Assembly: GCF_031846405.1 (NCBI RefSeq)
Contig: NZ_JAVRHU010000001.1
Coordinates: 235,160 to 299,159, forward strand
Source of the DNA: Croceitalea vernalis
GTDB taxonomy: Bacteria > Bacteroidota > Bacteroidia > Flavobacteriales > Flavobacteriaceae
DNA: 64,000 bases
Reading direction: 5' to 3'
The notes beneath the pieces were generated by a model. The model had not been told where the DNA came from. It ran no database searches and worked only from the letters and a program-made list of their open reading frames with translations. The translations under genes and the position numbers were made by a program. Shown here piece after piece: positions 1 through 64,000 of the stretch (position 1 is its first letter; each line of letters begins with the position of its first letter).

Positions 1-819
1 CATTCAGCGGGTTACGTAAATTTATCCGTAGACCCAAGTAGCGAACAAGAGATTTTTAAAGAAAATTTAAGTTTTACAGAGCAGATTTTCAACACCTATA
101 AATCGTATCTAAAAAAGTTTATTTATATCAGCACAGCATTTTCCATTGGCAAATTAGATGGGATATTGAAAGATAATTATGTGGCTATAGAACAAAATGA
201 ATATCGAAATTTTTATGAAGCTTCAAAACATGCCGCTGAAAAATATCTCGTAAAGGCAGGGCAAGAGAACAAAATTGCGATTCAAATTTTAAGACCCAGT
301 GTTCTTGGAGGCAATATAATGGATAGACCTTCATTTTTTATTTCTAAATACATGGTTTTTTACCTTTTTGCAAAATTTTTTCACCGCAATAATTCTGATG
401 ATATGGTTCGTATTCAGGCCAATTCGGATAGTAAACTGAATATCATTCCAACAGATTATGCTGCCAAAGTCATTACCAAAGTCTTTGATACAACTGTAGA
501 ACAACTAAATATTGTTAACTCCAAAGGCACTCAAATCTTTACAGGTATTACTAAAATTTTGGAAACTGTTGATTTTAAAAACTTTAGGTTAACTCAAGAG
601 TTATTAGAAACGGCTAATGAATTTGAAAGTACCTTAGAAAAGTTTTATTACGAAACCATTGGTATTCATTTAACTCCGTACCTAACGGCAAAACCTTACG
701 AATGGGACACCACCCTTTTAGAAAGTATTTTACCTATACCTCAATATAATTTAGAAGAATACCTGGTAAACACCATTGAATATGCCAAAGAAAATGGTTT
801 TAGAAACCAAAGATGGTAA
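1..819 (+). CDS. NAD-dependent epimerase/dehydratase (SDR superfamily), C-terminal part; 5' end lies outside the window
   Basis: The frame is open from nt 1. The in-frame upstream translation reads ...YISTAFSIG... and the YEASKHAAEKY stretch fits the SDR YxxxK catalytic motif. The ORF-track start at 166 is probably internal. Confidence 0.55.
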   Translation, partial: HSAGYVNLSVDPSSEQEIFKENLSFTEQIFNTYKSYLKKFIYISTAFSIGKLDGILKDNYVAIEQNEYRNFYEASKHAAEKYLVKAGQENKIAIQILRPSVLGGNIMDRPSFFISKYMVFYLFAKFFHRNNSDDMVRIQANSDSKLNIIPTDYAAKVITKVFDTTVEQLNIVNSKGTQIFTGITKILETVDFKNFRLTQELLETANEFESTLEKFYYETIGIHLTPYLTAKPYEWDTTLLESILPIPQYNLEEYLVNTIEYAKENGFRNQRW

Positions 820-864
820 AAGCAACCCTTCTCCTTTTATAACGTCTCTATTAAAAAGGAAACC

Positions 865-1347
865 ATGGTAAAGCATTCTCTTCAAATAATTTATTCTCTT
901 TCTTTATCGCTTCTTTTCAGCTGCACACCATCATCAAATGATGCCTTAGAATTAACAGAAGAAATCAATGCTGTCTCTTTTAAGTTAGACGTCCCTGCTG
1001 GTTGGTCACTTCAAATTGACCAAGGAATAGATACTTACATCGGGAGAATAGCAAATGAAAGTGATACTATTTTTTTTGACTATGGCTTCCTTAGTTTTGG
1101 AGGTTTAGATCTTGTTGACGAAAATGATAATACCATTTCTTTTGAACGCACTTTGATTAATGGAATACCTTCTATTATTGTTAAAGAAAATACTCCTTAT
1201 GAAAATAGCAGGAGCATCCGTTTGAGTGCCTATATTGATTCAGGAGATAGAACAAGTCTTAATAGACTATATTGTTTTGACCCAAGCGACGAAGCTACAA
1301 TACGTGCTATTATGAAATCACATGTTTTTTTACCTATAACTAATTAA
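865..1347 (+). CDS. hypothetical lipoprotein
   Basis: N-terminal signal peptide with lipobox LLFSC. No recognisable catalytic motif. Confidence 0.45.
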   Translation: MVKHSLQIIYSLSLSLLFSCTPSSNDALELTEEINAVSFKLDVPAGWSLQIDQGIDTYIGRIANESDTIFFDYGFLSFGGLDLVDENDNTISFERTLINGIPSIIVKENTPYENSRSIRLSAYIDSGDRTSLNRLYCFDPSDEATIRAIMKSHVFLPITN

Positions 1348-1357
1348 TTTGGATAAA

Positions 1358-2113
1358 TCACATATCTAACCAGCGCTTAAAATTTGTAGTTCGTTCTCTT
1401 GAAACAATAACTTTTTCTTCCTCTTTAGGTAGAATTTTAAGTAGTAAGCGACTATTAAAGTAACTATGTATCTCGGTTACTGACTTTACCGAAACCATAA
1501 ATTTTCTGTTAATCCTAAAAAAGTGCACGGGATTCAAGATATTCTCCAATTGGTCAATAGTATATTCAATTGGATATGATTGACCTGAATGTGTTTGTAA
1601 ACAAATCATACCTTCATGTGATTTAAAATAGGCAATATCTTCCACGTTAAAAGACTTAAACATATTACCTACTTTAACCATAAATCGATGTTTATACTCT
1701 TTATGAAAAAGCTGTTTTAAATGTTCAAGATTTTCGGTCGCCCCATTCCCGTTTCTGGTAATATTTTTTTTGAATTTTTCTAAGGCCTTTTTCAAGTCTT
1801 CTTTAACGATAGGTTTTAATAAATAATCTAAACCGTTGTACTTAAAACCACGAATAGCAAATTCATTATAAGCAGTTGTAAAAATGACTGGAGGATGTTC
1901 TTCAAGGCCATCCAATATATCAAAGCCATACCCGTCGTTCAACTGAATGTCTAAAAAAATAAGATCGGGTTGTTCGTTTTTATTGAACCATTTTGAGCCA
2001 CTTTCAACGGAATTAAGTATTGCTTCAAGCTTAATATCAGGGGCCAGTTCATTAACCAATTGCCCTAAACGTTTAGCTGCAAACTCTTCGTCTTCAACGA
2101 TAATAGCTTTCAT
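1358..2113 (-). CDS. LytTR-family two-component response regulator
   Basis: N-terminal receiver domain (MKAIIVEDEEF...DLIFLDIQLNDGYGFDIL) and C-terminal LytTR DNA-binding domain. ATGA start/stop overlap with the upstream kinase. Confidence 0.85.
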   Translation of the reverse strand: MKAIIVEDEEFAAKRLGQLVNELAPDIKLEAILNSVESGSKWFNKNEQPDLIFLDIQLNDGYGFDILDGLEEHPPVIFTTAYNEFAIRGFKYNGLDYLLKPIVKEDLKKALEKFKKNITRNGNGATENLEHLKQLFHKEYKHRFMVKVGNMFKSFNVEDIAYFKSHEGMICLQTHSGQSYPIEYTIDQLENILNPVHFFRINRKFMVSVKSVTEIHSYFNSRLLLKILPKEEEKVIVSRERTTNFKRWLDM

Positions 2114-3201
2114 TAAGAAATGGCTTTTAAATTCATTTTAGTGATATTTTCACTTAAAAGAGGAATAATAACTTCAAAAAAATCGCTTTCCTTACGAACT
2201 AGGACTTGTTTATTAGTGTAAAAAGCATATCTCTTTTTAATGTTTTTAATACCTAATTCAGTTGTCTTTTCCTTTAAATTTCTCTTTTGAAAATTATTTT
2301 TAATAACTAAAGCATCCTTGCTAATCGTTGAAATTGAAACTTTTAAGGGCTTTTCTTTACTATATAAATTATGCTTGAGGGCGTTTTCAACCAACATTTG
2401 TAAGGAGAGGGTTGGTATTAAATATCGCTCTGGGTCCACGCTTATATTAAGGTCAATGGTTACGGCTTCTTTATGGCGCACATCCATCATAAAAGTAAAA
2501 GCATCCAAAAATCCAAGTTCCTTACTTAATGTTACTAAATCATGTTCGCGATTATCTAAAATGTACCGATAACTTCGAGCCAACCTAGTTACAAAATCAG
2601 AAGCCAAATCTCTATCCTCATACATTAAAGATGTTAATGTGTTTAAACTATTGAATAAAAAATGAGGGCTAATTTGATTTTTTAATGAAGCGTATTGTGA
2701 CGCCAACATATCTTTCTGTAAATCTTCTAGTTGTTTCTCCAATTCATCATGGTGATTCATAGCATAATGAAACATATTAGCAAAAATGACGGCCATTCCA
2801 ATTAAAACCCCTCTTGAAAAGTCTATAATAAATTGTTGCTCCGGTCCATTAGGGCAAACAATTCCCCAAGCTTCTTTAAATGTAAATTGTGCTAAATAAT
2901 ACACTAAAGCACACATAGGCAACATGATTGACATGTTGATACATATAATCTTTAAACTTCTTTTAAGGTTAAGTCGACAATACTTTTTATGACGTTTTAA
3001 TAAATAATCGTTTACCTCCCAAGTGAGCATAAGAAGGAAAAAAGCGCTGACATAATAAAACAGACTAGTTGAAGTAAATAACCCTTCATATTCTTTTCCG
3101 TCATGCTCCATGGTCATCTTAACCGCAAAATACACCACATTGACCACCATCCAGCGGAACAAAAACTTATGAACTCCTTTTTTACTAAAAAAACCTTTCA
3201 T
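2113..3201 (-). CDS. sensor histidine kinase, LytS/YehU-type (multi-TM N-terminus, His_kinase H-box)
   Basis: Several N-terminal TM helices. H-box PHFLFNSLNTL typical of the LytS family. C-terminal HATPase region. Translationally coupled to the response regulator. Confidence 0.8.
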   Translation of the reverse strand: MKGFFSKKGVHKFLFRWMVVNVVYFAVKMTMEHDGKEYEGLFTSTSLFYYVSAFFLLMLTWEVNDYLLKRHKKYCRLNLKRSLKIICINMSIMLPMCALVYYLAQFTFKEAWGIVCPNGPEQQFIIDFSRGVLIGMAVIFANMFHYAMNHHDELEKQLEDLQKDMLASQYASLKNQISPHFLFNSLNTLTSLMYEDRDLASDFVTRLARSYRYILDNREHDLVTLSKELGFLDAFTFMMDVRHKEAVTIDLNISVDPERYLIPTLSLQMLVENALKHNLYSKEKPLKVSISTISKDALVIKNNFQKRNLKEKTTELGIKNIKKRYAFYTNKQVLVRKESDFFEVIIPLLSENITKMNLKAIS

Positions 3202-3436
3202 CGCAACTTTAAAGATACATAAGTATTAAGTTGTTATTATAACACCTTTTTTCTACTGTTGATATTTGATTTGAATTGTAGCTATCTCATCTGAACTGTA
3301 ATCTAAAGACTTAATCAAGATTTTTCGCTTTAAAAGCTAAATCAACAGCCTATTTGAATAATTAACGATACATAAATTTAGTGCATATCATAGGCAAACA
3401 GACTTTTCATCTTTGAGTCAATCAAACAAAAAAGTC

Positions 3437-5821
3437 ATGAAGAATTTAGTATTATTATTGCTAATTGCAACGTTTCAATTAGGTTTTGCTCAAACAGGTG
3501 TTATAAAGGGCGTAGTAATTGATAAACAATCAGAACAACCACTGGAAGGCTCAACTATTGAATTACTTAATGTAGCAACAGCAACAGGAGTTATTACTGA
3601 TTTTGATGGCAGATTTACGTTGGAAAATGTGCCATTAGGTCGGCATGCTATACAAATTAGTTATATCGGATACGAGAGTTTAACGCTTCCCAACATTGAG
3701 GTAACCGCAGGAAAACAAGTTATTGTCAACATCAGTCTTTTAGAATCATTTAATCAACTAGATGAAATTATTCTGACGAATAATACCAACCAAGATAAGG
3801 CACTAAACAAATTAGCAACCGTTTCTGCTAGACAGTTTGGAGTAGAAGAAGTTACTCGATTTTCTGGAGGGCGAAGTGATGTAGGTAGGTTAGCAGCTAA
3901 CTTTGCAGGAGTTTCTGCGCCTAATGATAGTAGAAATGACATTGTGGTACGAGGTAATAGCCCCACTGGACTTTTATGGCGACTGGAAGGTGTTCCTATT
4001 CCGAGCCCGAATCATTTTTCAACCGCAGGTACCACTGGTGGACCTGTTTCTGCTTTAAATCCAAATCTTTTAAAAAATTCAGATTTTATTACTTCAGCAT
4101 TCCCGGCGGAATACGGAAATGCTATAGGAGGTGTTTTTGACTTGGGGTTTAGAACAGGAAATCCAGATTCTTATGAATACACATTGCAAACAGGAATATT
4201 TACAGGTATTGAAGCCATGGCTGAAGGTCCTTTGGGCACTAACAAAGGGTCTTTTGTTGTTGCTGCTAGATATTCCTTGGTTGGTTTATTAGGTGTAGGA
4301 GCTGGTGGAACCTCAGCCGTACCCAATTACAATGACCTATCTTTTAATCTCGATTTTGGAAAGGTTAATAACGGCAGTCTATCCTTTTTTGGCATTTTAG
4401 GAGGTTCAGATATTGAGTTTCTCGGTGATGATATTGATGAAAAAGATCTGTTCGCTGCAGAAGATGAAAATAGTTTTGCCGACTCTAAATTCGGAGTACT
4501 CGGACTTAAGTACAATTTAAGTATTGGAGACAAAGCGTATTTAAAAACTATACTTTCTGGATCTTATTCCGGAAATACTTTTTTTGCTGATAGATTTATT
4601 GACAAAAATACCCCCGAAGAGCGTTTGATAAGATTTACAGACGCTGATAATACAGAAGTACGGTTTACACTTTCTACACTTTTTAATAATAAAGTCACTA
4701 ATAAATTCAGCTTTAGAACAGGATTACTATTTGAAAACTTTAATATTCAAAATCTATTGAGAGATAGAAACGAGCAAGCAGATACAAATGGAGACGGTGA
4801 TCCTGATTTAATAACCTTTACCGACATTGATGAGAACATCAGTCTTATTCAACCTTACATTCAAGGTCAATTAAGATTAAGCGAAACTTTAACCTTAAAT
4901 GCCGGTCTACATTCGCAATACAGTACATTAAATAAACAATTCGCTTTAGGGCCCAGAGCAGCCGTAAATTATCAATTTTCACCTAATCACGCCCTTAATT
5001 TTGGTTACGGATTGCATTATCAAAATATCCCATATCCTTTACTCTTTTTAAATGAAAATGTTGGTGGAAACATTTCACAAACAAATAAAGACCTAGACTT
5101 TGTTCAAAGCAGTCATTTTGTTCTAGGTTATGATGTTAAATTAGGGAATTCATGGAGAGGAAAATTGGAGTTATACCGCCAAGATATTAATGGAGCTGGT
5201 GTTGAATCTAATCCCTCTAGTTATTCAAGTTTAACTGAAGGTGCAGATTTCATTTTTCAAAATGACCGAGTATCATTGGTAAATGATGGAACTGGGTTCA
5301 ATCAAGGTATTGAATTTACGTTGGAGAAATTTTTTAGCAAAGGGTATTATGGCCTATTTACTGGTTCCTTCTTTGAAAGTAAATATGAAGGTAGTGATGG
5401 TATTGAAAGAAATAGCCCCTTTAATAATGGTTATGTTATTAACATTTTGGCGGGTAAAGAATTTAAAATTGGAAATTCAGGAAATAAAACTCTTTTTGTC
5501 GATACTCGTGTCACCAATTCTGGTGGACGCTATTTTACTCCTGTAGATTTAGAAGCGTCGCAGTTGGCCGGTTTCGAAATTTTGAGAGAAGATGAAGCTT
5601 TCAGCCAACAATTAGACGACTATTTCAGATGGGACGTTAAGTTTGGAATTAAAATTAACAGCAAAAACAAAAAACGTTCTCATCAACTTTATTTTGATTT
5701 GCAAAATATAACGGCAAACGAAAATATTTTCACAAGAAGATATAACCGATTGACAAATCAAGTTGATCAAGTAGACCAAATAGGATTTTTTCCTGATTTT
5801 GGTTACAAGTTTCAATTTTAA
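3437..5821 (+). CDS. TonB-dependent receptor with carboxypeptidase-regulatory-like N-domain
   Basis: Signal peptide MKNLVLLLLIATFQLGFAQ. CarbopepD_reg-like stretch (TGVIKGVVID...GSTIELL). Plug region (IVVRGNSPTG). Ends in an aromatic C-terminal residue (F). The ORF track starts at 3413, but the internal Met at 3437 gives a canonical signal peptide. Confidence 0.8.
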   Translation: MKNLVLLLLIATFQLGFAQTGVIKGVVIDKQSEQPLEGSTIELLNVATATGVITDFDGRFTLENVPLGRHAIQISYIGYESLTLPNIEVTAGKQVIVNISLLESFNQLDEIILTNNTNQDKALNKLATVSARQFGVEEVTRFSGGRSDVGRLAANFAGVSAPNDSRNDIVVRGNSPTGLLWRLEGVPIPSPNHFSTAGTTGGPVSALNPNLLKNSDFITSAFPAEYGNAIGGVFDLGFRTGNPDSYEYTLQTGIFTGIEAMAEGPLGTNKGSFVVAARYSLVGLLGVGAGGTSAVPNYNDLSFNLDFGKVNNGSLSFFGILGGSDIEFLGDDIDEKDLFAAEDENSFADSKFGVLGLKYNLSIGDKAYLKTILSGSYSGNTFFADRFIDKNTPEERLIRFTDADNTEVRFTLSTLFNNKVTNKFSFRTGLLFENFNIQNLLRDRNEQADTNGDGDPDLITFTDIDENISLIQPYIQGQLRLSETLTLNAGLHSQYSTLNKQFALGPRAAVNYQFSPNHALNFGYGLHYQNIPYPLLFLNENVGGNISQTNKDLDFVQSSHFVLGYDVKLGNSWRGKLELYRQDINGAGVESNPSSYSSLTEGADFIFQNDRVSLVNDGTGFNQGIEFTLEKFFSKGYYGLFTGSFFESKYEGSDGIERNSPFNNGYVINILAGKEFKIGNSGNKTLFVDTRVTNSGGRYFTPVDLEASQLAGFEILREDEAFSQQLDDYFRWDVKFGIKINSKNKKRSHQLYFDLQNITANENIFTRRYNRLTNQVDQVDQIGFFPDFGYKFQF

Positions 5822-5854
5822 GCGTCATATAGTCAACAATCAAAAGCAACAATC

Positions 5855-5977
5855 ATGAAAAAAGTAAAAGAAAAAACTCAAAAGAATGCAAAAGAAATAA
5901 AGACTACTACCTTTAGCCTAAATAGAAAAAAACTATCAAAACCTCGTTTTATATGGTGGGGTTGGAAAACAGTTTAA
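5855..5977 (+). CDS. candidate 40-aa small protein (Lys-rich N-terminus, W-rich tail KPRFIWWGWKTV)
   Basis: ATG-initiated ORF absent from the ORF track. It sits 33 nt after the receptor stop and 4 nt before the next gene. Translation: MKKVKEKTQKNAKEIKTTTFSLNRKKLSKPRFIWWGWKTV. Confidence 0.2.
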   Translation: MKKVKEKTQKNAKEIKTTTFSLNRKKLSKPRFIWWGWKTV

Positions 5978-5981
5978 AAAG

Positions 5982-6521
5982 ATGAAGAAAATAGCGCTCA
6001 TTTTAGGGATAATTATAATTGGCCTTATCGCCTTTGTTCAATTGAGAAAACGTGAAACTTCACCAGATTTTTTAAATAAAGAATTTGGTGAAATAGAAAA
6101 GTTATTTTCCAAAAGAGATTTTGCAAATCCTGAAGTTTCGAAGGCGAATGTTGCTTGGCACCTAGATCATATGTTAAAGACAATCAATCAAGTTTCGAAA
6201 AAGTTAATCGATTCTGATCCAGGTGCGTTTCGTTCAAATTTTAGTCCCCAAAGAACTTTTGTACATACTTCTGGTATAATTCCAAGAGGAGCTGCAGAGT
6301 CACCAAAAAATGTAAGACCACCCGAAGTTGTTTTATTAGATAGTCTTGAAAGACAGTTAAGTCTAGCAAAAATTAACTTAAAAAAAATCACAGATCTAAA
6401 TGAGAAAGCAAATTTTCAACATCCCATATTTAAGCAACTAGATCGTGACCAAACCAGACGATTTCTTGATGTGCATACCAACCATCATCTAAAAATTATT
6501 CGAGATATTTTAAATGATTAA
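5982..6521 (+). CDS. DinB/DUF1569-like protein with N-terminal TM anchor
   Basis: N-terminal hydrophobic helix. HLDHM...HTNHHL histidine pattern typical of the DinB_2/DUF1569 four-helix bundle. Confidence 0.45.
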   Translation: MKKIALILGIIIIGLIAFVQLRKRETSPDFLNKEFGEIEKLFSKRDFANPEVSKANVAWHLDHMLKTINQVSKKLIDSDPGAFRSNFSPQRTFVHTSGIIPRGAAESPKNVRPPEVVLLDSLERQLSLAKINLKKITDLNEKANFQHPIFKQLDRDQTRRFLDVHTNHHLKIIRDILND

Positions 6522-6542
6522 TTTTAATGTTATGACTAAATT

Positions 6543-7088
6543 CTAATCATAAACTTCAACAATCAATTCTATTTCAACACATTGACCTCTGGGCAAAGAC
6601 GCCATACCTACAGCTGCCCTTGCATGTTTTCCTTTTTCTCCAAATACTTCAACCATCAAATCAGAAAACCCATTAATGACTTTGGGTTGATCTACAAAGG
6701 AAGGCTCGCAATTAACCATACCCAGCACTTTAACAACACGTTTTACTCTATTAAGGTTACCAAGCATTGATTTGAGTACAGCAAGTTGATTAATCGCCGT
6801 AAGGCGTGCACCTTCATAGGCTTTTTCAATAGTAACATCTTTACCAACCTTACCTGTAATTTCTGTGCCATCGGCATATCTTGGCCCTTTACCTGCTAAG
6901 AAGATAAGATTTCCAGTTTGTACCCCATTCACATAATTAGCTACAGGTTGTGGGGGACTCGGTAAGGTGATACCTAATTCTTGTAATTTGGCCTCTGGAT
7001 CATAATCTTTTTCGGGCTCTTCTTGACCAAATGAAACAATGCCAGTTAAAATAATTATCGGAATAAGTAATTGACTAATTTTTTTCAT
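6543..7088 (-). CDS. RidA/YjgF-family reactive-intermediate deaminase with cleavable signal peptide (exported)
   Basis: C-terminal signature ARAAVGMASLPRGQCVEIELIVEV. N-terminal MKKISQLLIPIIILTGIVSFGQ signal peptide. The 5' end overlaps the upstream gene by 14 nt. Confidence 0.75.
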   Translation of the reverse strand: MKKISQLLIPIIILTGIVSFGQEEPEKDYDPEAKLQELGITLPSPPQPVANYVNGVQTGNLIFLAGKGPRYADGTEITGKVGKDVTIEKAYEGARLTAINQLAVLKSMLGNLNRVKRVVKVLGMVNCEPSFVDQPKVINGFSDLMVEVFGEKGKHARAAVGMASLPRGQCVEIELIVEVYD

Positions 7089-10000
7089 TTTCTACTTTTT
7101 TACGCGGTTCAAAATCAGCTTCTTTCCAGAGCGCATTACTATCATAATAATTACCATTCGTAATTACTGCGGAAACCGTTCTTAGGTTAGAAATATCTTT
7201 AAGCGGGTTTTTATCCAGTATAGCTATATCAGCCTCTTTGCCTATTTCTAAACTACCCGTTTGTTGTTCCATCTTCATTACCCTAGCTGGGATAATGGTG
7301 GCGGTTTGAATAGCCTCAAAAGGAGTTAGCTTTGCAAGTTTATGGTAAGCCTCTATTTCTTGATACAAACTAAAAACCGGCACTATATTATCTGTACCCG
7401 CTACAATTGGTACACCTGCTCTAAAAAAGTGTCCTATTATTTCTAAATACTTGGTATATCTAGCCTTTCGCTCTAGTGATGCTTCTAGACTTACTCCCTT
7501 TCTATTCCTTTTGGGTTCCCATAACTCATAAGCTATTCTTGGCGCATCTGGTTCAATTGTTTTTAAAGCTTTTCCCTCCTGTAAAGAAGTGATAATTCTT
7601 ATATTCATTGTAGGATCCAAAACAATTTTATGTTCCAATAGAAAGTCAGTTGCTCTTTTAATCTGATCACTACTAATCGCATTATAATCTATTTCTAGTT
7701 TCCCAAAATTCTTTTTTTTCTCATTAGGAAAAAGTAATGAGGTTATCGCTCTATCATGACTAAACATATTCATTCCCAATTTTACAGCATCTGCAACGGT
7801 TCCAACAGGTGTAGGTATATGTCCAGTTACTGTAACCCCTCTTTTATGTGCCTCTTCGGAAAGCACTTTTAAGATGTCAGGTTCTATTGAGTTATAAATT
7901 TTTATCTGCTTATACCCTAGGTCAATATATCTTTTTATAACATCTTTTGCTTCTTGTTCCGTTCTTGCTCGAATAATTCCATTACCTTTTTTTCCAGGTC
8001 CATCGGTCATTCCCGCTAAGAGAATATCTGGCCCTAGTTTACCTTCTTTTGCAATGGCATCCTTAAAAGCGGTAGCAAACTCAATCTCATTACCATTATC
8101 TCTGATTGTAGTTACGCCTCCGGCCAAGTAGGCAGGTGCCCATGGTACTTGATTGCTATGAGCATGCATATCCCAAAGCCCAGGAATGAGTGTTTTTCCT
8201 TTTACATCAATAATTTTTGCCTCCGTCGGAAGTTCTATTTTGCCTTCATCTTCTATCTTGGCAATACGTCCATCTTGGATAAGTAAAACTTTATTTTTTT
8301 GGGTTTTATCATGAATACCATCTACTATATCTCCGCCTACTAAAGCAATAGTTTTGAATGGTTGTTTCTTTTGATTTTTGGTATATGTTGCTAAATCTGT
8401 CATTTGTTCTGCAACATGCCCTTCTATAAAGGTCGACATTGCAGATTCATAGCCCCTTTTAATAACTTCTCGAATTTGGGTATTAGCTTTAACTAAAGCA
8501 ACGAGATTTTTATGCTTATCTAGCCAAACCGTTCTACCACCCCAATTGATTCCTTCAACAACATATCTATCTAGTATTTGCTGTTTCCCCTTAATTTGTA
8601 TGGTGTCTTTAGCCGTATGCCTAATCTCAATTTTACCTCGGGGCAAAGTAGTTAGGCCTTTTGGCCATTCTCCATTCTTAAAATAATAATGATATAACAT
8701 CATTTCCATAGCAGCTGGAATATTGCTATGAAGTGGAAAAAACGCCTCCTTGATATTTATCGTAACAGGGTCAAAGTATTCTTCCAATATTGTTGCTTGA
8801 TTATCGTGCAACTCCATTTTAAAAATGTTTGTTGTGTCTCCACGAGCAATTCGGATACTACTATAAAATTGAGGCGAAAATCCATCCTTAGTTACTTCTA
8901 AAACTGATTGAACACCAGATATTCTACCTCTTTCATTTTCACCTTGTAAAGACTCAATATGCAGGTTGTCTTTTTGGTTAACAATATTGAATGTCTCTTC
9001 TCCAATTAAAGACTGTCTCCGATAAACTAAAAAAACTCCTTTTTGATCTATATTTTCTAGAGCAGTGTCTTTATAACGATTAAAGTAATATCTATTGACT
9101 TCATCAGAATTACTTACTACAATATCCGGCAAACCATCTCTATTTAAATCATCAGTATAAATGTCATAAGTGAAAGAATCTTTATCTGATAAAGTAATCT
9201 TCTCCCAATTCTTTCCATTATTTGAATTGATAAAAACATGATTAGGTTGTCTAAAATTTCCAACAACGATATCGTCATTTCCATCAAGATTGAAATCTGC
9301 AGTGCTTAATGAAGAAGTATTATCCGAAACGGAATCATATACTATTTGAGATTCATATTTTAAAGTACTACTCCCGAAGTAGATTCTATTAGGTTCGCCA
9401 ATATTAGCACTAACAATATCTAGATATCCATCATTATTTACATCTGTGATGGCAACAGCTCTGGTATTATCTTTTCCACTGCCAAAAGGAACTTTTGTTG
9501 TAAAATTTAATTGACCGTTGTTTATATAAACATAATTTTGTTGTTCATCTCTATTGGCTAGTATAAGATCGTTATCTCCATCATTATCCATATCTGCTAC
9601 TTCTACATCAATAGTAGAATCACTCATACTACCAAAACCAAGAGACTGATTAAATTTTCCTTTCCCATTGTTTAGACATATTTCATTTTGTCTTCCTCTA
9701 TTGGTAATTAGAATATCTTCATCACCATCATTATCAATATCTGCAACAATAATATTTCTCGTTGGTGCATAATTTTCTCCAAAGTTGCCTGCTTTAGTAA
9801 AATTTCCTTTACCGTCATTTATAAAAAGGCAATTGGGTGCCATATCATTACCTACGGCGATATCAAGGTCCCCATCATTATCAAAGTCGGCTAAATCTGT
9901 TGAATAGCTAGTTGCTCTTTCAGCACCAAGAGGTTTAGAGACCGAAAATTTTCCGCTACCATTATTAAAGAAAATCCTATTTTGACCAGGCCAATGTCTT

Positions 10001-10176
10001 CCATTAGCTAAAACCACGTCCTTATCACCATCATTGTCTAAATCACCTACACCCATAGAAGCAGTCCGTTCTATATGAGTTCCAAAGATTAACCTGTTAT
10101 TAGTAATGAATTTTACCGATTGGCTTTGAACAGCGAAGCCAATAAAAAGGAATAAGAAAAGAGGTGTTTTGGTCAT
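7075..10176 (-). CDS. 1033-aa exported protein: N-terminal 7x FG-GAP/VCBS (DxDxDGxxD) beta-propeller fused to C-terminal amidohydrolase-superfamily domain
   Basis: Signal peptide. Seven D-[LIV]-D-N-D-G-D-x-D repeats in residues about 40-350. C-terminal region carries the HxH metal motif (GLWDMHAHS) plus later His/Asp residues (TGHIP, AGTDN) typical of TIM-barrel amidohydrolases. Confidence 0.7.
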   Translation of the reverse strand: MTKTPLFLFLFIGFAVQSQSVKFITNNRLIFGTHIERTASMGVGDLDNDGDKDVVLANGRHWPGQNRIFFNNGSGKFSVSKPLGAERATSYSTDLADFDNDGDLDIAVGNDMAPNCLFINDGKGNFTKAGNFGENYAPTRNIIVADIDNDGDEDILITNRGRQNEICLNNGKGKFNQSLGFGSMSDSTIDVEVADMDNDGDNDLILANRDEQQNYVYINNGQLNFTTKVPFGSGKDNTRAVAITDVNNDGYLDIVSANIGEPNRIYFGSSTLKYESQIVYDSVSDNTSSLSTADFNLDGNDDIVVGNFRQPNHVFINSNNGKNWEKITLSDKDSFTYDIYTDDLNRDGLPDIVVSNSDEVNRYYFNRYKDTALENIDQKGVFLVYRRQSLIGEETFNIVNQKDNLHIESLQGENERGRISGVQSVLEVTKDGFSPQFYSSIRIARGDTTNIFKMELHDNQATILEEYFDPVTINIKEAFFPLHSNIPAAMEMMLYHYYFKNGEWPKGLTTLPRGKIEIRHTAKDTIQIKGKQQILDRYVVEGINWGGRTVWLDKHKNLVALVKANTQIREVIKRGYESAMSTFIEGHVAEQMTDLATYTKNQKKQPFKTIALVGGDIVDGIHDKTQKNKVLLIQDGRIAKIEDEGKIELPTEAKIIDVKGKTLIPGLWDMHAHSNQVPWAPAYLAGGVTTIRDNGNEIEFATAFKDAIAKEGKLGPDILLAGMTDGPGKKGNGIIRARTEQEAKDVIKRYIDLGYKQIKIYNSIEPDILKVLSEEAHKRGVTVTGHIPTPVGTVADAVKLGMNMFSHDRAITSLLFPNEKKKNFGKLEIDYNAISSDQIKRATDFLLEHKIVLDPTMNIRIITSLQEGKALKTIEPDAPRIAYELWEPKRNRKGVSLEASLERKARYTKYLEIIGHFFRAGVPIVAGTDNIVPVFSLYQEIEAYHKLAKLTPFEAIQTATIIPARVMKMEQQTGSLEIGKEADIAILDKNPLKDISNLRTVSAVITNGNYYDSNALWKEADFEPRKKVENEKN

Positions 10177-10218
10177 GTGCTAAACTATTTTAAAATGAAA
10201 GGAAAAGAGAAACATAAA

Positions 10219-11301
10219 TTAAGACTGCAATACTTCATCATAATACCGCAAGAAATTTAGACCCAATATTTTTTCAATATCACCAGTGCTATAGCCTCTT
10301 TTTTCAAGAAGTCTTGTTACATTTTGATATCTATCTGTTTCATCAAGCTCAGGAATCCATGGTGGCCATTGTACTTTATAAGAAGGTTTGAACCGTGTTA
10401 ATCGAGGTACGTACCAATTCTCTCTTGTTGCGCCATTCGCCTCTAATCCTTGTATCGGATAATCAGCAGCTAATCCCACATGGTCTATCCCTCCAACTTT
10501 CACAGCATGATCTATATGGTCTACGTAAGTTTCTAGAGTTGTATCAACACCTAAGTTTGGCCCTAACATATAGCCAAGGCATATAATACCCATTACTCCT
10601 CCTTTATTTGCCATAGCTTTTATCTGTGCATCTGTTTTAGCACGGGGATGATTTTTATGTAGTGCCTCACACATAGAGTGGTTAATCATTGCCCCAGTTT
10701 TACTGAACTCAATACCATCATCGGTAGTTTGTCTACCACAATGAGAAAGATCAATAATAATACCTAGTTCATTCATGCGATTAACTGCTTCTATACCGAA
10801 ATCGGAAAGTCCCGCATTGGTTCTTTCTGTGCAGCCATCACCAATCAAATTACGTTCATTGTAAGTAAGCTGCATCCAACGAGTTCCGGCTTGATATAGA
10901 ATATCTAGATTATCTATATCATTTACAATCATTCTCGAATTTTGAAAACCAAAGAGTACTGCAACTTTGTTTTCTTTTTTTGCACGCTTGAAGTCTTCTG
11001 CAGTAGTCGCGTGAATTAATTTGTCACTATTATCATCTACAATGTCTTTCCAATTTACCAAAGAAAGTAATGATCTATTTAAGTTGAAAGAATCTAAGGA
11101 AACATTAAAGCCGGAATACCCGGTCTTTGCGAGGGCGGCAAAAGAAGCTTTATCCCAGTTTCTGCCTATAATGAGACCATCTATAACTATGGATTGGTTA
11201 TAAACCTTGCTCTCCTTATTAAAGGCAGCCTTAGCATCATAGGTTAAAAGGGATGATAAGGCTCCAAGTGCTGCAAGTCTATTAAATTCTCCTCTATTCA
11301 T
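10219..11301 (-). CDS. membrane dipeptidase, peptidase family M19 (dehydropeptidase-like), exported
   Basis: M19 motifs DLSHCG and HVGLAADYP. N-terminal signal-like segment MNRGEFNRLAALGALSSLL. Confidence 0.8.
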   Translation of the reverse strand: MNRGEFNRLAALGALSSLLTYDAKAAFNKESKVYNQSIVIDGLIIGRNWDKASFAALAKTGYSGFNVSLDSFNLNRSLLSLVNWKDIVDDNSDKLIHATTAEDFKRAKKENKVAVLFGFQNSRMIVNDIDNLDILYQAGTRWMQLTYNERNLIGDGCTERTNAGLSDFGIEAVNRMNELGIIIDLSHCGRQTTDDGIEFSKTGAMINHSMCEALHKNHPRAKTDAQIKAMANKGGVMGIICLGYMLGPNLGVDTTLETYVDHIDHAVKVGGIDHVGLAADYPIQGLEANGATRENWYVPRLTRFKPSYKVQWPPWIPELDETDRYQNVTRLLEKRGYSTGDIEKILGLNFLRYYDEVLQS

Positions 11302-11399
11302 TTTTAAGGTGGTTATTTAGCCTAAGTTAGTAAATATTAGACTCCACTTACTTGATGATAAAAGAATTTTGGTTTCAAATTGAGAAATTTGTGATTACC

Positions 11400-12425
11400 T
11401 TATTTTTGAGGGATTATGTTATTTAAATCATAAAAATAGAAGTTCTTAGCATCGTTCATTGCTACAAAAAGTCCATTAGGAAAAGTATCATTAAGAGGCA
11501 CAGTTACAACTTCACAACCATCGGTTTCAAGTGTTGCAAGATTTACAGCTTTTATAAATGTGTTATCTTCTTGTGAAAAAATATTAAACTCTCCCTGCTG
11601 CTGATTGGAAACAATAAGTTGCCCCTTCCCATGCTCATAAGTCGCAATGGCGATACCCTCTATATCCTTTAAAAAGTATTCTCCGCCAAAGCAAGATATT
11701 TCTTCATTCCCCATACTTGGCTCAGCATAATATTTTCGAATACAAACTCCTTCATCAGAATAATAAACAAAACCCATTTCGTCATCTACAGCAATGGCTT
11801 CAATTTCTTTTTGACCACTAAAAGCGCCGAACTTCCTAACTAAATTTGACTGAATTTCTAAGCTATCTGCCTTTAGTTCATACTGATATAGATAATTAGT
11901 TGCAGGCCCTGTTTTTCTGCCTACAATAGCATAAATTTTAGAGTCCTTGGGTGACTTATATAGCGAAATTCCCATTGGTAAATTCTGCTCAAATTCTGTG
12001 GCATCTTTAAAAACTTGAAAACCTCCATTATCCAATGGTTTCATATCTGGCACAGAATACATTCTAATTTGTTGTTTTTCTCTTTCGGTAAAAACAAGAA
12101 TGTCTGTTTGGGTAGTGTCGTTAATTTGAAAACCATATTCCACATCCACATTATTAGGTCGCTGAATGTTTCTTATAGTTTTTTCTTCAATTATTTTTCC
12201 TTCTAAATCAAAAGCATATATCGCGCCATTTGTTTCTTTATCAGTACCAAACACAATGCTCTTTGAAGCATCCTTAGGATTTACCCAAATTGCAGGGTCA
12301 TCAGTATCATTTAATGTGGTTTCTGTAACAATGTCTGGTTTTATGGGAATAAGCTTGCTTTTTTTACATGATGTAAGACCTATTAAGACTAAAAAAAAGA
12401 TACTAATTTGTTTCATAATATTCAA
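11400..12425 (-). CDS. beta-propeller phytase (3-phytase, BPP family) lipoprotein
   Basis: Lipobox LTSC. DDPAIWVNPKD motif closely matches the Bacillus PhyC-type BPP signature. Confidence 0.75.
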   Translation of the reverse strand: MNIMKQISIFFLVLIGLTSCKKSKLIPIKPDIVTETTLNDTDDPAIWVNPKDASKSIVFGTDKETNGAIYAFDLEGKIIEEKTIRNIQRPNNVDVEYGFQINDTTQTDILVFTEREKQQIRMYSVPDMKPLDNGGFQVFKDATEFEQNLPMGISLYKSPKDSKIYAIVGRKTGPATNYLYQYELKADSLEIQSNLVRKFGAFSGQKEIEAIAVDDEMGFVYYSDEGVCIRKYYAEPSMGNEEISCFGGEYFLKDIEGIAIATYEHGKGQLIVSNQQQGEFNIFSQEDNTFIKAVNLATLETDGCEVVTVPLNDTFPNGLFVAMNDAKNFYFYDLNNIIPQK

Positions 12426-12484
12426 TTTAAGACAAAACCGCCCTCTTTTTCAAAAGGACGGTTTTAAGGCTAAACTAACTTAAA

Positions 12485-15319
12485 CTATTTTTTAAATAAG
12501 TCATATTTTAGGCCAAAAGTAAACCTAAGACTATAAAACTCTACTTGTTGTGTTCTTGCACTTACCCCTTGAAAGTAACGTAAAGGTTGATTTGTAATAT
12601 TATTGAGGTCTGCGTAAAGTCTTAATTTATTATTGATTGCATATGAAGCATTAAAATCCAAAAATGTTTGAACATCATAGTACCTATCTTCAAAAGCATT
12701 ACCGCCTATCTCATCGATATAAGAATCTGAGAAGTTTAATGATAGTCTTGCACTAAACTTTTTGTCAGCATAGCCTAAAGAACCATTGAACATATTTGGT
12801 GCTGTATTAGGTAAATCTAAATCGGTACGTTCATCACCATCTTCATTACGAATGCCATCAGCACTTGAAGTCAAGAACGTATAATTGAGGTACAAACTAA
12901 AATTTCTAGCAAAGCCTGGTAAAAAATCTAATTGCTTTTGAAAAGCGACTTCTGCCCCGAATATAGTGGCTTTATCTCCATTTAAAGGTTGAAATAAATC
13001 AAATCCTGCTGAACCGGCACCGAATGAGTCATCAGGAGCTTCAGAAATAAATGTGTAAACAAAATCATTTATATTCTTATAAAAAAGACCACCAGAAATA
13101 AGACCTACGCTTTTAAAATAGTGTTCTGCCATTACATCAAAATTCATTGATGTTGTTGGATCTAGCTCAGGATTTCCTACAAAAATTTCTTCGTCACCTT
13201 CTACAAGATCGGAGAAAGGTGTTAGATCAACATAGTTAGGCCTTGCTAAAGTATTTGTCCAAGCAAGTCTTAAAATTGTATTATCAGAAACATCATATTT
13301 AAAGTGCAGACCTGGCATAATATTCGTGTATGAACTTTCATTTGTTGTTTCTCCTATTACTTCCTCTTCATCTAATATTTGATTTCCAGTAGCTGTTATT
13401 TTAGTGTTCTCTAAACGTAAACCCGCTATAACACTTAACTTATCTGAAAGCTTTTGGTTTGCCATAATATATGCGGCCCACACATCTTCACTAACATCAA
13501 AATTATCTCTTAGAAATTCATCAGGAACTGATTCGCCAGCGTTATCGGTCAAATCAAGTCCACCTAAGAAAACCTCATCAGGATATAATCCCGCTTCGTA
13601 TTGACTACCAGCCAAGAAATTAGAATCCGTATAGCTTTTAGTCGGAAAATCGGCTAAAGTTGGATATTGGTCTTCTAAGTCAAATTCAAAAAAGTTATTA
13701 TCTCTAAACTTCTTTTTAAAACGACCTCTTGCACCAAATTTGACTGTTCCATCACCATTTCCAAAAAAATCAGAAGGAAGTTCAAAATTAATGAAGAAGT
13801 TAATATCTTCTTCTTCTGTATATTGAGTTTCATTGGTGATTTCATCAAACTCAAAAGCGCTTAAATCGTTAACATCTGCAGCATTTTCTGCGGTCATTAT
13901 TGGAAATTCGGGGTCAGTATTATCATTTAATACCGAATACTCCGCTACATATTGTGCATAACGTTCATCCAATCTTTCTTCATAAGCCTTTGCATATGAA
14001 GCCATCCAATCCATTTTCAAGCTTCCAAATAAATGGTTACCGCCGAGACTATAATTTTGCATTCTCTGGTCTTCCAACCGTCGATTTTTATTTCTATCAT
14101 TATTAATTCCCCCTTTTGTTTCTCTAGCAATTTCAGCTGGGAACCTTGTAGGAACCCCATTAGTGATTGTGAAGTCATCAACACCAATATCCTCTGGGTC
14201 TAAAATCTCTTGAGCTAAGACAAAACGATTTTCACGATCATCTCGCCAATTATACATGGTCTTTAAATAAATAGTGTTGTCCGCATTAAAATTATAATCA
14301 AAATTTGCGGCAAAACTTCTACGAATACGCTGTACCAAATAGGTGCGTTGTTCACTTACGTTTGTGTAAGGATTTACATCCAACTCTTCTTCTTCACCGT
14401 CCTCGTTGGTAAAGGCAAACTCATCAGTCCATTCCGCTTCTACATTGTCAGAACCAAAATCGTTATCATTAATTGAGGCCGACACCATCCAACCAAATTT
14501 GCCATCCTTACTCCGGTCGCCAACTAATAAAGAACCATTTAAAATTCTTTTGTCAGTAATAAAATTGATTCCTGAACCAGCAGTGGCAGAAAGTCTAAAG
14601 CCTTGCGGAGCAGTTCTAGTAACCAAGTTCACAGAACCACCAAGGGCATCAGCATCCATATCGGGAGTTACTGCTTTGTTTACTTCAATGGTCTGAATCA
14701 TATCTGAAGGAATTAAATCCATCTGAATATTTCTGTTATCCCCTTCTGCAGAGGGAATACGGCTACCATTTAAGGTTACGGAATTAAGTTGTGGTGATAA
14801 ACCACGAACAATAATATTTCGTGCTTCACCCTGATCAACTTGCATAGTAATTCCAGGTATTCGCTTTACTGCATCTCCAATATTAGCATCTGGGAACTTC
14901 CCTATCTGGTCCGTAGATACTACATTGGTAATGTTAAGATTTGTTCTTTGAGTGTTAAGCGCTTTTGCTGTACCACTTATTCCATAGGCAGATACTTCAA
15001 CACCCTCTAATTCAACATTAGTGGAATTCATATTTAAATTCACTACTGTTGTTTCTCCATTAATTACTGTAATTTCTTGAGAAACGGGTGAGTATCCAAT
15101 ATAAGAGATCTCTAGTGTATAGGTGCCTTCCGGCACCGCTACAATGGTAAAGCGACCATCAAAGTTAGATATTGCCCCTTTTTCAATTGAAGCGATATAA
15201 ACGCTAGCACCAGGTACATAAATCCCATTTTCATCCGAAATGGTGCCCTGAATATTTCCCGTTTGAGCAAAAATAAATGAGGTAAAAAATAAACTTAAAA
15301 GACTTAAACTACTTTTCAT
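12485..15319 (-). CDS. TonB-dependent receptor (CarbopepD_reg-like N-domain + plug + barrel)
   Basis: Signal peptide. TGNIQGTISDENGIYVPGASV carboxypeptidase-regulatory-like domain. Plug motifs (IIVRGLSPQ). C-terminal aromatic-rich barrel ending ...DLFKK. Confidence 0.8.
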   Translation of the reverse strand: MKSSLSLLSLFFTSFIFAQTGNIQGTISDENGIYVPGASVYIASIEKGAISNFDGRFTIVAVPEGTYTLEISYIGYSPVSQEITVINGETTVVNLNMNSTNVELEGVEVSAYGISGTAKALNTQRTNLNITNVVSTDQIGKFPDANIGDAVKRIPGITMQVDQGEARNIIVRGLSPQLNSVTLNGSRIPSAEGDNRNIQMDLIPSDMIQTIEVNKAVTPDMDADALGGSVNLVTRTAPQGFRLSATAGSGINFITDKRILNGSLLVGDRSKDGKFGWMVSASINDNDFGSDNVEAEWTDEFAFTNEDGEEEELDVNPYTNVSEQRTYLVQRIRRSFAANFDYNFNADNTIYLKTMYNWRDDRENRFVLAQEILDPEDIGVDDFTITNGVPTRFPAEIARETKGGINNDRNKNRRLEDQRMQNYSLGGNHLFGSLKMDWMASYAKAYEERLDERYAQYVAEYSVLNDNTDPEFPIMTAENAADVNDLSAFEFDEITNETQYTEEEDINFFINFELPSDFFGNGDGTVKFGARGRFKKKFRDNNFFEFDLEDQYPTLADFPTKSYTDSNFLAGSQYEAGLYPDEVFLGGLDLTDNAGESVPDEFLRDNFDVSEDVWAAYIMANQKLSDKLSVIAGLRLENTKITATGNQILDEEEVIGETTNESSYTNIMPGLHFKYDVSDNTILRLAWTNTLARPNYVDLTPFSDLVEGDEEIFVGNPELDPTTSMNFDVMAEHYFKSVGLISGGLFYKNINDFVYTFISEAPDDSFGAGSAGFDLFQPLNGDKATIFGAEVAFQKQLDFLPGFARNFSLYLNYTFLTSSADGIRNEDGDERTDLDLPNTAPNMFNGSLGYADKKFSARLSLNFSDSYIDEIGGNAFEDRYYDVQTFLDFNASYAINNKLRLYADLNNITNQPLRYFQGVSARTQQVEFYSLRFTFGLKYDLFKK

Positions 15320-15451
15320 TTTCTGAGTGGTTAATTATAGACCACAAAGAACTTGGAAATAGGTATAATATGAGGTTAGTTAATTTTTAAGATTAAATCA
15401 ACTTTAGTCAAAATAACATGGTAGTTTAAAATAACCTAACAGTTAGTTAAC

Positions 15452-15477
15452 AAAAAACCCCCACCAAAGGTGAGGGT
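15452..15477 (-). terminator. rho-independent terminator after rpmA
   Basis: On the minus strand, hairpin CCCTCACC-TTTG-GGTGGGGG is followed by a TTTTTT run, immediately downstream of the rpmA stop. Confidence 0.55.
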
Positions 15478-15502
15478 TCTATATTTTTAGAAAAAGAATA
15501 TT

Positions 15503-15763
15503 TTATGCTTCAAAAGGTTCTATAGAAACATATGACTTTCCGCCTACTTTCTTTTCAAATTTTACCAAGCCATCAACTTTCGCATGTAACGTGTGGTCTT
15601 TACCTGCGTAAACATTTTCACCTGGGTTGTGTTTTGTACCTCGCTGTCTAACGATAATGTTACCAGCTATTGCAGCCTGACCGCCAAAAATCTTAACACC
15701 TAATCGTTTCGATTCTGACTCTCTACCGTTCTTTGAACTACCTACACCTTTTTTATGTGCCAT
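15503..15763 (-). CDS. rpmA: 50S ribosomal protein L27
   Basis: [24 protein letters not shown] is the canonical L27 N-terminus. Confidence 0.95.
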
Positions 15764-15802
15764 TTTTCTACGGTTTTATATTGTTATACCAGATGGTTGA
15801 CC

Positions 15803-16480
15803 TTATGCCTTACCACCGTCTAATTCATCTTGCCATTTTTTAAGCTCATCCCACTTACCATCAGCTGCTAATTTAGCTTGTGCTGGCCAAGTGTCAGTAA
15901 CATGATTACCGCGAACTTCAGAAATAATTTCAGAAATTTTTGCTGGTTTAGCTTTCGCTAAATCAGCAAAAGTAGCGATACCTGCTTCAATTAGAGTTGA
16001 AGCAATCTTTGGTCCAATACCTTCTATTTTCTTTAAATCATCAGCTTTTGCTTTGGCAGTTGCCTTTTTAGCTGGAGCTGCTTTTTTAGGAGCTGCCTCT
16101 TTTTTTGGAGCGGCTTCCTTTTTTGTTGTTGCTGCTTTAGTCTTTGCCGGAGAAGCTTTCTTAGCTCCCTTAGCAACAATGCTTTCCACAACAATCTCAG
16201 TCAAAGATTGTCTATGACCATTCTTCTTTCTGTAACCTTTACGTCTTTTCTTATGAAAAACGATTACTTTATCACCTCTAAGGTGCTTAACGACTTTGGC
16301 CTCTACGGCCGCACCGTCTATGACTGGGGCGCCAATAGTAACGCTACCATTATCATCTAAAAGAAGTACTTTATCAAAAGTTACCTTTTTACCTTCTTCA
16401 GCTTGTAAACGGTGAACGTACACTTTTTGGTCTTTCGCAACTTTAAACTGCTGCCCTGCCATCTCTACAATTGCGTACAT
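15803..16480 (-). CDS. rplU: 50S ribosomal protein L21 with about 100-aa Ala/Lys-rich plus HhH-like C-terminal extension
   Basis: [14 protein letters not shown]...[20 protein letters not shown] is the L21 core of about 105 aa. It is followed by [34 protein letters not shown] repeats and an IEGIGPKIA...FADLA helix-hairpin-helix-like segment. Confidence 0.85.
16040..16150 (-). repeat. in-frame low-complexity tandem repeats ([12 protein letters not shown]) inside the rplU extension
   Basis: The plus strand shows reiterated gctgc-tttttt-ggag units. The translated repeat is [20 protein letters not shown]. Confidence 0.4.
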
Positions 16481-16529
16481 ACTGATTATATTAAATTATT
16501 CACTGAGCTATTTTCTCAAATAGCGGGTG

Positions 16530-16560
16530 CAAATATACTGCTAAATCCTTAATCTACAAG
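16530..16560 (-). promoter_or_regulatory. putative Bacteroidetes sigma-A promoter for rplU-rpmA (-33 TTG / -7 TATATTTG)
   Basis: The minus strand reads cTTGtagattaaggatttagcagTATATTTGcacc: TTG, a 19-nt spacer, then TAnnTTTG, about 45 nt upstream of the rplU start. Confidence 0.35.
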
Positions 16561-16750
16561 AATTTTTAGCCATTTAAGTAAATTATTTCTTCCCATTGAG
16601 AACAATTTAATTATCTGACTAATTCTTCTATAATTTCTTGTTAAAGAAATAGTAGTTTTCATTCCGACACTACAAAAAAATTATATTCGTGTAACATTAT
16701 TAAGAATTGTAATACAAACATTTAAAATCTTTAATTCTAAACACTAAAAA

Positions 16751-18073
16751 ATGAAAAAAAATTGCTTGAGTTTCTTTGGCGTTCTTTTTTCAATGAGCTT
16801 AGTTTTTTCGCAAGAAGTAGCCTTTGAAGAATACGATTTAGATAACGGTATGCATGTAATTCTGCACCAAGATAATAACGTACCAGTAGTAACTGTTGCC
16901 GTCTCGTACCATGTTGGGTCAAAAAATGAAAATCCGAATAAAACAGGGTTTGCTCATTTCTTTGAGCATCTTTTATTTGAAGGAACTAAAAATATTGAAC
17001 GTGGTGAATGGTTTAAACTTGTGTCTTCCAATGGTGGCAGTAATAATGCAACCACAAACTATGATCGTACCTACTATTATGAGAATTTTCCATCAAATAA
17101 TCTAGAATTAGGACTTTGGATGGAATCGGAGAGATTACTTCATCCTGTTATCAATCAAATTGGAGTAGACACTCAAAAAGAAGTTGTACAAGAAGAAAGA
17201 CGACTACGAGTAGATAATGCTCCCTATGGTAGATGGCAAGAACAAATGTTCAAAAACCTATTCACCAAACACCCATATAATTGGACTGTTATTGGTTCAC
17301 TAGAGCATTTGGCTAGTGCTTCGTTAGAAGACTTTCAAAATTTCAATAAAAAGTTTTACGTACCAAACAATGCCGTATTAGTAGTGGCAGGAGACTTGGA
17401 AATAGAGAAAACAAAAAAAATGATTCAAGATTATTTTGGTCCTATTCCTCGAGGTGCTGATGTTGTTCAGAACACTTTTATTGAAGACCCTATACAAGGG
17501 CCTGTAAAAGTTAAATTTGAAGATCCAAATATTCAAATTCCTCTAATAATGATGGGGTATCGCACACCTGGTCAGACCGAACGTGATGCTTATGTGCTTG
17601 ATATGATTTCTACATATTTGAGTGATGGTAAAAGTTCCAAGCTTTATAAAAAGCTAGTAGACGATAAAAAAATGGCTTTACAAGTATTTGCTTTCAATGG
17701 TTCTCAAGAAGACTACGGTGCCTATATCGTAGGGGGCTTACCTGTTGGGGAAACATCTTTAGAGGATATTATGAAAGAGGTTGATGAAGAAATAGTGAAG
17801 GTTCAAACGGAACTAATTTCAGAAAAGGATTACCAAAAACTTCAAAATAAAGCAGAGAATAATTTTGTGAATTCAAATAGCAGTATCGCGGGAATCGCTG
17901 GTTCATTAGCAAATTACCATTTACTTTATGATGATACTAGCTTAATTAATACTCAAATAGATATCTACCGCAGCATCACCAGAGAAGAGATTAGAGATGT
18001 CGCCGCTAAATATCTTAAAGTAAATGAGCGTGTAGAACTGGAATATCTACCTGAACAAAAAAATGCTAACTAA
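16751..18073 (+). CDS. M16-family zinc peptidase (pitrilysin/insulinase-like, catalytic subunit), exported
   Basis: Signal peptide. Inverted zinc motif HFFEHLLFEGT (HxxEH). Confidence 0.85.
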   Translation: MKKNCLSFFGVLFSMSLVFSQEVAFEEYDLDNGMHVILHQDNNVPVVTVAVSYHVGSKNENPNKTGFAHFFEHLLFEGTKNIERGEWFKLVSSNGGSNNATTNYDRTYYYENFPSNNLELGLWMESERLLHPVINQIGVDTQKEVVQEERRLRVDNAPYGRWQEQMFKNLFTKHPYNWTVIGSLEHLASASLEDFQNFNKKFYVPNNAVLVVAGDLEIEKTKKMIQDYFGPIPRGADVVQNTFIEDPIQGPVKVKFEDPNIQIPLIMMGYRTPGQTERDAYVLDMISTYLSDGKSSKLYKKLVDDKKMALQVFAFNGSQEDYGAYIVGGLPVGETSLEDIMKEVDEEIVKVQTELISEKDYQKLQNKAENNFVNSNSSIAGIAGSLANYHLLYDDTSLINTQIDIYRSITREEIRDVAAKYLKVNERVELEYLPEQKNAN

Positions 18074-20147
18074 GATGAAAAAGAATATATTATTCGCAAT
18101 ACTGACATTGTTTTTTACAATTTCATATGCACAAATAGACCGCACACAACAGCCAAAACCAGGACCTGCTCCGCAGATTAACTTGGAAGAACCGAACACT
18201 TTTGAGTTGAAAAATGGTTTAAAAGTAATGGTTGTTGAAAATAGAAAATTGCCAAGAGTATCAATACAGTTAGATATTGATAACCCACCAATTCTTGAAG
18301 GAGAAAAAGCTGGAGTCTCTGGTCTTATGTCTAGTATGCTTGGCAATGGTTCAACTACTATTCCAAAAGATGATTTTAATGAAGAGGTAGATTTTTTAGG
18401 AGCAAGAATTAATTTTGGTTCTCAAAGCGCGTTTGCAAGTAGTCTTTCTAAATATTTTCCCAGAATTTTAGAACTTATGGCAGATGCGGCCATTAACCCT
18501 AATTTCACTGCTGAAGAATTCGAAAAAGAAAAAGCAAAATTACTTACAGGGCTAAAAGCAGAAGAAAATGATGTTTCTGCCATAGCGAATAGAGTTCAGA
18601 GAGCATTGGCCTACGGAACTAAACATCCATACGGAGAAATTACCTCTGAAGCGACTGTGAACAATGTCACTTTGTTGGATGTTGAGGAATTTTATAGAGA
18701 CTATTTTGTACCAGCTAATGCCTATTTAGTTGTCATTGGTGATATTAATTTTGAGGAGGTTAAAGAATTAGTAACAAAAGCATTCACGCCTTGGACAAAG
18801 GCAACACCTCCTTCATTGAGCTATACTAAACCAACAGATGCGCAATACACTCAAATAAATTTTGTTGATATGCCCAATGCCGTGCAATCAGAAGTGGCTG
18901 TTCAAAGTTTAGTTGAATTGCAAATGAAAGATGATGATTACTTACCTGCTTTAGTAGCCAACCAAATTTTAGGTGGAGGCGGTGAAGGAAGGCTATTCTT
19001 AAATCTTAGAGAAGACAAAGGATATACCTATGGTTCATACTCTTCAATCGGAAATGATAAATATCAACCTGTTCGATTTACAGCAGAAGCCCAAGTACGT
19101 AATCAAGTTACAGACAGTTCTGTTGTAGAAATTTTGAGTGAAATTGACCGTATAGTTAATGAACCGGTTACTGATGAGGAATTAAAAAATACAAAAGCCA
19201 AATATGTTGGGCGTTTTGTAATGGCTTTAGAGCGACCGCAAACCATTGCTAATTATGCACTAAATATTCAAAAAGAAGGACTATCAAAAGACTTTTATAA
19301 GACATATTTAGAACGTATCAACGCGATTACAACGGAAGATGTTCAGAAAGCGGCCAAAAAATACTTTACCACCAATAATGCGCGTATCGTGGTCGCTGGA
19401 AAAGGAAGTGAAGTCCTTGAGAATCTTGAAAAAGTTTCTTTTAATGAAAAGACCGTTCCTGTATTGTACTATGACAAGGTTGCTTCAAAAACTGAGAAAC
19501 CAGATTATAACAGCGCTATCCCTGAAGGAATTACAGCAACTACAGTTATTGAAAAATACTTAGAGGCAATTGGTGGAAAATCAAAATTAGAAGCTGTTGA
19601 ATCATATGCCATGTTGGCCGAGGCAGAAATGCAAGGGATGAAACTGGAGTTAGAAATGAAGAAAACCTCAAAAGAGCAATTTATGCAAGATGTTAGAATG
19701 ATGGGGAACTCTATGCAAAAACAGGTCATTGATGGTGATAGAGGCTATATGATGGCCCAAGGTCAACGCAAGGATTTAACTGAAGAAGAAATAACAGCAT
19801 TAAAAGAAGAGTCAGCAGCTTTTCCAGAATTAAATTATCTTTTCGCTGGTGATATTACTTTAGAAGGCATTGAAGCAGTTGGTGATAAAAAAGCGTATAA
19901 GCTTAAAATCACCGACGAGAAAACTGTTTTTTATGATGTTGAATCTGGCCTAAAACTTCAAGAAGTAACTGTGCAAGAAATGCAAGGTCAAACTGTTCAA
20001 CAGAATATGATGTTGAGTGATTATAAGGTAGTATCTGGAATACTTTTCCCATTTAAGTTATCTCAAACTATGGGGCCTCAAAAATTTGATTTTATCGTTA
20101 AAGAGATAAAAGTTAATGAAGGAGTATCCGCAGCAGATTTTGAATAA
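18063..20147 (+). CDS. M16-family peptidase, non-catalytic/inactive-type subunit, exported
   Basis: Signal peptide. M16 fold features without HxxEH. Overlaps the catalytic-subunit gene by 11 nt. Length and composition are typical of the M16B partner. Confidence 0.7.
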   Translation: MLTKMKKNILFAILTLFFTISYAQIDRTQQPKPGPAPQINLEEPNTFELKNGLKVMVVENRKLPRVSIQLDIDNPPILEGEKAGVSGLMSSMLGNGSTTIPKDDFNEEVDFLGARINFGSQSAFASSLSKYFPRILELMADAAINPNFTAEEFEKEKAKLLTGLKAEENDVSAIANRVQRALAYGTKHPYGEITSEATVNNVTLLDVEEFYRDYFVPANAYLVVIGDINFEEVKELVTKAFTPWTKATPPSLSYTKPTDAQYTQINFVDMPNAVQSEVAVQSLVELQMKDDDYLPALVANQILGGGGEGRLFLNLREDKGYTYGSYSSIGNDKYQPVRFTAEAQVRNQVTDSSVVEILSEIDRIVNEPVTDEELKNTKAKYVGRFVMALERPQTIANYALNIQKEGLSKDFYKTYLERINAITTEDVQKAAKKYFTTNNARIVVAGKGSEVLENLEKVSFNEKTVPVLYYDKVASKTEKPDYNSAIPEGITATTVIEKYLEAIGGKSKLEAVESYAMLAEAEMQGMKLELEMKKTSKEQFMQDVRMMGNSMQKQVIDGDRGYMMAQGQRKDLTEEEITALKEESAAFPELNYLFAGDITLEGIEAVGDKKAYKLKITDEKTVFYDVESGLKLQEVTVQEMQGQTVQQNMMLSDYKVVSGILFPFKLSQTMGPQKFDFIVKEIKVNEGVSAADFE

Positions 20148-20172
20148 TCTAATAGCTTTTTCTAATTAAAAA

Positions 20173-21066
20173 TCAAGACGTCTTTCGAGGCGTCTTTTTT
20201 TTGTTTACTAAATAAACTCCGACCAATATTAATAAAGCAGCCAAAAACTGACTTAAGGTAAATTTTTCTCCATCTAAAATTCCCCAAAAAATACCTACTA
20301 TAGGTATTAAATAAGTTACAGAAACTGAGAATACTGCCGAAGAAATTTGAACTAATTTATTAAACATTATTTTAGCAATGCAAGTGCCTATAACGCATAA
20401 AATGATAATATAACCTAGCGAGCTCCAAAAATGTTCGCCCGAAGTAACCTGGATGCTAAAAAAGCCTGAAAATGGCAGGACGATTATGGCAGGTATAATA
20501 ATAGCAGCAAAATTGCCAACGGCAATACCCATTGGAGTAACATTTTGCAGTTTGCTTTTAATAATATTCGCATTACACGCATAACAGATTGTGGCAATAA
20601 TCACAAAACCAGCATACCAATAGTTTTGATTTGGGTTCACTCCTTTACCAAAAAAAATCAAAAACGCTGCTCCGATTAAACCAAGTAAAACTCCTATTAA
20701 TTGGTTCTTTGAGAATGAAATTCCGAAAGCAAAAAGCCCCACAAATAAGGTAAATAAGGGCACTAAAGAATTCAAGATTGCAGCAATGCTACTATCTATT
20801 TCAGTCTCTGCGTAGGCAAATAAAAACATTGGAAAAAAACTACCAATAAAACCTGATAAAGCAATCCATTTCCATTCTTCTTTTGAAATTTTTTTTAAAG
20901 ATTTATATCCTATTAAAAATAGAAAAAAACCAGCAATAACAATTCTTGCAGAACCTAATTGAATAGGGGTAAAACCTTCTAAACCTTTTTTAATTAAAAT
21001 ATAAGAAGTACCCCAAATGATGGATAATACAAAAAGATAAATCCATTTTCTATTTTGTTCGGTCAT
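20173..21066 (-). CDS. EamA/DMT-family transporter (10-TM)
   Basis: Duplicated 5-TM EamA-like hydrophobic pattern; the ORF-track product starts MTEQNRKWIYLFVLSIIWGTSYILIKKG. Confidence 0.7.
   Translation of the reverse strand: MTEQNRKWIYLFVLSIIWGTSYILIKKGLEGFTPIQLGSARIVIAGFFLFLIGYKSLKKISKEEWKWIALSGFIGSFFPMFLFAYAETEIDSSIAAILNSLVPLFTLFVGLFAFGISFSKNQLIGVLLGLIGAAFLIFFGKGVNPNQNYWYAGFVIIATICYACNANIIKSKLQNVTPMGIAVGNFAAIIIPAIIVLPFSGFFSIQVTSGEHFWSSLGYIIILCVIGTCIAKIMFNKLVQISSAVFSVSVTYLIPIVGIFWGILDGEKFTLSQFLAALLILVGVYLVNKKKTPRKTS
20176..20202. terminator. hairpin plus T-run between convergent genes
   Basis: AGACGTC-tttcgag-GCGTCTT followed by TTTTTTTT. It lies within the last codons of the minus-strand EamA gene and serves the plus-strand M16 operon. 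Confidence 0.4.
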
Positions 21067-21202
21067 TATAATCTTGGATTATAGTTTGGTATACTAATCT
21101 CTGAACAAAGGTATTCTTATAAAGAGCTAAATGACCAGAATTAAGATAAGATTTAGGTTCTAATTAAAGTTCTTATTACTTTCACTTTATAAAGTTTTTT
21201 TC

Positions 21203-21526
21203 ATGCGATTTAAAAAAAATATTCTGCCTTTTATAGCCCTATTAGCAACAATATCATCTTTTGGTCAAAAGCAACAGACAAATTTAACAACCATTGAAAT
21301 CACAATATCCGGAATGGCCTGCCAAGAAGGTTGCGCAGATGCTATCAATGAAAACATCAAAAACTTGACAGGAGTTCAAAATTCAGAAGTAAGTTTTGAA
21401 ATCGGAAAAGCTATTGTCTCTTATGATTCATTGATTATTCCAATTGACAGTATAAAGCAAAAAATTATAGCAACAAAAGTTAAAAATTACAACTATGTTA
21501 TTGAAGCAATTCAGACTAAACAATAA
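21203..21526 (+). CDS. exported heavy-metal-associated (HMA) domain protein
   Basis: Signal peptide plus GMACQEGC, matching the GMxCxxC metal-binding motif. Confidence 0.7.
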   Translation: MRFKKNILPFIALLATISSFGQKQQTNLTTIEITISGMACQEGCADAINENIKNLTGVQNSEVSFEIGKAIVSYDSLIIPIDSIKQKIIATKVKNYNYVIEAIQTKQ

Positions 21527-21530
21527 AAAC

Positions 21531-21959
21531 ATGTTTAATCATCTTAATAAAATTGCCTTACTTTTTATTCTAGTTTTTTCATTTTCTTGTAAACAAGAAA
21601 AAAAAACTGAAGAAGAAAAGCCAACTCAAATGGAACAAGTAATGATCGTTCATGATGAAGTAATGCCTAAAATGGGAACGGTTTCAAAACTTGTGGCGCA
21701 ATTAAAATCTAAAGTTGATTCAACCGAAACTGGTATGGAATATCAAGCGGCTATGAGAGATCTTCAAAAAGCCAATAAATCGATGATGGATTGGATGATG
21801 GGGTTTGGAAATCGTTTTGATTCTGATGAAATATTGAATGGAAAAGAACTTACTTCTGAAAAAAAAGAATGGTTAAACGAAGAGGAGGAGAAGGTTAACG
21901 CTTTAAAAGAACAAATAAATATGAGTATAGAGAAAGCTCAATTACTATTAGAAAAATAA
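21531..21959 (+). CDS. Met-rich lipoprotein (possible Cu(I)-binding partner of the HMA protein)
   Basis: Lipobox FSFSC. Met clusters HDEVMPKM and MMDWMMGFG. Likely start at ATG 21531, 4 nt after the HMA stop; the ORF track's 21495 start overlaps the HMA gene. Confidence 0.45.
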   Translation: MFNHLNKIALLFILVFSFSCKQEKKTEEEKPTQMEQVMIVHDEVMPKMGTVSKLVAQLKSKVDSTETGMEYQAAMRDLQKANKSMMDWMMGFGNRFDSDEILNGKELTSEKKEWLNEEEEKVNALKEQINMSIEKAQLLLEK

Positions 21960-21960
21960 T

Positions 21961-22515
21961 TTAATCTTTCCATTCTAAGCTTTCCATAATCTTTCGAATA
22001 TCATTTTGTAAATAAATTGCAGCTGGGAAAATGGAATCATAATTGGGCTTAGCGTAAAAATAAAGTGAGCCCGTTACGAAGTTCTTAGTACTATCAGTTG
22101 CGTAAAATTGTGATTGAGATGCAGCATTTCCCGTTATTTCATAAAACATCCCAAATACCCTTTTATCATCATTAATAAAGGGTTGCTCAACAATATTATC
22201 AGCTTTCACAACATGTTCATATGATAATTTTTGAGCGTCATTTAATAATGTTTTTAAATCGTCATTTACTGGTTTGTATGTTAAATATATTGAGCCTTTT
22301 ATAGTCGGGTAATCTAGTGTAAGACCGTTAATGTTTTGTTGTTTTACGATTGCAATATTATTCTGTTCAAAAACAAAATTTGGAGTTTCTGATTTAATGT
22401 AAGATGCTGTGGGATAATCAAGTCGCATCATTGCTTTTGGCTTAGGCAAAACCTCATCATTACATGCCAAATTGAAAAACACACAAGCCAATAAAATTAA
22501 TATGCTATACTTCAT
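21961..22515 (-). CDS. gldD: gliding motility lipoprotein GldD
   Basis: About 185-aa lipoprotein (LLACVFFNLACN). It overlaps the 3' end of the upstream CBS/CorC gene by 11 nt. This ssb-gldE-gldD arrangement is the one described for Flavobacterium johnsoniae. Confidence 0.6.
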   Translation of the reverse strand: MKYSILILLACVFFNLACNDEVLPKPKAMMRLDYPTASYIKSETPNFVFEQNNIAIVKQQNINGLTLDYPTIKGSIYLTYKPVNDDLKTLLNDAQKLSYEHVVKADNIVEQPFINDDKRVFGMFYEITGNAASQSQFYATDSTKNFVTGSLYFYAKPNYDSIFPAAIYLQNDIRKIMESLEWKD

Positions 22516-23833
22516 GAGGTAGTTTTACCTTGATTTGTTTTAAGCGTTTTTTGTCTAAACTTTCTACAGTAAATACAAATTCATTAAAAATAACCTTCTC
22601 CCCTCGCTTCGGAAAACTTCCGGAAATTTCTAACACGAAACCGGCAATGGTTTCAGACTCACCCTTATTGTCTTCAAAGAGTTCATCATCATCTAGTTTA
22701 ACAACTCTGTAAAAATCTTTCAACGTTGTTTTTCCTTCAAAAACATATGTTTGATCATCCAGCTTTGAATAAATCAAATCTTCATCATCAAATTCATCAC
22801 TAATATCGCCTACTATTTCTTCAATAATATCTTCTAAAGTTACAATACCTGAGGTGCCGCCATATTCATCAACTACAATTGCCAAGTGCTTTTTTTGCTC
22901 TTGAAACTCTAGCAGTAAATCATCAAGTTTTTTATTCTCCGGCACAAAGTAAGGTTCTCGAATTAGAGATATCCAATTAAACGATTTTCTGTCAATATAA
23001 GACAGCAAATCTTTAACGTACAACACCCCTAAAACATTATCCATGTTCTCTGAAAAAACAGGTATTCTAGAATATCCATTTTTTTTAATTTCTTGAATTA
23101 CTTCAGGAAATTTCATCTCTTCATTCAAAGCAAAAATATCAATACGAGGTCGCATCACCTGTTTCGTATCTGTATTACCGAAAGACACAATACCTTCTAA
23201 GATTTTTTGCTCCTCTTTGGTAGTATCACCTTCTGAGGTTAATTCTAAAGCTTGTGATAAATGATCAACACCAAAATTTGATTTTTGTTTACCTAATTTA
23301 TCTTGAAGGAACAAAGTAGCCGAACGCATAGGCATGCTGATTGGTGTAAAAATAGTATCCAACACTCTAAGTGGCGAGGCCATAAAATGTGAGAATTGAA
23401 CTCGATTTCTATTGGCATATATTTTAGGAAGAATTTCACCAAACATTAATATTAAGAAGGTCGCAACTAGAACTTCAAGAACAAAACGAACAGAAATTAC
23501 ACCAAAAATAGTTTGATTAATAGTTGAAAACAAGATATCTCCTATTGAACTAAAAAGAAGCACAATACCAATGTTTATGGCATTATTAGCAATCAATATT
23601 GTAGCTAATAGCTTTTTTGGCTTCAATAAAAGCTTAAGAATCAGCTTACCTCTGCTAGTATCTTCTTCTTCAATTTCATTCAAATTGGTTTGAGATAGGC
23701 CAAAAAGAGCAACTTCAGCACCAGAGATTAAGGCTGAAAAAAGCAAAAGAATTAATAACACCAAAACTTTTACAATAAAAACTCCATTAAAGACATTTGC
23801 TATTAAGGATAAACTGTAAGGGTCAGGGTCCAA
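22505..23833 (-). CDS. gldE: gliding motility protein GldE (DUF21-CBS-CorC_HlyC, CNNM-type)
   Basis: Four N-terminal TM helices (DUF21), a tandem CBS pair and a C-terminal CorC/HlyC transporter-associated domain, immediately downstream of ssb. Confidence 0.7.
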   Translation of the reverse strand: MDPDPYSLSLIANVFNGVFIVKVLVLLILLLFSALISGAEVALFGLSQTNLNEIEEEDTSRGKLILKLLLKPKKLLATILIANNAINIGIVLLFSSIGDILFSTINQTIFGVISVRFVLEVLVATFLILMFGEILPKIYANRNRVQFSHFMASPLRVLDTIFTPISMPMRSATLFLQDKLGKQKSNFGVDHLSQALELTSEGDTTKEEQKILEGIVSFGNTDTKQVMRPRIDIFALNEEMKFPEVIQEIKKNGYSRIPVFSENMDNVLGVLYVKDLLSYIDRKSFNWISLIREPYFVPENKKLDDLLLEFQEQKKHLAIVVDEYGGTSGIVTLEDIIEEIVGDISDEFDDEDLIYSKLDDQTYVFEGKTTLKDFYRVVKLDDDELFEDNKGESETIAGFVLEISGSFPKRGEKVIFNEFVFTVESLDKKRLKQIKVKLPHEV

Positions 23834-23857
23834 TGCCGAGTAATTTAATTTTACTTA

Positions 23858-24322
23858 TTAAAAAGGTAAATCGTCGTCCGGTTCGGAGTTTGAAACCGGT
23901 GTAACTGAAGCTTGAGTCGTTGGTGGTTGGGTTGGCGCAGCTTGTTGATTAGTTTGACCACTCTGCATATTGGCACCAGCTTCATTCTTATTAGTTAGAA
24001 AGGTAAAATCTTGAACATGAACTTCTGTAGTGTATCGTGTATTGCCATCTTCACCTTGCCACTGTCTATTTTTTAATCTGCCTTCAACATAGACTTTATC
24101 GCCTTTGCTTAAATATTTTTCACAAATCTCAGCAGCCTTGTTTCGAACCACAACATTATGCCAGTCAGTATTTGTTACTTTTTCTCCAGTTTGTTTGTTG
24201 GTATAGGTTTCATTGGTAGCAATAGGAAATCTACCAATACACCCACCACCTTCAAAATAGTGCATTTTAACTTCATCACCTAAGTGCCCAATTAGCATTA
24301 CTTTATTTACTGTTCCGCTCAT
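23858..24322 (-). CDS. ssb: single-stranded DNA-binding protein
   Basis: OB-fold region VNKVMLIGHLGDEV...TDWHNVVV. Acidic C-terminal tail DDDLPF. Confidence 0.9.
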   Translation of the reverse strand: MSGTVNKVMLIGHLGDEVKMHYFEGGGCIGRFPIATNETYTNKQTGEKVTNTDWHNVVVRNKAAEICEKYLSKGDKVYVEGRLKNRQWQGEDGNTRYTTEVHVQDFTFLTNKNEAGANMQSGQTNQQAAPTQPPTTQASVTPVSNSEPDDDLPF

Positions 24323-24344
24323 AGTGAATCAAAAGTACTAAATT

Positions 24345-25376
24345 TTAAAAGCTTCGGATAAAATCTGCTATTAAAACTGGAACCGGATACTCCTCCAAAC
24401 TTTTCCATGATACAGCTTTTGGCAAATTCCGTTCAACCTCAATAATCCAAAACTTTGTGTGAAGATGTTGATGAGATAGTTTATGAATTATTGGCTTTTC
24501 ATTAAAAAGAGAAATTTCATACTTTTTTATGTTGGAATAGTTTTCTGAAACCCTCTTTGAAACTTGATTAATATTGGCCTCGGACTCTGATTCAAACAAG
24601 GGAAATTGATAAAGATTTTGCCATATTCCTTTGCCTGTGCGCTGCTCCAATATGGTGTGTTTTTTAGAGTCCAAAAAAATTAGATAATTAAAATTCTTCT
24701 TCTTAACCTTTAATTTTTTGAGCTTAATTGGTAATTCATGAACTCGATTTTGTGCTAAAGCAACACAATTTTCACTTATAGGACAATGAAGACAATAAGG
24801 TTTTTTAGGAGCGCATTGAATTGCTCCAAACTCCATAATACCCTGATTATAATCACGAATTTCTTTAGTATTCATAACTTCTCTAGCAAGTTTTTTAAAA
24901 TGCTTTATTCCCGCTGTTGAATTAATAGGGAGTTCTATACCATAATAACGTGCCAATACTCGATAAACATTGCCATCAACCACGGGCTCGGCTTGGTCAA
25001 AACAAATAGAAGCAATGGCACTTGCAGTATAATCACCAACTCCCTTCAATTTAATTAGACCTTCATAAGTATTCGGAAAAGAACCATTAAACTCATTAAC
25101 CACCATTTTAGCAGTAGCATGCATATTTCTAGCTCGGGAATAATACCCTAAACCTTGCCAAAGTTTAAGTACTCTTTCCTCGCTTGCCGAAGCCATATCT
25201 TTAACAGTAGGAAACTCCTTTATGAATTTTTCATAATAAGGTAAGCCTTGAGCAACTCTAGTTTGTTGAAGCATTACTTCGGATAACCAAATATTATATG
25301 GGTTACGAGTTGAACGCCATGGAAGTACACGTTTATTCTCAGCATACCAATTCAAAATTTCATAGGAAAAATTCAT
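24345..25376 (-). CDS. mutY: A/G-specific adenine DNA glycosylase
   Basis: HhH-GPD core. 4Fe-4S cluster cysteines Cx6CxxCPx. C-terminal NUDIX-like domain. Confidence 0.85.
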   Translation of the reverse strand: MNFSYEILNWYAENKRVLPWRSTRNPYNIWLSEVMLQQTRVAQGLPYYEKFIKEFPTVKDMASASEERVLKLWQGLGYYSRARNMHATAKMVVNEFNGSFPNTYEGLIKLKGVGDYTASAIASICFDQAEPVVDGNVYRVLARYYGIELPINSTAGIKHFKKLAREVMNTKEIRDYNQGIMEFGAIQCAPKKPYCLHCPISENCVALAQNRVHELPIKLKKLKVKKKNFNYLIFLDSKKHTILEQRTGKGIWQNLYQFPLFESESEANINQVSKRVSENYSNIKKYEISLFNEKPIIHKLSHQHLHTKFWIIEVERNLPKAVSWKSLEEYPVPVLIADFIRSF

Positions 25377-25447
25377 GTATGAAAATACTATAAGATTAAA
25401 GTAACAGTTTATATACTTAAATTTTAGGGCTTTATGTAAAACATTTA

Positions 25448-25455
25448 TATATTTG
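25448..25455 (+). promoter_or_regulatory. putative -7 box (TATATTTG) of the HU promoter
   Basis: Matches the Bacteroidetes TAnnTTTG consensus, about 34 nt upstream of the HU start. No clean -33 TTG was seen. Confidence 0.3.
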
Positions 25456-25488
25456 CAAGCCTAAAAAAAACGAAAATATAAATACGAA

Positions 25489-25779
25489 ATGACGAAAGCG
25501 GATATTGTATCTAAAATCTCAGAAAAACTGGGTATTGAAAAAGGAGACGTACAAGCGACTGTAGAATCTTTTATGGAAGAGGTTAAAACCTCATTAGAGA
25601 GCGGAGATAATGTTTATCTAAGAGGTTTTGGTAGCTTTATTATCAAAACTAGAGCTGAGAAAACAGGAAGAAATATTTCAAAGAATACAACCATCAAAAT
25701 TCCTGCACACAATATTCCTGCTTTTAAACCTGCTAAGGTTTTTGTAGAAGGAGTAAAAAGTAATGTACAGGTAAAATAA
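25489..25779 (+). CDS. HU-family DNA-binding protein
   Basis: MTKADIVSKISEKLGI...GFGSF...R...P is the HU/IHF beta-arm pattern. Confidence 0.9.
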   Translation: MTKADIVSKISEKLGIEKGDVQATVESFMEEVKTSLESGDNVYLRGFGSFIIKTRAEKTGRNISKNTTIKIPAHNIPAFKPAKVFVEGVKSNVQVK

Positions 25780-25805
25780 TTTACTAACGAAAAAGCAACG
25801 CGAAT

Positions 25806-25895
25806 ATGCCGAGTGGAAAAAAGAGAAAAAGACATAAGGTAGCTACACACAAGCGTAAGAAACGCCGGAGAGCTAACCGACACAAGAAAAAGTAG
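25806..25895 (+). CDS. candidate 29-aa polybasic micro-protein (MPSGKKRKRHKVATHKRKKRRRANRHKKK)
   Basis: ATG-initiated ORF not in the ORF track; 20 of 29 residues are K, R or H. Its TAG stop overlaps the 5' arm of a hairpin terminator. Confidence 0.2.
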   Translation: MPSGKKRKRHKVATHKRKKRRRANRHKKK

Positions 25896-25912
25896 TCAGC
25901 TGACTACTTTTT
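25891..25912 (+). terminator. hairpin (AGTAGTCAG-CTGACTACT) plus TTTT
   Basis: Perfect 9-bp palindrome followed by a T-run, between HU and rng. It could terminate the HU/micro-ORF transcript or belong to the rng 5' leader. Confidence 0.4.
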
Positions 25913-25958
25913 CGCTTTAATACGTTCATTGACATCATGGTTAAAAAATTTTTAGTAC

Positions 25959-27587
25959 TTGATTGGTCTTAATAGATCAAACAATATATATGTTAAATCC
26001 ATTCGTCTCAAAATTAGAGACGGATATAAATCGAAACAGGTGAATAGAGAATTAATCGTAAGATCTAGTTCTGATGCTGTCGATTTTGCCTTATTAAAAG
26101 ATGGAAAACTTATTGAACTTCACAAAGAAGAAGACAACAATAGCTTTTCGGTTGGGGATATTTTCCTCGCCAAAATCAGAAAACCCGTTACGGGCCTAAA
26201 TGCAGCCTTCGTAAATGTTGGTTATGAAAAAGATGCCTTTCTGCATTATCATGACCTTGGCCCACAGCTAGCTTCTATGCTAAAGTTCATTAAGCAAGCA
26301 AGAACGGGAAAACTCAAAGATTTTTCCTTAAAAGATTTTCCATTTGAAAAAGATATTGATAAGAATGGCTCGATAAACGAAGTTATCAAAGCCAATCAAT
26401 CGTTATTAGTACAAATTGTAAAAGAACCCATTTCAACCAAAGGACCAAGAATTAGTTCTGAGCTTTCAATAGCCGGGCGCTATTTGGTCATGGTTCCTTT
26501 TTCCGACCGCGTTTCAGTTTCTCAAAAAATTGAAAGTAATGAAGAAAAAAGTAGGCTTAAAAGACTTGTAAAAAGTATTAAGCCAAAAGGGTTTGGAGTA
26601 ATAATTCGTACCGTGGCAGAAGGCAAAAAAGTCGCAGAACTCGACAAAGATCTCCAAAACTTGCAGACAAAATGGACTGCAATGTGCAAAACGTTGTATA
26701 AAGCCGAACATCCGTCGAAAGTATTAGTTGAACTCAACAGAGCTTCTTCAATTCTAAGAGACATTTTTAATGATTCTTTTACAGGAATTCACGTAGATGA
26801 TGAAACGCTTCATGACAATATTAAAGACTATGTGCACGAAATAGCTCCGCAGAAGGAGTCCATTGTAAAATTATATAGTGGTTCAGCCCCCATATTTGAA
26901 AAATTTGGGATTGAACGACAAATTAAAACCTCTTTTGGCAAAACTGCCACAATGAGTAAAGGAGCTTACCTTGTTATTGAACATACTGAAGCTTTACACG
27001 TAATTGATGTAAATAGCGGTAACCGTTCAAATAAAGCAAAAAATCAAGAAGATACCGCATTGGAAGTAAATATGTTGGCAGCCGCAGAAATTGCAAGGCA
27101 ACTTCGTTTGCGAGATATGGGTGGTATAATTGTTGTTGATTTTATTGATATGACAAGGGGTGATCATCGTAGAAAACTCTTTGATTTTCTTAGAGATGAA
27201 ATGAAAGATGACCGCGCTAAGCATAAGATTTTACCTCCAAGTAAATTTGGTTTAGTACAAATCACAAGGCAACGGGTAAGACCTGAGATGAATATTAAAA
27301 CCAGCGAAGAGAACCCTAACGGTTCTGGCAAAGAGGTAGAAGCGCCTATTGTTTTACTTGATAAAATCAATTTTGAGTTAGAACGTATTTTAAAAGGCCC
27401 GAATAAGAATAAAAGTATCGTACTCAATATACATCCTTTTATAGCAGCTTATTTGACTAAAGGAGTGCCTTCCATTCGTCAAAAATGGTTTTTAGAGTAT
27501 AAAAAATGGGTTAAAATTCAACCTAGAGATGCCTATACTTATCTTGAATATAGATTTAAAGATAAACAGGGCAAAGTAGTTAGATAA
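25959..27587 (+). CDS. rng: ribonuclease G/E family (Rne/Rng)
   Basis: S1 domain followed by the RNase E/G catalytic core (ITRQRVRPE, DVNSG...). The track start is a TTG at 25959. An in-frame GTG at 26040 (VNRELIVRSS) is an equally plausible start. Confidence 0.85.
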   Translation: MIGLNRSNNIYVKSIRLKIRDGYKSKQVNRELIVRSSSDAVDFALLKDGKLIELHKEEDNNSFSVGDIFLAKIRKPVTGLNAAFVNVGYEKDAFLHYHDLGPQLASMLKFIKQARTGKLKDFSLKDFPFEKDIDKNGSINEVIKANQSLLVQIVKEPISTKGPRISSELSIAGRYLVMVPFSDRVSVSQKIESNEEKSRLKRLVKSIKPKGFGVIIRTVAEGKKVAELDKDLQNLQTKWTAMCKTLYKAEHPSKVLVELNRASSILRDIFNDSFTGIHVDDETLHDNIKDYVHEIAPQKESIVKLYSGSAPIFEKFGIERQIKTSFGKTATMSKGAYLVIEHTEALHVIDVNSGNRSNKAKNQEDTALEVNMLAAAEIARQLRLRDMGGIIVVDFIDMTRGDHRRKLFDFLRDEMKDDRAKHKILPPSKFGLVQITRQRVRPEMNIKTSEENPNGSGKEVEAPIVLLDKINFELERILKGPNKNKSIVLNIHPFIAAYLTKGVPSIRQKWFLEYKKWVKIQPRDAYTYLEYRFKDKQGKVVR

Positions 27588-27590
27588 CAA

Positions 27591-27623
27591 AAAGCGACTT
27601 CAGTAATGGAGTCGCTTTTTTTG
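27591..27623 (+). terminator. rho-independent terminator after rng
   Basis: AAAGCGACT-tcagtaatgg-AGTCGCTTT followed by TTTTT. Confidence 0.65.
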
Positions 27624-27652
27624 TATCTTGTTTTTAACAAACGTAATACAAA

Positions 27653-27856
27653 ATGAAGGAATATAAAGTTGAATCATTTATTTACTACTCTAAACTTAAA
27701 CTTGACACAAAACATATCTTAAAAGATTCTACAAAAGATATACAGGTAAAACTAGACGAAATGGCTAAAGAAGGATGGAAATTATCCTCGACTGACGCCA
27801 CAAATTTTGGCGCGGCAGTATACATGTATTTATATTTTGAACGAGATGTAAAATAG
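27653..27856 (+). CDS. small DUF4177-like protein
   Basis: 67 aa. The EYKV...EMAKEGWKL pattern resembles DUF4177. Confidence 0.4.
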   Translation: MKEYKVESFIYYSKLKLDTKHILKDSTKDIQVKLDEMAKEGWKLSSTDATNFGAAVYMYLYFERDVK

Positions 27857-27859
27857 TCT

Positions 27860-28684
27860 ATGGAATGTAAAAACTGTGCATATGAAATTGACGAAAATGA
27901 ATTTTATTGTCAGCATTGCGGAGGTAAAATTATAAGAAATCGTATTTCGTTAAAATTATTGCTTTCTGAGGCAGCAGCTAATATTTTCGGTTGGGACAAC
28001 AAATATTTTCTAACTGTTAGAGGTTTATTTGTTTACCCTGGAAAACTACTACAACAATATATTGACGGTACCAGAAAACGTTATATGAACCCTATTAGCT
28101 TTTTGTTGATAGGACTAACCTTGGGCATATTCTTCTTTAATATTTTTAGTGAACAGTACTTGTCCATAACGGAAAAAGCCAATGAATCTCAGCTTGAGTG
28201 GATGGCTCAAAATCTTGGTGGTATTTATGAAAGTGATGAATTTCAAGAAAAATCAAGGGCAGATTCAAACAAAATGCAAGAATTTCTCCTTCGGTATTTA
28301 AATATTATTACTTTAATTAATTTACCCCTTTATGCCTTATTATCGTGGTCAGTATTTAGAAAACGCTATAACTTTGGTGAACATTTAGTCGTTAATTCTT
28401 ATCTACAAGGCGTAGGTTTTCTTTTTTCTATACTTTTCTTCTTTGTGGCGATTATAGTTCATCCTTCTTTGTTTTTTTTAAGTTTACTCGGTACTTTTTC
28501 ACTTTATTGTCATGCCTACAAACAACTTTATAAGCTAAGTTGGTCAGAATTGATCTTAAAAATTCTTCTTTTTATTGGGATTCTTATTGGTCTTTCAATT
28601 GTTTTGGGTATAGCATTCTTTGTAATTGGTTATATAGGTGCAAGATTTGGTCTTCTTGATTTTGAGAATTTGATTAAAATGTAA
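27860..28684 (+). CDS. DUF3667-type membrane protein with N-terminal zinc ribbon
   Basis: CKNCAYEI...YCQHCGG zinc ribbon followed by 5-6 TM helices. Confidence 0.55.
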   Translation: MECKNCAYEIDENEFYCQHCGGKIIRNRISLKLLLSEAAANIFGWDNKYFLTVRGLFVYPGKLLQQYIDGTRKRYMNPISFLLIGLTLGIFFFNIFSEQYLSITEKANESQLEWMAQNLGGIYESDEFQEKSRADSNKMQEFLLRYLNIITLINLPLYALLSWSVFRKRYNFGEHLVVNSYLQGVGFLFSILFFFVAIIVHPSLFFLSLLGTFSLYCHAYKQLYKLSWSELILKILLFIGILIGLSIVLGIAFFVIGYIGARFGLLDFENLIKM

Positions 28685-28687
28685 TAA

Positions 28688-29143
28688 ATGACATTAAGAG
28701 AAGCCAAAAGAAAGTTAGAAAACTATTGTGCCTATCAAGAACGTTGTCATAAAGAGGTAATTGAGAAGTTAAAAGGAATGCGTATGATTCCTGAGGCTAT
28801 AGATCAAATTGTAACTCAACTTATTGAAGATAACTTTTTAAATGAAGAACGCTTCGCTAAAAGTTTTGCCAGAGGAAAATTTAATATTAAAAAGTGGGGT
28901 AAAAACCGAATTGAAAATGAATTAAAACAACGTCAAATCTCTAGATATAATATTACCGCCGCCTTAAAAGAGATTGATGAAGAAACTTATATTGAAACCC
29001 TTGATACCCTTGCTAAAAAAAGATTAGAACAAATTACTGAAACGAATCTTCAAAAAAAACGTAAAAAACTAGCTGATTATCTTTTATATCGAGGCTGGGA
29101 AAGTCACTTGGTATATGAAAAACTAAGAGAATTAATTAAGTAA
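28688..29143 (+). CDS. recX: regulatory protein RecX
   Basis: About 150-aa three-repeat helical protein. The AKRKLENYCAYQERCHKEV N-terminus is typical of RecX. Confidence 0.75.
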   Translation: MTLREAKRKLENYCAYQERCHKEVIEKLKGMRMIPEAIDQIVTQLIEDNFLNEERFAKSFARGKFNIKKWGKNRIENELKQRQISRYNITAALKEIDEETYIETLDTLAKKRLEQITETNLQKKRKKLADYLLYRGWESHLVYEKLRELIK

Positions 29144-29188
29144 TCTTCTATGTTCTATACTCTTTTTATCAAATAGAAGTGCAATACC

Positions 29189-30055
29189 TTACGCTTTTAC
29201 AATATCATCAGTATTTTTTATGGCCCTCTCATTCTTCCAATCAATCCATTTTTGACCCTTAACCCTTCTCATAATATTGTCAAAATAACGCATCACCAAA
29301 AGATTATAAACTGCCTTTATGATATTTCTTGGCTTTCGTGCAATAGCCCTTAAACTCATTGAAAAACCTGGAGTAATATATTTCATATGATGCCAATACC
29401 CTTCAGGTATGTAAAGAACGTTACCGTGTTTTAATTGAGTAGTAAAACCTTTAGCATGTTTTAAAGCTGGCCATTTATTAAAATCAGGTTTTGAAAAATC
29501 AATATCCTCTCTTACAATTAAAGAATGTGGCACCTTATATAGAAATTTAGTTTCAGACTGGGAGTAAAGAATGCACTCTTTTTCACCTTCAAAATGGAAG
29601 TGAAAAATATTCGCCAAATCAATGTCGTAATGCATAAAAGTATGAGACCCCTTACCACCAAAAAAGAGCATAGGTAAGCCCTTCATTAAACTTAGTCCAA
29701 AATCAGGATAATTATAATCTTTTTGAAGTTGAGGCAACTCTTTTAAAGCATTCCATAAAAAAATTCGAAACTTAGTGGGTTTACTTTTTAAAAGATCAAC
29801 ATAATCAGCCATTTTCATGGTAGCATGAGGCTCATTAAAGCCTTCATCATGTGCAACTGGGCGATCATCATAAAGAGGAACTTGCTTATCACCAGCAATC
29901 TCTTTCATATAATCTAAACTCCATTTAGAATATGCAGGCCAGTCTTTTATAAATTGTTCTATAACCACAGGTCTCTGTGGCTTAAAATAATCTTTTAAAA
30001 ACGCTTCTTTAGTAAGCGTTTTAACGCGTGGTATTTGTTCTAGGTTAAGTCCCAA
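29189..30055 (-). CDS. JmjC/cupin-8 Fe(II)/2-oxoglutarate oxygenase-like protein
   Basis: HxD...H triad: HYD in FMHYDIDL, and a later HH in YWHHMKY. Confidence 0.65.
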   Translation of the reverse strand: MGLNLEQIPRVKTLTKEAFLKDYFKPQRPVVIEQFIKDWPAYSKWSLDYMKEIAGDKQVPLYDDRPVAHDEGFNEPHATMKMADYVDLLKSKPTKFRIFLWNALKELPQLQKDYNYPDFGLSLMKGLPMLFFGGKGSHTFMHYDIDLANIFHFHFEGEKECILYSQSETKFLYKVPHSLIVREDIDFSKPDFNKWPALKHAKGFTTQLKHGNVLYIPEGYWHHMKYITPGFSMSLRAIARKPRNIIKAVYNLLVMRYFDNIMRRVKGQKWIDWKNERAIKNTDDIVKA

Positions 30056-30125
30056 ATTTTAAAAATTTAGAAAAACTAAGGTAGTAAACGAATTATAATT
30101 GGGGAATAATCACAAATTCTTCTAC

Positions 30126-31211
30126 TTATTTAGCGTTTTGCTTGGCTAATTCGTTACGTTCAATTTTATGACCTGGACGAGACCATTTTGGCTTTTCACC
30201 TAAAGGCTGGTATTGAGAATCTTTAGCCTCTATAGTTTCTGGTTGGGATACCTTTGTGAAAGGCTTTTGTGTGTTTAAACCTAATAATTTAAACATCTCC
30301 ATATCTTCATTGACATCAGGATTTGGAGTTGTTAGTAATTTATCCCCCGCAAAAATAGAATTAGCACCTGCAAAGAAACACATAGCTTGCCCCTCTCGTG
30401 TCATTTCAGTTCTCCCCGCTGAAAGCCTAACTTGTGTTTCAGGCATTACAATCCTGGTCGTTGCTACCATTCTAATCATATCCCAAATAGCGACAGGCTC
30501 AATATCCTCCATTGGTGTACCCTCAACAGGTACTAAAGCATTAATTGGCACCGATTCAGGTTGCGGACTCAAAGAAGCTAAAGCAACCAACATACCAGCT
30601 CTATCTTCCAATTTTTCACCCATACCAATAATACCTCCACTGCAAACAGTAACATTTGTTTTTCGAACATTTTCAATAGTATCTAAACGGTCTTCAAACG
30701 CACGAGTAGAAATTACATCTTTATAATAATCCTCCGAAGTGTCTAGATTATGGTTGTATGCATATAAGCCTGCTTCCGCTAATCGTTTGGCTTGATTCTC
30801 CGTAATCATTCCTAGAGTGCAACAAACCTCCATATCTAATTTATTGATAGTTCGCACCATCTCAAGAACTTGGTCAAATTCGGGTCCGTCTTTAACGTTA
30901 CGCCAAGCGGCACCCATACAAACTCTAGAGCTACCCGAAGCCTTTGCTCTTAATGCTTGTGCTTTCACATGAGGAACAGTCATCAAGTCATTACCTTCAA
31001 TGTCGGTATGATAACGTGCCGCTTGCGGACAGTACCCACAGTCTTCAGGGCAGCCGCCAGTTTTAATAGAAAGTAAGGTTGAAACCTGAACTGTATTTGG
31101 ATCATGACTTTTTCTATGAACAGTAGCGGCTTCATAAAGCAACTCCATTAACGGTTTATTATAAATGCCAAGAATCTGTTCTTTCGTCCAATCGTGTCTT
31201 ATCTCGCTCAT
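30126..31211 (-). CDS. bioB: biotin synthase
   Basis: Radical-SAM CPEDCGYCPQ. Auxiliary-cluster cysteine residues (CCTLG, VCSGGI). Confidence 0.95.
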   Translation of the reverse strand: MSEIRHDWTKEQILGIYNKPLMELLYEAATVHRKSHDPNTVQVSTLLSIKTGGCPEDCGYCPQAARYHTDIEGNDLMTVPHVKAQALRAKASGSSRVCMGAAWRNVKDGPEFDQVLEMVRTINKLDMEVCCTLGMITENQAKRLAEAGLYAYNHNLDTSEDYYKDVISTRAFEDRLDTIENVRKTNVTVCSGGIIGMGEKLEDRAGMLVALASLSPQPESVPINALVPVEGTPMEDIEPVAIWDMIRMVATTRIVMPETQVRLSAGRTEMTREGQAMCFFAGANSIFAGDKLLTTPNPDVNEDMEMFKLLGLNTQKPFTKVSQPETIEAKDSQYQPLGEKPKWSRPGHKIERNELAKQNAK

Positions 31212-31240
31212 AAGTCAAAAATAGGAAATTCTAAAAAAGA

Positions 31241-31268
31241 AAACCGAAGTTTTCACTTCGGTTTTTTA
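31241..31268. terminator. hairpin AAACCGAAGT-tttc-ACTTCGGTTT flanked by A-run and T-run (bidirectional)
   Basis: Lies between the flotillin stop and the bioB start. On the minus strand the hairpin is followed by a T-rich run (ttctttttt), which ends the flotillin operon. Confidence 0.45.
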
Positions 31269-31285
31269 GTCAAATCAGAACTTGT

Positions 31286-32716
31286 TTATTCTTCTTTTTT
31301 CTTATCAGCTGCAGCCTTTTTTATCTCAGCTTGAACTTCCTCAGAAGTAATGTCCTTACCCTTTAAATATTCAGGTAATTGCATCCCTGCCATATTGAAC
31401 ATTTCTTGTAAAGGAGGAACAGACTTATACATGCCTGAAATAAAATTCGCCGTCGAATTTTTACCGTCTTGGGTCTTAGCTCCTGAATCCCAAACAGTGA
31501 CTTTATCAATTTTAATATTCTTAATTGCTTCCGCCTGAGTTTTAACCAATTCTGGTAGTTTATCTGCTACTAATAACAAAACTGCATCTTTAGGACTATC
31601 GCCAGCAGCCTTCACAATTTTATCAAGACCTTCGGCTTGTTTTGTTAAGACTTCAAAAATACCTTTTGCCTCAGCCTGGGCTTTAAAGAGAATTGCATCT
31701 GCTTCACCTTTTGCTTTTCTACGTATCATTTCTGCTTCTGCCTCAGCATCAATTTCAACCTTCTGTTTATCAATTTCTGCTGGTACAACAATATCAGCCA
31801 TTTGAGAACTACGTTCGCGTTCCGCTCTAGCTAATTCCGCATCTTTTTCCGCGGCGTAAGATTCTTCTAATGCCTTAGCCGCTTGAACTTTTTCTGCAGC
31901 AATTGCCGTTCGCTCTGCTTCCGCTTCTCGTTGCCTACGTAATGAGTCAGAGTTCGCAACGTTAATTTTTGCAATGTTTTCTCCTTCAACGGCTTTTGCA
32001 TTAGCCGCAGCAACTTGAGTACGTTGATCTTGCACTGCATTCGCTTCTCCAATAGAACCATCTCTATTTTTTTCTGCAACTGATTTACGAGCCGCATTAA
32101 TTGCATGCGCTGCTGCCTCTTTACCTAAAGCCTCTATATAGCCTGACTCATCAACAATATCAGTAATATTTACGTTGATTAATTTAAGTCCAACTTTCTT
32201 TAATTCTGACTCAACACTTTGTGAAATATTTGTCAAAAACTTATCTCTATCTGAGTTAATTTCTTCAATATCCATTGATGCAACCACCAAACGTAATTGA
32301 CCGAAAATAATTTCTTTGGCTAAGTCTTGTACCTCTTGCATCCCTAAACCTAAAAGACGTTCGGCTGCATTTTGCATTACTCCGGGCTCGGTAGAAATAC
32401 CAATGGTAAATCGAGACGGAACGTTAACTCTAATATTTTGTCTACTCAATGCATTGGCCAAATCAACTTCAATGGAAATTGGAGTTAAATCTAAAAATTC
32501 ATAATCTTGAATTACAGGCCAAATAAAAGCTGCCCCACCATGAATACATTTCGCTGAATTACCGGTACCTACTTTACCATAAACCACTAAAATTCGGTCA
32601 GATGGACAACGCTTGTATCGTCGTATGAAAGAAATTATTATTATGAAGAAAAAGAGTATAGCAAAACCGATGGCTATTAAAGACGCTCCCCCGCCCAATT
32701 GTAATGGTATAATCAT
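31286..32716 (-). CDS. flotillin/SPFH (band-7) family protein
   Basis: N-terminal TM segment, SPFH domain and a long Ala/Glu-rich coiled coil (AEAERTAIAAEKVQAAKALEE...). Confidence 0.85.
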   Translation of the reverse strand: MIIPLQLGGGASLIAIGFAILFFFIIIISFIRRYKRCPSDRILVVYGKVGTGNSAKCIHGGAAFIWPVIQDYEFLDLTPISIEVDLANALSRQNIRVNVPSRFTIGISTEPGVMQNAAERLLGLGMQEVQDLAKEIIFGQLRLVVASMDIEEINSDRDKFLTNISQSVESELKKVGLKLINVNITDIVDESGYIEALGKEAAAHAINAARKSVAEKNRDGSIGEANAVQDQRTQVAAANAKAVEGENIAKINVANSDSLRRQREAEAERTAIAAEKVQAAKALEESYAAEKDAELARAERERSSQMADIVVPAEIDKQKVEIDAEAEAEMIRRKAKGEADAILFKAQAEAKGIFEVLTKQAEGLDKIVKAAGDSPKDAVLLLVADKLPELVKTQAEAIKNIKIDKVTVWDSGAKTQDGKNSTANFISGMYKSVPPLQEMFNMAGMQLPEYLKGKDITSEEVQAEIKKAAADKKKEE

Positions 32717-32720
32717 ATGT

Positions 32721-33299
32721 TTATTTATTTAAAAGTTGAACAATTAAAATTCCGTTATCAGTTACTTCTTTGACCTTAACTACATTACCTTGTGTTAAAT
32801 CATCTTTTTCATCAGTAAGTGCCTCCAATTCACGAAGTGTTCCTTGTACACTAATACTAACTTTTCCAATACTAGATCTATTCGCACCTATTGTCAAATA
32901 CACTTCACCTATTTGATGTAAAGCGTTCTTAATTTTTAATGTTCCGCTACTTTGAAGCTTAGCCAAGTAATAAAATAACGCAGCCATAGCGGTCATCATG
33001 ATTAACCCACAAATAACTGAAATAAATACTGTTAAACCAGTTGAAAGGCCATTATCTAAACAAGAAATCCCAGACCACCCAAAAATGGTAAAAAAGCCCA
33101 TTAAGTTCTTGAAAGATAAAAACTGAAAACCGATACCTCCATCACCCTCTACTTCGGCATCAACATCACCTCCCATATCATCAGCATCTCCGCCGATTAG
33201 GGTCATAACAATGAGTACAAGGAATATTACGGAAGAAACCAATGCGGTAACCCAGTATATTTTTTCAAAAAGCGTTAAGGCTGTGAACCAGTCTTCCAT
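32721..33299 (-). CDS. NfeD/YqiJ-like membrane protein, flotillin-associated
   Basis: TM helices plus a C-terminal OB-like beta domain. Sits 4 nt upstream of the flotillin gene, the usual nfeD-floT pairing. Confidence 0.5.
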   Translation of the reverse strand: MEDWFTALTLFEKIYWVTALVSSVIFLVLIVMTLIGGDADDMGGDVDAEVEGDGGIGFQFLSFKNLMGFFTIFGWSGISCLDNGLSTGLTVFISVICGLIMMTAMAALFYYLAKLQSSGTLKIKNALHQIGEVYLTIGANRSSIGKVSISVQGTLRELEALTDEKDDLTQGNVVKVKEVTDNGILIVQLLNK

Positions 33300-33362
33300 A
33301 GGTTTTTAAATTTTGGTTAATGAATGAATTAAGATAAGACTTTACCGAGAACTACGGAAGAC

Positions 33363-34601
33363 TTATTTAGAAAGTAAGATTGAAACTGCATTCCCCCCAA
33401 AACCGACTGCATTAACCATTACTCGAGAAATAGTTGATGGCTTATCTTGTATTGGAACAAATGGAACTGGAATAGTTTTTTGATGTAATAGCATTAGAAT
33501 TGCCATTTCAATACTTAGCATTCCTGAAGCACCAAAAGTGTGCCCTACTTTCCATTTATTTGTCGTCAAAAAAGGAGTTTTGTTACAAAACACCTTCTTA
33601 ACAGCATTATATTCTGCCTTATCTCCTTTTACTGTTCCTGGAGAATGCATAACAACAACATCTACATTATCAGCAGATTGACCACCTAAAGCCATGGACA
33701 TACTATCTTGAAAACAATGAGCATCTTTTGATATAGATACATTGTGCTCAAGAGCCTCTGTGGCATAACCAAGACCTATAATTTTTGCTATTGTATTACT
33801 TGAACTACCCTTTTCAAGACAAGCCACTGATGCACCTTCACCCAATACCATAGTGTTCTTTGTTTTTTCTAAATCTAGTGCTCGGCATGGGAAAAAATTC
33901 TCGACCGAGCCTGTTTTATTAGTAGTTGAAAAACTAGAGGGGGATTTTGATTTATAAATTTTTAAAGCTTTCATTTGAGCAATAGTAAAAGCAGTTAATG
34001 GTGCCTCACTACCTCCAACTAAAAATTTATCTGTCATTCCACTTTGAATCCATGCAATGCCATTTAGCATTGCATGTAAGGCCGTAGAACATGTTATGGA
34101 GTGTGAAATATTTGGACCCTTTGTTCCCAAGTCATGAGCAACCCAGGTAGAGATATTACCTAAAGTTGTGGTCGGTGATGTTAAAGTTGAGGTATTATTA
34201 CTTTTCAAAAATTCCTTGTGATAACGCTCAAAGAGTGAAGTTGCCCCTCTTGAAGAGCCTATGTTGACACCAAAATTATCACCGGTTGTCCAACCTGAGG
34301 TTTCAATAGCAAATCTCGAAGTATACATTGCATAAAGCACTGATAAATCAAGATATTTATATTTCGAATCTGAATTTCTTAAAATTTCAATTTCTGAAAC
34401 TAAAGATTCTGGCAATGTGGCTGCGTAAACCTCATCGTTGCCTATCTTAATATTTTCTAAATAATGAGAATTTTTTTGATAAGCTTCCCAAGTTTGTTTG
34501 AGTGAACTTCCTATTGAGGAAATGGAAGATATAGCTGTTATGGAGATAGGCTCTTTCAATTGTCGAATTAATTCAGCAAAAGTAAAAGTTCTTACCTTCA
34601 T
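33363..34601 (-). CDS. beta-ketoacyl-ACP synthase I/II-like condensing enzyme (divergent)
   Basis: Cys-His-His triad in KAS I/II spacing: ITCSTALHAM (Cys), VVMHSPGTVKGDKAE (His), KVGHTFGASG (Lys/His). Confidence 0.75.
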   Translation of the reverse strand: MKVRTFTFAELIRQLKEPISITAISSISSIGSSLKQTWEAYQKNSHYLENIKIGNDEVYAATLPESLVSEIEILRNSDSKYKYLDLSVLYAMYTSRFAIETSGWTTGDNFGVNIGSSRGATSLFERYHKEFLKSNNTSTLTSPTTTLGNISTWVAHDLGTKGPNISHSITCSTALHAMLNGIAWIQSGMTDKFLVGGSEAPLTAFTIAQMKALKIYKSKSPSSFSTTNKTGSVENFFPCRALDLEKTKNTMVLGEGASVACLEKGSSSNTIAKIIGLGYATEALEHNVSISKDAHCFQDSMSMALGGQSADNVDVVVMHSPGTVKGDKAEYNAVKKVFCNKTPFLTTNKWKVGHTFGASGMLSIEMAILMLLHQKTIPVPFVPIQDKPSTISRVMVNAVGFGGNAVSILLSK

Positions 34602-34625
34602 GATTCCAATAAAAGTAAAGAAACC

Positions 34626-35057
34626 ATGAATAATGAGTTAGTACCTCAACCAAATTGGTTGAAAAGAAACTGGAAATGGGCATTACCTTTAGGTGGTTGT
34701 CTAACACTAATCATAGGTTTGGTTGTATTGTTTGGTAGTCTATTTTGGGGTATTACCAATGTCATGGAAGATTCACAACCTTATGAATATGTTTTTGAAC
34801 TTATTAATCAAGACGAGGAACTAATGAATATTTTGGGTTCACCTATTGAAAAAGATGGTGTGATACAAGGTAATATTAATTGGATAAATGGTGACAAAAG
34901 TGCCAAAATGGTCATCCCTATATCTGGGTCAAAAGGAAATGGTAGTTTATTTATAGATGCAAGCGGAAAAGCAGATGAGTGGATTTATCATGAAATACGA
35001 GTTGAAGTTAATGAGCAGGAATTTGATTTTTTAGAATCAACTGATACGGAGTATTAA
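34626..35057 (+). CDS. Coa1/DUF1783-like small membrane-anchored protein
   Basis: Single N-terminal TM helix plus a beta-rich domain. Its 3' end overlaps the 3' end of bioA by 4 nt (convergent). Confidence 0.4.
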   Translation: MNNELVPQPNWLKRNWKWALPLGGCLTLIIGLVVLFGSLFWGITNVMEDSQPYEYVFELINQDEELMNILGSPIEKDGVIQGNINWINGDKSAKMVIPISGSKGNGSLFIDASGKADEWIYHEIRVEVNEQEFDFLESTDTEY

Positions 35058-36343
35058 GAATTTAAAAAATCTGAAATAGATTGATAAATTTTATGCAATT
35101 GGTCATTAGTAATAACGTAAGGGGGCAAAGTATAAATTGTATTTCCAAGAGGTCTCAGATTGACTCCTTTCGCCATAAAATATTTATACATTTCATCTCG
35201 TAATTTACCATAACGATTAGTTTCAACTTTTAAGTCAATTGCTAATACAACACCAAGCGTTCGGGCATTTTCAATTTTCGGATGATTTTCTATTTGTTTT
35301 AAAAACTTTTGATGTTCACCTTCAATATATTTTCTTCGTTCCGTTATATGAGGTGAAACAAGCAAGTCCAGTCCTGCTAGCGCAGCAGCACAACCTAAAG
35401 GGTGTCCGCTATAGGTATGTGCATGAAAGAAACCCTTTGCTGTTTCATTACTTAAGAAAGCATCAAAAATTTGTTGGCTACAGCTTGTTATACTTAAGGG
35501 AAACATTCCGGCCGTAAGTGATTTGCTCAAACAAATAATATCAGGTTTATGTTCTAAATAATCACAGGCAAAATTCTTTCCTGTTTTACCAAAACCAGTC
35601 ATGATCTCATCAGCAATGCAAAGCACATCATGTTCTTGACATTTTTTGATTAGCATATTCAATCCTTTTGCAGAATGGAATTTCATACCGGCAGCGCCTT
35701 GAATTAGTGGTTCAAAAACAAAAGCAGCACAAGAATTTGATTTTAAAATAATATCCAACTTGCCTAATACTTCATCAATCGTTTCGTCTGTTGGTATTGG
35801 TATTCTTTCGACTTTCAATAAAAAATTTTCAAATGGCCCGTTATAAGAAGAAATACCTGATGCACTCATTGCTCCAAAAGTGTCACCATGAAATCCATCT
35901 TCAAATGCAATTAGAGTATCTCTACGTTTTCCTTGATTATGATGAAATTGCAAAGCCATTTTTATACCTGCCTCAATTGCAGTAGAACCATTATCATTAA
36001 AAAATATTTTAGATTGATTATCTGGTAAAATTTGAATCAAACGCTCTGAAAGTTCAATAGCTGGCTTATGAGTAAAACCACTAAACATGACAAAATCTAA
36101 TTCTTGCATTTGCTTATTTAAAGCAGCAGTAATATCCTCATTACAATGACCATACATCGCCGTATACCAAGAGGCTATTCCATCAATATATTGTTTGCCA
36201 TGTTCATCCCAAATTAATGCTCCTTTGGCCTTTGTTATTGCTAATGGAGCAGCCGCAGTCTTATGTTGAGTTAAAGGGTGCCAAATATGTTTTTTATCGC
36301 GAGTAATTAGTTCTTCTTTCTTCATAGGTTTTCTCAAGAGCAA
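35054..36343 (-). CDS. bioA: adenosylmethionine-8-amino-7-oxononanoate aminotransferase
   Basis: Class-III PLP aminotransferase with BioA-type N-terminus (KHIWHP), DNGSTA, and the Schiff-base Lys in ICLSKSLTAG. Confidence 0.9.
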   Translation of the reverse strand: MLLRKPMKKEELITRDKKHIWHPLTQHKTAAAPLAITKAKGALIWDEHGKQYIDGIASWYTAMYGHCNEDITAALNKQMQELDFVMFSGFTHKPAIELSERLIQILPDNQSKIFFNDNGSTAIEAGIKMALQFHHNQGKRRDTLIAFEDGFHGDTFGAMSASGISSYNGPFENFLLKVERIPIPTDETIDEVLGKLDIILKSNSCAAFVFEPLIQGAAGMKFHSAKGLNMLIKKCQEHDVLCIADEIMTGFGKTGKNFACDYLEHKPDIICLSKSLTAGMFPLSITSCSQQIFDAFLSNETAKGFFHAHTYSGHPLGCAAALAGLDLLVSPHITERRKYIEGEHQKFLKQIENHPKIENARTLGVVLAIDLKVETNRYGKLRDEMYKYFMAKGVNLRPLGNTIYTLPPYVITNDQLHKIYQSISDFLNS

Positions 36344-36451
36344 AATACTATAGTTACAAAGATGGGAAAAGAAGCGAGGTATTTCAATTTATTCCAATAC
36401 TTACACTATAAAATCATAACTTATATTTGCACAAATTTCAGCCAAATAATC

Positions 36452-37171
36452 TTGACTATAATTGTTCCTTGTTATAACGAAGCAAATCGATTACCTGTTG
36501 ATAGTTTTTTAACCTTTTTGAAAAACTATCCGGCGTGTAAAATTTGCTTTGTCAATGACGCCTCTTCTGATAATACGGGAATAATTTTAAATGGCATAAA
36601 AGAGAATTTTGTAGAAAGAATTACCGTATTAACCAATGTCAAGAATCAAGGAAAAGCAGAATCAGTTAGAACGGGCGTATTGCATATTCTTAATAGTGAA
36701 AATGCTATTGCATATTTAGATGCTGATTTAGCTACCTCTCTTGAAGAGTGCTATTCTTATTTTTCATTTTTAGAAAATGATAAACGTTTTGTTTTTGCAT
36801 CAAGAATTTTGAAAATTGGTTCCGTGGTAGATCGAAAGTTTTCAAGATTTTTAGCGGGTCGAATTATAGCAACTTTTATTTCGAGTATTCTTGATATCAA
36901 AGTTTACGATACCCAATGCGGGTGCAAAGTTTTTGATTCTGAAGTTGCAAAAATTGCTTTTAAAGACCCTTTTATTTCTAAATGGTTATTTGATGTTGAA
37001 ATTTTCAGCCGACTGTTAAAATATTATGGAAAATCAGATGCTTTAGACTTTATGGAAGAAGTGCCGGTCAAAAGATGGGTAGATCAAGGAGAATCAAAAG
37101 TAAAAGTGACCTATTTTTTTAAACTTTGGTTTGATCTTTTAAAAATTTGGAGATTTCATAGAACATCATAG
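36452..37171 (+). CDS. GT2 polyprenol-phosphate sugar synthase-like glycosyltransferase (DPM1/ArnC/GtrB-type)
   Basis: LTIIVPCYNEA...NDASSDNT...YLDADL DXD-type motifs. Probable TTG start at 36452; the track's ATG at 36362 would add 30 residues with no homology across the divergent bioA promoter. Confidence 0.7.
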   Translation: MTIIVPCYNEANRLPVDSFLTFLKNYPACKICFVNDASSDNTGIILNGIKENFVERITVLTNVKNQGKAESVRTGVLHILNSENAIAYLDADLATSLEECYSYFSFLENDKRFVFASRILKIGSVVDRKFSRFLAGRIIATFISSILDIKVYDTQCGCKVFDSEVAKIAFKDPFISKWLFDVEIFSRLLKYYGKSDALDFMEEVPVKRWVDQGESKVKVTYFFKLWFDLLKIWRFHRTS

Positions 37172-37175
37172 TTAT

Positions 37176-38654
37176 ATGCCAATTCATAATTCTATTTCAA
37201 ATTTATCAGAAAAGGCAATTTTTGCCATCCTATTTCTATATTGTCTATTCATTCGTTTGCCATTCTTCTTTAGAGACTATATTGATAGAGACGAAAGTTC
37301 TTTCATATTAATGGGTCAATCTTGGGTAGATGGATATCTTCCCTTTACAGAATTATGGGATATAAAACCTCCTTTAATCTTTTTCTTCTTTGGCTCCATT
37401 ATTTATTTTTTTGGGAAAAGTTTTATTGCAATTAGACTAATTGGTGTTTTATTAGTTACCACTTCTTCATTTTTTACCTACAAATTGGCCAAAGAAGAAG
37501 CATCAAAGTCTATAGCTTTAATCACAGCAGTGCTATGTATAATTCTTCAAAGTTTATTTGGTAGTTTACAAGGAATTATGTCAGAACATATTGCAATGGC
37601 ATTCATGACACCAGCAATATGGTTAATGGTAACAACTAAAAACTCGATTTATAAATGGATAGGAATAGGCATTTTAGTTGGATGTGCCTTAATGATAAAA
37701 CTAAACCTTGCCTACGTTGCCCTCATTTTAGGTTTAATTATCATTTGGACTTCCTACAAAAATGAAAAATCAATATTATCAATTTTAAATCCCATTTTAT
37801 ATGGCTTAGGTGCTCTTGTAATAATTGTGATTTGTTTTTTACCTTATTACAAAGATGATTTGTCTATGCTTTGGTGGAAATCTGTTGTTGAAGCACCGTT
37901 GGCTTATGCGGGTGCTAGAAATGATTCATTCATAAAACTCTTAGCGTATTTATCACCCTTTATTTTATTAATATGGTATTCATGGAAAAGAGGATTATTA
38001 AATTTTAAAAACCATAATACGCTATTTATTATTGGTTCAATTTTTGGAACGCTATTGGCTTTTATTAAAGGAGGAAGAGTGAATGGCCATTATCTAATCT
38101 TAATTTACCCAACGATTTTGGCATTTATAGCAATATTAATTAAGAAAAAATATTCTTTAAGACTTAAAAAATTCATTCCATTTATTAGTCTATTTCTTTT
38201 TTTAATTCCAGTGGAAAGCTATTTAGAATATTACAATATTATCAAACATAAAATAGAAAGAGGTTCTGTATTTAATGGCGAAGGCATAACTGTTCCAAAA
38301 TACTTTAAGGATTATGGGATTAATTCTTCAAACATATATTTTGCTGAGTATCACATTGGATATTGGTTAATGAATGCAAAACCGGTTACCAAGAGTGCAA
38401 CCCAACCTAGCAATATTTTAAAAGATGAAATGTTTTTTGCTTATGAAAATCCAAGGGCAACTGGTGAAAAAGAATTACAATTTATAATCGAACAAAAATC
38501 TCCTAGTCATATTGTTACAAGAAAAAATCGACGTGTTTTTGATAAAAAGGAATACAAAGCAAACTTCTATATTAATTTACAGCTATTAAAACTTTATAAA
38601 CCATTAGATACTGTCGATAATGCTATTATCTATGAAAGGTTAAAACTTAAGTAG
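37176..38654 (+). CDS. GT-C membrane glycosyltransferase (GT39/GT83, ArnT/PMT-like)
   Basis: About 12 TM helices. N-terminal loop with a conserved DE pair (YIDRDESSFILMGQ), as in the ArnT/PMT families. Follows the GT2 gene after 4 nt. Confidence 0.6.
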   Translation: MPIHNSISNLSEKAIFAILFLYCLFIRLPFFFRDYIDRDESSFILMGQSWVDGYLPFTELWDIKPPLIFFFFGSIIYFFGKSFIAIRLIGVLLVTTSSFFTYKLAKEEASKSIALITAVLCIILQSLFGSLQGIMSEHIAMAFMTPAIWLMVTTKNSIYKWIGIGILVGCALMIKLNLAYVALILGLIIIWTSYKNEKSILSILNPILYGLGALVIIVICFLPYYKDDLSMLWWKSVVEAPLAYAGARNDSFIKLLAYLSPFILLIWYSWKRGLLNFKNHNTLFIIGSIFGTLLAFIKGGRVNGHYLILIYPTILAFIAILIKKKYSLRLKKFIPFISLFLFLIPVESYLEYYNIIKHKIERGSVFNGEGITVPKYFKDYGINSSNIYFAEYHIGYWLMNAKPVTKSATQPSNILKDEMFFAYENPRATGEKELQFIIEQKSPSHIVTRKNRRVFDKKEYKANFYINLQLLKLYKPLDTVDNAIIYERLKLK

Positions 38655-39254
38655 AGAAGGTCTTAATAAAGCAGAATGTTTTTCTATAACTGCTTGATTA
38701 ATATTTTTTTCTTCATTAATTCTACCTAAAAAAGTGGCTTGAGTCTTCTTTAAAATAATATTTTCTGTTGTAGTATGTTCATCTCCACTAAAGATTATTC
38801 CAGGTTGATAACCCTTATTTTGTAATGCGTTTATGGTCAATAAACTATGATTGATACTACCTAAATAGTGTCTTGAAACTACAATTACCTTATAGTCCGG
38901 TTTAATCAAATCTAAAATAGTATCATCATCATTTATTGGAACTAACAACCCACCAGCGCCTTCAATTACCAAATGGTTATCTGTCTCAGGTTCCACTATT
39001 TGCTTTAAATAAATTTGAACACCATCAATTTCAGCTGCCGCATGAGGACTCATAGGAGTTTTTAATGCATAACTATTTTGATGAAAGACAGATTTTTTAT
39101 TTGAAATTAAAGCTTTGACCTTATGCGTATCCGAATTGTCTAAATCACCTGCTTGTATGGGCTTCCAATAATCTGCTTCTAAAGCTTCTGTTACAATTGC
39201 AGAGGCAATTGTTTTTCCCACCTCAGTAGATATCCCTGTAATAAAGAATTTCAT
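38640..39254 (-). CDS. bioD: dethiobiotin synthetase
   Basis: P-loop GISTEVGKT and BioD-type EGAGG motif. Confidence 0.85.
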   Translation of the reverse strand: MKFFITGISTEVGKTIASAIVTEALEADYWKPIQAGDLDNSDTHKVKALISNKKSVFHQNSYALKTPMSPHAAAEIDGVQIYLKQIVEPETDNHLVIEGAGGLLVPINDDDTILDLIKPDYKVIVVSRHYLGSINHSLLTINALQNKGYQPGIIFSGDEHTTTENIILKKTQATFLGRINEEKNINQAVIEKHSALLRPSLLKF

Positions 39255-39637
39255 TTTTCAGCTTTTCTAATAAATTGACAATTGGCACAGCGGTATTTTT
39301 TCGGTTCAAAAAATGGAAAGAGTTTATAAAAAATTGTTTTTCGTTGATAAAGTACCTCTGATTTTTCTGCCTTACAATTTGGACAGACGATTAATTCCCC
39401 GTCTTCATCAACAGCATAATTACGTACTTGATCAAATATTTCTTGTGCTCGCTCCTTATCTTCTTGATGTACCTGTAATTTTATTCCGCCTATTGCGTTG
39501 CTGGCAAAGGGTTCAACACCAACGGTATTCGCATCTTTCAATGTTACTGAAATTCCTTCTGATTCTAACTTTCCTTTGATAATTTGAACATCTGCCAAAA
39601 ACTCAAAGCTGCCTAAAGTAATCAAGTCTTTACCCAT
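39251..39637 (-). CDS. DUF2007-like (PII-fold putative signal-transducing) domain fused to C-terminal 4-Cys zinc ribbon
   Basis: LITLGSFEFLADVQIIKGKLESEGISV...LQVHQEDKERAQEIF followed by CPNCKAE...CANC. Overlaps bioF by 8 nt and bioD by 4 nt. Confidence 0.55.
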   Translation of the reverse strand: MGKDLITLGSFEFLADVQIIKGKLESEGISVTLKDANTVGVEPFASNAIGGIKLQVHQEDKERAQEIFDQVRNYAVDEDGELIVCPNCKAEKSEVLYQRKTIFYKLFPFFEPKKYRCANCQFIRKAEK

Positions 39638-40772
39638 TTTCTTTAATCAATAATAAAACTCTTTCTATTTCATCTTTCGTATTGAAAGCATGCAGACAAA
39701 TTCTTAAGCGCTCATTCCCTTTAGGAACCGTTGGTGCTAAAATTGGACGAATATCAAAACCACTTTCCATTAGGGTTATTGATAAACTTCTAACGGCTAT
39801 GTTACCCGATATCAACGCAATTTGAATAGCAGATGTACTCAACAAAAATACTTGCCTTAGGTGCAGTGCTTCAATTGTCTGGTTAAAATAGTGAATATTC
39901 TGTCTTAATTTCTCTATTAAACTTTTGCCATATTCAACTTCTAAAAATTGATGTGCAGCTAAAATAGATGCGATGGAATGGGGTGCTAAGGCCGTTGTAT
40001 AAATAAGACTTCGCGCAAAATTAATCAAGTATTCTTTTAAAGGTTTACTACCCAAAATTGCCGCACCATGGCTGCCTATTGCCTTTCCAAATGTAATAAT
40101 CTGGGCAAAAACTTTTTCTTGTAAGTTCTTTTCGACCACTAAACCCTTACCAAAAACACCAATAGCATGAGCTTCATCTACTATAAAATATAGGCTATGT
40201 TCATTACAAAATTTTGCAAGTTCGCTTATATTGGGGGAATCACCATCCATAGAGAAAACTGACTCCGTCACTACATAAATTTCCTCATAAAAATCCTTTT
40301 CTCTAATCTTGTCAATCTGACCTCTTAGATCATCAACATTGTTATGCTTGAATTTAAATGCCTTTGCATCGCTCATTTTAATGCCATCACGAATACTAGC
40401 ATGAATCAATTCATCATAAAAAATAATATCATTTCTTTGTGGTACACAAGAAAAAAAACCGACGTTAGCGTCATAACCCGAGTTGAAAATCAAAGCACTT
40501 TCAAAGTCATAAAAAGACTTTAAATAAGACTCTAATTCTGAATATAAATTATGATTGCCAGTAAGCAATCTCGAACCAGTAGCCCCGTTAAAAGAACTAT
40601 TTGATTTCAATATCTCATTAGTCGCACTTTGCAATAACGATGTTCTGGATAAGCCCAAATAATCATTAGATGAAAAATCAATCAAATCTTGTTGAGGCTT
40701 TAGCTCTCGAAAACTATTCTCCTCTTGGCGCCTTATAAGTTTTCTGGATAATTTTTCAGGGAAATCTGACAT
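39630..40772 (-). CDS. bioF: 8-amino-7-oxononanoate synthase
   Basis: Class-II aminotransferase/AONS fold with FSMDGD and the PLP lysine in TFGKAIGSHG. Confidence 0.85.
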   Translation of the reverse strand: MSDFPEKLSRKLIRRQEENSFRELKPQQDLIDFSSNDYLGLSRTSLLQSATNEILKSNSSFNGATGSRLLTGNHNLYSELESYLKSFYDFESALIFNSGYDANVGFFSCVPQRNDIIFYDELIHASIRDGIKMSDAKAFKFKHNNVDDLRGQIDKIREKDFYEEIYVVTESVFSMDGDSPNISELAKFCNEHSLYFIVDEAHAIGVFGKGLVVEKNLQEKVFAQIITFGKAIGSHGAAILGSKPLKEYLINFARSLIYTTALAPHSIASILAAHQFLEVEYGKSLIEKLRQNIHYFNQTIEALHLRQVFLLSTSAIQIALISGNIAVRSLSITLMESGFDIRPILAPTVPKGNERLRICLHAFNTKDEIERVLLLIKENG

Positions 40773-40861
40773 AAATCAAAAGTAGCATCTTTATCGAAAT
40801 ATTAATGACAAAAAAAAGCCACTTGAAATAAGCAGCTTTTTTTGAATTATATCGTTTTGGT

Positions 40862-41140
40862 TTAATCAGCCAAAACTATCACCTTGTTATCCTTTAATTC
40901 AATGGTACCGCTATTAATAGCTAAAATGGTTTCCCCACCGGCGCCTTGAGAGAATTTATTTTGGAATTCTTCTTCTATTGAAATATCACCTTGAAATTTT
41001 ACACTACCCTCTTGTAATAATGATACAATCGGAGCGTGGTTTTGTAACATTTGAAACTCACCATTAATACCAGGCACCGTAACTGAAGTTACTTCACCTG
41101 AAAAAAGAGTAGCCTCTGGAGATACAATTTCTAAATACAT
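40862..41140 (-). CDS. atpC: F0F1 ATP synthase subunit epsilon (short form)
   Basis: 92-aa beta-sandwich (MYLEIVSPE...). Sits immediately downstream of atpD. Confidence 0.8.
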   Translation of the reverse strand: MYLEIVSPEATLFSGEVTSVTVPGINGEFQMLQNHAPIVSLLQEGSVKFQGDISIEEEFQNKFSQGAGGETILAINSGTIELKDNKVIVLAD

Positions 41141-41166
41141 TTTTATAGTAATTAGTTTGTTAGTAT

Positions 41167-42696
<1,530 letters not shown>

Positions 42697-42787
42697 TCAA
42701 TTTCTTAGTGGGAAAAACCCTCTTTTTTCCGGCTGCAAAGATATGTTTTTCGTTTTGTAATTAGAAACTTCCATAATCTTTTTTTAA

Positions 42788-42813
42788 AACAAAAAAGCAG
42801 CCATTGCGGCTGC
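42788..42813 (-). terminator. hairpin GCAGCC-gcaat-GGCTGC plus T-run
   Basis: Lies downstream of the minus-strand receptor gene that ends at 42841. Confidence 0.45.
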
Positions 42814-42840
42814 CTTTGTTAAAAAGTAAATGTTATGTTA

Positions 42841-45615
42841 TTATGGATTGATTGTCCAAGACACGTAGTAAATGGAACCTATCAAACCGGAACCAACAGC
42901 TTGAAAGTATTCTTCATTCAAAATGTTGGATGCTCCTGCCTTAAATACAGATTTAATACCTGGAACAGTATAATTCACTTGAGCATCAAGCACGGTAAAT
43001 GAAGGAACGTCACCATCAGCAAACGAAGCTTCCCAGAAATATGAATCGCTCCAACGATAGTTTACTCCAAATCCGAAATTCTTAAAAAGCTCTGTATTAC
43101 CAAAAGAAGCCTTCACTCTATGTTTTGGTGTATTGAAATTAGTTCTAAAATCGGGGAAAGCAACTTTATCGAAATCTAAATCGGTAAAGGTATAGTTAAC
43201 ACCTAAATCAAAATCTCCCAAAATTTTAGTATCAACGCCTATTGTAGCTCCCCATGAATTAATATCAACTGTTGAATTGGTATAGGCTTGGTACGCTTTA
43301 AAATCTCCATTTGCAAGAGCTAAAACAGATAATGAATTATCGCCCACCTGTCCGTATAATGGAACGATAGTCGTTACGTTAGCAATAAAATTTGCATAAC
43401 TGTTATAGTAACCACTTAAATCAATAGTAAATTTACCTAGCTGAGCACGGTAACCCGCTTCCACAGCAGTAATTTCTTCCGGTTGAACAAGACCTGGTGT
43501 AGCTATCTCTAAAGCCGTCGGGTCGCCGGTAGCAGAAAACGCACCAACAGAACTTAATGAATACGCATTTTCATAGGCCGATCTACCTGTTACTTGAACC
43601 GTTTCGGCTCCACCTGTAAATACCTGGCCTGGCTGACTAACTGGAAAAGTTCTAATATCTCTATCAAGGTTAGTTGGCGCAGAACCAACTAAAATTGCTT
43701 GACCTGCATCAAGTCCAATAAATAAATCTTGAGTAGTTGGGTTTCTAAATCCTTGTTGTATCGAGGCTCGTAGATTATGGTTTCTGTTTTCTCCTAGTGT
43801 AACTGAAAAACCAGCTCTAGGCGAGAAGAAACCATCAAAGAATTCATTCTTATCATAACGACCTGACACCGTTAATTTAAGTCTTTCATCAGCTAGCTTT
43901 TTCTGTACTTGCATGTAACCACCATACTCCTGATAAGTAATTGGTCCATCAATATCAGTAAATATAGTTCCACTTGAATTTAGTTCGTATTCTCTCCAAG
44001 AGCCACCAACTTGAATATCTGCCCAATCATCAATCAAATGCGCTAAATTATAGTTACCATTTACGTGTCGGAATTTCGTGTTATCAATAAATTTTGAACC
44101 TGTTGTCAAGTCACCATCACTTGTAACAGCATTAAAAGCACTTTTAAACTGAGCACTTCCCGGTTCGTAACGTCCGGTATCGGCAGCCGCTCTAGCTGCA
44201 GCATGTGCTTGTTCATCTGTTGCTAAAACACCTGATCCCACTCCCAATTTAGCTCCTATAAAAGTAGCCGCATAATCACCAAACCATGCTAAATCAGATT
44301 TCCACCTTCTATTAACATTTATAGCAGTAAATCTTGTATCATAGGCATCACCTGAGTTCTCTGAAACAATATATCCTCTTATAAAAAAGTTATCATTTTT
44401 CAATTCTAATTTATGCTGTTGCATAGTAAAACCTTGTACTGCGTATCTATTAATACCTTGATATATAGTAGTACCACGACCGATACGACCATTATATATA
44501 AGTTCTAAATCATCGGCAAAAGGTCTGTAGTGCAAAGAGAAATCCGTTTTTACACTCTCCGCGTTATAATTTGTTAAATCGCTCTCATTATAGCCCGTTC
44601 TACTAACAAAAGCTGACCCTACCGTACCAGCAGGTAATCCTCCTAAAACATCAAAATTTAAGACCGTACCAACTTCATCACCATAAACATTTAAACCATT
44701 GTAAGCTGGGTTCGACCGATCAGCTCCTGGGTTGGCCAAATCATCAGTTCTATTTGCATGCCAATCTTCACCTTTCAAGAATGAAAAGGTAGCTTTTGCA
44801 GCAAATTTGTCGCTAAAAGCATGTGCGGCTCGGATACCAAAATCATAATACTGATTATCACCGGCAGCCTCTTGAGATGTTATGCCAGTTTTACCATATG
44901 CGCTGATTCCCTGAAAATCCCATGGATTTTTACTACGCATAAATAGTATACCATTAAATGCACCGGCACCGTATAAAGCCGAAGATGCCCCTGGTAATAT
45001 CTCAACACTTTGAACATCTAGTTCAGACATACCAACTAAATTACCTAATACAAAATTCAAACCTGGGGCAGTATTATCCATTCCGTCTACCAGCTGCATA
45101 AATCTTGTATTTGCAAAAGTTGCAAAACCTCTTGTGTTTATAGATTGAAAAGTTAAACTGTTGGTATTGATATCTACACCCTTTAGATTTTGCAGACCGC
45201 CATAAAAAGATTCCGCAGTTGTATTCTTTATTTCTTTTAAACCGAAACGTTCAACAGATACTGGTGATTCAAAAATTCGTTCTGGCGTTCTCGAAGCCGA
45301 AATCACAATTTCATCAAGTGCTGTAGAGTTTTCATTCAATATAACGGCTAAGGATTGATTATTTTCTGTAACTGCAACGGTTGCAGTACTATATCCTATA
45401 CTTGATATTTTTAAATCAAATGGAGGCGTCTGCGAAGTAGTTAAAGTAAAATTACCATCAAAATCCGCTACCGTTCCTTCTGCCACACCTACTACAACAA
45501 TATTTGCGCTTGGTACAGGATTTCCATTTTCATCTGCAACTTTTCCAGTAACTGTAGTTTGTGACATTAAAGATGTTCCTAAGATTAGGAAAAATGCCAA
45601 AATTAAATTTTTCAT
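42841..45615 (-). CDS. TonB-dependent receptor (CarbopepD_reg-like N-domain)
   Basis: Signal peptide. TVTGKVADENGNPVPSANIVV carboxypeptidase-regulatory-like domain, plug, and a barrel ending YVSWTINP. Confidence 0.8.
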   Translation of the reverse strand: MKNLILAFFLILGTSLMSQTTVTGKVADENGNPVPSANIVVVGVAEGTVADFDGNFTLTTSQTPPFDLKISSIGYSTATVAVTENNQSLAVILNENSTALDEIVISASRTPERIFESPVSVERFGLKEIKNTTAESFYGGLQNLKGVDINTNSLTFQSINTRGFATFANTRFMQLVDGMDNTAPGLNFVLGNLVGMSELDVQSVEILPGASSALYGAGAFNGILFMRSKNPWDFQGISAYGKTGITSQEAAGDNQYYDFGIRAAHAFSDKFAAKATFSFLKGEDWHANRTDDLANPGADRSNPAYNGLNVYGDEVGTVLNFDVLGGLPAGTVGSAFVSRTGYNESDLTNYNAESVKTDFSLHYRPFADDLELIYNGRIGRGTTIYQGINRYAVQGFTMQQHKLELKNDNFFIRGYIVSENSGDAYDTRFTAINVNRRWKSDLAWFGDYAATFIGAKLGVGSGVLATDEQAHAAARAAADTGRYEPGSAQFKSAFNAVTSDGDLTTGSKFIDNTKFRHVNGNYNLAHLIDDWADIQVGGSWREYELNSSGTIFTDIDGPITYQEYGGYMQVQKKLADERLKLTVSGRYDKNEFFDGFFSPRAGFSVTLGENRNHNLRASIQQGFRNPTTQDLFIGLDAGQAILVGSAPTNLDRDIRTFPVSQPGQVFTGGAETVQVTGRSAYENAYSLSSVGAFSATGDPTALEIATPGLVQPEEITAVEAGYRAQLGKFTIDLSGYYNSYANFIANVTTIVPLYGQVGDNSLSVLALANGDFKAYQAYTNSTVDINSWGATIGVDTKILGDFDLGVNYTFTDLDFDKVAFPDFRTNFNTPKHRVKASFGNTELFKNFGFGVNYRWSDSYFWEASFADGDVPSFTVLDAQVNYTVPGIKSVFKAGASNILNEEYFQAVGSGLIGSIYYVSWTINP

Positions 45616-45771
45616 TAGACTTGAATTTGCGTTAAGTTAGTTTTAAATCAGCGTTAAAAATTTGAGCGGAATATACATTTTTTTAAGATTATATCCACGG
45701 AAAGAAAAAGAAATTATGCATGCATAGTACTTTTTCTTTAAAAAAACACGGTTTGAAGTGAGAATTTAACA

Positions 45772-45797
45772 AAAAAAACCGTCATAAATGACGGTTT
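45772..45797 (-). terminator. rho-independent terminator after glmS
   Basis: On the minus strand, AACCGTCAT-tta-TGACGGTT is followed by TTTTTTTT. Confidence 0.55.
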
Positions 45798-45822
45798 TAC
45801 AAAAATATGCTTTGGTAGATAA

Positions 45823-47670
45823 TTACTCAACAGTAACTGATTTTGCCAAATTTCTTGGCTGATCGACATTACAACCTCTCATTAACGCAATATGATATGA
45901 AAGCAATTGTAAAGGAATTGTAGTTAACAATGGCGTTAAAGCTTCTGATGATTCAGGAACCTCAACTACATGGTCAGCAATGTCTTTGACGGTTTCATCA
46001 CCTTCCGTAACAATTGCAATAATTTTACCACTACGTGATTTAATTTCTTGAATATTACTAACTACCTTTTCGTAGTGTCCTTTTCTTGTAGCTATTACAA
46101 CTACGGGCATTTCTTCATCAATCAAAGCAATAGGCCCATGTTTCATTTCCGCAGCAGGGTAACCTTCAGCATGGATATAACTAATTTCTTTTAATTTCAA
46201 GGCTCCTTCAAGGGCAACAGGAAAATTATAACCTCTTCCCAAATACAAACAATTTGTAGAATCTTTATAAACCTCAGCTATCTTTTCTACTAAATCATTT
46301 GATTTTAAGGCCTTCTCAACTTTTTGCGGTATACCCTCGAGTTCCGTCAAAAATTCATGGTACTTAGATTGTGAAAATTCACCTTTTTCTTTAGCTAGTT
46401 TTAGAGCAATCATTGTTAAAACCGTTATTTGGGTTGTAAAGGCTTTAGTTGAAGCCACACCAATTTCAGGTCCCGCATGTGTATAAGCACCAGCATGTGT
46501 TTCACGTGCTATGGAAGATCCGACCACATTACAAACTCCGAAAACAAATGCTCCCTTTTCTTTGGCCATTTTAATAGCTGCTAGAGTATCTGCTGTTTCG
46601 CCAGATTGCGAAACAGCAATCAAAATGTCCTTTTCCGTGATCACAGGGTTTCTGTATCTAAATTCTGAAGCATATTCGACTTCAACAGGAATTCTAGCTA
46701 AATCTTCAAAAATATACTCAGCAACTAATCCCGCATGCCATGACGTTCCGCAGGCTACAATAATTATACGGTTAGCATTCAAGAATCTCTCAATATTATG
46801 ATCAATTCCTGACATTCTAATATAACCCTCATCTGCTAACAAACGACCTCTATAAGTATCATGAATTGCCCTAGGTTGCTCATATATTTCTTTAAGCATA
46901 AAGTGATCGTAGCCACCCTTCTCAATTTCCTCCAAGTTCATTTGGAGTTCTAAAATGTTAGGATAGCTTATAGCATCATCTTTTATCTTACGTAACTTTA
47001 TTTCTTTTCCAATTCGTATAATAGCCATTTCTTCATCTTCAAGGTAAACGGCATTATTGGTAAACTCGATAAACGGTGAAGCATCAGAAGCAATAAAATA
47101 TTCACTTTCTCCAATACCTATAGCTAAGGGACTTCCAAGTTTTGCTACTACAATTTCATCAGGTTTGTTCTTGTCAAAAACTGCAATTGCATATGCTCCT
47201 ATTACCTGATTTAATGCAATTTGAACTGCTTTCCCAAGTTTTACACCCTCCTTCTTTTTTACTTCCTCAATAAGATTAACTAAAACCTCTGTGTCAGTAT
47301 CAGATTCAAAGGTGTAACCCCTCTTTATTAAAGCTTTTTTAATTGATTCGTAATTCTCTATTATTCCATTATGAATAATGACTAAATCGCCCGAATTAGA
47401 AACATGTGGATGTGAGTTAACATCGTTAGGAACACCATGTGTAGCCCACCTTGTATGGCCTAAACCTAACTTACCATTTGTATCTATTGATTGAGTGGCT
47501 TTATTTTTTAAATCTTCAACCTTTCCCTTTGTTTTTGAAAGCTGCATACTTTCACCATCAAAAAGAACGACCCCCGCACTATCATAGCCACGATATTCTA
47601 GCCTTTGTAAGCCTTTAATTATTATTGGATAGGCATCTCTATGCCCAATATAACCAACTATTCCACACAT
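45823..47670 (-). CDS. glmS: glutamine--fructose-6-phosphate aminotransferase
   Basis: N-terminal MCGIVGY nucleophile. Two SIS domains. C-terminal ...KSVTVE. Confidence 0.97.
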   Translation of the reverse strand: MCGIVGYIGHRDAYPIIIKGLQRLEYRGYDSAGVVLFDGESMQLSKTKGKVEDLKNKATQSIDTNGKLGLGHTRWATHGVPNDVNSHPHVSNSGDLVIIHNGIIENYESIKKALIKRGYTFESDTDTEVLVNLIEEVKKKEGVKLGKAVQIALNQVIGAYAIAVFDKNKPDEIVVAKLGSPLAIGIGESEYFIASDASPFIEFTNNAVYLEDEEMAIIRIGKEIKLRKIKDDAISYPNILELQMNLEEIEKGGYDHFMLKEIYEQPRAIHDTYRGRLLADEGYIRMSGIDHNIERFLNANRIIIVACGTSWHAGLVAEYIFEDLARIPVEVEYASEFRYRNPVITEKDILIAVSQSGETADTLAAIKMAKEKGAFVFGVCNVVGSSIARETHAGAYTHAGPEIGVASTKAFTTQITVLTMIALKLAKEKGEFSQSKYHEFLTELEGIPQKVEKALKSNDLVEKIAEVYKDSTNCLYLGRGYNFPVALEGALKLKEISYIHAEGYPAAEMKHGPIALIDEEMPVVVIATRKGHYEKVVSNIQEIKSRSGKIIAIVTEGDETVKDIADHVVEVPESSEALTPLLTTIPLQLLSYHIALMRGCNVDQPRNLAKSVTVE

Positions 47671-47697
47671 ATTATTAGTTTATTTGAGGTTCTGTCA

Positions 47698-47744
47698 AAC
47701 AAGTTTTCATTTGCAAAAATAATATTTGAATGAATAAACTTGTT
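47698..47744. promoter_or_regulatory. inverted repeat AACAAGTTT...N29...AAACTTGTT in the glmS upstream region
   Basis: Perfect 9-bp arms about 30-75 nt upstream of the glmS start. Confidence 0.2.
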
Positions 47745-47804
47745 AAACTCTAGAGGTATTAACGAAAAAAATATGCAACTGGTATGTAGAATACAAATTG
47801 GATG

Positions 47805-50515
<2,711 letters not shown>

Positions 50516-50616
50516 AAACGTAATTTTTGTTTATCGAAAAAACGTAGCTGCAAAAATACAAAATTTATGTAGATTACCAGTATTTATAGTATTTTTGCAC
50601 GTTTTTAACGCTTTAT

Positions 50617-51465
50617 ATGCAAGTTTACACTACTAAAAAAGACCTTTTAGCTATTCTTAAGTCTAAAAAGAACAAAGAACTAAGCCTTGGTTTCGTCCCA
50701 ACAATGGGCGCTTTGCATAAAGGTCATATTTCCTTAGTTCAAAGAGCTTTCAATGAAAATGAATTAGTCGTGGTTAGTATTTTTGTCAATCCAACTCAGT
50801 TTGACAATGAAGAAGATTTAGATAAATATCCTAATACCCTAAAACAAGATTTAGATTTACTTGAAAAAGTTTCAACTAATATCATTGTTTTTGCACCCAC
50901 GAAGAATGACATTTATAATGATAAAATTAAATCTGAATCATATAATTTTAATGGCCTCGAAAAGGTTATGGAAGGCACCTTTAGGGCAGGGCATTTTAAC
51001 GGTGTAGCTACTATTGTTGAGTTACTTTTAAAAACGGTGGGGCCAGATAAAGCCTACTTTGGAGAAAAAGACTTTCAGCAACTTCAGATTATCAAAAGAC
51101 TTGTGACCTTAAAAGACATCTCGTGTCAAATTATTGGTTGTCCAATTGAGCGTGAACCGAGCGGTTTAGCTATGAGTTCTCGTAATGAACGCCTTTCTAA
51201 ATCGACTAGAAAAAAGGCAGGTTTTATTTATGAAACTCTTAAAACTGCCAAAATAAAATTTGGCACGAAAAGTGCACCTATAGTTAAAGAATGGGTTTTT
51301 AACCAATTTTTAAATAGTTCACTTTTTGAGTTAGAATATTTTGAAATAACGGATATAGACACCTTAACACCAATAGCAAAAAAACAAATTGATATAAAAT
51401 ATCGGGCTTTCATAGCTGTATACACTGAAGAGGTTCGCCTGATTGATAATATCGCACTTAATTAA
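50617..51465 (+). CDS. panC: pantoate--beta-alanine ligase
   Basis: Motif around [16 protein letters not shown] (HxGH-type). Confidence 0.9.
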
Positions 51466-51479
51466 GTAATTTTACCCCC

Positions 51480-51830
51480 ATGCAAATCGAAGTCGTAAAA
51501 TCAAAAATTCATCGTGTTAAAGTCACAGGAGCGGACTTAAACTATATTGGTAGTATTACCATTGATGAAGATTTGATGGATGCCGCTAATATCATAAGAG
51601 GCGAAAAAGTTCAAATTGTAAACAACAATAATGGCGAACGCCTTGAGACTTACGCCATTCCTGGGCCTAGAAATTCAGGTGAAATTACTTTAAATGGAGC
51701 GGCAGCTAGAAAAGTAGCTGTTGGAGATATCCTTATTTTAATAACTTACGCTAGAATGGATATAGAAAAAGCAAAAAGCTTTAATCCAGCATTAGTTTTT
51801 CCTGATGAGAACTCCAATTTATTAAATTAA
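51480..51830 (+). CDS. panD: aspartate 1-decarboxylase
   Basis: [29 protein letters not shown] with the Gly-Ser self-cleavage site. Confidence 0.9.
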
Positions 51831-51832
51831 TT

Positions 51833-52798
51833 TTGACTCCATCCTTTAAAAAAATTCTTAAAATCGTAGTTCCAATTTTATTGGGAGTTGGTTTGGTTTG
51901 GTACTCTTATTTCTCTACAACACCTGAGGATAGAAAAATAATTATTGAAAATATCTCAAAGGCAAATCCATTTTGGGTTGGCTTATCTATTCTTATTGGC
52001 ATTTTAAGTCATGTTTCAAGAGCTATAAGATGGAATTATTTATTAAATCCTTTAAATTATCGTCCAAGGTTAAGCAATAATATTTTAATTATTCTAACCT
52101 CATACTTAGCAAATTTAGGTATACCTAGATCTGGAGAATTTTTACGTGCTACTGCCTTAACTACTTATGAAAAAGTGCCTTTTGAAAAAGGTTTTGGGAC
52201 TATAGTTACAGAAAGAGTAATTGACCTTTTAATGCTTTTTATAATCATAGCATTTACTCTTGTTTTACAAACCGACATCATCTTAAACTTTTTAAATAAC
52301 TACGGAATCAACCTAATTGGCTCACTAATATTTTTAACAATATGCATCTTAGGTCTTTTGAGCGCAGTATTCCTTATTAGAAAGTCAACAACAGGTTTTG
52401 CTTTAAAACTAAAAACCTTTTTAAATGGTATGCTTGAAGGGGTTTCGAGTATTCTAAAAATGAAAAGTAAATGGTTATTCGTTCTACATACTTTGATTAT
52501 TTGGGGTTGTTATATTGCTATGTTTTGGGTGATTAAGTACACCGTTACTGAAACAATAGACTTAACATTTTCTCAAATTCTTGTGGCCTTTATTGCTGGA
52601 GCTTTTGCTATGTCAACTACAAATGGTGGTATTGGGGCATACCCGATTGCCGTTACAGCTGCACTCTCTCTATTTGATATTACCGAGGTATCCGGAAAAG
52701 CTTTTGGGTGGATTATGTGGATTTCTCAAACCCTAATGATAGTAGTTTTTGGGGCAATATCTTTCTTACTACTACCGTTATTGAACAGAAATCGATAA
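51833..52798 (+). CDS. UPF0104/lysylphosphatidylglycerol-synthase-TM-region-like flippase-type membrane protein
   Basis: About 8 TM helices. N-terminal pattern typical of PF03706. Confidence 0.55.
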   Translation: MTPSFKKILKIVVPILLGVGLVWYSYFSTTPEDRKIIIENISKANPFWVGLSILIGILSHVSRAIRWNYLLNPLNYRPRLSNNILIILTSYLANLGIPRSGEFLRATALTTYEKVPFEKGFGTIVTERVIDLLMLFIIIAFTLVLQTDIILNFLNNYGINLIGSLIFLTICILGLLSAVFLIRKSTTGFALKLKTFLNGMLEGVSSILKMKSKWLFVLHTLIIWGCYIAMFWVIKYTVTETIDLTFSQILVAFIAGAFAMSTTNGGIGAYPIAVTAALSLFDITEVSGKAFGWIMWISQTLMIVVFGAISFLLLPLLNRNR

Positions 52799-52822
52799 TC
52801 CTGATTATCAAAAGAATACCCC

Positions 52823-53965
52823 ATGACCCAAAAATTATTTGCCGTTTTGGCACTGTTATCTATTGGAATTAATGCTCAAGTAAAACAAGAAATATTTGAA
52901 TCTTTTAGACTACAAGAACGTCGAGATGTTTCTTATTACTTTCCGGAAGATTATACCGAAGAAAAAAAATATCCTCTAATTGTTGTATTAGATGCCGAAT
53001 ATCTTTTTGATAATGTGGTGGCTAATGCAAAATTTTATAGCACACATAACAGAATGCCAGAAGCTATCATTGTTGGTGTTCATCAAAGTCAAAATGATCT
53101 TCGTTGGGAGGATTGTGATTTTGAAGAATCTACTGGACTTCCAACTGAGAAAGGAAAATTATTCTACGAGTTTCTTGGCACTGAACTAATCCCATATTTA
53201 GAAACCAGTTACAACATAGCTCCATTTAAAATGTTCATAGGTTATGATATCACTGCCAATTTTGGTAATTATTTTCTATTTAAAGACAAATCATTATTTA
53301 ATGCGTATCTAACGATCTCTCCTGTACTTGCAACTGAAATGGATAGTCGAATTCCTGCAAGATTGTCAGCATTAAATCAAGAGATTTTTTACAATTTAGT
53401 ATTAGAGAAAGAACCAACTGATGATCGTCAAAAAATTCTTCAAATGAATACAGCTATCAGCTCTATTCAAAAAGAAAATTTACATTATTTCTTTGACCAA
53501 TACGATGAACCAGATCATATCTCTATTGCTGCTTATGGCATTAGTAAGGCATTTGACAATGTCTTTAAACTATTTAGACCAATTAGCCCCAAAGAATATA
53601 AAGAGCACATTCTTACCTCAAACGACCCTGTCATAAACTATCTTGATGCTAAATATGGAATGATTGAAGAGTTACTTGGTTTTGAAAAAGAAGTTGAGTT
53701 AAACGATATTATGGCCATTTATGCCGCTTGTCTTAAAAAGGAAGATTATGAAAGTCTACAACCTTTGTCAGAAATCTGTAAAAAACAATTTCCTGAAAGT
53801 ATGATGGGTTTTTATTTTGAAGGTGAGTATCTTGAATTAATTGGCGAACCCAAGAAAGCTTTTAAAACCTTTGAAAAGGCTTTTCAAATGAATGAAATTG
53901 ATTTCTTGACCAAAGACATGGCTCTTGACAAAATGGATGCGCTTAAAGCAGATTTTGGCTATTAA
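52823..53965 (+). CDS. exported alpha/beta-hydrolase (putative esterase family)
   Basis: Signal peptide. The PLIVVLDAEYLFD block is typical of PF00756-type esterases. Confidence 0.5.
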   Translation: MTQKLFAVLALLSIGINAQVKQEIFESFRLQERRDVSYYFPEDYTEEKKYPLIVVLDAEYLFDNVVANAKFYSTHNRMPEAIIVGVHQSQNDLRWEDCDFEESTGLPTEKGKLFYEFLGTELIPYLETSYNIAPFKMFIGYDITANFGNYFLFKDKSLFNAYLTISPVLATEMDSRIPARLSALNQEIFYNLVLEKEPTDDRQKILQMNTAISSIQKENLHYFFDQYDEPDHISIAAYGISKAFDNVFKLFRPISPKEYKEHILTSNDPVINYLDAKYGMIEELLGFEKEVELNDIMAIYAACLKKEDYESLQPLSEICKKQFPESMMGFYFEGEYLELIGEPKKAFKTFEKAFQMNEIDFLTKDMALDKMDALKADFGY

Positions 53966-54011
53966 AATATAGAACTTTACACTTATCTTTAGCCAAATTC
54001 CTAAAGGATAA

Positions 54012-55373
54012 ATGGCAAAGACCAAAACTGCTTATTTCTGTCAAAATTGCGGTGCTCAATACGCAAAATGGATTGGTCAATGTACCTCATGTAAAGAATG
54101 GAATACCGTTGTTGAAGAGGTCGTTCAGAAAGAGGATAAAAAAACCTGGAAATCTTCAACATCAACTCTTCAAAAAGCCTCGAAACCATTATTAGTAAAA
54201 GAAATTAATAGTGACAAAGAGATTCGTCTAAATACTCTTGATATAGAATTCAATAGGGTTCTTGGTGGCGGATTGGTACCTGGATCATTAACTTTATTAG
54301 GTGGTGAGCCGGGAATCGGAAAAAGTACGTTACTTCTTCAAATTGCATTAAAGCTTCAATATAAAACCCTTTATGTTTCGGGCGAAGAAAGTCAAAAACA
54401 GATTAAAATGCGTGCCGATCGCATTCATCCTAACTCTGAAAATTGTTTTATTCTTACGGAAACAAAAACTCAGAATATCTTTCAACAAATTGTGGCCTTA
54501 GAGCCTGATTTGGTCGTTATTGATTCAATTCAAACATTACATTCCGATTATATTGAATCAGCAGCAGGTAGTATCTCGCAAATTAGAGAATGTACCGCTG
54601 AGCTTATCAAATTTGCAAAAGAAAGTAACACCCCTGTTATTTTAGTTGGTCATATTACTAAAGATGGAACCATTGCTGGTCCCAAAATTTTAGAACATAT
54701 GGTGGATACCGTACTTCAATTTGAGGGAGATAGAAATTACGTCTATAGAATACTTAGATCACTAAAAAATAGATTCGGTTCTACTGCAGAACTTGGCATT
54801 TACGAGATGCAAGGCAGTGGACTTCGTGAGGTTAATAATCCTTCTGAGGTACTAATTTCAAAAAATGATCAAGATTTAAGTGGTACGGCAATTGCAGCTA
54901 CTGTAGAAGGAATGCGACCTTTACTAATTGAAATTCAAGCTTTGGTAAGCACTGCTGTTTATGGAACACCGCAACGTTCAGCTACAGGATTTAATGCTAA
55001 ACGTTTGAATATGCTTTTGGCGGTACTTGAAAAACGTGCAGGGTTCAAACTTGCTGCAAAAGATGTGTTTTTGAATATCACTGGAGGAATTTCAATTGAT
55101 GACCCTGCGACGGACTTAGCAGTTATAGCGGCAATCTTGTCTAGTAATAGTGATATTCCAATTGAAAAAGGGGTTTGTTTTGCAGCCGAAGTCGGTCTCG
55201 CCGGCGAAATTAGACCTGTTCAACGAATTGATCAAAGAATTTTAGAAGCAGAAAAATTAGGCTTTCAAACCATATATGTTTCCAAAAACAATAAGATTGG
55301 ATTAAAGAAATCTCAAATTCAGGTTAAACTAGCTTCAAAGATTGAACAAATAGTTGTCGAATTGTTTGGTTGA
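54012..55373 (+). CDS. radA: DNA repair protein RadA/Sms
   Basis: N-terminal C4 zinc finger (CQNCGAQYAKWIGQCTSCKEW). Walker A GEPGIGKST. C-terminal Lon-like domain. Confidence 0.95.
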   Translation: MAKTKTAYFCQNCGAQYAKWIGQCTSCKEWNTVVEEVVQKEDKKTWKSSTSTLQKASKPLLVKEINSDKEIRLNTLDIEFNRVLGGGLVPGSLTLLGGEPGIGKSTLLLQIALKLQYKTLYVSGEESQKQIKMRADRIHPNSENCFILTETKTQNIFQQIVALEPDLVVIDSIQTLHSDYIESAAGSISQIRECTAELIKFAKESNTPVILVGHITKDGTIAGPKILEHMVDTVLQFEGDRNYVYRILRSLKNRFGSTAELGIYEMQGSGLREVNNPSEVLISKNDQDLSGTAIAATVEGMRPLLIEIQALVSTAVYGTPQRSATGFNAKRLNMLLAVLEKRAGFKLAAKDVFLNITGGISIDDPATDLAVIAAILSSNSDIPIEKGVCFAAEVGLAGEIRPVQRIDQRILEAEKLGFQTIYVSKNNKIGLKKSQIQVKLASKIEQIVVELFG

Positions 55374-55400
55374 AAAAGTCCTTATATTTAAAAGGCTAAC

Positions 55401-57581
55401 ATGACCAATATGAGAAAAAATTTCACTTATTTTTTACTAAGTTCAGCATCCTTATTATTGAGTTGTAATACTTCCAATGACTCAAATACACAACCTGATT
55501 ACCATAATTGGAATGATTATTTAGGTGATTCAGGTAGGTCTCATTTTAGCACACTTACTCAAATTGACACCACAAATGTCAAAAATCTTGAGCTTGCTTG
55601 GAGCTATAAAAGTGGAGGTCTTGAAGAAGGGAGAACTACACAAATACAAACCAACCCAATGATTATTGGGTCAACTCTTTATGGGGTAAATGCTGCAATG
55701 GAGCTATTTGCATTAAATGGTGAAAATGGCGAACAAATTTGGAAATTTAAACCTACTACTAAAGACAATACTGGTTTAGGTTTAAATCGCGGATTAAGTT
55801 TCTGGGCTTCAAATTCCGAAGATAAAGAAGATAGATTGTTTTTTGCTTCAGGGTTTAATGTGTATGCTGTTGCGAGAAAAACAGGTAAAGCAATTACAAG
55901 TTTTGGAACCAACGGGAGTATAGATTTAAGAGAGGGTTTGGGTAGAGATGCCACAAAACTAGCTGTATATGCAAATACTCCGGGTGCCGTCTATCAGAAC
56001 TTATTGATTATGGGTACTCGAGTCGGTGAAGGACCGGGCTCATCACCTGGTCATATAAGAGCATATAATGTAATTACGGGTGAAATTGAGTGGATATTTC
56101 ACACAATTCCTCAACCAGAGGAATTTGGTTATGACTCATGGCCGAAGGAAGCCTATAAAACAGTGGGGGGAGCCAATAGTTGGTCAGGAAATGCTATAGA
56201 CCATGAAAGAGGTATTGTATATTTTCCAACAGGTTCTGCAGCTTTTGACTGGTATGGTGGAGATCGTCATGGTGAAAATCTATTTGCTAATTCACTTTTA
56301 GCTTTAAATGCTAAAACGGGAGAACGTCTTTGGCATTATCAGATTGTTCATCATGATTTATGGGATAGAGATTTGCCTGCACCACCTAACCTTTTTGAGA
56401 TGAATCGTAATGGACACAAGATTCCGGCAGTAGCACAGGTAACCAAAAGTGGCCATGTATTTGTTTTTAACCGTGTTACAGGTGAACCTTTATTTCCTAT
56501 TGAAGAAAAAGCATATCCTAATTCTAATTTAGAAGGAGAACAAGCCCACCCTACACAACCTTTACCAACAAAACCTGCACCTTTTGCTAAACAGCAGCTG
56601 ACAGAGGCTGATTTATACGCACCCAATCAACCAGCATTTGTAGATGATTTTGTGGACAAGGAACAAAACATAAATCCTCCAACTGTTCTAGATAAATTCA
56701 ATCAAATTACTTCAAAAGGACAGTTTGTTCCTATTGATACCACAGGAGTTTTGTTATATCCAGGAGCCGATGGCGGAGCTGAATGGGGTGGGGCAGCCAT
56801 GGATCCTAACAAAGGAATTATGTATGTGAACTCTAATGAAATGGCTTGGATTGTACGAATGAAAAAAGTTGGCGGAGAATCAAATGAAGAATCAAATTTT
56901 GGAGCGTCCTTAACCCAAATTCATTGTGCTCGTTGTCATGGGGGTAAATTACAAGGTCTTGGAGCAATTCCAGAACTACAAAATATTAAAGAACGTTTTT
57001 CTATTGATTCTATTAAAAGCATTATTAAAAATGGAAAAGGTGCGATGCCTGGTATGCCTAACCTTACTGATTCTGAGGTAAAAGCTATTACCAATTACAT
57101 TTCAGATTTAGAAGAAGAAACCGACCATCGCGCTGAAGAGGGCTCGACTAAAGTGCCTTATGCAGTTGCTGGTTTTGGTCGCTTTAAAGATAATCGAGGT
57201 TATCCGGTAATGACACCGCCATGGGGAACCTTGAATGCTATTGATTTAAATACTGGAGAATACTTATGGAAAGTTCCTTTAGGACATGAAGAACAATTGA
57301 ATGACCCTAATCATCCTGTTTCAGGTCTAGAAAATTATGGTGGTCCTGTGGTTACTGCAAGTGACTTATTATTTATAGCTGCAACAAAAGATGAAAAATT
57401 TCGAGCCTACAATATGAAAAATGGAAGTCTTTTATGGCAAACAGAATTGCCAACAGGTGGTTACGCTACACCTGCAACTTATAGCATCGGTGGAAAGCAA
57501 TTTATAGTAATTGCATGTGGTGGTGGTAAAATGGGTACTGCCTCTGGCGATGAATACCGGGCTTATGCTTTACCCGATTAA
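55401..57581 (+). CDS. PQQ-dependent dehydrogenase (8-bladed propeller) with embedded cytochrome c domain, lipoprotein
   Basis: Lipobox LLSCN. W-containing propeller repeats. Haem motif CARCH and a MPGMP Met ligand around residues 500-560. Confidence 0.7.
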   Translation: MTNMRKNFTYFLLSSASLLLSCNTSNDSNTQPDYHNWNDYLGDSGRSHFSTLTQIDTTNVKNLELAWSYKSGGLEEGRTTQIQTNPMIIGSTLYGVNAAMELFALNGENGEQIWKFKPTTKDNTGLGLNRGLSFWASNSEDKEDRLFFASGFNVYAVARKTGKAITSFGTNGSIDLREGLGRDATKLAVYANTPGAVYQNLLIMGTRVGEGPGSSPGHIRAYNVITGEIEWIFHTIPQPEEFGYDSWPKEAYKTVGGANSWSGNAIDHERGIVYFPTGSAAFDWYGGDRHGENLFANSLLALNAKTGERLWHYQIVHHDLWDRDLPAPPNLFEMNRNGHKIPAVAQVTKSGHVFVFNRVTGEPLFPIEEKAYPNSNLEGEQAHPTQPLPTKPAPFAKQQLTEADLYAPNQPAFVDDFVDKEQNINPPTVLDKFNQITSKGQFVPIDTTGVLLYPGADGGAEWGGAAMDPNKGIMYVNSNEMAWIVRMKKVGGESNEESNFGASLTQIHCARCHGGKLQGLGAIPELQNIKERFSIDSIKSIIKNGKGAMPGMPNLTDSEVKAITNYISDLEEETDHRAEEGSTKVPYAVAGFGRFKDNRGYPVMTPPWGTLNAIDLNTGEYLWKVPLGHEEQLNDPNHPVSGLENYGGPVVTASDLLFIAATKDEKFRAYNMKNGSLLWQTELPTGGYATPATYSIGGKQFIVIACGGGKMGTASGDEYRAYALPD

Positions 57582-58618
57582 GGTGCAGGATTAGGAATCT
57601 CGTTATGAATAGCTTCAATACCTTTTAAAACCTCATCGGATAAATCTACATTGATACTTTCAATATTTTCCTTTAGTTGCTCCATGGTTGTTGCCCCAAT
57701 GATATTACTTGTTACAAATGTCCTCGTATTTACAAAAGCCAGTGACATTTGCGTTAACGAAAGACCATGTTCAGTTGCCAGGTCAAAGTACTTTTGAGTT
57801 GCTATTACAGAATTTTCATTACTATAACGGTTATAGTTCGGAAATAAAGTTACTCTGCCTTTTCGAGGTTTTTTTCCACCTAAATATTTGCCACTAAGAA
57901 CCCCAAATCCCAATGGTGAATATGGTAATAATCCTATTTTTTCTCTAATTGAAACTTCAGAAAGGCCAACTTCAAATAATCTATTCAGAAGACTATATGC
58001 GTTTTGAATGGTTGCCATTCGTGGAAGACCCTGATGAACTTTGGCCTCTTCTAAAAATCGCATCACACCCCAAGGGTTTTCATTAGAAAGCCCTACTTGC
58101 CTAATCTTACCTTCTTGAACTAAATCATGCAGTGTTTCTAGAACTTGGTGAATGTTATCTTCCCAAAAATCTGGAGCATCGGCATTAAAGCCTCGTTGCC
58201 CAAAAAAATTAGTATTACGTTCAGGCCAATGCAATTGGTACAAGTCTATATAATCTGTTTGTAATCTTTTTAGACTTCCTTCAACAGCTGATATTATTGA
58301 ATCTTTACTAAATCCGGTTGTCCGTATATGCTTTGTATAATCTCCTGTTCCAGCAATCTTAGAACCCAAAATAACTTTATCTCGATTACCTCTTTTTTTA
58401 AACCAATTACCAATGATTTCTTCAGTGACAGCATATAGTTCTTTTTTAGCTGGCACAGGGTAAAGCTCAGCAGTATCAAAGAAATTTACTCCTTGTTCTA
58501 GAGCGTAATCCATTTGTTCATGACCTTCTTCCTCAGAATTTTGACGACCCCAAGTCATAGTTCCTAAACAAATTTTACTAACTCTGATATTAGTATTTGG
58601 TAAGCGGGTATATTTCAT
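57578..58618 (-). CDS. NADP-dependent aldo/keto reductase (Tas-like)
   Basis: AKR fold with catalytic-tetrad context (DTAELY, K...H). Confidence 0.85.
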   Translation of the reverse strand: MKYTRLPNTNIRVSKICLGTMTWGRQNSEEEGHEQMDYALEQGVNFFDTAELYPVPAKKELYAVTEEIIGNWFKKRGNRDKVILGSKIAGTGDYTKHIRTTGFSKDSIISAVEGSLKRLQTDYIDLYQLHWPERNTNFFGQRGFNADAPDFWEDNIHQVLETLHDLVQEGKIRQVGLSNENPWGVMRFLEEAKVHQGLPRMATIQNAYSLLNRLFEVGLSEVSIREKIGLLPYSPLGFGVLSGKYLGGKKPRKGRVTLFPNYNRYSNENSVIATQKYFDLATEHGLSLTQMSLAFVNTRTFVTSNIIGATTMEQLKENIESINVDLSDEVLKGIEAIHNEIPNPAP

Positions 58619-58683
58619 GATAAAAACTATAAAGATGCAAAACTAGTGGATCAACATTAAGATCGGTGTTAAGCTTTTGTGAT

Positions 58684-59445
58684 TTATTCTACTTCTAATA
58701 AAATTGGACAATGGTCACTGTGTTTAGCTTCGGGAAGAATTATGGAACGCTTCAACCTGTCTTTTAGAGAGCTATTCACCATACCATAATCTAACCGCCA
58801 GCCTTTGTTATTATTTCTTGCATTTGCTCTGTAACTCCACCAAGTATAATTATGGGGTTCTTTATTAAAATGCCTAAAACTATCTATAAACCCACTCTTC
58901 ATGAAATCACCTATCCACTCACGCTCGACTGGTAAAAAACCTGAAACATTTTTAAGTCCAGTTGGGTTATGTATATCAATAGCTTCATGACAAATATTGT
59001 AATCACCACAAACGATTAAATTCTCTCGCTCTTTTCGAAGTTCGTTGGCGTATTCTTGAAAGTCTGCCATATATTTTAATTTAAACTCAAGACGGTCCAT
59101 GTTTGAACCAGAAGGCAAATACATGCTCATTACTGAAATATCGCCAAAATCAGCTCTTATATTTCTTCCTTCAAAATCCATATAGTCAATTCCCGTTCCA
59201 TACTCAACATGGTCAGGTTTTATTTTACAAAGTAATGCAACACCACTATATCCCTTCTTTTGTGCGCTAAACCAATAATGGTATTTGTAACCCGCCTCTT
59301 CAAATAGAGCGACATCGACTTGCTCTTGCATTGCTTTTGTTTCTTGCAAACAAATCACGTCAGGCCCAACTGATTTTAGCCATTCTACAAAACCTTTTTT
59401 TAAAGCAGCACGTATACCATTGACGTTATAAGAAGCTATTTTCAT
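58684..59445 (-). CDS. xth: exodeoxyribonuclease III
   Basis: MKIASYNVNGIRA...LQETK...SDHCP motifs of the EEP nuclease family. Confidence 0.9.
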   Translation of the reverse strand: MKIASYNVNGIRAALKKGFVEWLKSVGPDVICLQETKAMQEQVDVALFEEAGYKYHYWFSAQKKGYSGVALLCKIKPDHVEYGTGIDYMDFEGRNIRADFGDISVMSMYLPSGSNMDRLEFKLKYMADFQEYANELRKERENLIVCGDYNICHEAIDIHNPTGLKNVSGFLPVEREWIGDFMKSGFIDSFRHFNKEPHNYTWWSYRANARNNNKGWRLDYGMVNSSLKDRLKRSIILPEAKHSDHCPILLEVE

Positions 59446-59738
59446 GAATTAAATTTTGCTTAAAAATAAACATTGTTTTGCCCTGAGATAATAATCTATT
59501 AACAAAATTGAATTTACTTGACTTATGGTTTTAATTCAATACTATGAGCACGAGTTTTTCTCAAGCCTTGAAATGCTAGATTATTTTGTTTTGATCTATA
59601 AGTCAGCGCTTTAGGTTTAGCATATTCCATTGGAAAATTAAAAATCTATAATAGAATATTGTCAATTTAGTAAAACCGACGTTGTTTTTACAACCCATAC
59701 AATTTAAAATAAGCTATATTTAGTGTATAAAAAAAACT

Positions 59739-60329
59739 ATGAAAAAATTATTTCTGTACCTATTTTTACTTGGTGGTCTAGTTCTCCACGCGCAAGAGAA
59801 TGAACCCACAGAATCGCAAAAACAGATGAGTCAATTTGCTACAGCCAAAAGAAATGAATTAAGTATTGATGTTTTATCTGCGATTGGAATTCCAGCTTTA
59901 AATCCGCGGTATGAATATATTTTAGGAAAATATTCTGGTGTGGGTATTGACTTGTTTATATCCCTAGATGGTGATGATAACTTTACCGATTTCTCAGAAT
60001 ATGAAAGTTTTTCATTGACACCTTACTACCGTCAATATTTCTTTTCTAAAGAAGATTATGGCGCCAAAGGATTTTATGCTGAAGGATTTGTGAAGTTTTT
60101 CACCTACGATGCCAATATATCTGAATCGATAAATAATAGCGTAACCCAAGAGAGTATTTTTGACACTTCTATTGGTGCAGGCATTGGATGGAAATGGATA
60201 AGCCAGAGCGGATTCTTGGTTGATTTGGGAATCGGAGTGGGAAGAAATCTTGCCTTAAGCGATAATGCTCAACAATTTAATAATGAGCTTCAAATTCGTG
60301 GTGGTTTAAATTTTGGGTGGCGATTTTAA
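59739..60329 (+). CDS. small outer-membrane beta-barrel protein (OmpW/DUF3575-like)
   Basis: Signal peptide. Alternating amphipathic beta-strands. C-terminal ...NFGWRF with aromatic last residue. Confidence 0.45.
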   Translation: MKKLFLYLFLLGGLVLHAQENEPTESQKQMSQFATAKRNELSIDVLSAIGIPALNPRYEYILGKYSGVGIDLFISLDGDDNFTDFSEYESFSLTPYYRQYFFSKEDYGAKGFYAEGFVKFFTYDANISESINNSVTQESIFDTSIGAGIGWKWISQSGFLVDLGIGVGRNLALSDNAQQFNNELQIRGGLNFGWRF

Positions 60330-60545
60330 AAGATTAACTTTTCTAACAATTTAAATATTTGAATAATTTATAGGAATACGCCAGGTACGCAAAAGACAGG
60401 GATTTTCAATCAAGTAATTGAACTTTATCTATTAAATGATTTTAGATACCTTTAGGTTGTATTCGTGTTTTAAATTTAATGGGGATGTTATTTTGGCTAT
60501 AGCGGTACATTTTTCATCCTATTGCCAATTAGAGGTATAGAATAG

Positions 60546-62618
60546 ATGGTTAAAAGTACTTCCATAATCAAATACTATTTTTTATTCTTATTTTCTATCA
60601 ACTTCACTTTTGCACAACAAAATAAGGACTCCATAACTAACTTGGACGAGGTTGTATTATTACAAGAATTCATCAAAAAAAAAGCTGTTGGAATCACGCC
60701 GTCAGACCAATTAAACATAACTGATTTAGAACAATATAGTCCAATCGACTTTGCTTCTGGTCTTAACGAAATTTCTGGCCTATATGTTTTGTCTGGAGCA
60801 TTGAACACTAACCGAATTACCATTCGCGGTGTTGGAGCACGAACACCTTTTAGTACAGACAAACTACGTATGTATTTTAACGGAATACCAATAACCAATG
60901 GAACAGGAGTTTCTGCTATTGAAGCTTATGATTTTGAAAATATGGGGCGTATAGAAGTGGTAAAAGGACCAAAAGGAACTTCCTTAGGGGCTAATTTGGG
61001 CGGAGTCATTCTATTAAACACTAAACCACCTGAAGTTGGTAATACTTTTTTGAGTAACACGTTTACCATTGGGTCTTTTAATATGATTAAAGACAATTTA
61101 TCCTTTAGACATTCAGAGAAAGGTTTTAATTTAAATTTAAGCTACAACCATTTACAAACAGATGGTTTCCGACAAAATAATAGTTTTGAACGCGATGGGT
61201 TTTTATTAACCTCTTCGGTCAAATTATATCCTAAAGGTAAATTAGATTTTCTAGTCAACTATATTGACTATACCGCAAGTATTCCAAGTTCAATAAACCA
61301 AACTGATTTCAGTGAAGATCCCCGAAGGGCAGCTGCAAATTGGCTTGCAGCTCGCGGTTTTGAAACCAATAAGTACACACTTGCTGGATTATCGCATAGT
61401 CATTTTTTTAATGATGATTTAAAAATCACTTCAAGTATTTTTTATACCTACTTGGACCATTATGAACCCAGACCTTTCAATATTTTAGATGAGTTTACTA
61501 ATGGTTATGGTTTTAGGTCACTTTTGGAAGGGACAATTTTTAAGGGTGATTTTACCGTTGGGGCTGAATTATACAAAGATGAATACAATTGGCAGACTTT
61601 TTTCAACCAATTTCGGGATAATGACGGTAATGGAAGTTTGCAAGGAGCTCAATTGAGTGATAACAAAGAATTTCGTTCGCAACTAAACCTATTTGGTACT
61701 TATGCCTACCAATTGACGCCAAAACTAACAGCACAAGTTGGCCTCGCATTAAACCAAACTAATTTTGATTTTAGAGATTTGTTCAATGATGAAGATGAGA
61801 ATACTTCTGCTAAACGAGATTTTGAAGCTATTTTACTACCCAGCGTAGGTTTGGAATATCAAATTAAAAAAGGAATCTTATACGCCAATATCGGACGTGG
61901 ATTCTCGAACCCCGGATTGGAAGAGACTTTGACTCCTGATGGGGTTATTAATCCCAACATTGAACAAGAAAAAGGTGTTAATTATGAATTAGGAGGGCGG
62001 TTTTTATTATTTACAAACCAATTGAGCATAAATGCCGCAGTCTATCAAATGAATATTACAGACTTATTGGTGGCCGAACGTATTAATGAAGACCAATTTA
62101 TCGGTCGGAATGCTGGTGAAACTAAACACCAAGGATTTGAATTAGATTTACGGTATCGCCAGAAAATTAATGGGAATTGGTCATTGATTCCTCGGTTGAG
62201 CTATAGCTATAGCAATCATAGTTTTGTTGATTTTATTGATGGAGACGATAATTTTTCTGGAAATGATTTGGCAGGCGTTCCAAGGCATCGAATAAACTCC
62301 GGAATTGCTTTACGGAGAGCTAATGATTTCGTTTTTAATTTAACACATCAATTTGTAGATGACATTCTTTTGAACGATGCCAATACCTTGAGTAGTGAAG
62401 CATTCAATATTTTTAACCTTTCAACACGATATAACACTTCAATAACGAATAACTTGAAACTTGGAATCAATTTTGGTTTGAACAATCTTTTTAACACCAA
62501 TTATGCACAGTCTGTCCTAATCAATGCAACCGGATTTGGTGGTGCTGCGCCACGTTACTTTTATCCCGGGAACGGGAGAAACTATTTTACAGGAATGCGA
62601 TTGAATTATTCTTTTTAA
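60546..62618 (+). CDS. TonB-dependent receptor (690 aa, siderophore/small-ligand size class)
   Basis: Signal peptide. Plug (TIRGVGAR, MYFNGIP). Barrel ending ...RLNYSF. Confidence 0.75.
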   Translation: MVKSTSIIKYYFLFLFSINFTFAQQNKDSITNLDEVVLLQEFIKKKAVGITPSDQLNITDLEQYSPIDFASGLNEISGLYVLSGALNTNRITIRGVGARTPFSTDKLRMYFNGIPITNGTGVSAIEAYDFENMGRIEVVKGPKGTSLGANLGGVILLNTKPPEVGNTFLSNTFTIGSFNMIKDNLSFRHSEKGFNLNLSYNHLQTDGFRQNNSFERDGFLLTSSVKLYPKGKLDFLVNYIDYTASIPSSINQTDFSEDPRRAAANWLAARGFETNKYTLAGLSHSHFFNDDLKITSSIFYTYLDHYEPRPFNILDEFTNGYGFRSLLEGTIFKGDFTVGAELYKDEYNWQTFFNQFRDNDGNGSLQGAQLSDNKEFRSQLNLFGTYAYQLTPKLTAQVGLALNQTNFDFRDLFNDEDENTSAKRDFEAILLPSVGLEYQIKKGILYANIGRGFSNPGLEETLTPDGVINPNIEQEKGVNYELGGRFLLFTNQLSINAAVYQMNITDLLVAERINEDQFIGRNAGETKHQGFELDLRYRQKINGNWSLIPRLSYSYSNHSFVDFIDGDDNFSGNDLAGVPRHRINSGIALRRANDFVFNLTHQFVDDILLNDANTLSSEAFNIFNLSTRYNTSITNNLKLGINFGLNNLFNTNYAQSVLINATGFGGAAPRYFYPGNGRNYFTGMRLNYSF

Positions 62619-62653
62619 CTAACTTATCTTTAATAAGGTAGAATTAGAATACG

Positions 62654-63226
62654 ATGACCGAAAAAGAGAAAATGCTTAATGGTGAACCCTATAACTCTAG
62701 AGACCCAGAGTTACTAAAGCAATACCATAAAGCCAGAGCAATACTAAAAGCCTATAATAACCTAGATTCTACTGAGCTTCAAGAGCGTTCAAATCTTCTA
62801 AAAAGTCTATTTGAAAAGATGGGTAATGCAGTTTGGGTTGAAGCTCCATTTTTTTGTGATTATGGTGAACATATTTCAATTGGAGAAAATACATTTATTA
62901 ATGCCAATTGTATTTTTATTGACGATAATAAAATAAATATCGGAGCTAACGGACTTATTGGTCCACATGTTCAAATTTATACTGCCGAACATCCATTAAA
63001 AGCTTCGGAGCGAATTATTAAGTCTGAAGAAGGAACACACTACCTAACATCTACCAAACCAGTAAAGATTGGGCGTAATGTTTGGATTGGAGGTAACTCC
63101 GTTATTTTTCCTGGTGTTACTATTGGCGATAATGTTACTATTGGAGCAGGTAGTATTGTAACAAAAGACATTCCGGATAACGTATTAGCTTTCGGTAATC
63201 CATGTAAAGTACAGAAACAACTTTAA
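62654..63226 (+). CDS. sugar O-acetyltransferase (maltose/galactoside acetyltransferase-like, hexapeptide repeats)
   Basis: Mac N-terminal region ([14 protein letters not shown]) and left-handed beta-helix hexapeptide repeats ([13 protein letters not shown]). Confidence 0.8.
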
Positions 63227-63228
63227 AT

Positions 63229-63570
63229 ATGAGTTACACACCTATTAACTACATTGAATTTAAATCAACTGACCTTAAGGCAACAAAAACATTTTATTCC
63301 CAAGTTTTCGGTTGGTCATTTACAGATTATGGCGATAGATATACCGCTTTTTCAGATAGTGGAGTTGAAGGTGGTTTTGAATTAAGTAATGAACCCATCA
63401 CAAATGGAGTTTTGGTAGTCTTGCACCATTTAAATCTTATAAATATTAAAGAGAAAGTGCTAAAAAGTGGTGGAAAAATTTCTGTAGATATTTTCTCTTT
63501 TCCAGGCGGGAGTCGTTTTCAGTTTTTAGACCCTTCGGGTAATGAATTAGCAGTTTGGTGTAAAGAATAA
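63229..63570 (+). CDS. VOC/glyoxalase-family protein
   Basis: The FYSQVFGW...GG pattern and the 113-aa length fit a single VOC module. Confidence 0.65.
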   Translation: MSYTPINYIEFKSTDLKATKTFYSQVFGWSFTDYGDRYTAFSDSGVEGGFELSNEPITNGVLVVLHHLNLINIKEKVLKSGGKISVDIFSFPGGSRFQFLDPSGNELAVWCKE

Positions 63571-63574
63571 AAAA

Positions 63575-63608
63575 AGCATCCTGATTTTCATCAGGATGCT
63601 TTCTCTTT
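63575..63608. terminator. bidirectional rho-independent terminator
   Basis: AGCATCCTGA-ttttca-TCAGGATGCT is flanked by A7 upstream and T-rich downstream, between the convergent VOC and katG genes. Confidence 0.65.
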
Positions 63609-63625
63609 CATAGCAATTTTAGATC

Positions 63626-64000
<375 letters not shown>

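Follow-up and report, generated by a model that had tools for sequence, protein, structure and literature searches.

Exported M19-like, amidohydrolase and Rid-family proteins encoded together in Croceitalea and other Bacteroidota

Described systems that couple Rid proteins to nitrogen release

In Escherichia coli, hydrolysis by the amidohydrolase RutB, which has an isochorismatase fold, gives rise to the enamine substrate of RutC. RutC itself is a Rid-family enzyme that deaminates 3-aminoacrylate and is encoded in the rut operon (PMC8113886). This operon, as may also be the case at the locus described here, pairs the gene of an amide hydrolase with that of a Rid protein that handles an enamine. 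However, the Rut proteins are cytoplasmic and RutC belongs to another Rid subfamily, whereas the hydrolases here are an M19-like protein and an amidohydrolase-superfamily (AHS) protein, and all products belong to exported families. Extracytoplasmic Rid proteins have been reported with L-amino-acid oxidases, namely in the LAO1 M-alpha/M-beta complex of Chlamydomonas and the lao-cccA-ridA cluster of Gluconacetobacter diazotrophicus (PMC5053998). In these systems, as in the cassette, a Rid protein is located outside the cytoplasm beside a nitrogen-releasing enzyme, plausibly speeding ammonium release (PMC5053998), but the partner there is a flavin oxidase, whereas the cassette has hydrolase partners and almost never an oxidase nearby. 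The first-pass annotation of this DNA had called an exported Rid protein unusual; such proteins are uncommon, but precedents exist in the M-beta subunit of the periplasmic Chlamydomonas oxidase and in the lao cluster of G. diazotrophicus (PMC5053998). Its statement that no system of this composition had been described agrees with our literature search, in which no published description of such a gene composition was found. The cassette is common to many Bacteroidota and so far uncharacterised.

Gene layout and protein features

The window is a 64-kb stretch of DNA from a marine Croceitalea. Three adjoining genes, all on the minus strand, lie exactly where the first-pass annotation had placed its co-directional, tightly spaced triad. 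The features are as follows.

12485–15319, minus strand: TonB-dependent receptor, neighbour of the cassette
11400–12425, minus strand: beta-propeller phytase-like lipoprotein, neighbour of the cassette
10219–11301, minus strand: M19-like gene (360 aa; WP_311383847.1)
7075–10176, minus strand: FG-GAP/LolA-like/amidohydrolase fusion gene (1033 aa; WP_311386665.1)
9097–10095, minus strand: FG-GAP propeller domain of the fusion (about aa 28–360; seven DxDxDG-type calcium-binding loops)
8359–9066, minus strand: MID domain of the fusion (aa 371–606; all-beta half-barrel and long helix)
7078–8358, minus strand: AHS domain of the fusion (aa 607–1033)
7075–7088, minus strand: fusion/Rid overlap (14 nt)
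6543–7088, minus strand: Rid-family gene, Rid1-like (181 aa; WP_311383845.1)

The M19-like and fusion genes are 42 nt apart, and the fusion and Rid genes overlap (distance −14 nt) from the fusion stop codon TAG (7075–7077) to the Rid ATG (7086–7088), which suggests translational coupling. The receptor and phytase-like genes run in the same direction as the cassette, at intergenic distances of 59 and 98 nt. This pair was found beside the cassette only in Croceitalea (locus L084), is missing from the other retrieved loci, and is probably a separate unit.

For the M19-like protein, membership in the TIM-barrel peptidase family M19, which includes human DPEP1 and Streptomyces Sco3058, is supported by Pfam (Peptidase_M19, 249 bits). 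However, the match skips profile positions 1–62, whereas that of a canonical paralog (in L038) covers positions 7–315, and the first 96 residues contain no histidine. In the active site, L43 and I45 stand in place of the HxD ligands, Q120 in place of the bridging Glu and Y147 in place of His152, with H187, H208 and D280 retained. The same applies to the family, in which His20 is replaced by L/I/M, Asp22 by I/F/V and Glu125 by an invariant Gln (108 of 108 homologs), so that every one of the 108 lacks three of the five canonical zinc ligands; Tyr occupies the position of His152. Compared with DPEP1 and Sco3058, the family lacks the alpha-site ligands and the bridging Glu and is Tat-exported, whereas its members retain the two beta-site His residues and the catalytic Asp (D280), as in DPEP1, Sco3058 and 2i5g. 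The nearest solved relative is the uncharacterised 2i5g (P. aeruginosa, 325 aa) rather than a dehydropeptidase; 2i5g has the VIDGLII and GFQN substitutions in common with the window family. Judging from its length and organism, 2i5g appears to be PA5396, a "putative dipeptidase" heading the dimethylglycine (dgc) operon. Identity as a DPEP1-type binuclear zinc dipeptidase was considered and is unsupported. The earlier label "M19 dehydropeptidase-like" holds for the Pfam assignment alone, since the family has not retained the canonical metal site. Given the non-canonical active site, the chemistry of this protein is in doubt, and by its residues it could even be non-catalytic.

Export of the M19-like protein is firm for the family and putative for the window copy. 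The homologs carry a Tat motif (KRRDFVKxLPLGAL), but the Tat-type signal of the window protein (MNRGEFNRLAALGALSSLLTYDAKA/AF) has lost its twin arginine (RR to RG). The closest relative, in L084, has RA at this site, and those in L085 and L086 (81% identical) keep KRRKF. The first-pass annotation had assigned signal peptides to all three products; those of the Rid and fusion proteins are clear, whereas for the M19-like protein only the family-level Tat signal stands. Because of this degenerate motif, the three window proteins may not share a compartment.

The Rid protein is, by sequence, Rid1-like and not the RidA that had been proposed. It matches the Pfam families YjgF_endoribonc (PF14588, 72 bits) and Ribonuc_L-PSP, but scores 36 bits against the RidA model TIGR00004 (cut-off 106). 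Its PDB relatives include 3d01 (1e-36) and PA0814 (5e-26), and among characterised proteins it is most closely related to PA0814 of P. aeruginosa and ACIAD3089 of Acinetobacter baylyi, both of the Rid1 subfamily. For these two, deamination of 2-aminoacrylate and of several imino acids has been shown, as has complementation of a ridA mutant (PMC5619798). Y52, R157 and E172/E174, corresponding to the Tyr/Arg/Glu residues of active imine deaminases, are invariant among the homologs and common to the solved Rid1 relatives (PDB 9bk9, 9bkb and 3d01). These relatives show no comparable N-terminal leader, the alignments starting at chain residue 15 of 3d01 (query residue 32) and residue 18 of PA0814 (query residue 55), whereas proteins of the window family have a Sec or lipoprotein signal, together with a conserved linker (PExxYDPEAKL). 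The signal of the window protein is clear and of the signal peptidase I (SPI) type (MKKISQLLIPIIILTGIVSFG/QEE, mature start about Q22). Gln at +1 is expected for SPI substrates in Bacteroidetes (Q-rule, PMC5837995), and both the Rid and fusion (MTKTPLFLFLFIGFAVQS/QS) proteins fit. Export signals were found in all 81 Rid homologs (62 with a lipobox, 19 of the SPI type); the Rid N-terminus is a genuine signal found across the family and not a misannotated start.

The fusion protein consists of a Sec/SPI signal, a seven-bladed FG-GAP propeller (FG-GAP_3 in six stretches), a LolA/RseB-like beta half-barrel, a long helix, and a binuclear AHS barrel (Amidohydro_1/3). The MID domain, which contains the conserved motifs QGENERGRI and INWGGRT, has Foldseek matches to DUF1849, RseB, LprG, LolA and LolB, with TM-scores of only about 0.5 and about 8% sequence identity, and a weak match to DUF6134. 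In the AHS domain, the ligands H671/H673, K759, H786, H807 and D929 are invariant and make up an intact binuclear metal site. In fold the domain is nearest to the AHS carboxypeptidases, prolidases and ochratoxinases, which we take to be Raushel's cog1228 group, with Cc2672, prolidases, ochratoxinase and molinate hydrolase as the best matches. Enzymes with this fold remove an acyl or aminoacyl group from a C-terminal amino acid. Fold and binuclear ligands (HxH, Lys, His, His, Asp) are common to Cc2672, Sgx9260b/c, ochratoxinase/ADH3 and molinate hydrolase, but identity is only 17–23%, the score against the NCBIfam Xaa-Pro dipeptidase model is 101 bits (cut-off 500), and the window protein adds the LolA-like barrel and the propeller.

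Conservation and modularity of the cassette

In a one-genome-per-species collection, a scan anchored on the Rid gene gave 380 matches encoding exported-Rid relatives, of which the best 80 loci were retrieved; a reverse scan anchored on the M19-like gene gave another best 80, for 160 loci in both scans. Because the loci are the best 80 hits of each scan, the sample is biased towards close relatives. Among 52 well-flanked Rid-anchored loci from different species (from the best 80 of 380 matches), the M19-like gene is present in 33, an AHS gene in 34, both in 30, an FG-GAP gene in 14 and the complete triad in 10; four contain no listed partner. Among the best 80 M19-anchored loci, an AHS gene adjoins in 24 and a Rid gene is present in 16. 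M19-like and Rid genes are directly adjacent, with no gene between them, in L001/L024, L017, L022 and L026. The partners recur on one strand with short gaps in three classes of Bacteroidota, with identities across classes of 75–90% for Rid and 67–80% for M19-like proteins. Since it recurs in dozens of species, this adjacency is far beyond chance, and the triad is conserved well outside the genome in which it was noticed.

The composition varies among loci. The FG-GAP propeller belongs to a fusion gene in the window and in L004, L005 and L011; elsewhere it is encoded by a separate exported gene (about 370 aa) at several positions. Export signals occur on every component, with Rid usually a lipoprotein and M19 usually bearing a Tat signal; the unfused AHS proteins are lipoproteins. 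Fuller cassettes are found in uncultured marine Bacteroidota, with a second amidohydrolase, a metallo-beta-lactamase-fold (MBL) protein and in places a creatininase-family protein. In L106 and L122 the order is sigma, FecR, SusC (STN), SusD, M19, AHS, FG-GAP, AHS, Rid and MBL; L099 has this layout without Rid and with a creatininase-family match after MBL, and L109 is truncated after SusC/SusD, M19, AHS and FG-GAP. These four loci have the exact layout of polysaccharide-utilisation-locus (PUL)-type loci (ECF sigma/anti-sigma, SusC/SusD and periplasmic enzymes), including the STN-domain SusC, but the enzymes are amide hydrolases and Rid instead of glycoside hydrolases, and the window copy has no SusC/SusD or ECF sigma genes with it within the 64 kb. 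Rid is missing from some otherwise complete cassettes (L099, L093 and L097–L104), and therefore it is not strictly required by the hydrolases. The window triad is a shortened version of a more extensive modular cassette with an M19-like and amidohydrolase core, in which FG-GAP and even Rid are facultative. Other neighbours of exported Rid genes also encode exported enzymes that cleave C–N bonds or form imines: creatininase-family and MBL-fold proteins, a class-V aminotransferase with a Tat signal, and an amine oxidase with a Tat-like signal.

Proposed function and alternatives

With moderate confidence, we regard the locus as a shortened version of a conserved modular cassette of exported enzymes that processes an imported amide-bonded nitrogen compound in the periplasm or at the outer membrane. 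The substrate is probably peptide-like and possibly acylated or hydrophobic. The AHS enzyme, guided by the LolA-like barrel and the propeller, and the M19-like enzyme would cleave successive C–N bonds. One product would be an unstable enamine or imine, such as one derived from an amino acid with a dehydro or other alpha modification, which Rid1 would hydrolyse to a 2-oxo acid and ammonium for uptake. Rid would be helpful but dispensable, because such hydrolysis is also spontaneous, consistent with its facultative presence. The M19-like protein may hold a single metal at most, in the beta site (H187, H208), and perhaps none at all; classical dipeptide hydrolysis is therefore an improbable reaction for it. 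The logic of hydrolase, enamine or imine and Rid deamination, already put forward in the first-pass annotation, has a cytoplasmic precedent in RutC of the rut operon (PMC8113886). What counts against this reading is that imine or enamine release is not known for any of the window enzymes. The non-canonical active site of the M19-like protein, its degenerate Tat motif in this genome, the lack of SusC/SusD and ECF sigma genes in the window, where the TonB receptor goes with the phytase-like gene, and the cassettes without Rid also count against it, as does the bias of the sampled loci towards close relatives.

The more specific form of this idea is that a DPEP1-type dehydropeptidase cuts Xaa-dehydroAla or dehydrobutyrine dipeptides from lanthipeptides, microcystins or thiopeptides, with Rid quenching 2-aminoacrylate or 2-aminocrotonate. 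The Pfam assignment, the direct M19–Rid adjacency, the retained D280 and beta-site His pair, and the coherent chemistry of enamide hydrolysis followed by Rid all fit, but the loss of zinc ligands in every homolog, the His152 replacement, the His-free N-terminal region outside the Pfam match and the relationship to 2i5g make it unlikely. Moreover, no RiPP or cyanotoxin genes are linked to the loci; nothing there points specifically to such compounds, and their choice as substrates was pure conjecture. Alternatively, the hydrolases may free ordinary amino acids or amines, from which an exported oxidase or PLP lyase encoded elsewhere forms imines whose hydrolysis Rid1 speeds. This scheme for scavenging ammonium is modelled on the LAO1 complex. 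Rid proteins that accompany L-amino-acid oxidases outside the cytoplasm have been documented (PMC5053998), oxidase-generated imines are hydrolysed by Rid proteins (PMC4433059, PMC5619798), and a Tat-signal class-V aminotransferase is encoded in L072, L081 and L126 and, in L002, a flavin amine oxidase whose signal is Tat-like. We nevertheless hold it improbable, given that among the 160 loci an amine oxidase occurs in one or two and an aminotransferase in a handful, that the 64-kb window has no such oxidase or PLP gene, and that M19-like and AHS genes are by far the commonest partners.

Envelope housekeeping offers another explanation, in which acylated amino-acid or peptide lipids of the cell itself, or remnants of lipoproteins, are turned over, the LolA-like barrel holding acyl chains and the AHS domain removing the head group. 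The resemblance of the MID domain to lipid- and lipoprotein-binding half-barrels, the lipoprotein nature of unfused AHS and most Rid proteins, and the unusually high conservation across classes agree with this. However, the MID fold scores and identity are low, the placement with ECF sigma, anti-sigma, SusC and SusD genes is typical of external-substrate uptake, and the cassette occurs in some genera only and in variable subsets, unlike a core envelope function; we rate this explanation as quite improbable. Finally, the genes may be chance neighbours, encoding unrelated exported enzymes that were co-inherited or co-transferred. All annotations are generic and any component can be missing, but such a lack of functional link is very improbable and strongly disfavoured by the same-strand partners with short gaps in three Bacteroidota classes, the 14-nt overlap, the gene fusion, and the complete lack of listed partners in only 4 of the 52 well-flanked loci (from the best 80 of 380).

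Gene Order and Distribution of the Cassette

The cassette comprises three co-directional genes that encode an M19-like protein, a fusion of an FG-GAP beta-propeller with an amidohydrolase superfamily (AHS) domain, and an exported Rid protein. The open reading frames (ORFs) on the minus strand agree with the positions, shared direction and 14-nt overlap reported for these genes by the first-pass annotation.

Cassette genes and co-directional upstream genes in the window; an exact look-up matched the three accessions, all proteins of Croceitalea vernalis
6543-7088, minus strand: Rid gene, 181 aa; WP_311383845.1, annotated "RidA family protein"
7075-10176, minus strand: fusion gene, 1033 aa; WP_311386665.1, annotated "FG-GAP-like repeat-containing protein"
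10219-11301, minus strand: M19-like gene, 360 aa; WP_311383847.1, annotated "dipeptidase"
11400-12425, minus strand: beta-propeller phytase-like lipoprotein gene, upstream of the M19-like gene
12485-15319, minus strand: TonB-dependent receptor gene (TonB-Xanth-Caul type)

The M19-like and fusion genes are separated by 42 nt, and the Rid ATG lies inside the 3' end of the fusion gene (...GAA AAT GAA AAA AAT TAG). A scan of positions 5800-16800 for sigma-70 promoters and intrinsic terminators gave counts not above those of shuffled sequences; the consensus is unsuited to Bacteroidota, and the scan is uninformative on operon limits. By eye, the 98-nt spacer between the phytase-like and M19-like genes offers no more than an approximate fit, TCAATTTG, to TAnnTTTG, the -7 motif of Bacteroidetes promoters. 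The TonB receptor and phytase-like pair was considered as a general part of the cassette and rejected. It accompanies the cassette only in Croceitalea (the window and L084, the locus of the nearest M19-like relative) and in none of the other approximately 160 retrieved loci; therefore, it is probably a separate unit (11400-15319) for phosphate acquisition. The receptor lacks a SusD partner, and tblastn searches of the 64-kb window found no second amidohydrolase, metallo-beta-lactamase (MBL)-fold protein, creatininase, class-V aminotransferase, PALP-family enzyme, SusC/SusD, sigma/anti-sigma factor or amine oxidase. Because no further cassette member is present in these 64 kb, the window copy represents a reduced form of the cassette.

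Two nearby features were also recorded. A convergent ORF (5982-6521, plus strand, 179 aa) with an N-terminal hydrophobic segment has its stop codon 21 nt from that of the Rid gene, and its match to DUF1569 is below threshold (17.8 bits; cut-off 21). Farther upstream, the ribosomal protein bL21 (15803-16480, minus strand; PF00829 spans residues 1-101) is extended at its C-terminus by about 120 additional residues, which are Lys/Ala-rich and include a helix-hairpin-helix motif; bL27 (15503-15763, minus strand) follows.

For comparison with other genomes, a scan with a Rid alignment, using one genome per species, found 380 relatives, and the best 80 loci were retrieved and their content read by tblastn and ORF clustering. 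Partners were counted as nearby same-strand genes in the 52 loci that have at least 6 kb upstream and at least 2.5 kb downstream of Rid. An M19-like gene is found near Rid in 33 of these loci, an AHS gene in 34 and both in 30, while FG-GAP is found in 14; all three partners are present in 10/52, and only four loci lack every partner gene that was scored. Conservation outside Croceitalea, which had been set as a test of the triad, is thus established. The carriers include Flavobacteriia (Maribacter, Polaribacter and Winogradskyella), Cytophagia (Algoriphagus, Roseivirga, Imperialibacter and Ekhidna) and Saprospiria (Lewinella and Portibacter). The FG-GAP domain is fused to the amidohydrolase in the window and in three other loci (L004, L005 and L011), an architecture shared by about 21 protein clusters (1026-1046 aa). 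Elsewhere, FG-GAP is a gene of its own (about 370 aa) that separates M19 from the amidohydrolase, separates the amidohydrolase from Rid, or follows Rid. This alternation between fused and separate forms argues for a functional link.

In a reverse scan of metagenomes anchored on M19, an amidohydrolase adjoins the M19-like gene in 24 loci, and 16 loci have Rid. Different genes flank those M19 relatives whose identity falls below about 62%. Metagenome loci L111-L119 have M19-like genes that are 60-66% identical to the window copy and conserved neighbors of their own, namely genes for a 119-aa protein (opposite strand), exported proteins of 308 and 122 aa, and a 132-135-aa protein.

A complete form of the cassette occurs in L106 (16-14858) and L122 (8-14932), in the order ECF sigma factor, FecR anti-sigma factor, STN-domain SusC, SusD, M19-like, amidohydrolase type 2 (about 665 aa), FG-GAP, amidohydrolase type 1 (about 689 aa), Rid and MBL-fold. 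L099 (58-14267) has the same order without Rid and has a creatininase-family match (tblastn) after the MBL gene, and the sequence of L109 ends after the FG-GAP gene. All four of these loci have the SusC/SusD pair typical of polysaccharide-utilization loci (PULs). Another arrangement, seen in L097, L098, L101, L103 and L104, runs from a signal-less PALP through amidohydrolase type 2 and M19-like to a met-zincin-like lipoprotein, followed by sigma/anti-sigma/SusC genes. Because Rid is missing from some otherwise complete cassettes (L099, L093 and L105), it is facultative. Rid genes without M19 often adjoin an MBL-fold gene (14 loci), and other neighbors of such genes encode creatininase-family proteins, a class-V aminotransferase with a Tat signal, another amidohydrolase or a sortilin/BNR protein.

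Export Signals

The window Rid begins with MKKISQLLIPIIILTGIVSFG followed by QEE, and the fusion protein begins with MTKTPLFLFLFIGFAVQS followed by QS. Each N-terminus combines a basic n-region with a hydrophobic core, and the residues at -3/-1 are small. Gln occupies +1 in both, which fits the Q-rule described for Bacteroidetes substrates of signal peptidase I (SPI) (PMC5837995). All 81 Rid homologs carry a signal, with a lipobox Cys in 62 and of SPI type in 19. The presence of a predicted signal in all 81 sequences indicates that the export signal is a family trait and not an artifact of a misannotated start codon, in agreement with the exported Rid proposed earlier.

For the M19-like protein, the proposal of export holds for the family and less clearly for the window copy. 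Homologs carry a classical Tat motif (KRRDFVKxLPLGAL) at the N-terminus, judged by S/T-R-R-x-F-L-K ahead of a mildly hydrophobic h-region, and the family is predicted to be Tat-exported. The window copy (11257-11301, NRGEFNRLAALGAL) has one Arg at the motif (RG) and lacks the twin arginine; its signal region reads MNRGEFNRLAALGAL...DAKA/AF, and no longer ORF is present upstream of its start. The nearest relative, in L084 (7001-8083), reads RA at this position, and relatives with 81% identity keep KRRKF. Export of the window copy is plausible, and its route may have changed. Signals are also present on the stand-alone FG-GAP proteins, on the unfused amidohydrolases (mostly lipoproteins) and on the MBL-fold neighbors.

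Active Sites of the Three Proteins

The M19-like protein matches Peptidase_M19 (PF01244; 249 bits) over profile positions 63-317 only. Its active site was mapped through an alignment with Sco3058, together with a HMMER alignment with 2i5g; a global MAFFT alignment with canonical M19 sequences, in which a human DPEP1 sequence was a guide only, was set aside because the N-terminal HxD strand was misplaced. The binuclear zinc site of this family (human numbering) consists of His20, Asp22, Glu125, His198 and His219. The HxD strand (His20, Asp22) is replaced by VIDGLII (L43, I45) and the bridging Glu125 by Q120, whereas the two beta-site His are kept (H187 and H208), as is the catalytic Asp (Asp288 equivalent; D280, invariant). 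Residues 1-96 of the window protein contain no His. Across 108 homologs with 49-100% identity, the two HxD positions hold L/I/M and I/F/V, the bridging position holds Gln (108/108), and both His and the Asp are retained; the canonical His152 is Tyr in all 108. The canonical control used here (L038:10532-11515) matches profile positions 7-315 and keeps HxD, Glu, His, His and Asp intact (DFHCD / IEN / DFSH / SHS / GADY). This control is a second, signal-less M19 paralog in an Ekhidna MAG, located directly downstream of an exported Rid gene.

The nearest structure to the M19-like protein, 2i5g (8e-48), has the same substitutions. From its 325-aa length and organism, it would correspond to PA5396, which heads the dimethylglycine (dgc) operon and which the literature calls only a putative dipeptidase; a literature search on 2I5G found no paper. 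Although the M19 fold is retained, the failure of the metal-site test means that the DPEP1-like dehydropeptidase activity proposed in the first-pass annotation should not be assumed. For the whole subfamily, the zinc-dipeptidase annotation is probably wrong.

The Rid protein belongs to the Rid family (PF14588, YjgF_endoribonc, 72.2 bits with a cut-off of 35; PF01042, Ribonuc_L-PSP, 44.8 bits with a cut-off of 27.3). The label RidA proper does not apply, as the TIGR00004 score is 35.9 bits and the cut-off 106.25. RidA-type PDB chains match at 6e-5 or weaker, whereas the best matches among solved structures are to 3d01 (1e-36) and to the Rid1 proteins PA0814 (5e-26) and ACIAD3089 (4e-18). Both of these Rid1 proteins have deaminase activity on 2-aminoacrylate and several imino acids, and both rescue a ridA mutant (PMC5619798). 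Residues R157 (in HARAAVG), Y52 and E172/E174 are invariant across 22 homologs and align with the equivalent residues of 3d01 and PA0814. The deaminase-competent subfamilies (RidA and Rid1-3) share a conserved Arg (R105 in RidA) and an active-site Tyr and Glu (PMC4433059), and the window Rid, judged by these residues, is predicted to be competent for imine deamination. Rid identity across bacterial classes is unusually high (75-90%).

In the fusion protein, Pfam identifies FG-GAP_3 in six stretches (E=1.6e-55) and Amidohydro_1/3, and inspection of the sequence reveals seven DxDxDG-like loops in the propeller part. The AF2 model (overall pLDDT 75.7) is organized as follows.

Domains of the fusion protein in the AF2 model
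about residues 28-356: propeller, all-beta, pLDDT mostly 80-92; fold matches CRTAC1
residues 377-573: all-beta domain
residues 577-602: long helix
C-terminal to the helix: amidohydrolase barrel

The model supports assignment of the N-terminal part to the seven-bladed FG-GAP beta-propellers. In the AHS domain, all 23 sequences compared keep the ligands H671, H673, K759, H786, H807 and D929. This set (HxH, carboxylated Lys, His, His and Asp), with the predicted (beta/alpha)8 fold, places the domain in the binuclear subtype of the carboxypeptidase/prolidase group. The top Foldseek matches are 2p9b, 3mtw, 2qs8 and 3mkv. Neighbors in sequence or fold, at only 17-23% identity, include Cc2672, Xaa-Pro dipeptidases, ochratoxinase/ADH3 and molinate hydrolase, which free a C-terminal amino acid or cut an N-acyl/aryl amide. 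NCBIfam equivalog models score far below their cut-offs, including that for the Caulobacter-type Xaa-Pro dipeptidase (NF051886; 100.9 bits, cut-off 500). Because the amidohydrolase domain dominated the whole-chain fold search, the middle domain (MID) was modeled and searched alone (pLDDT 86.7); it resembles the half-barrels of DUF1849, RseB, LprG and LolA/LolB (Foldseek E 3e-5 to 1e-2, TM about 0.5), which gives a weak hint of a substrate with a hydrophobic or acyl part. MID corresponds to window positions 8359-9066 (minus strand), with a predicted half-barrel and then the long helix, and has a weak DUF6134 Pfam match in an ortholog.

Possible Pathway and Rival Explanations

Rid proteins are viewed as cytoplasmic or organellar protectors against reactive imines. 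The best-supported reading of the cassette is an extracytoplasmic amide-hydrolase set for an imported nitrogen compound. The analysis establishes the gene anatomy, export signals, conservation and modularity, as well as the state of each active site; we infer the order of reactions, the imine or enamine product and the nutritional role. The Rid1 protein would act on the enamine/imine, yielding a 2-oxo acid and ammonium by hydrolysis. The hydrolysis catalyzed by Rid also runs spontaneously, which fits a facultative Rid. In the rut operon, the substrate of RutC is supplied by the amidohydrolase RutB. RutC, a Rid-family 3-aminoacrylate deaminase (PMC8113886), is the nearest mechanistic precedent. 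The nearest topological precedent is the Chlamydomonas oxidase/Rid complex; extracytoplasmic Rid proteins are represented by the M-beta subunit of the periplasmic amino-acid oxidase in that organism and by the lao cluster of G. diazotrophicus (PMC5053998). A large comparative study of Rid proteins mentions no signal peptides, periplasm or dipeptidases and regards the in vivo substrates of Rid1-3 as unknown (PMC4433059). Each ingredient is of a known kind, namely Rid paired with imine/enamine producers, PUL-like loci and AHS carboxypeptidases; literature searches, with coverage short of all journals, found no description of the cassette, of an exported bacterial Rid1 or of an M19-Rid link.

This system has a systematically exported Rid1-like protein tied to a fixed set of exported amide hydrolases, in places under the control of SusC/SusD and an ECF sigma factor. 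The cassette offers a concrete and testable physiological setting for a Rid1 protein and may represent a nitrogen-acquisition route of marine Bacteroidota that is masked by the labels "dipeptidase", "amidohydrolase family protein" and "RidA family protein". The Rid1 context, the suspect M19 annotation and the possible nitrogen scavenging make it a good target for function discovery. A bolder combination, which we consider improbable, is that the Tat-exported M19-like clade (with 2i5g) is a non-peptidase, a new TIM-barrel C-N hydrolase with one metal or none and with an imine/enamine as product or substrate, and forms with lipoprotein Rid1 and LolA-barrel amidohydrolases an unrecognized extracytoplasmic enamine/imine pathway mining marine nitrogen. 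The compounds would be abundant and unstudied, such as acylated peptides or peptides that carry dehydro-amino acids. Of the specific substrates that were considered, none has direct support and none is proposed here: mycosporine-like amino acids, peptidoglycan peptides, acyl-homoserine lactones, diketopiperazines and aminolipids.

Several alternatives compete with the amide-hydrolase reading. Coincidental proximity of the three genes is strongly disfavored. The earlier model, in which an M19 dehydropeptidase supplies the substrate of Rid, is weakened by the missing zinc ligands. Turnover of envelope lipids or lipoproteins is another rival explanation. Finally, a gene elsewhere in the genome may encode an oxidase or PLP enzyme that produces the imine. 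In a few loci, candidate imine generators lie near the exported Rid: a flavin amine oxidase with a Tat-like signal (MQRKEFIKLSGLGLL) at L002:3481-4917 (minus strand), and class-V aminotransferase-fold PLP enzymes with Tat signals (SRRKF / SRRRF) at L072:7243-8520 and L126:4588-5919, all of which could act in this way.

A further PLP enzyme, the signal-less PALP-family protein at L097:606-1550 (also in L098 and L101), adjoins the amidohydrolase-M19 pair. It is presumably Ser/Thr-dehydratase-like, as judged from its family, and hints at a beta-hydroxy amino acid as a possible end product.
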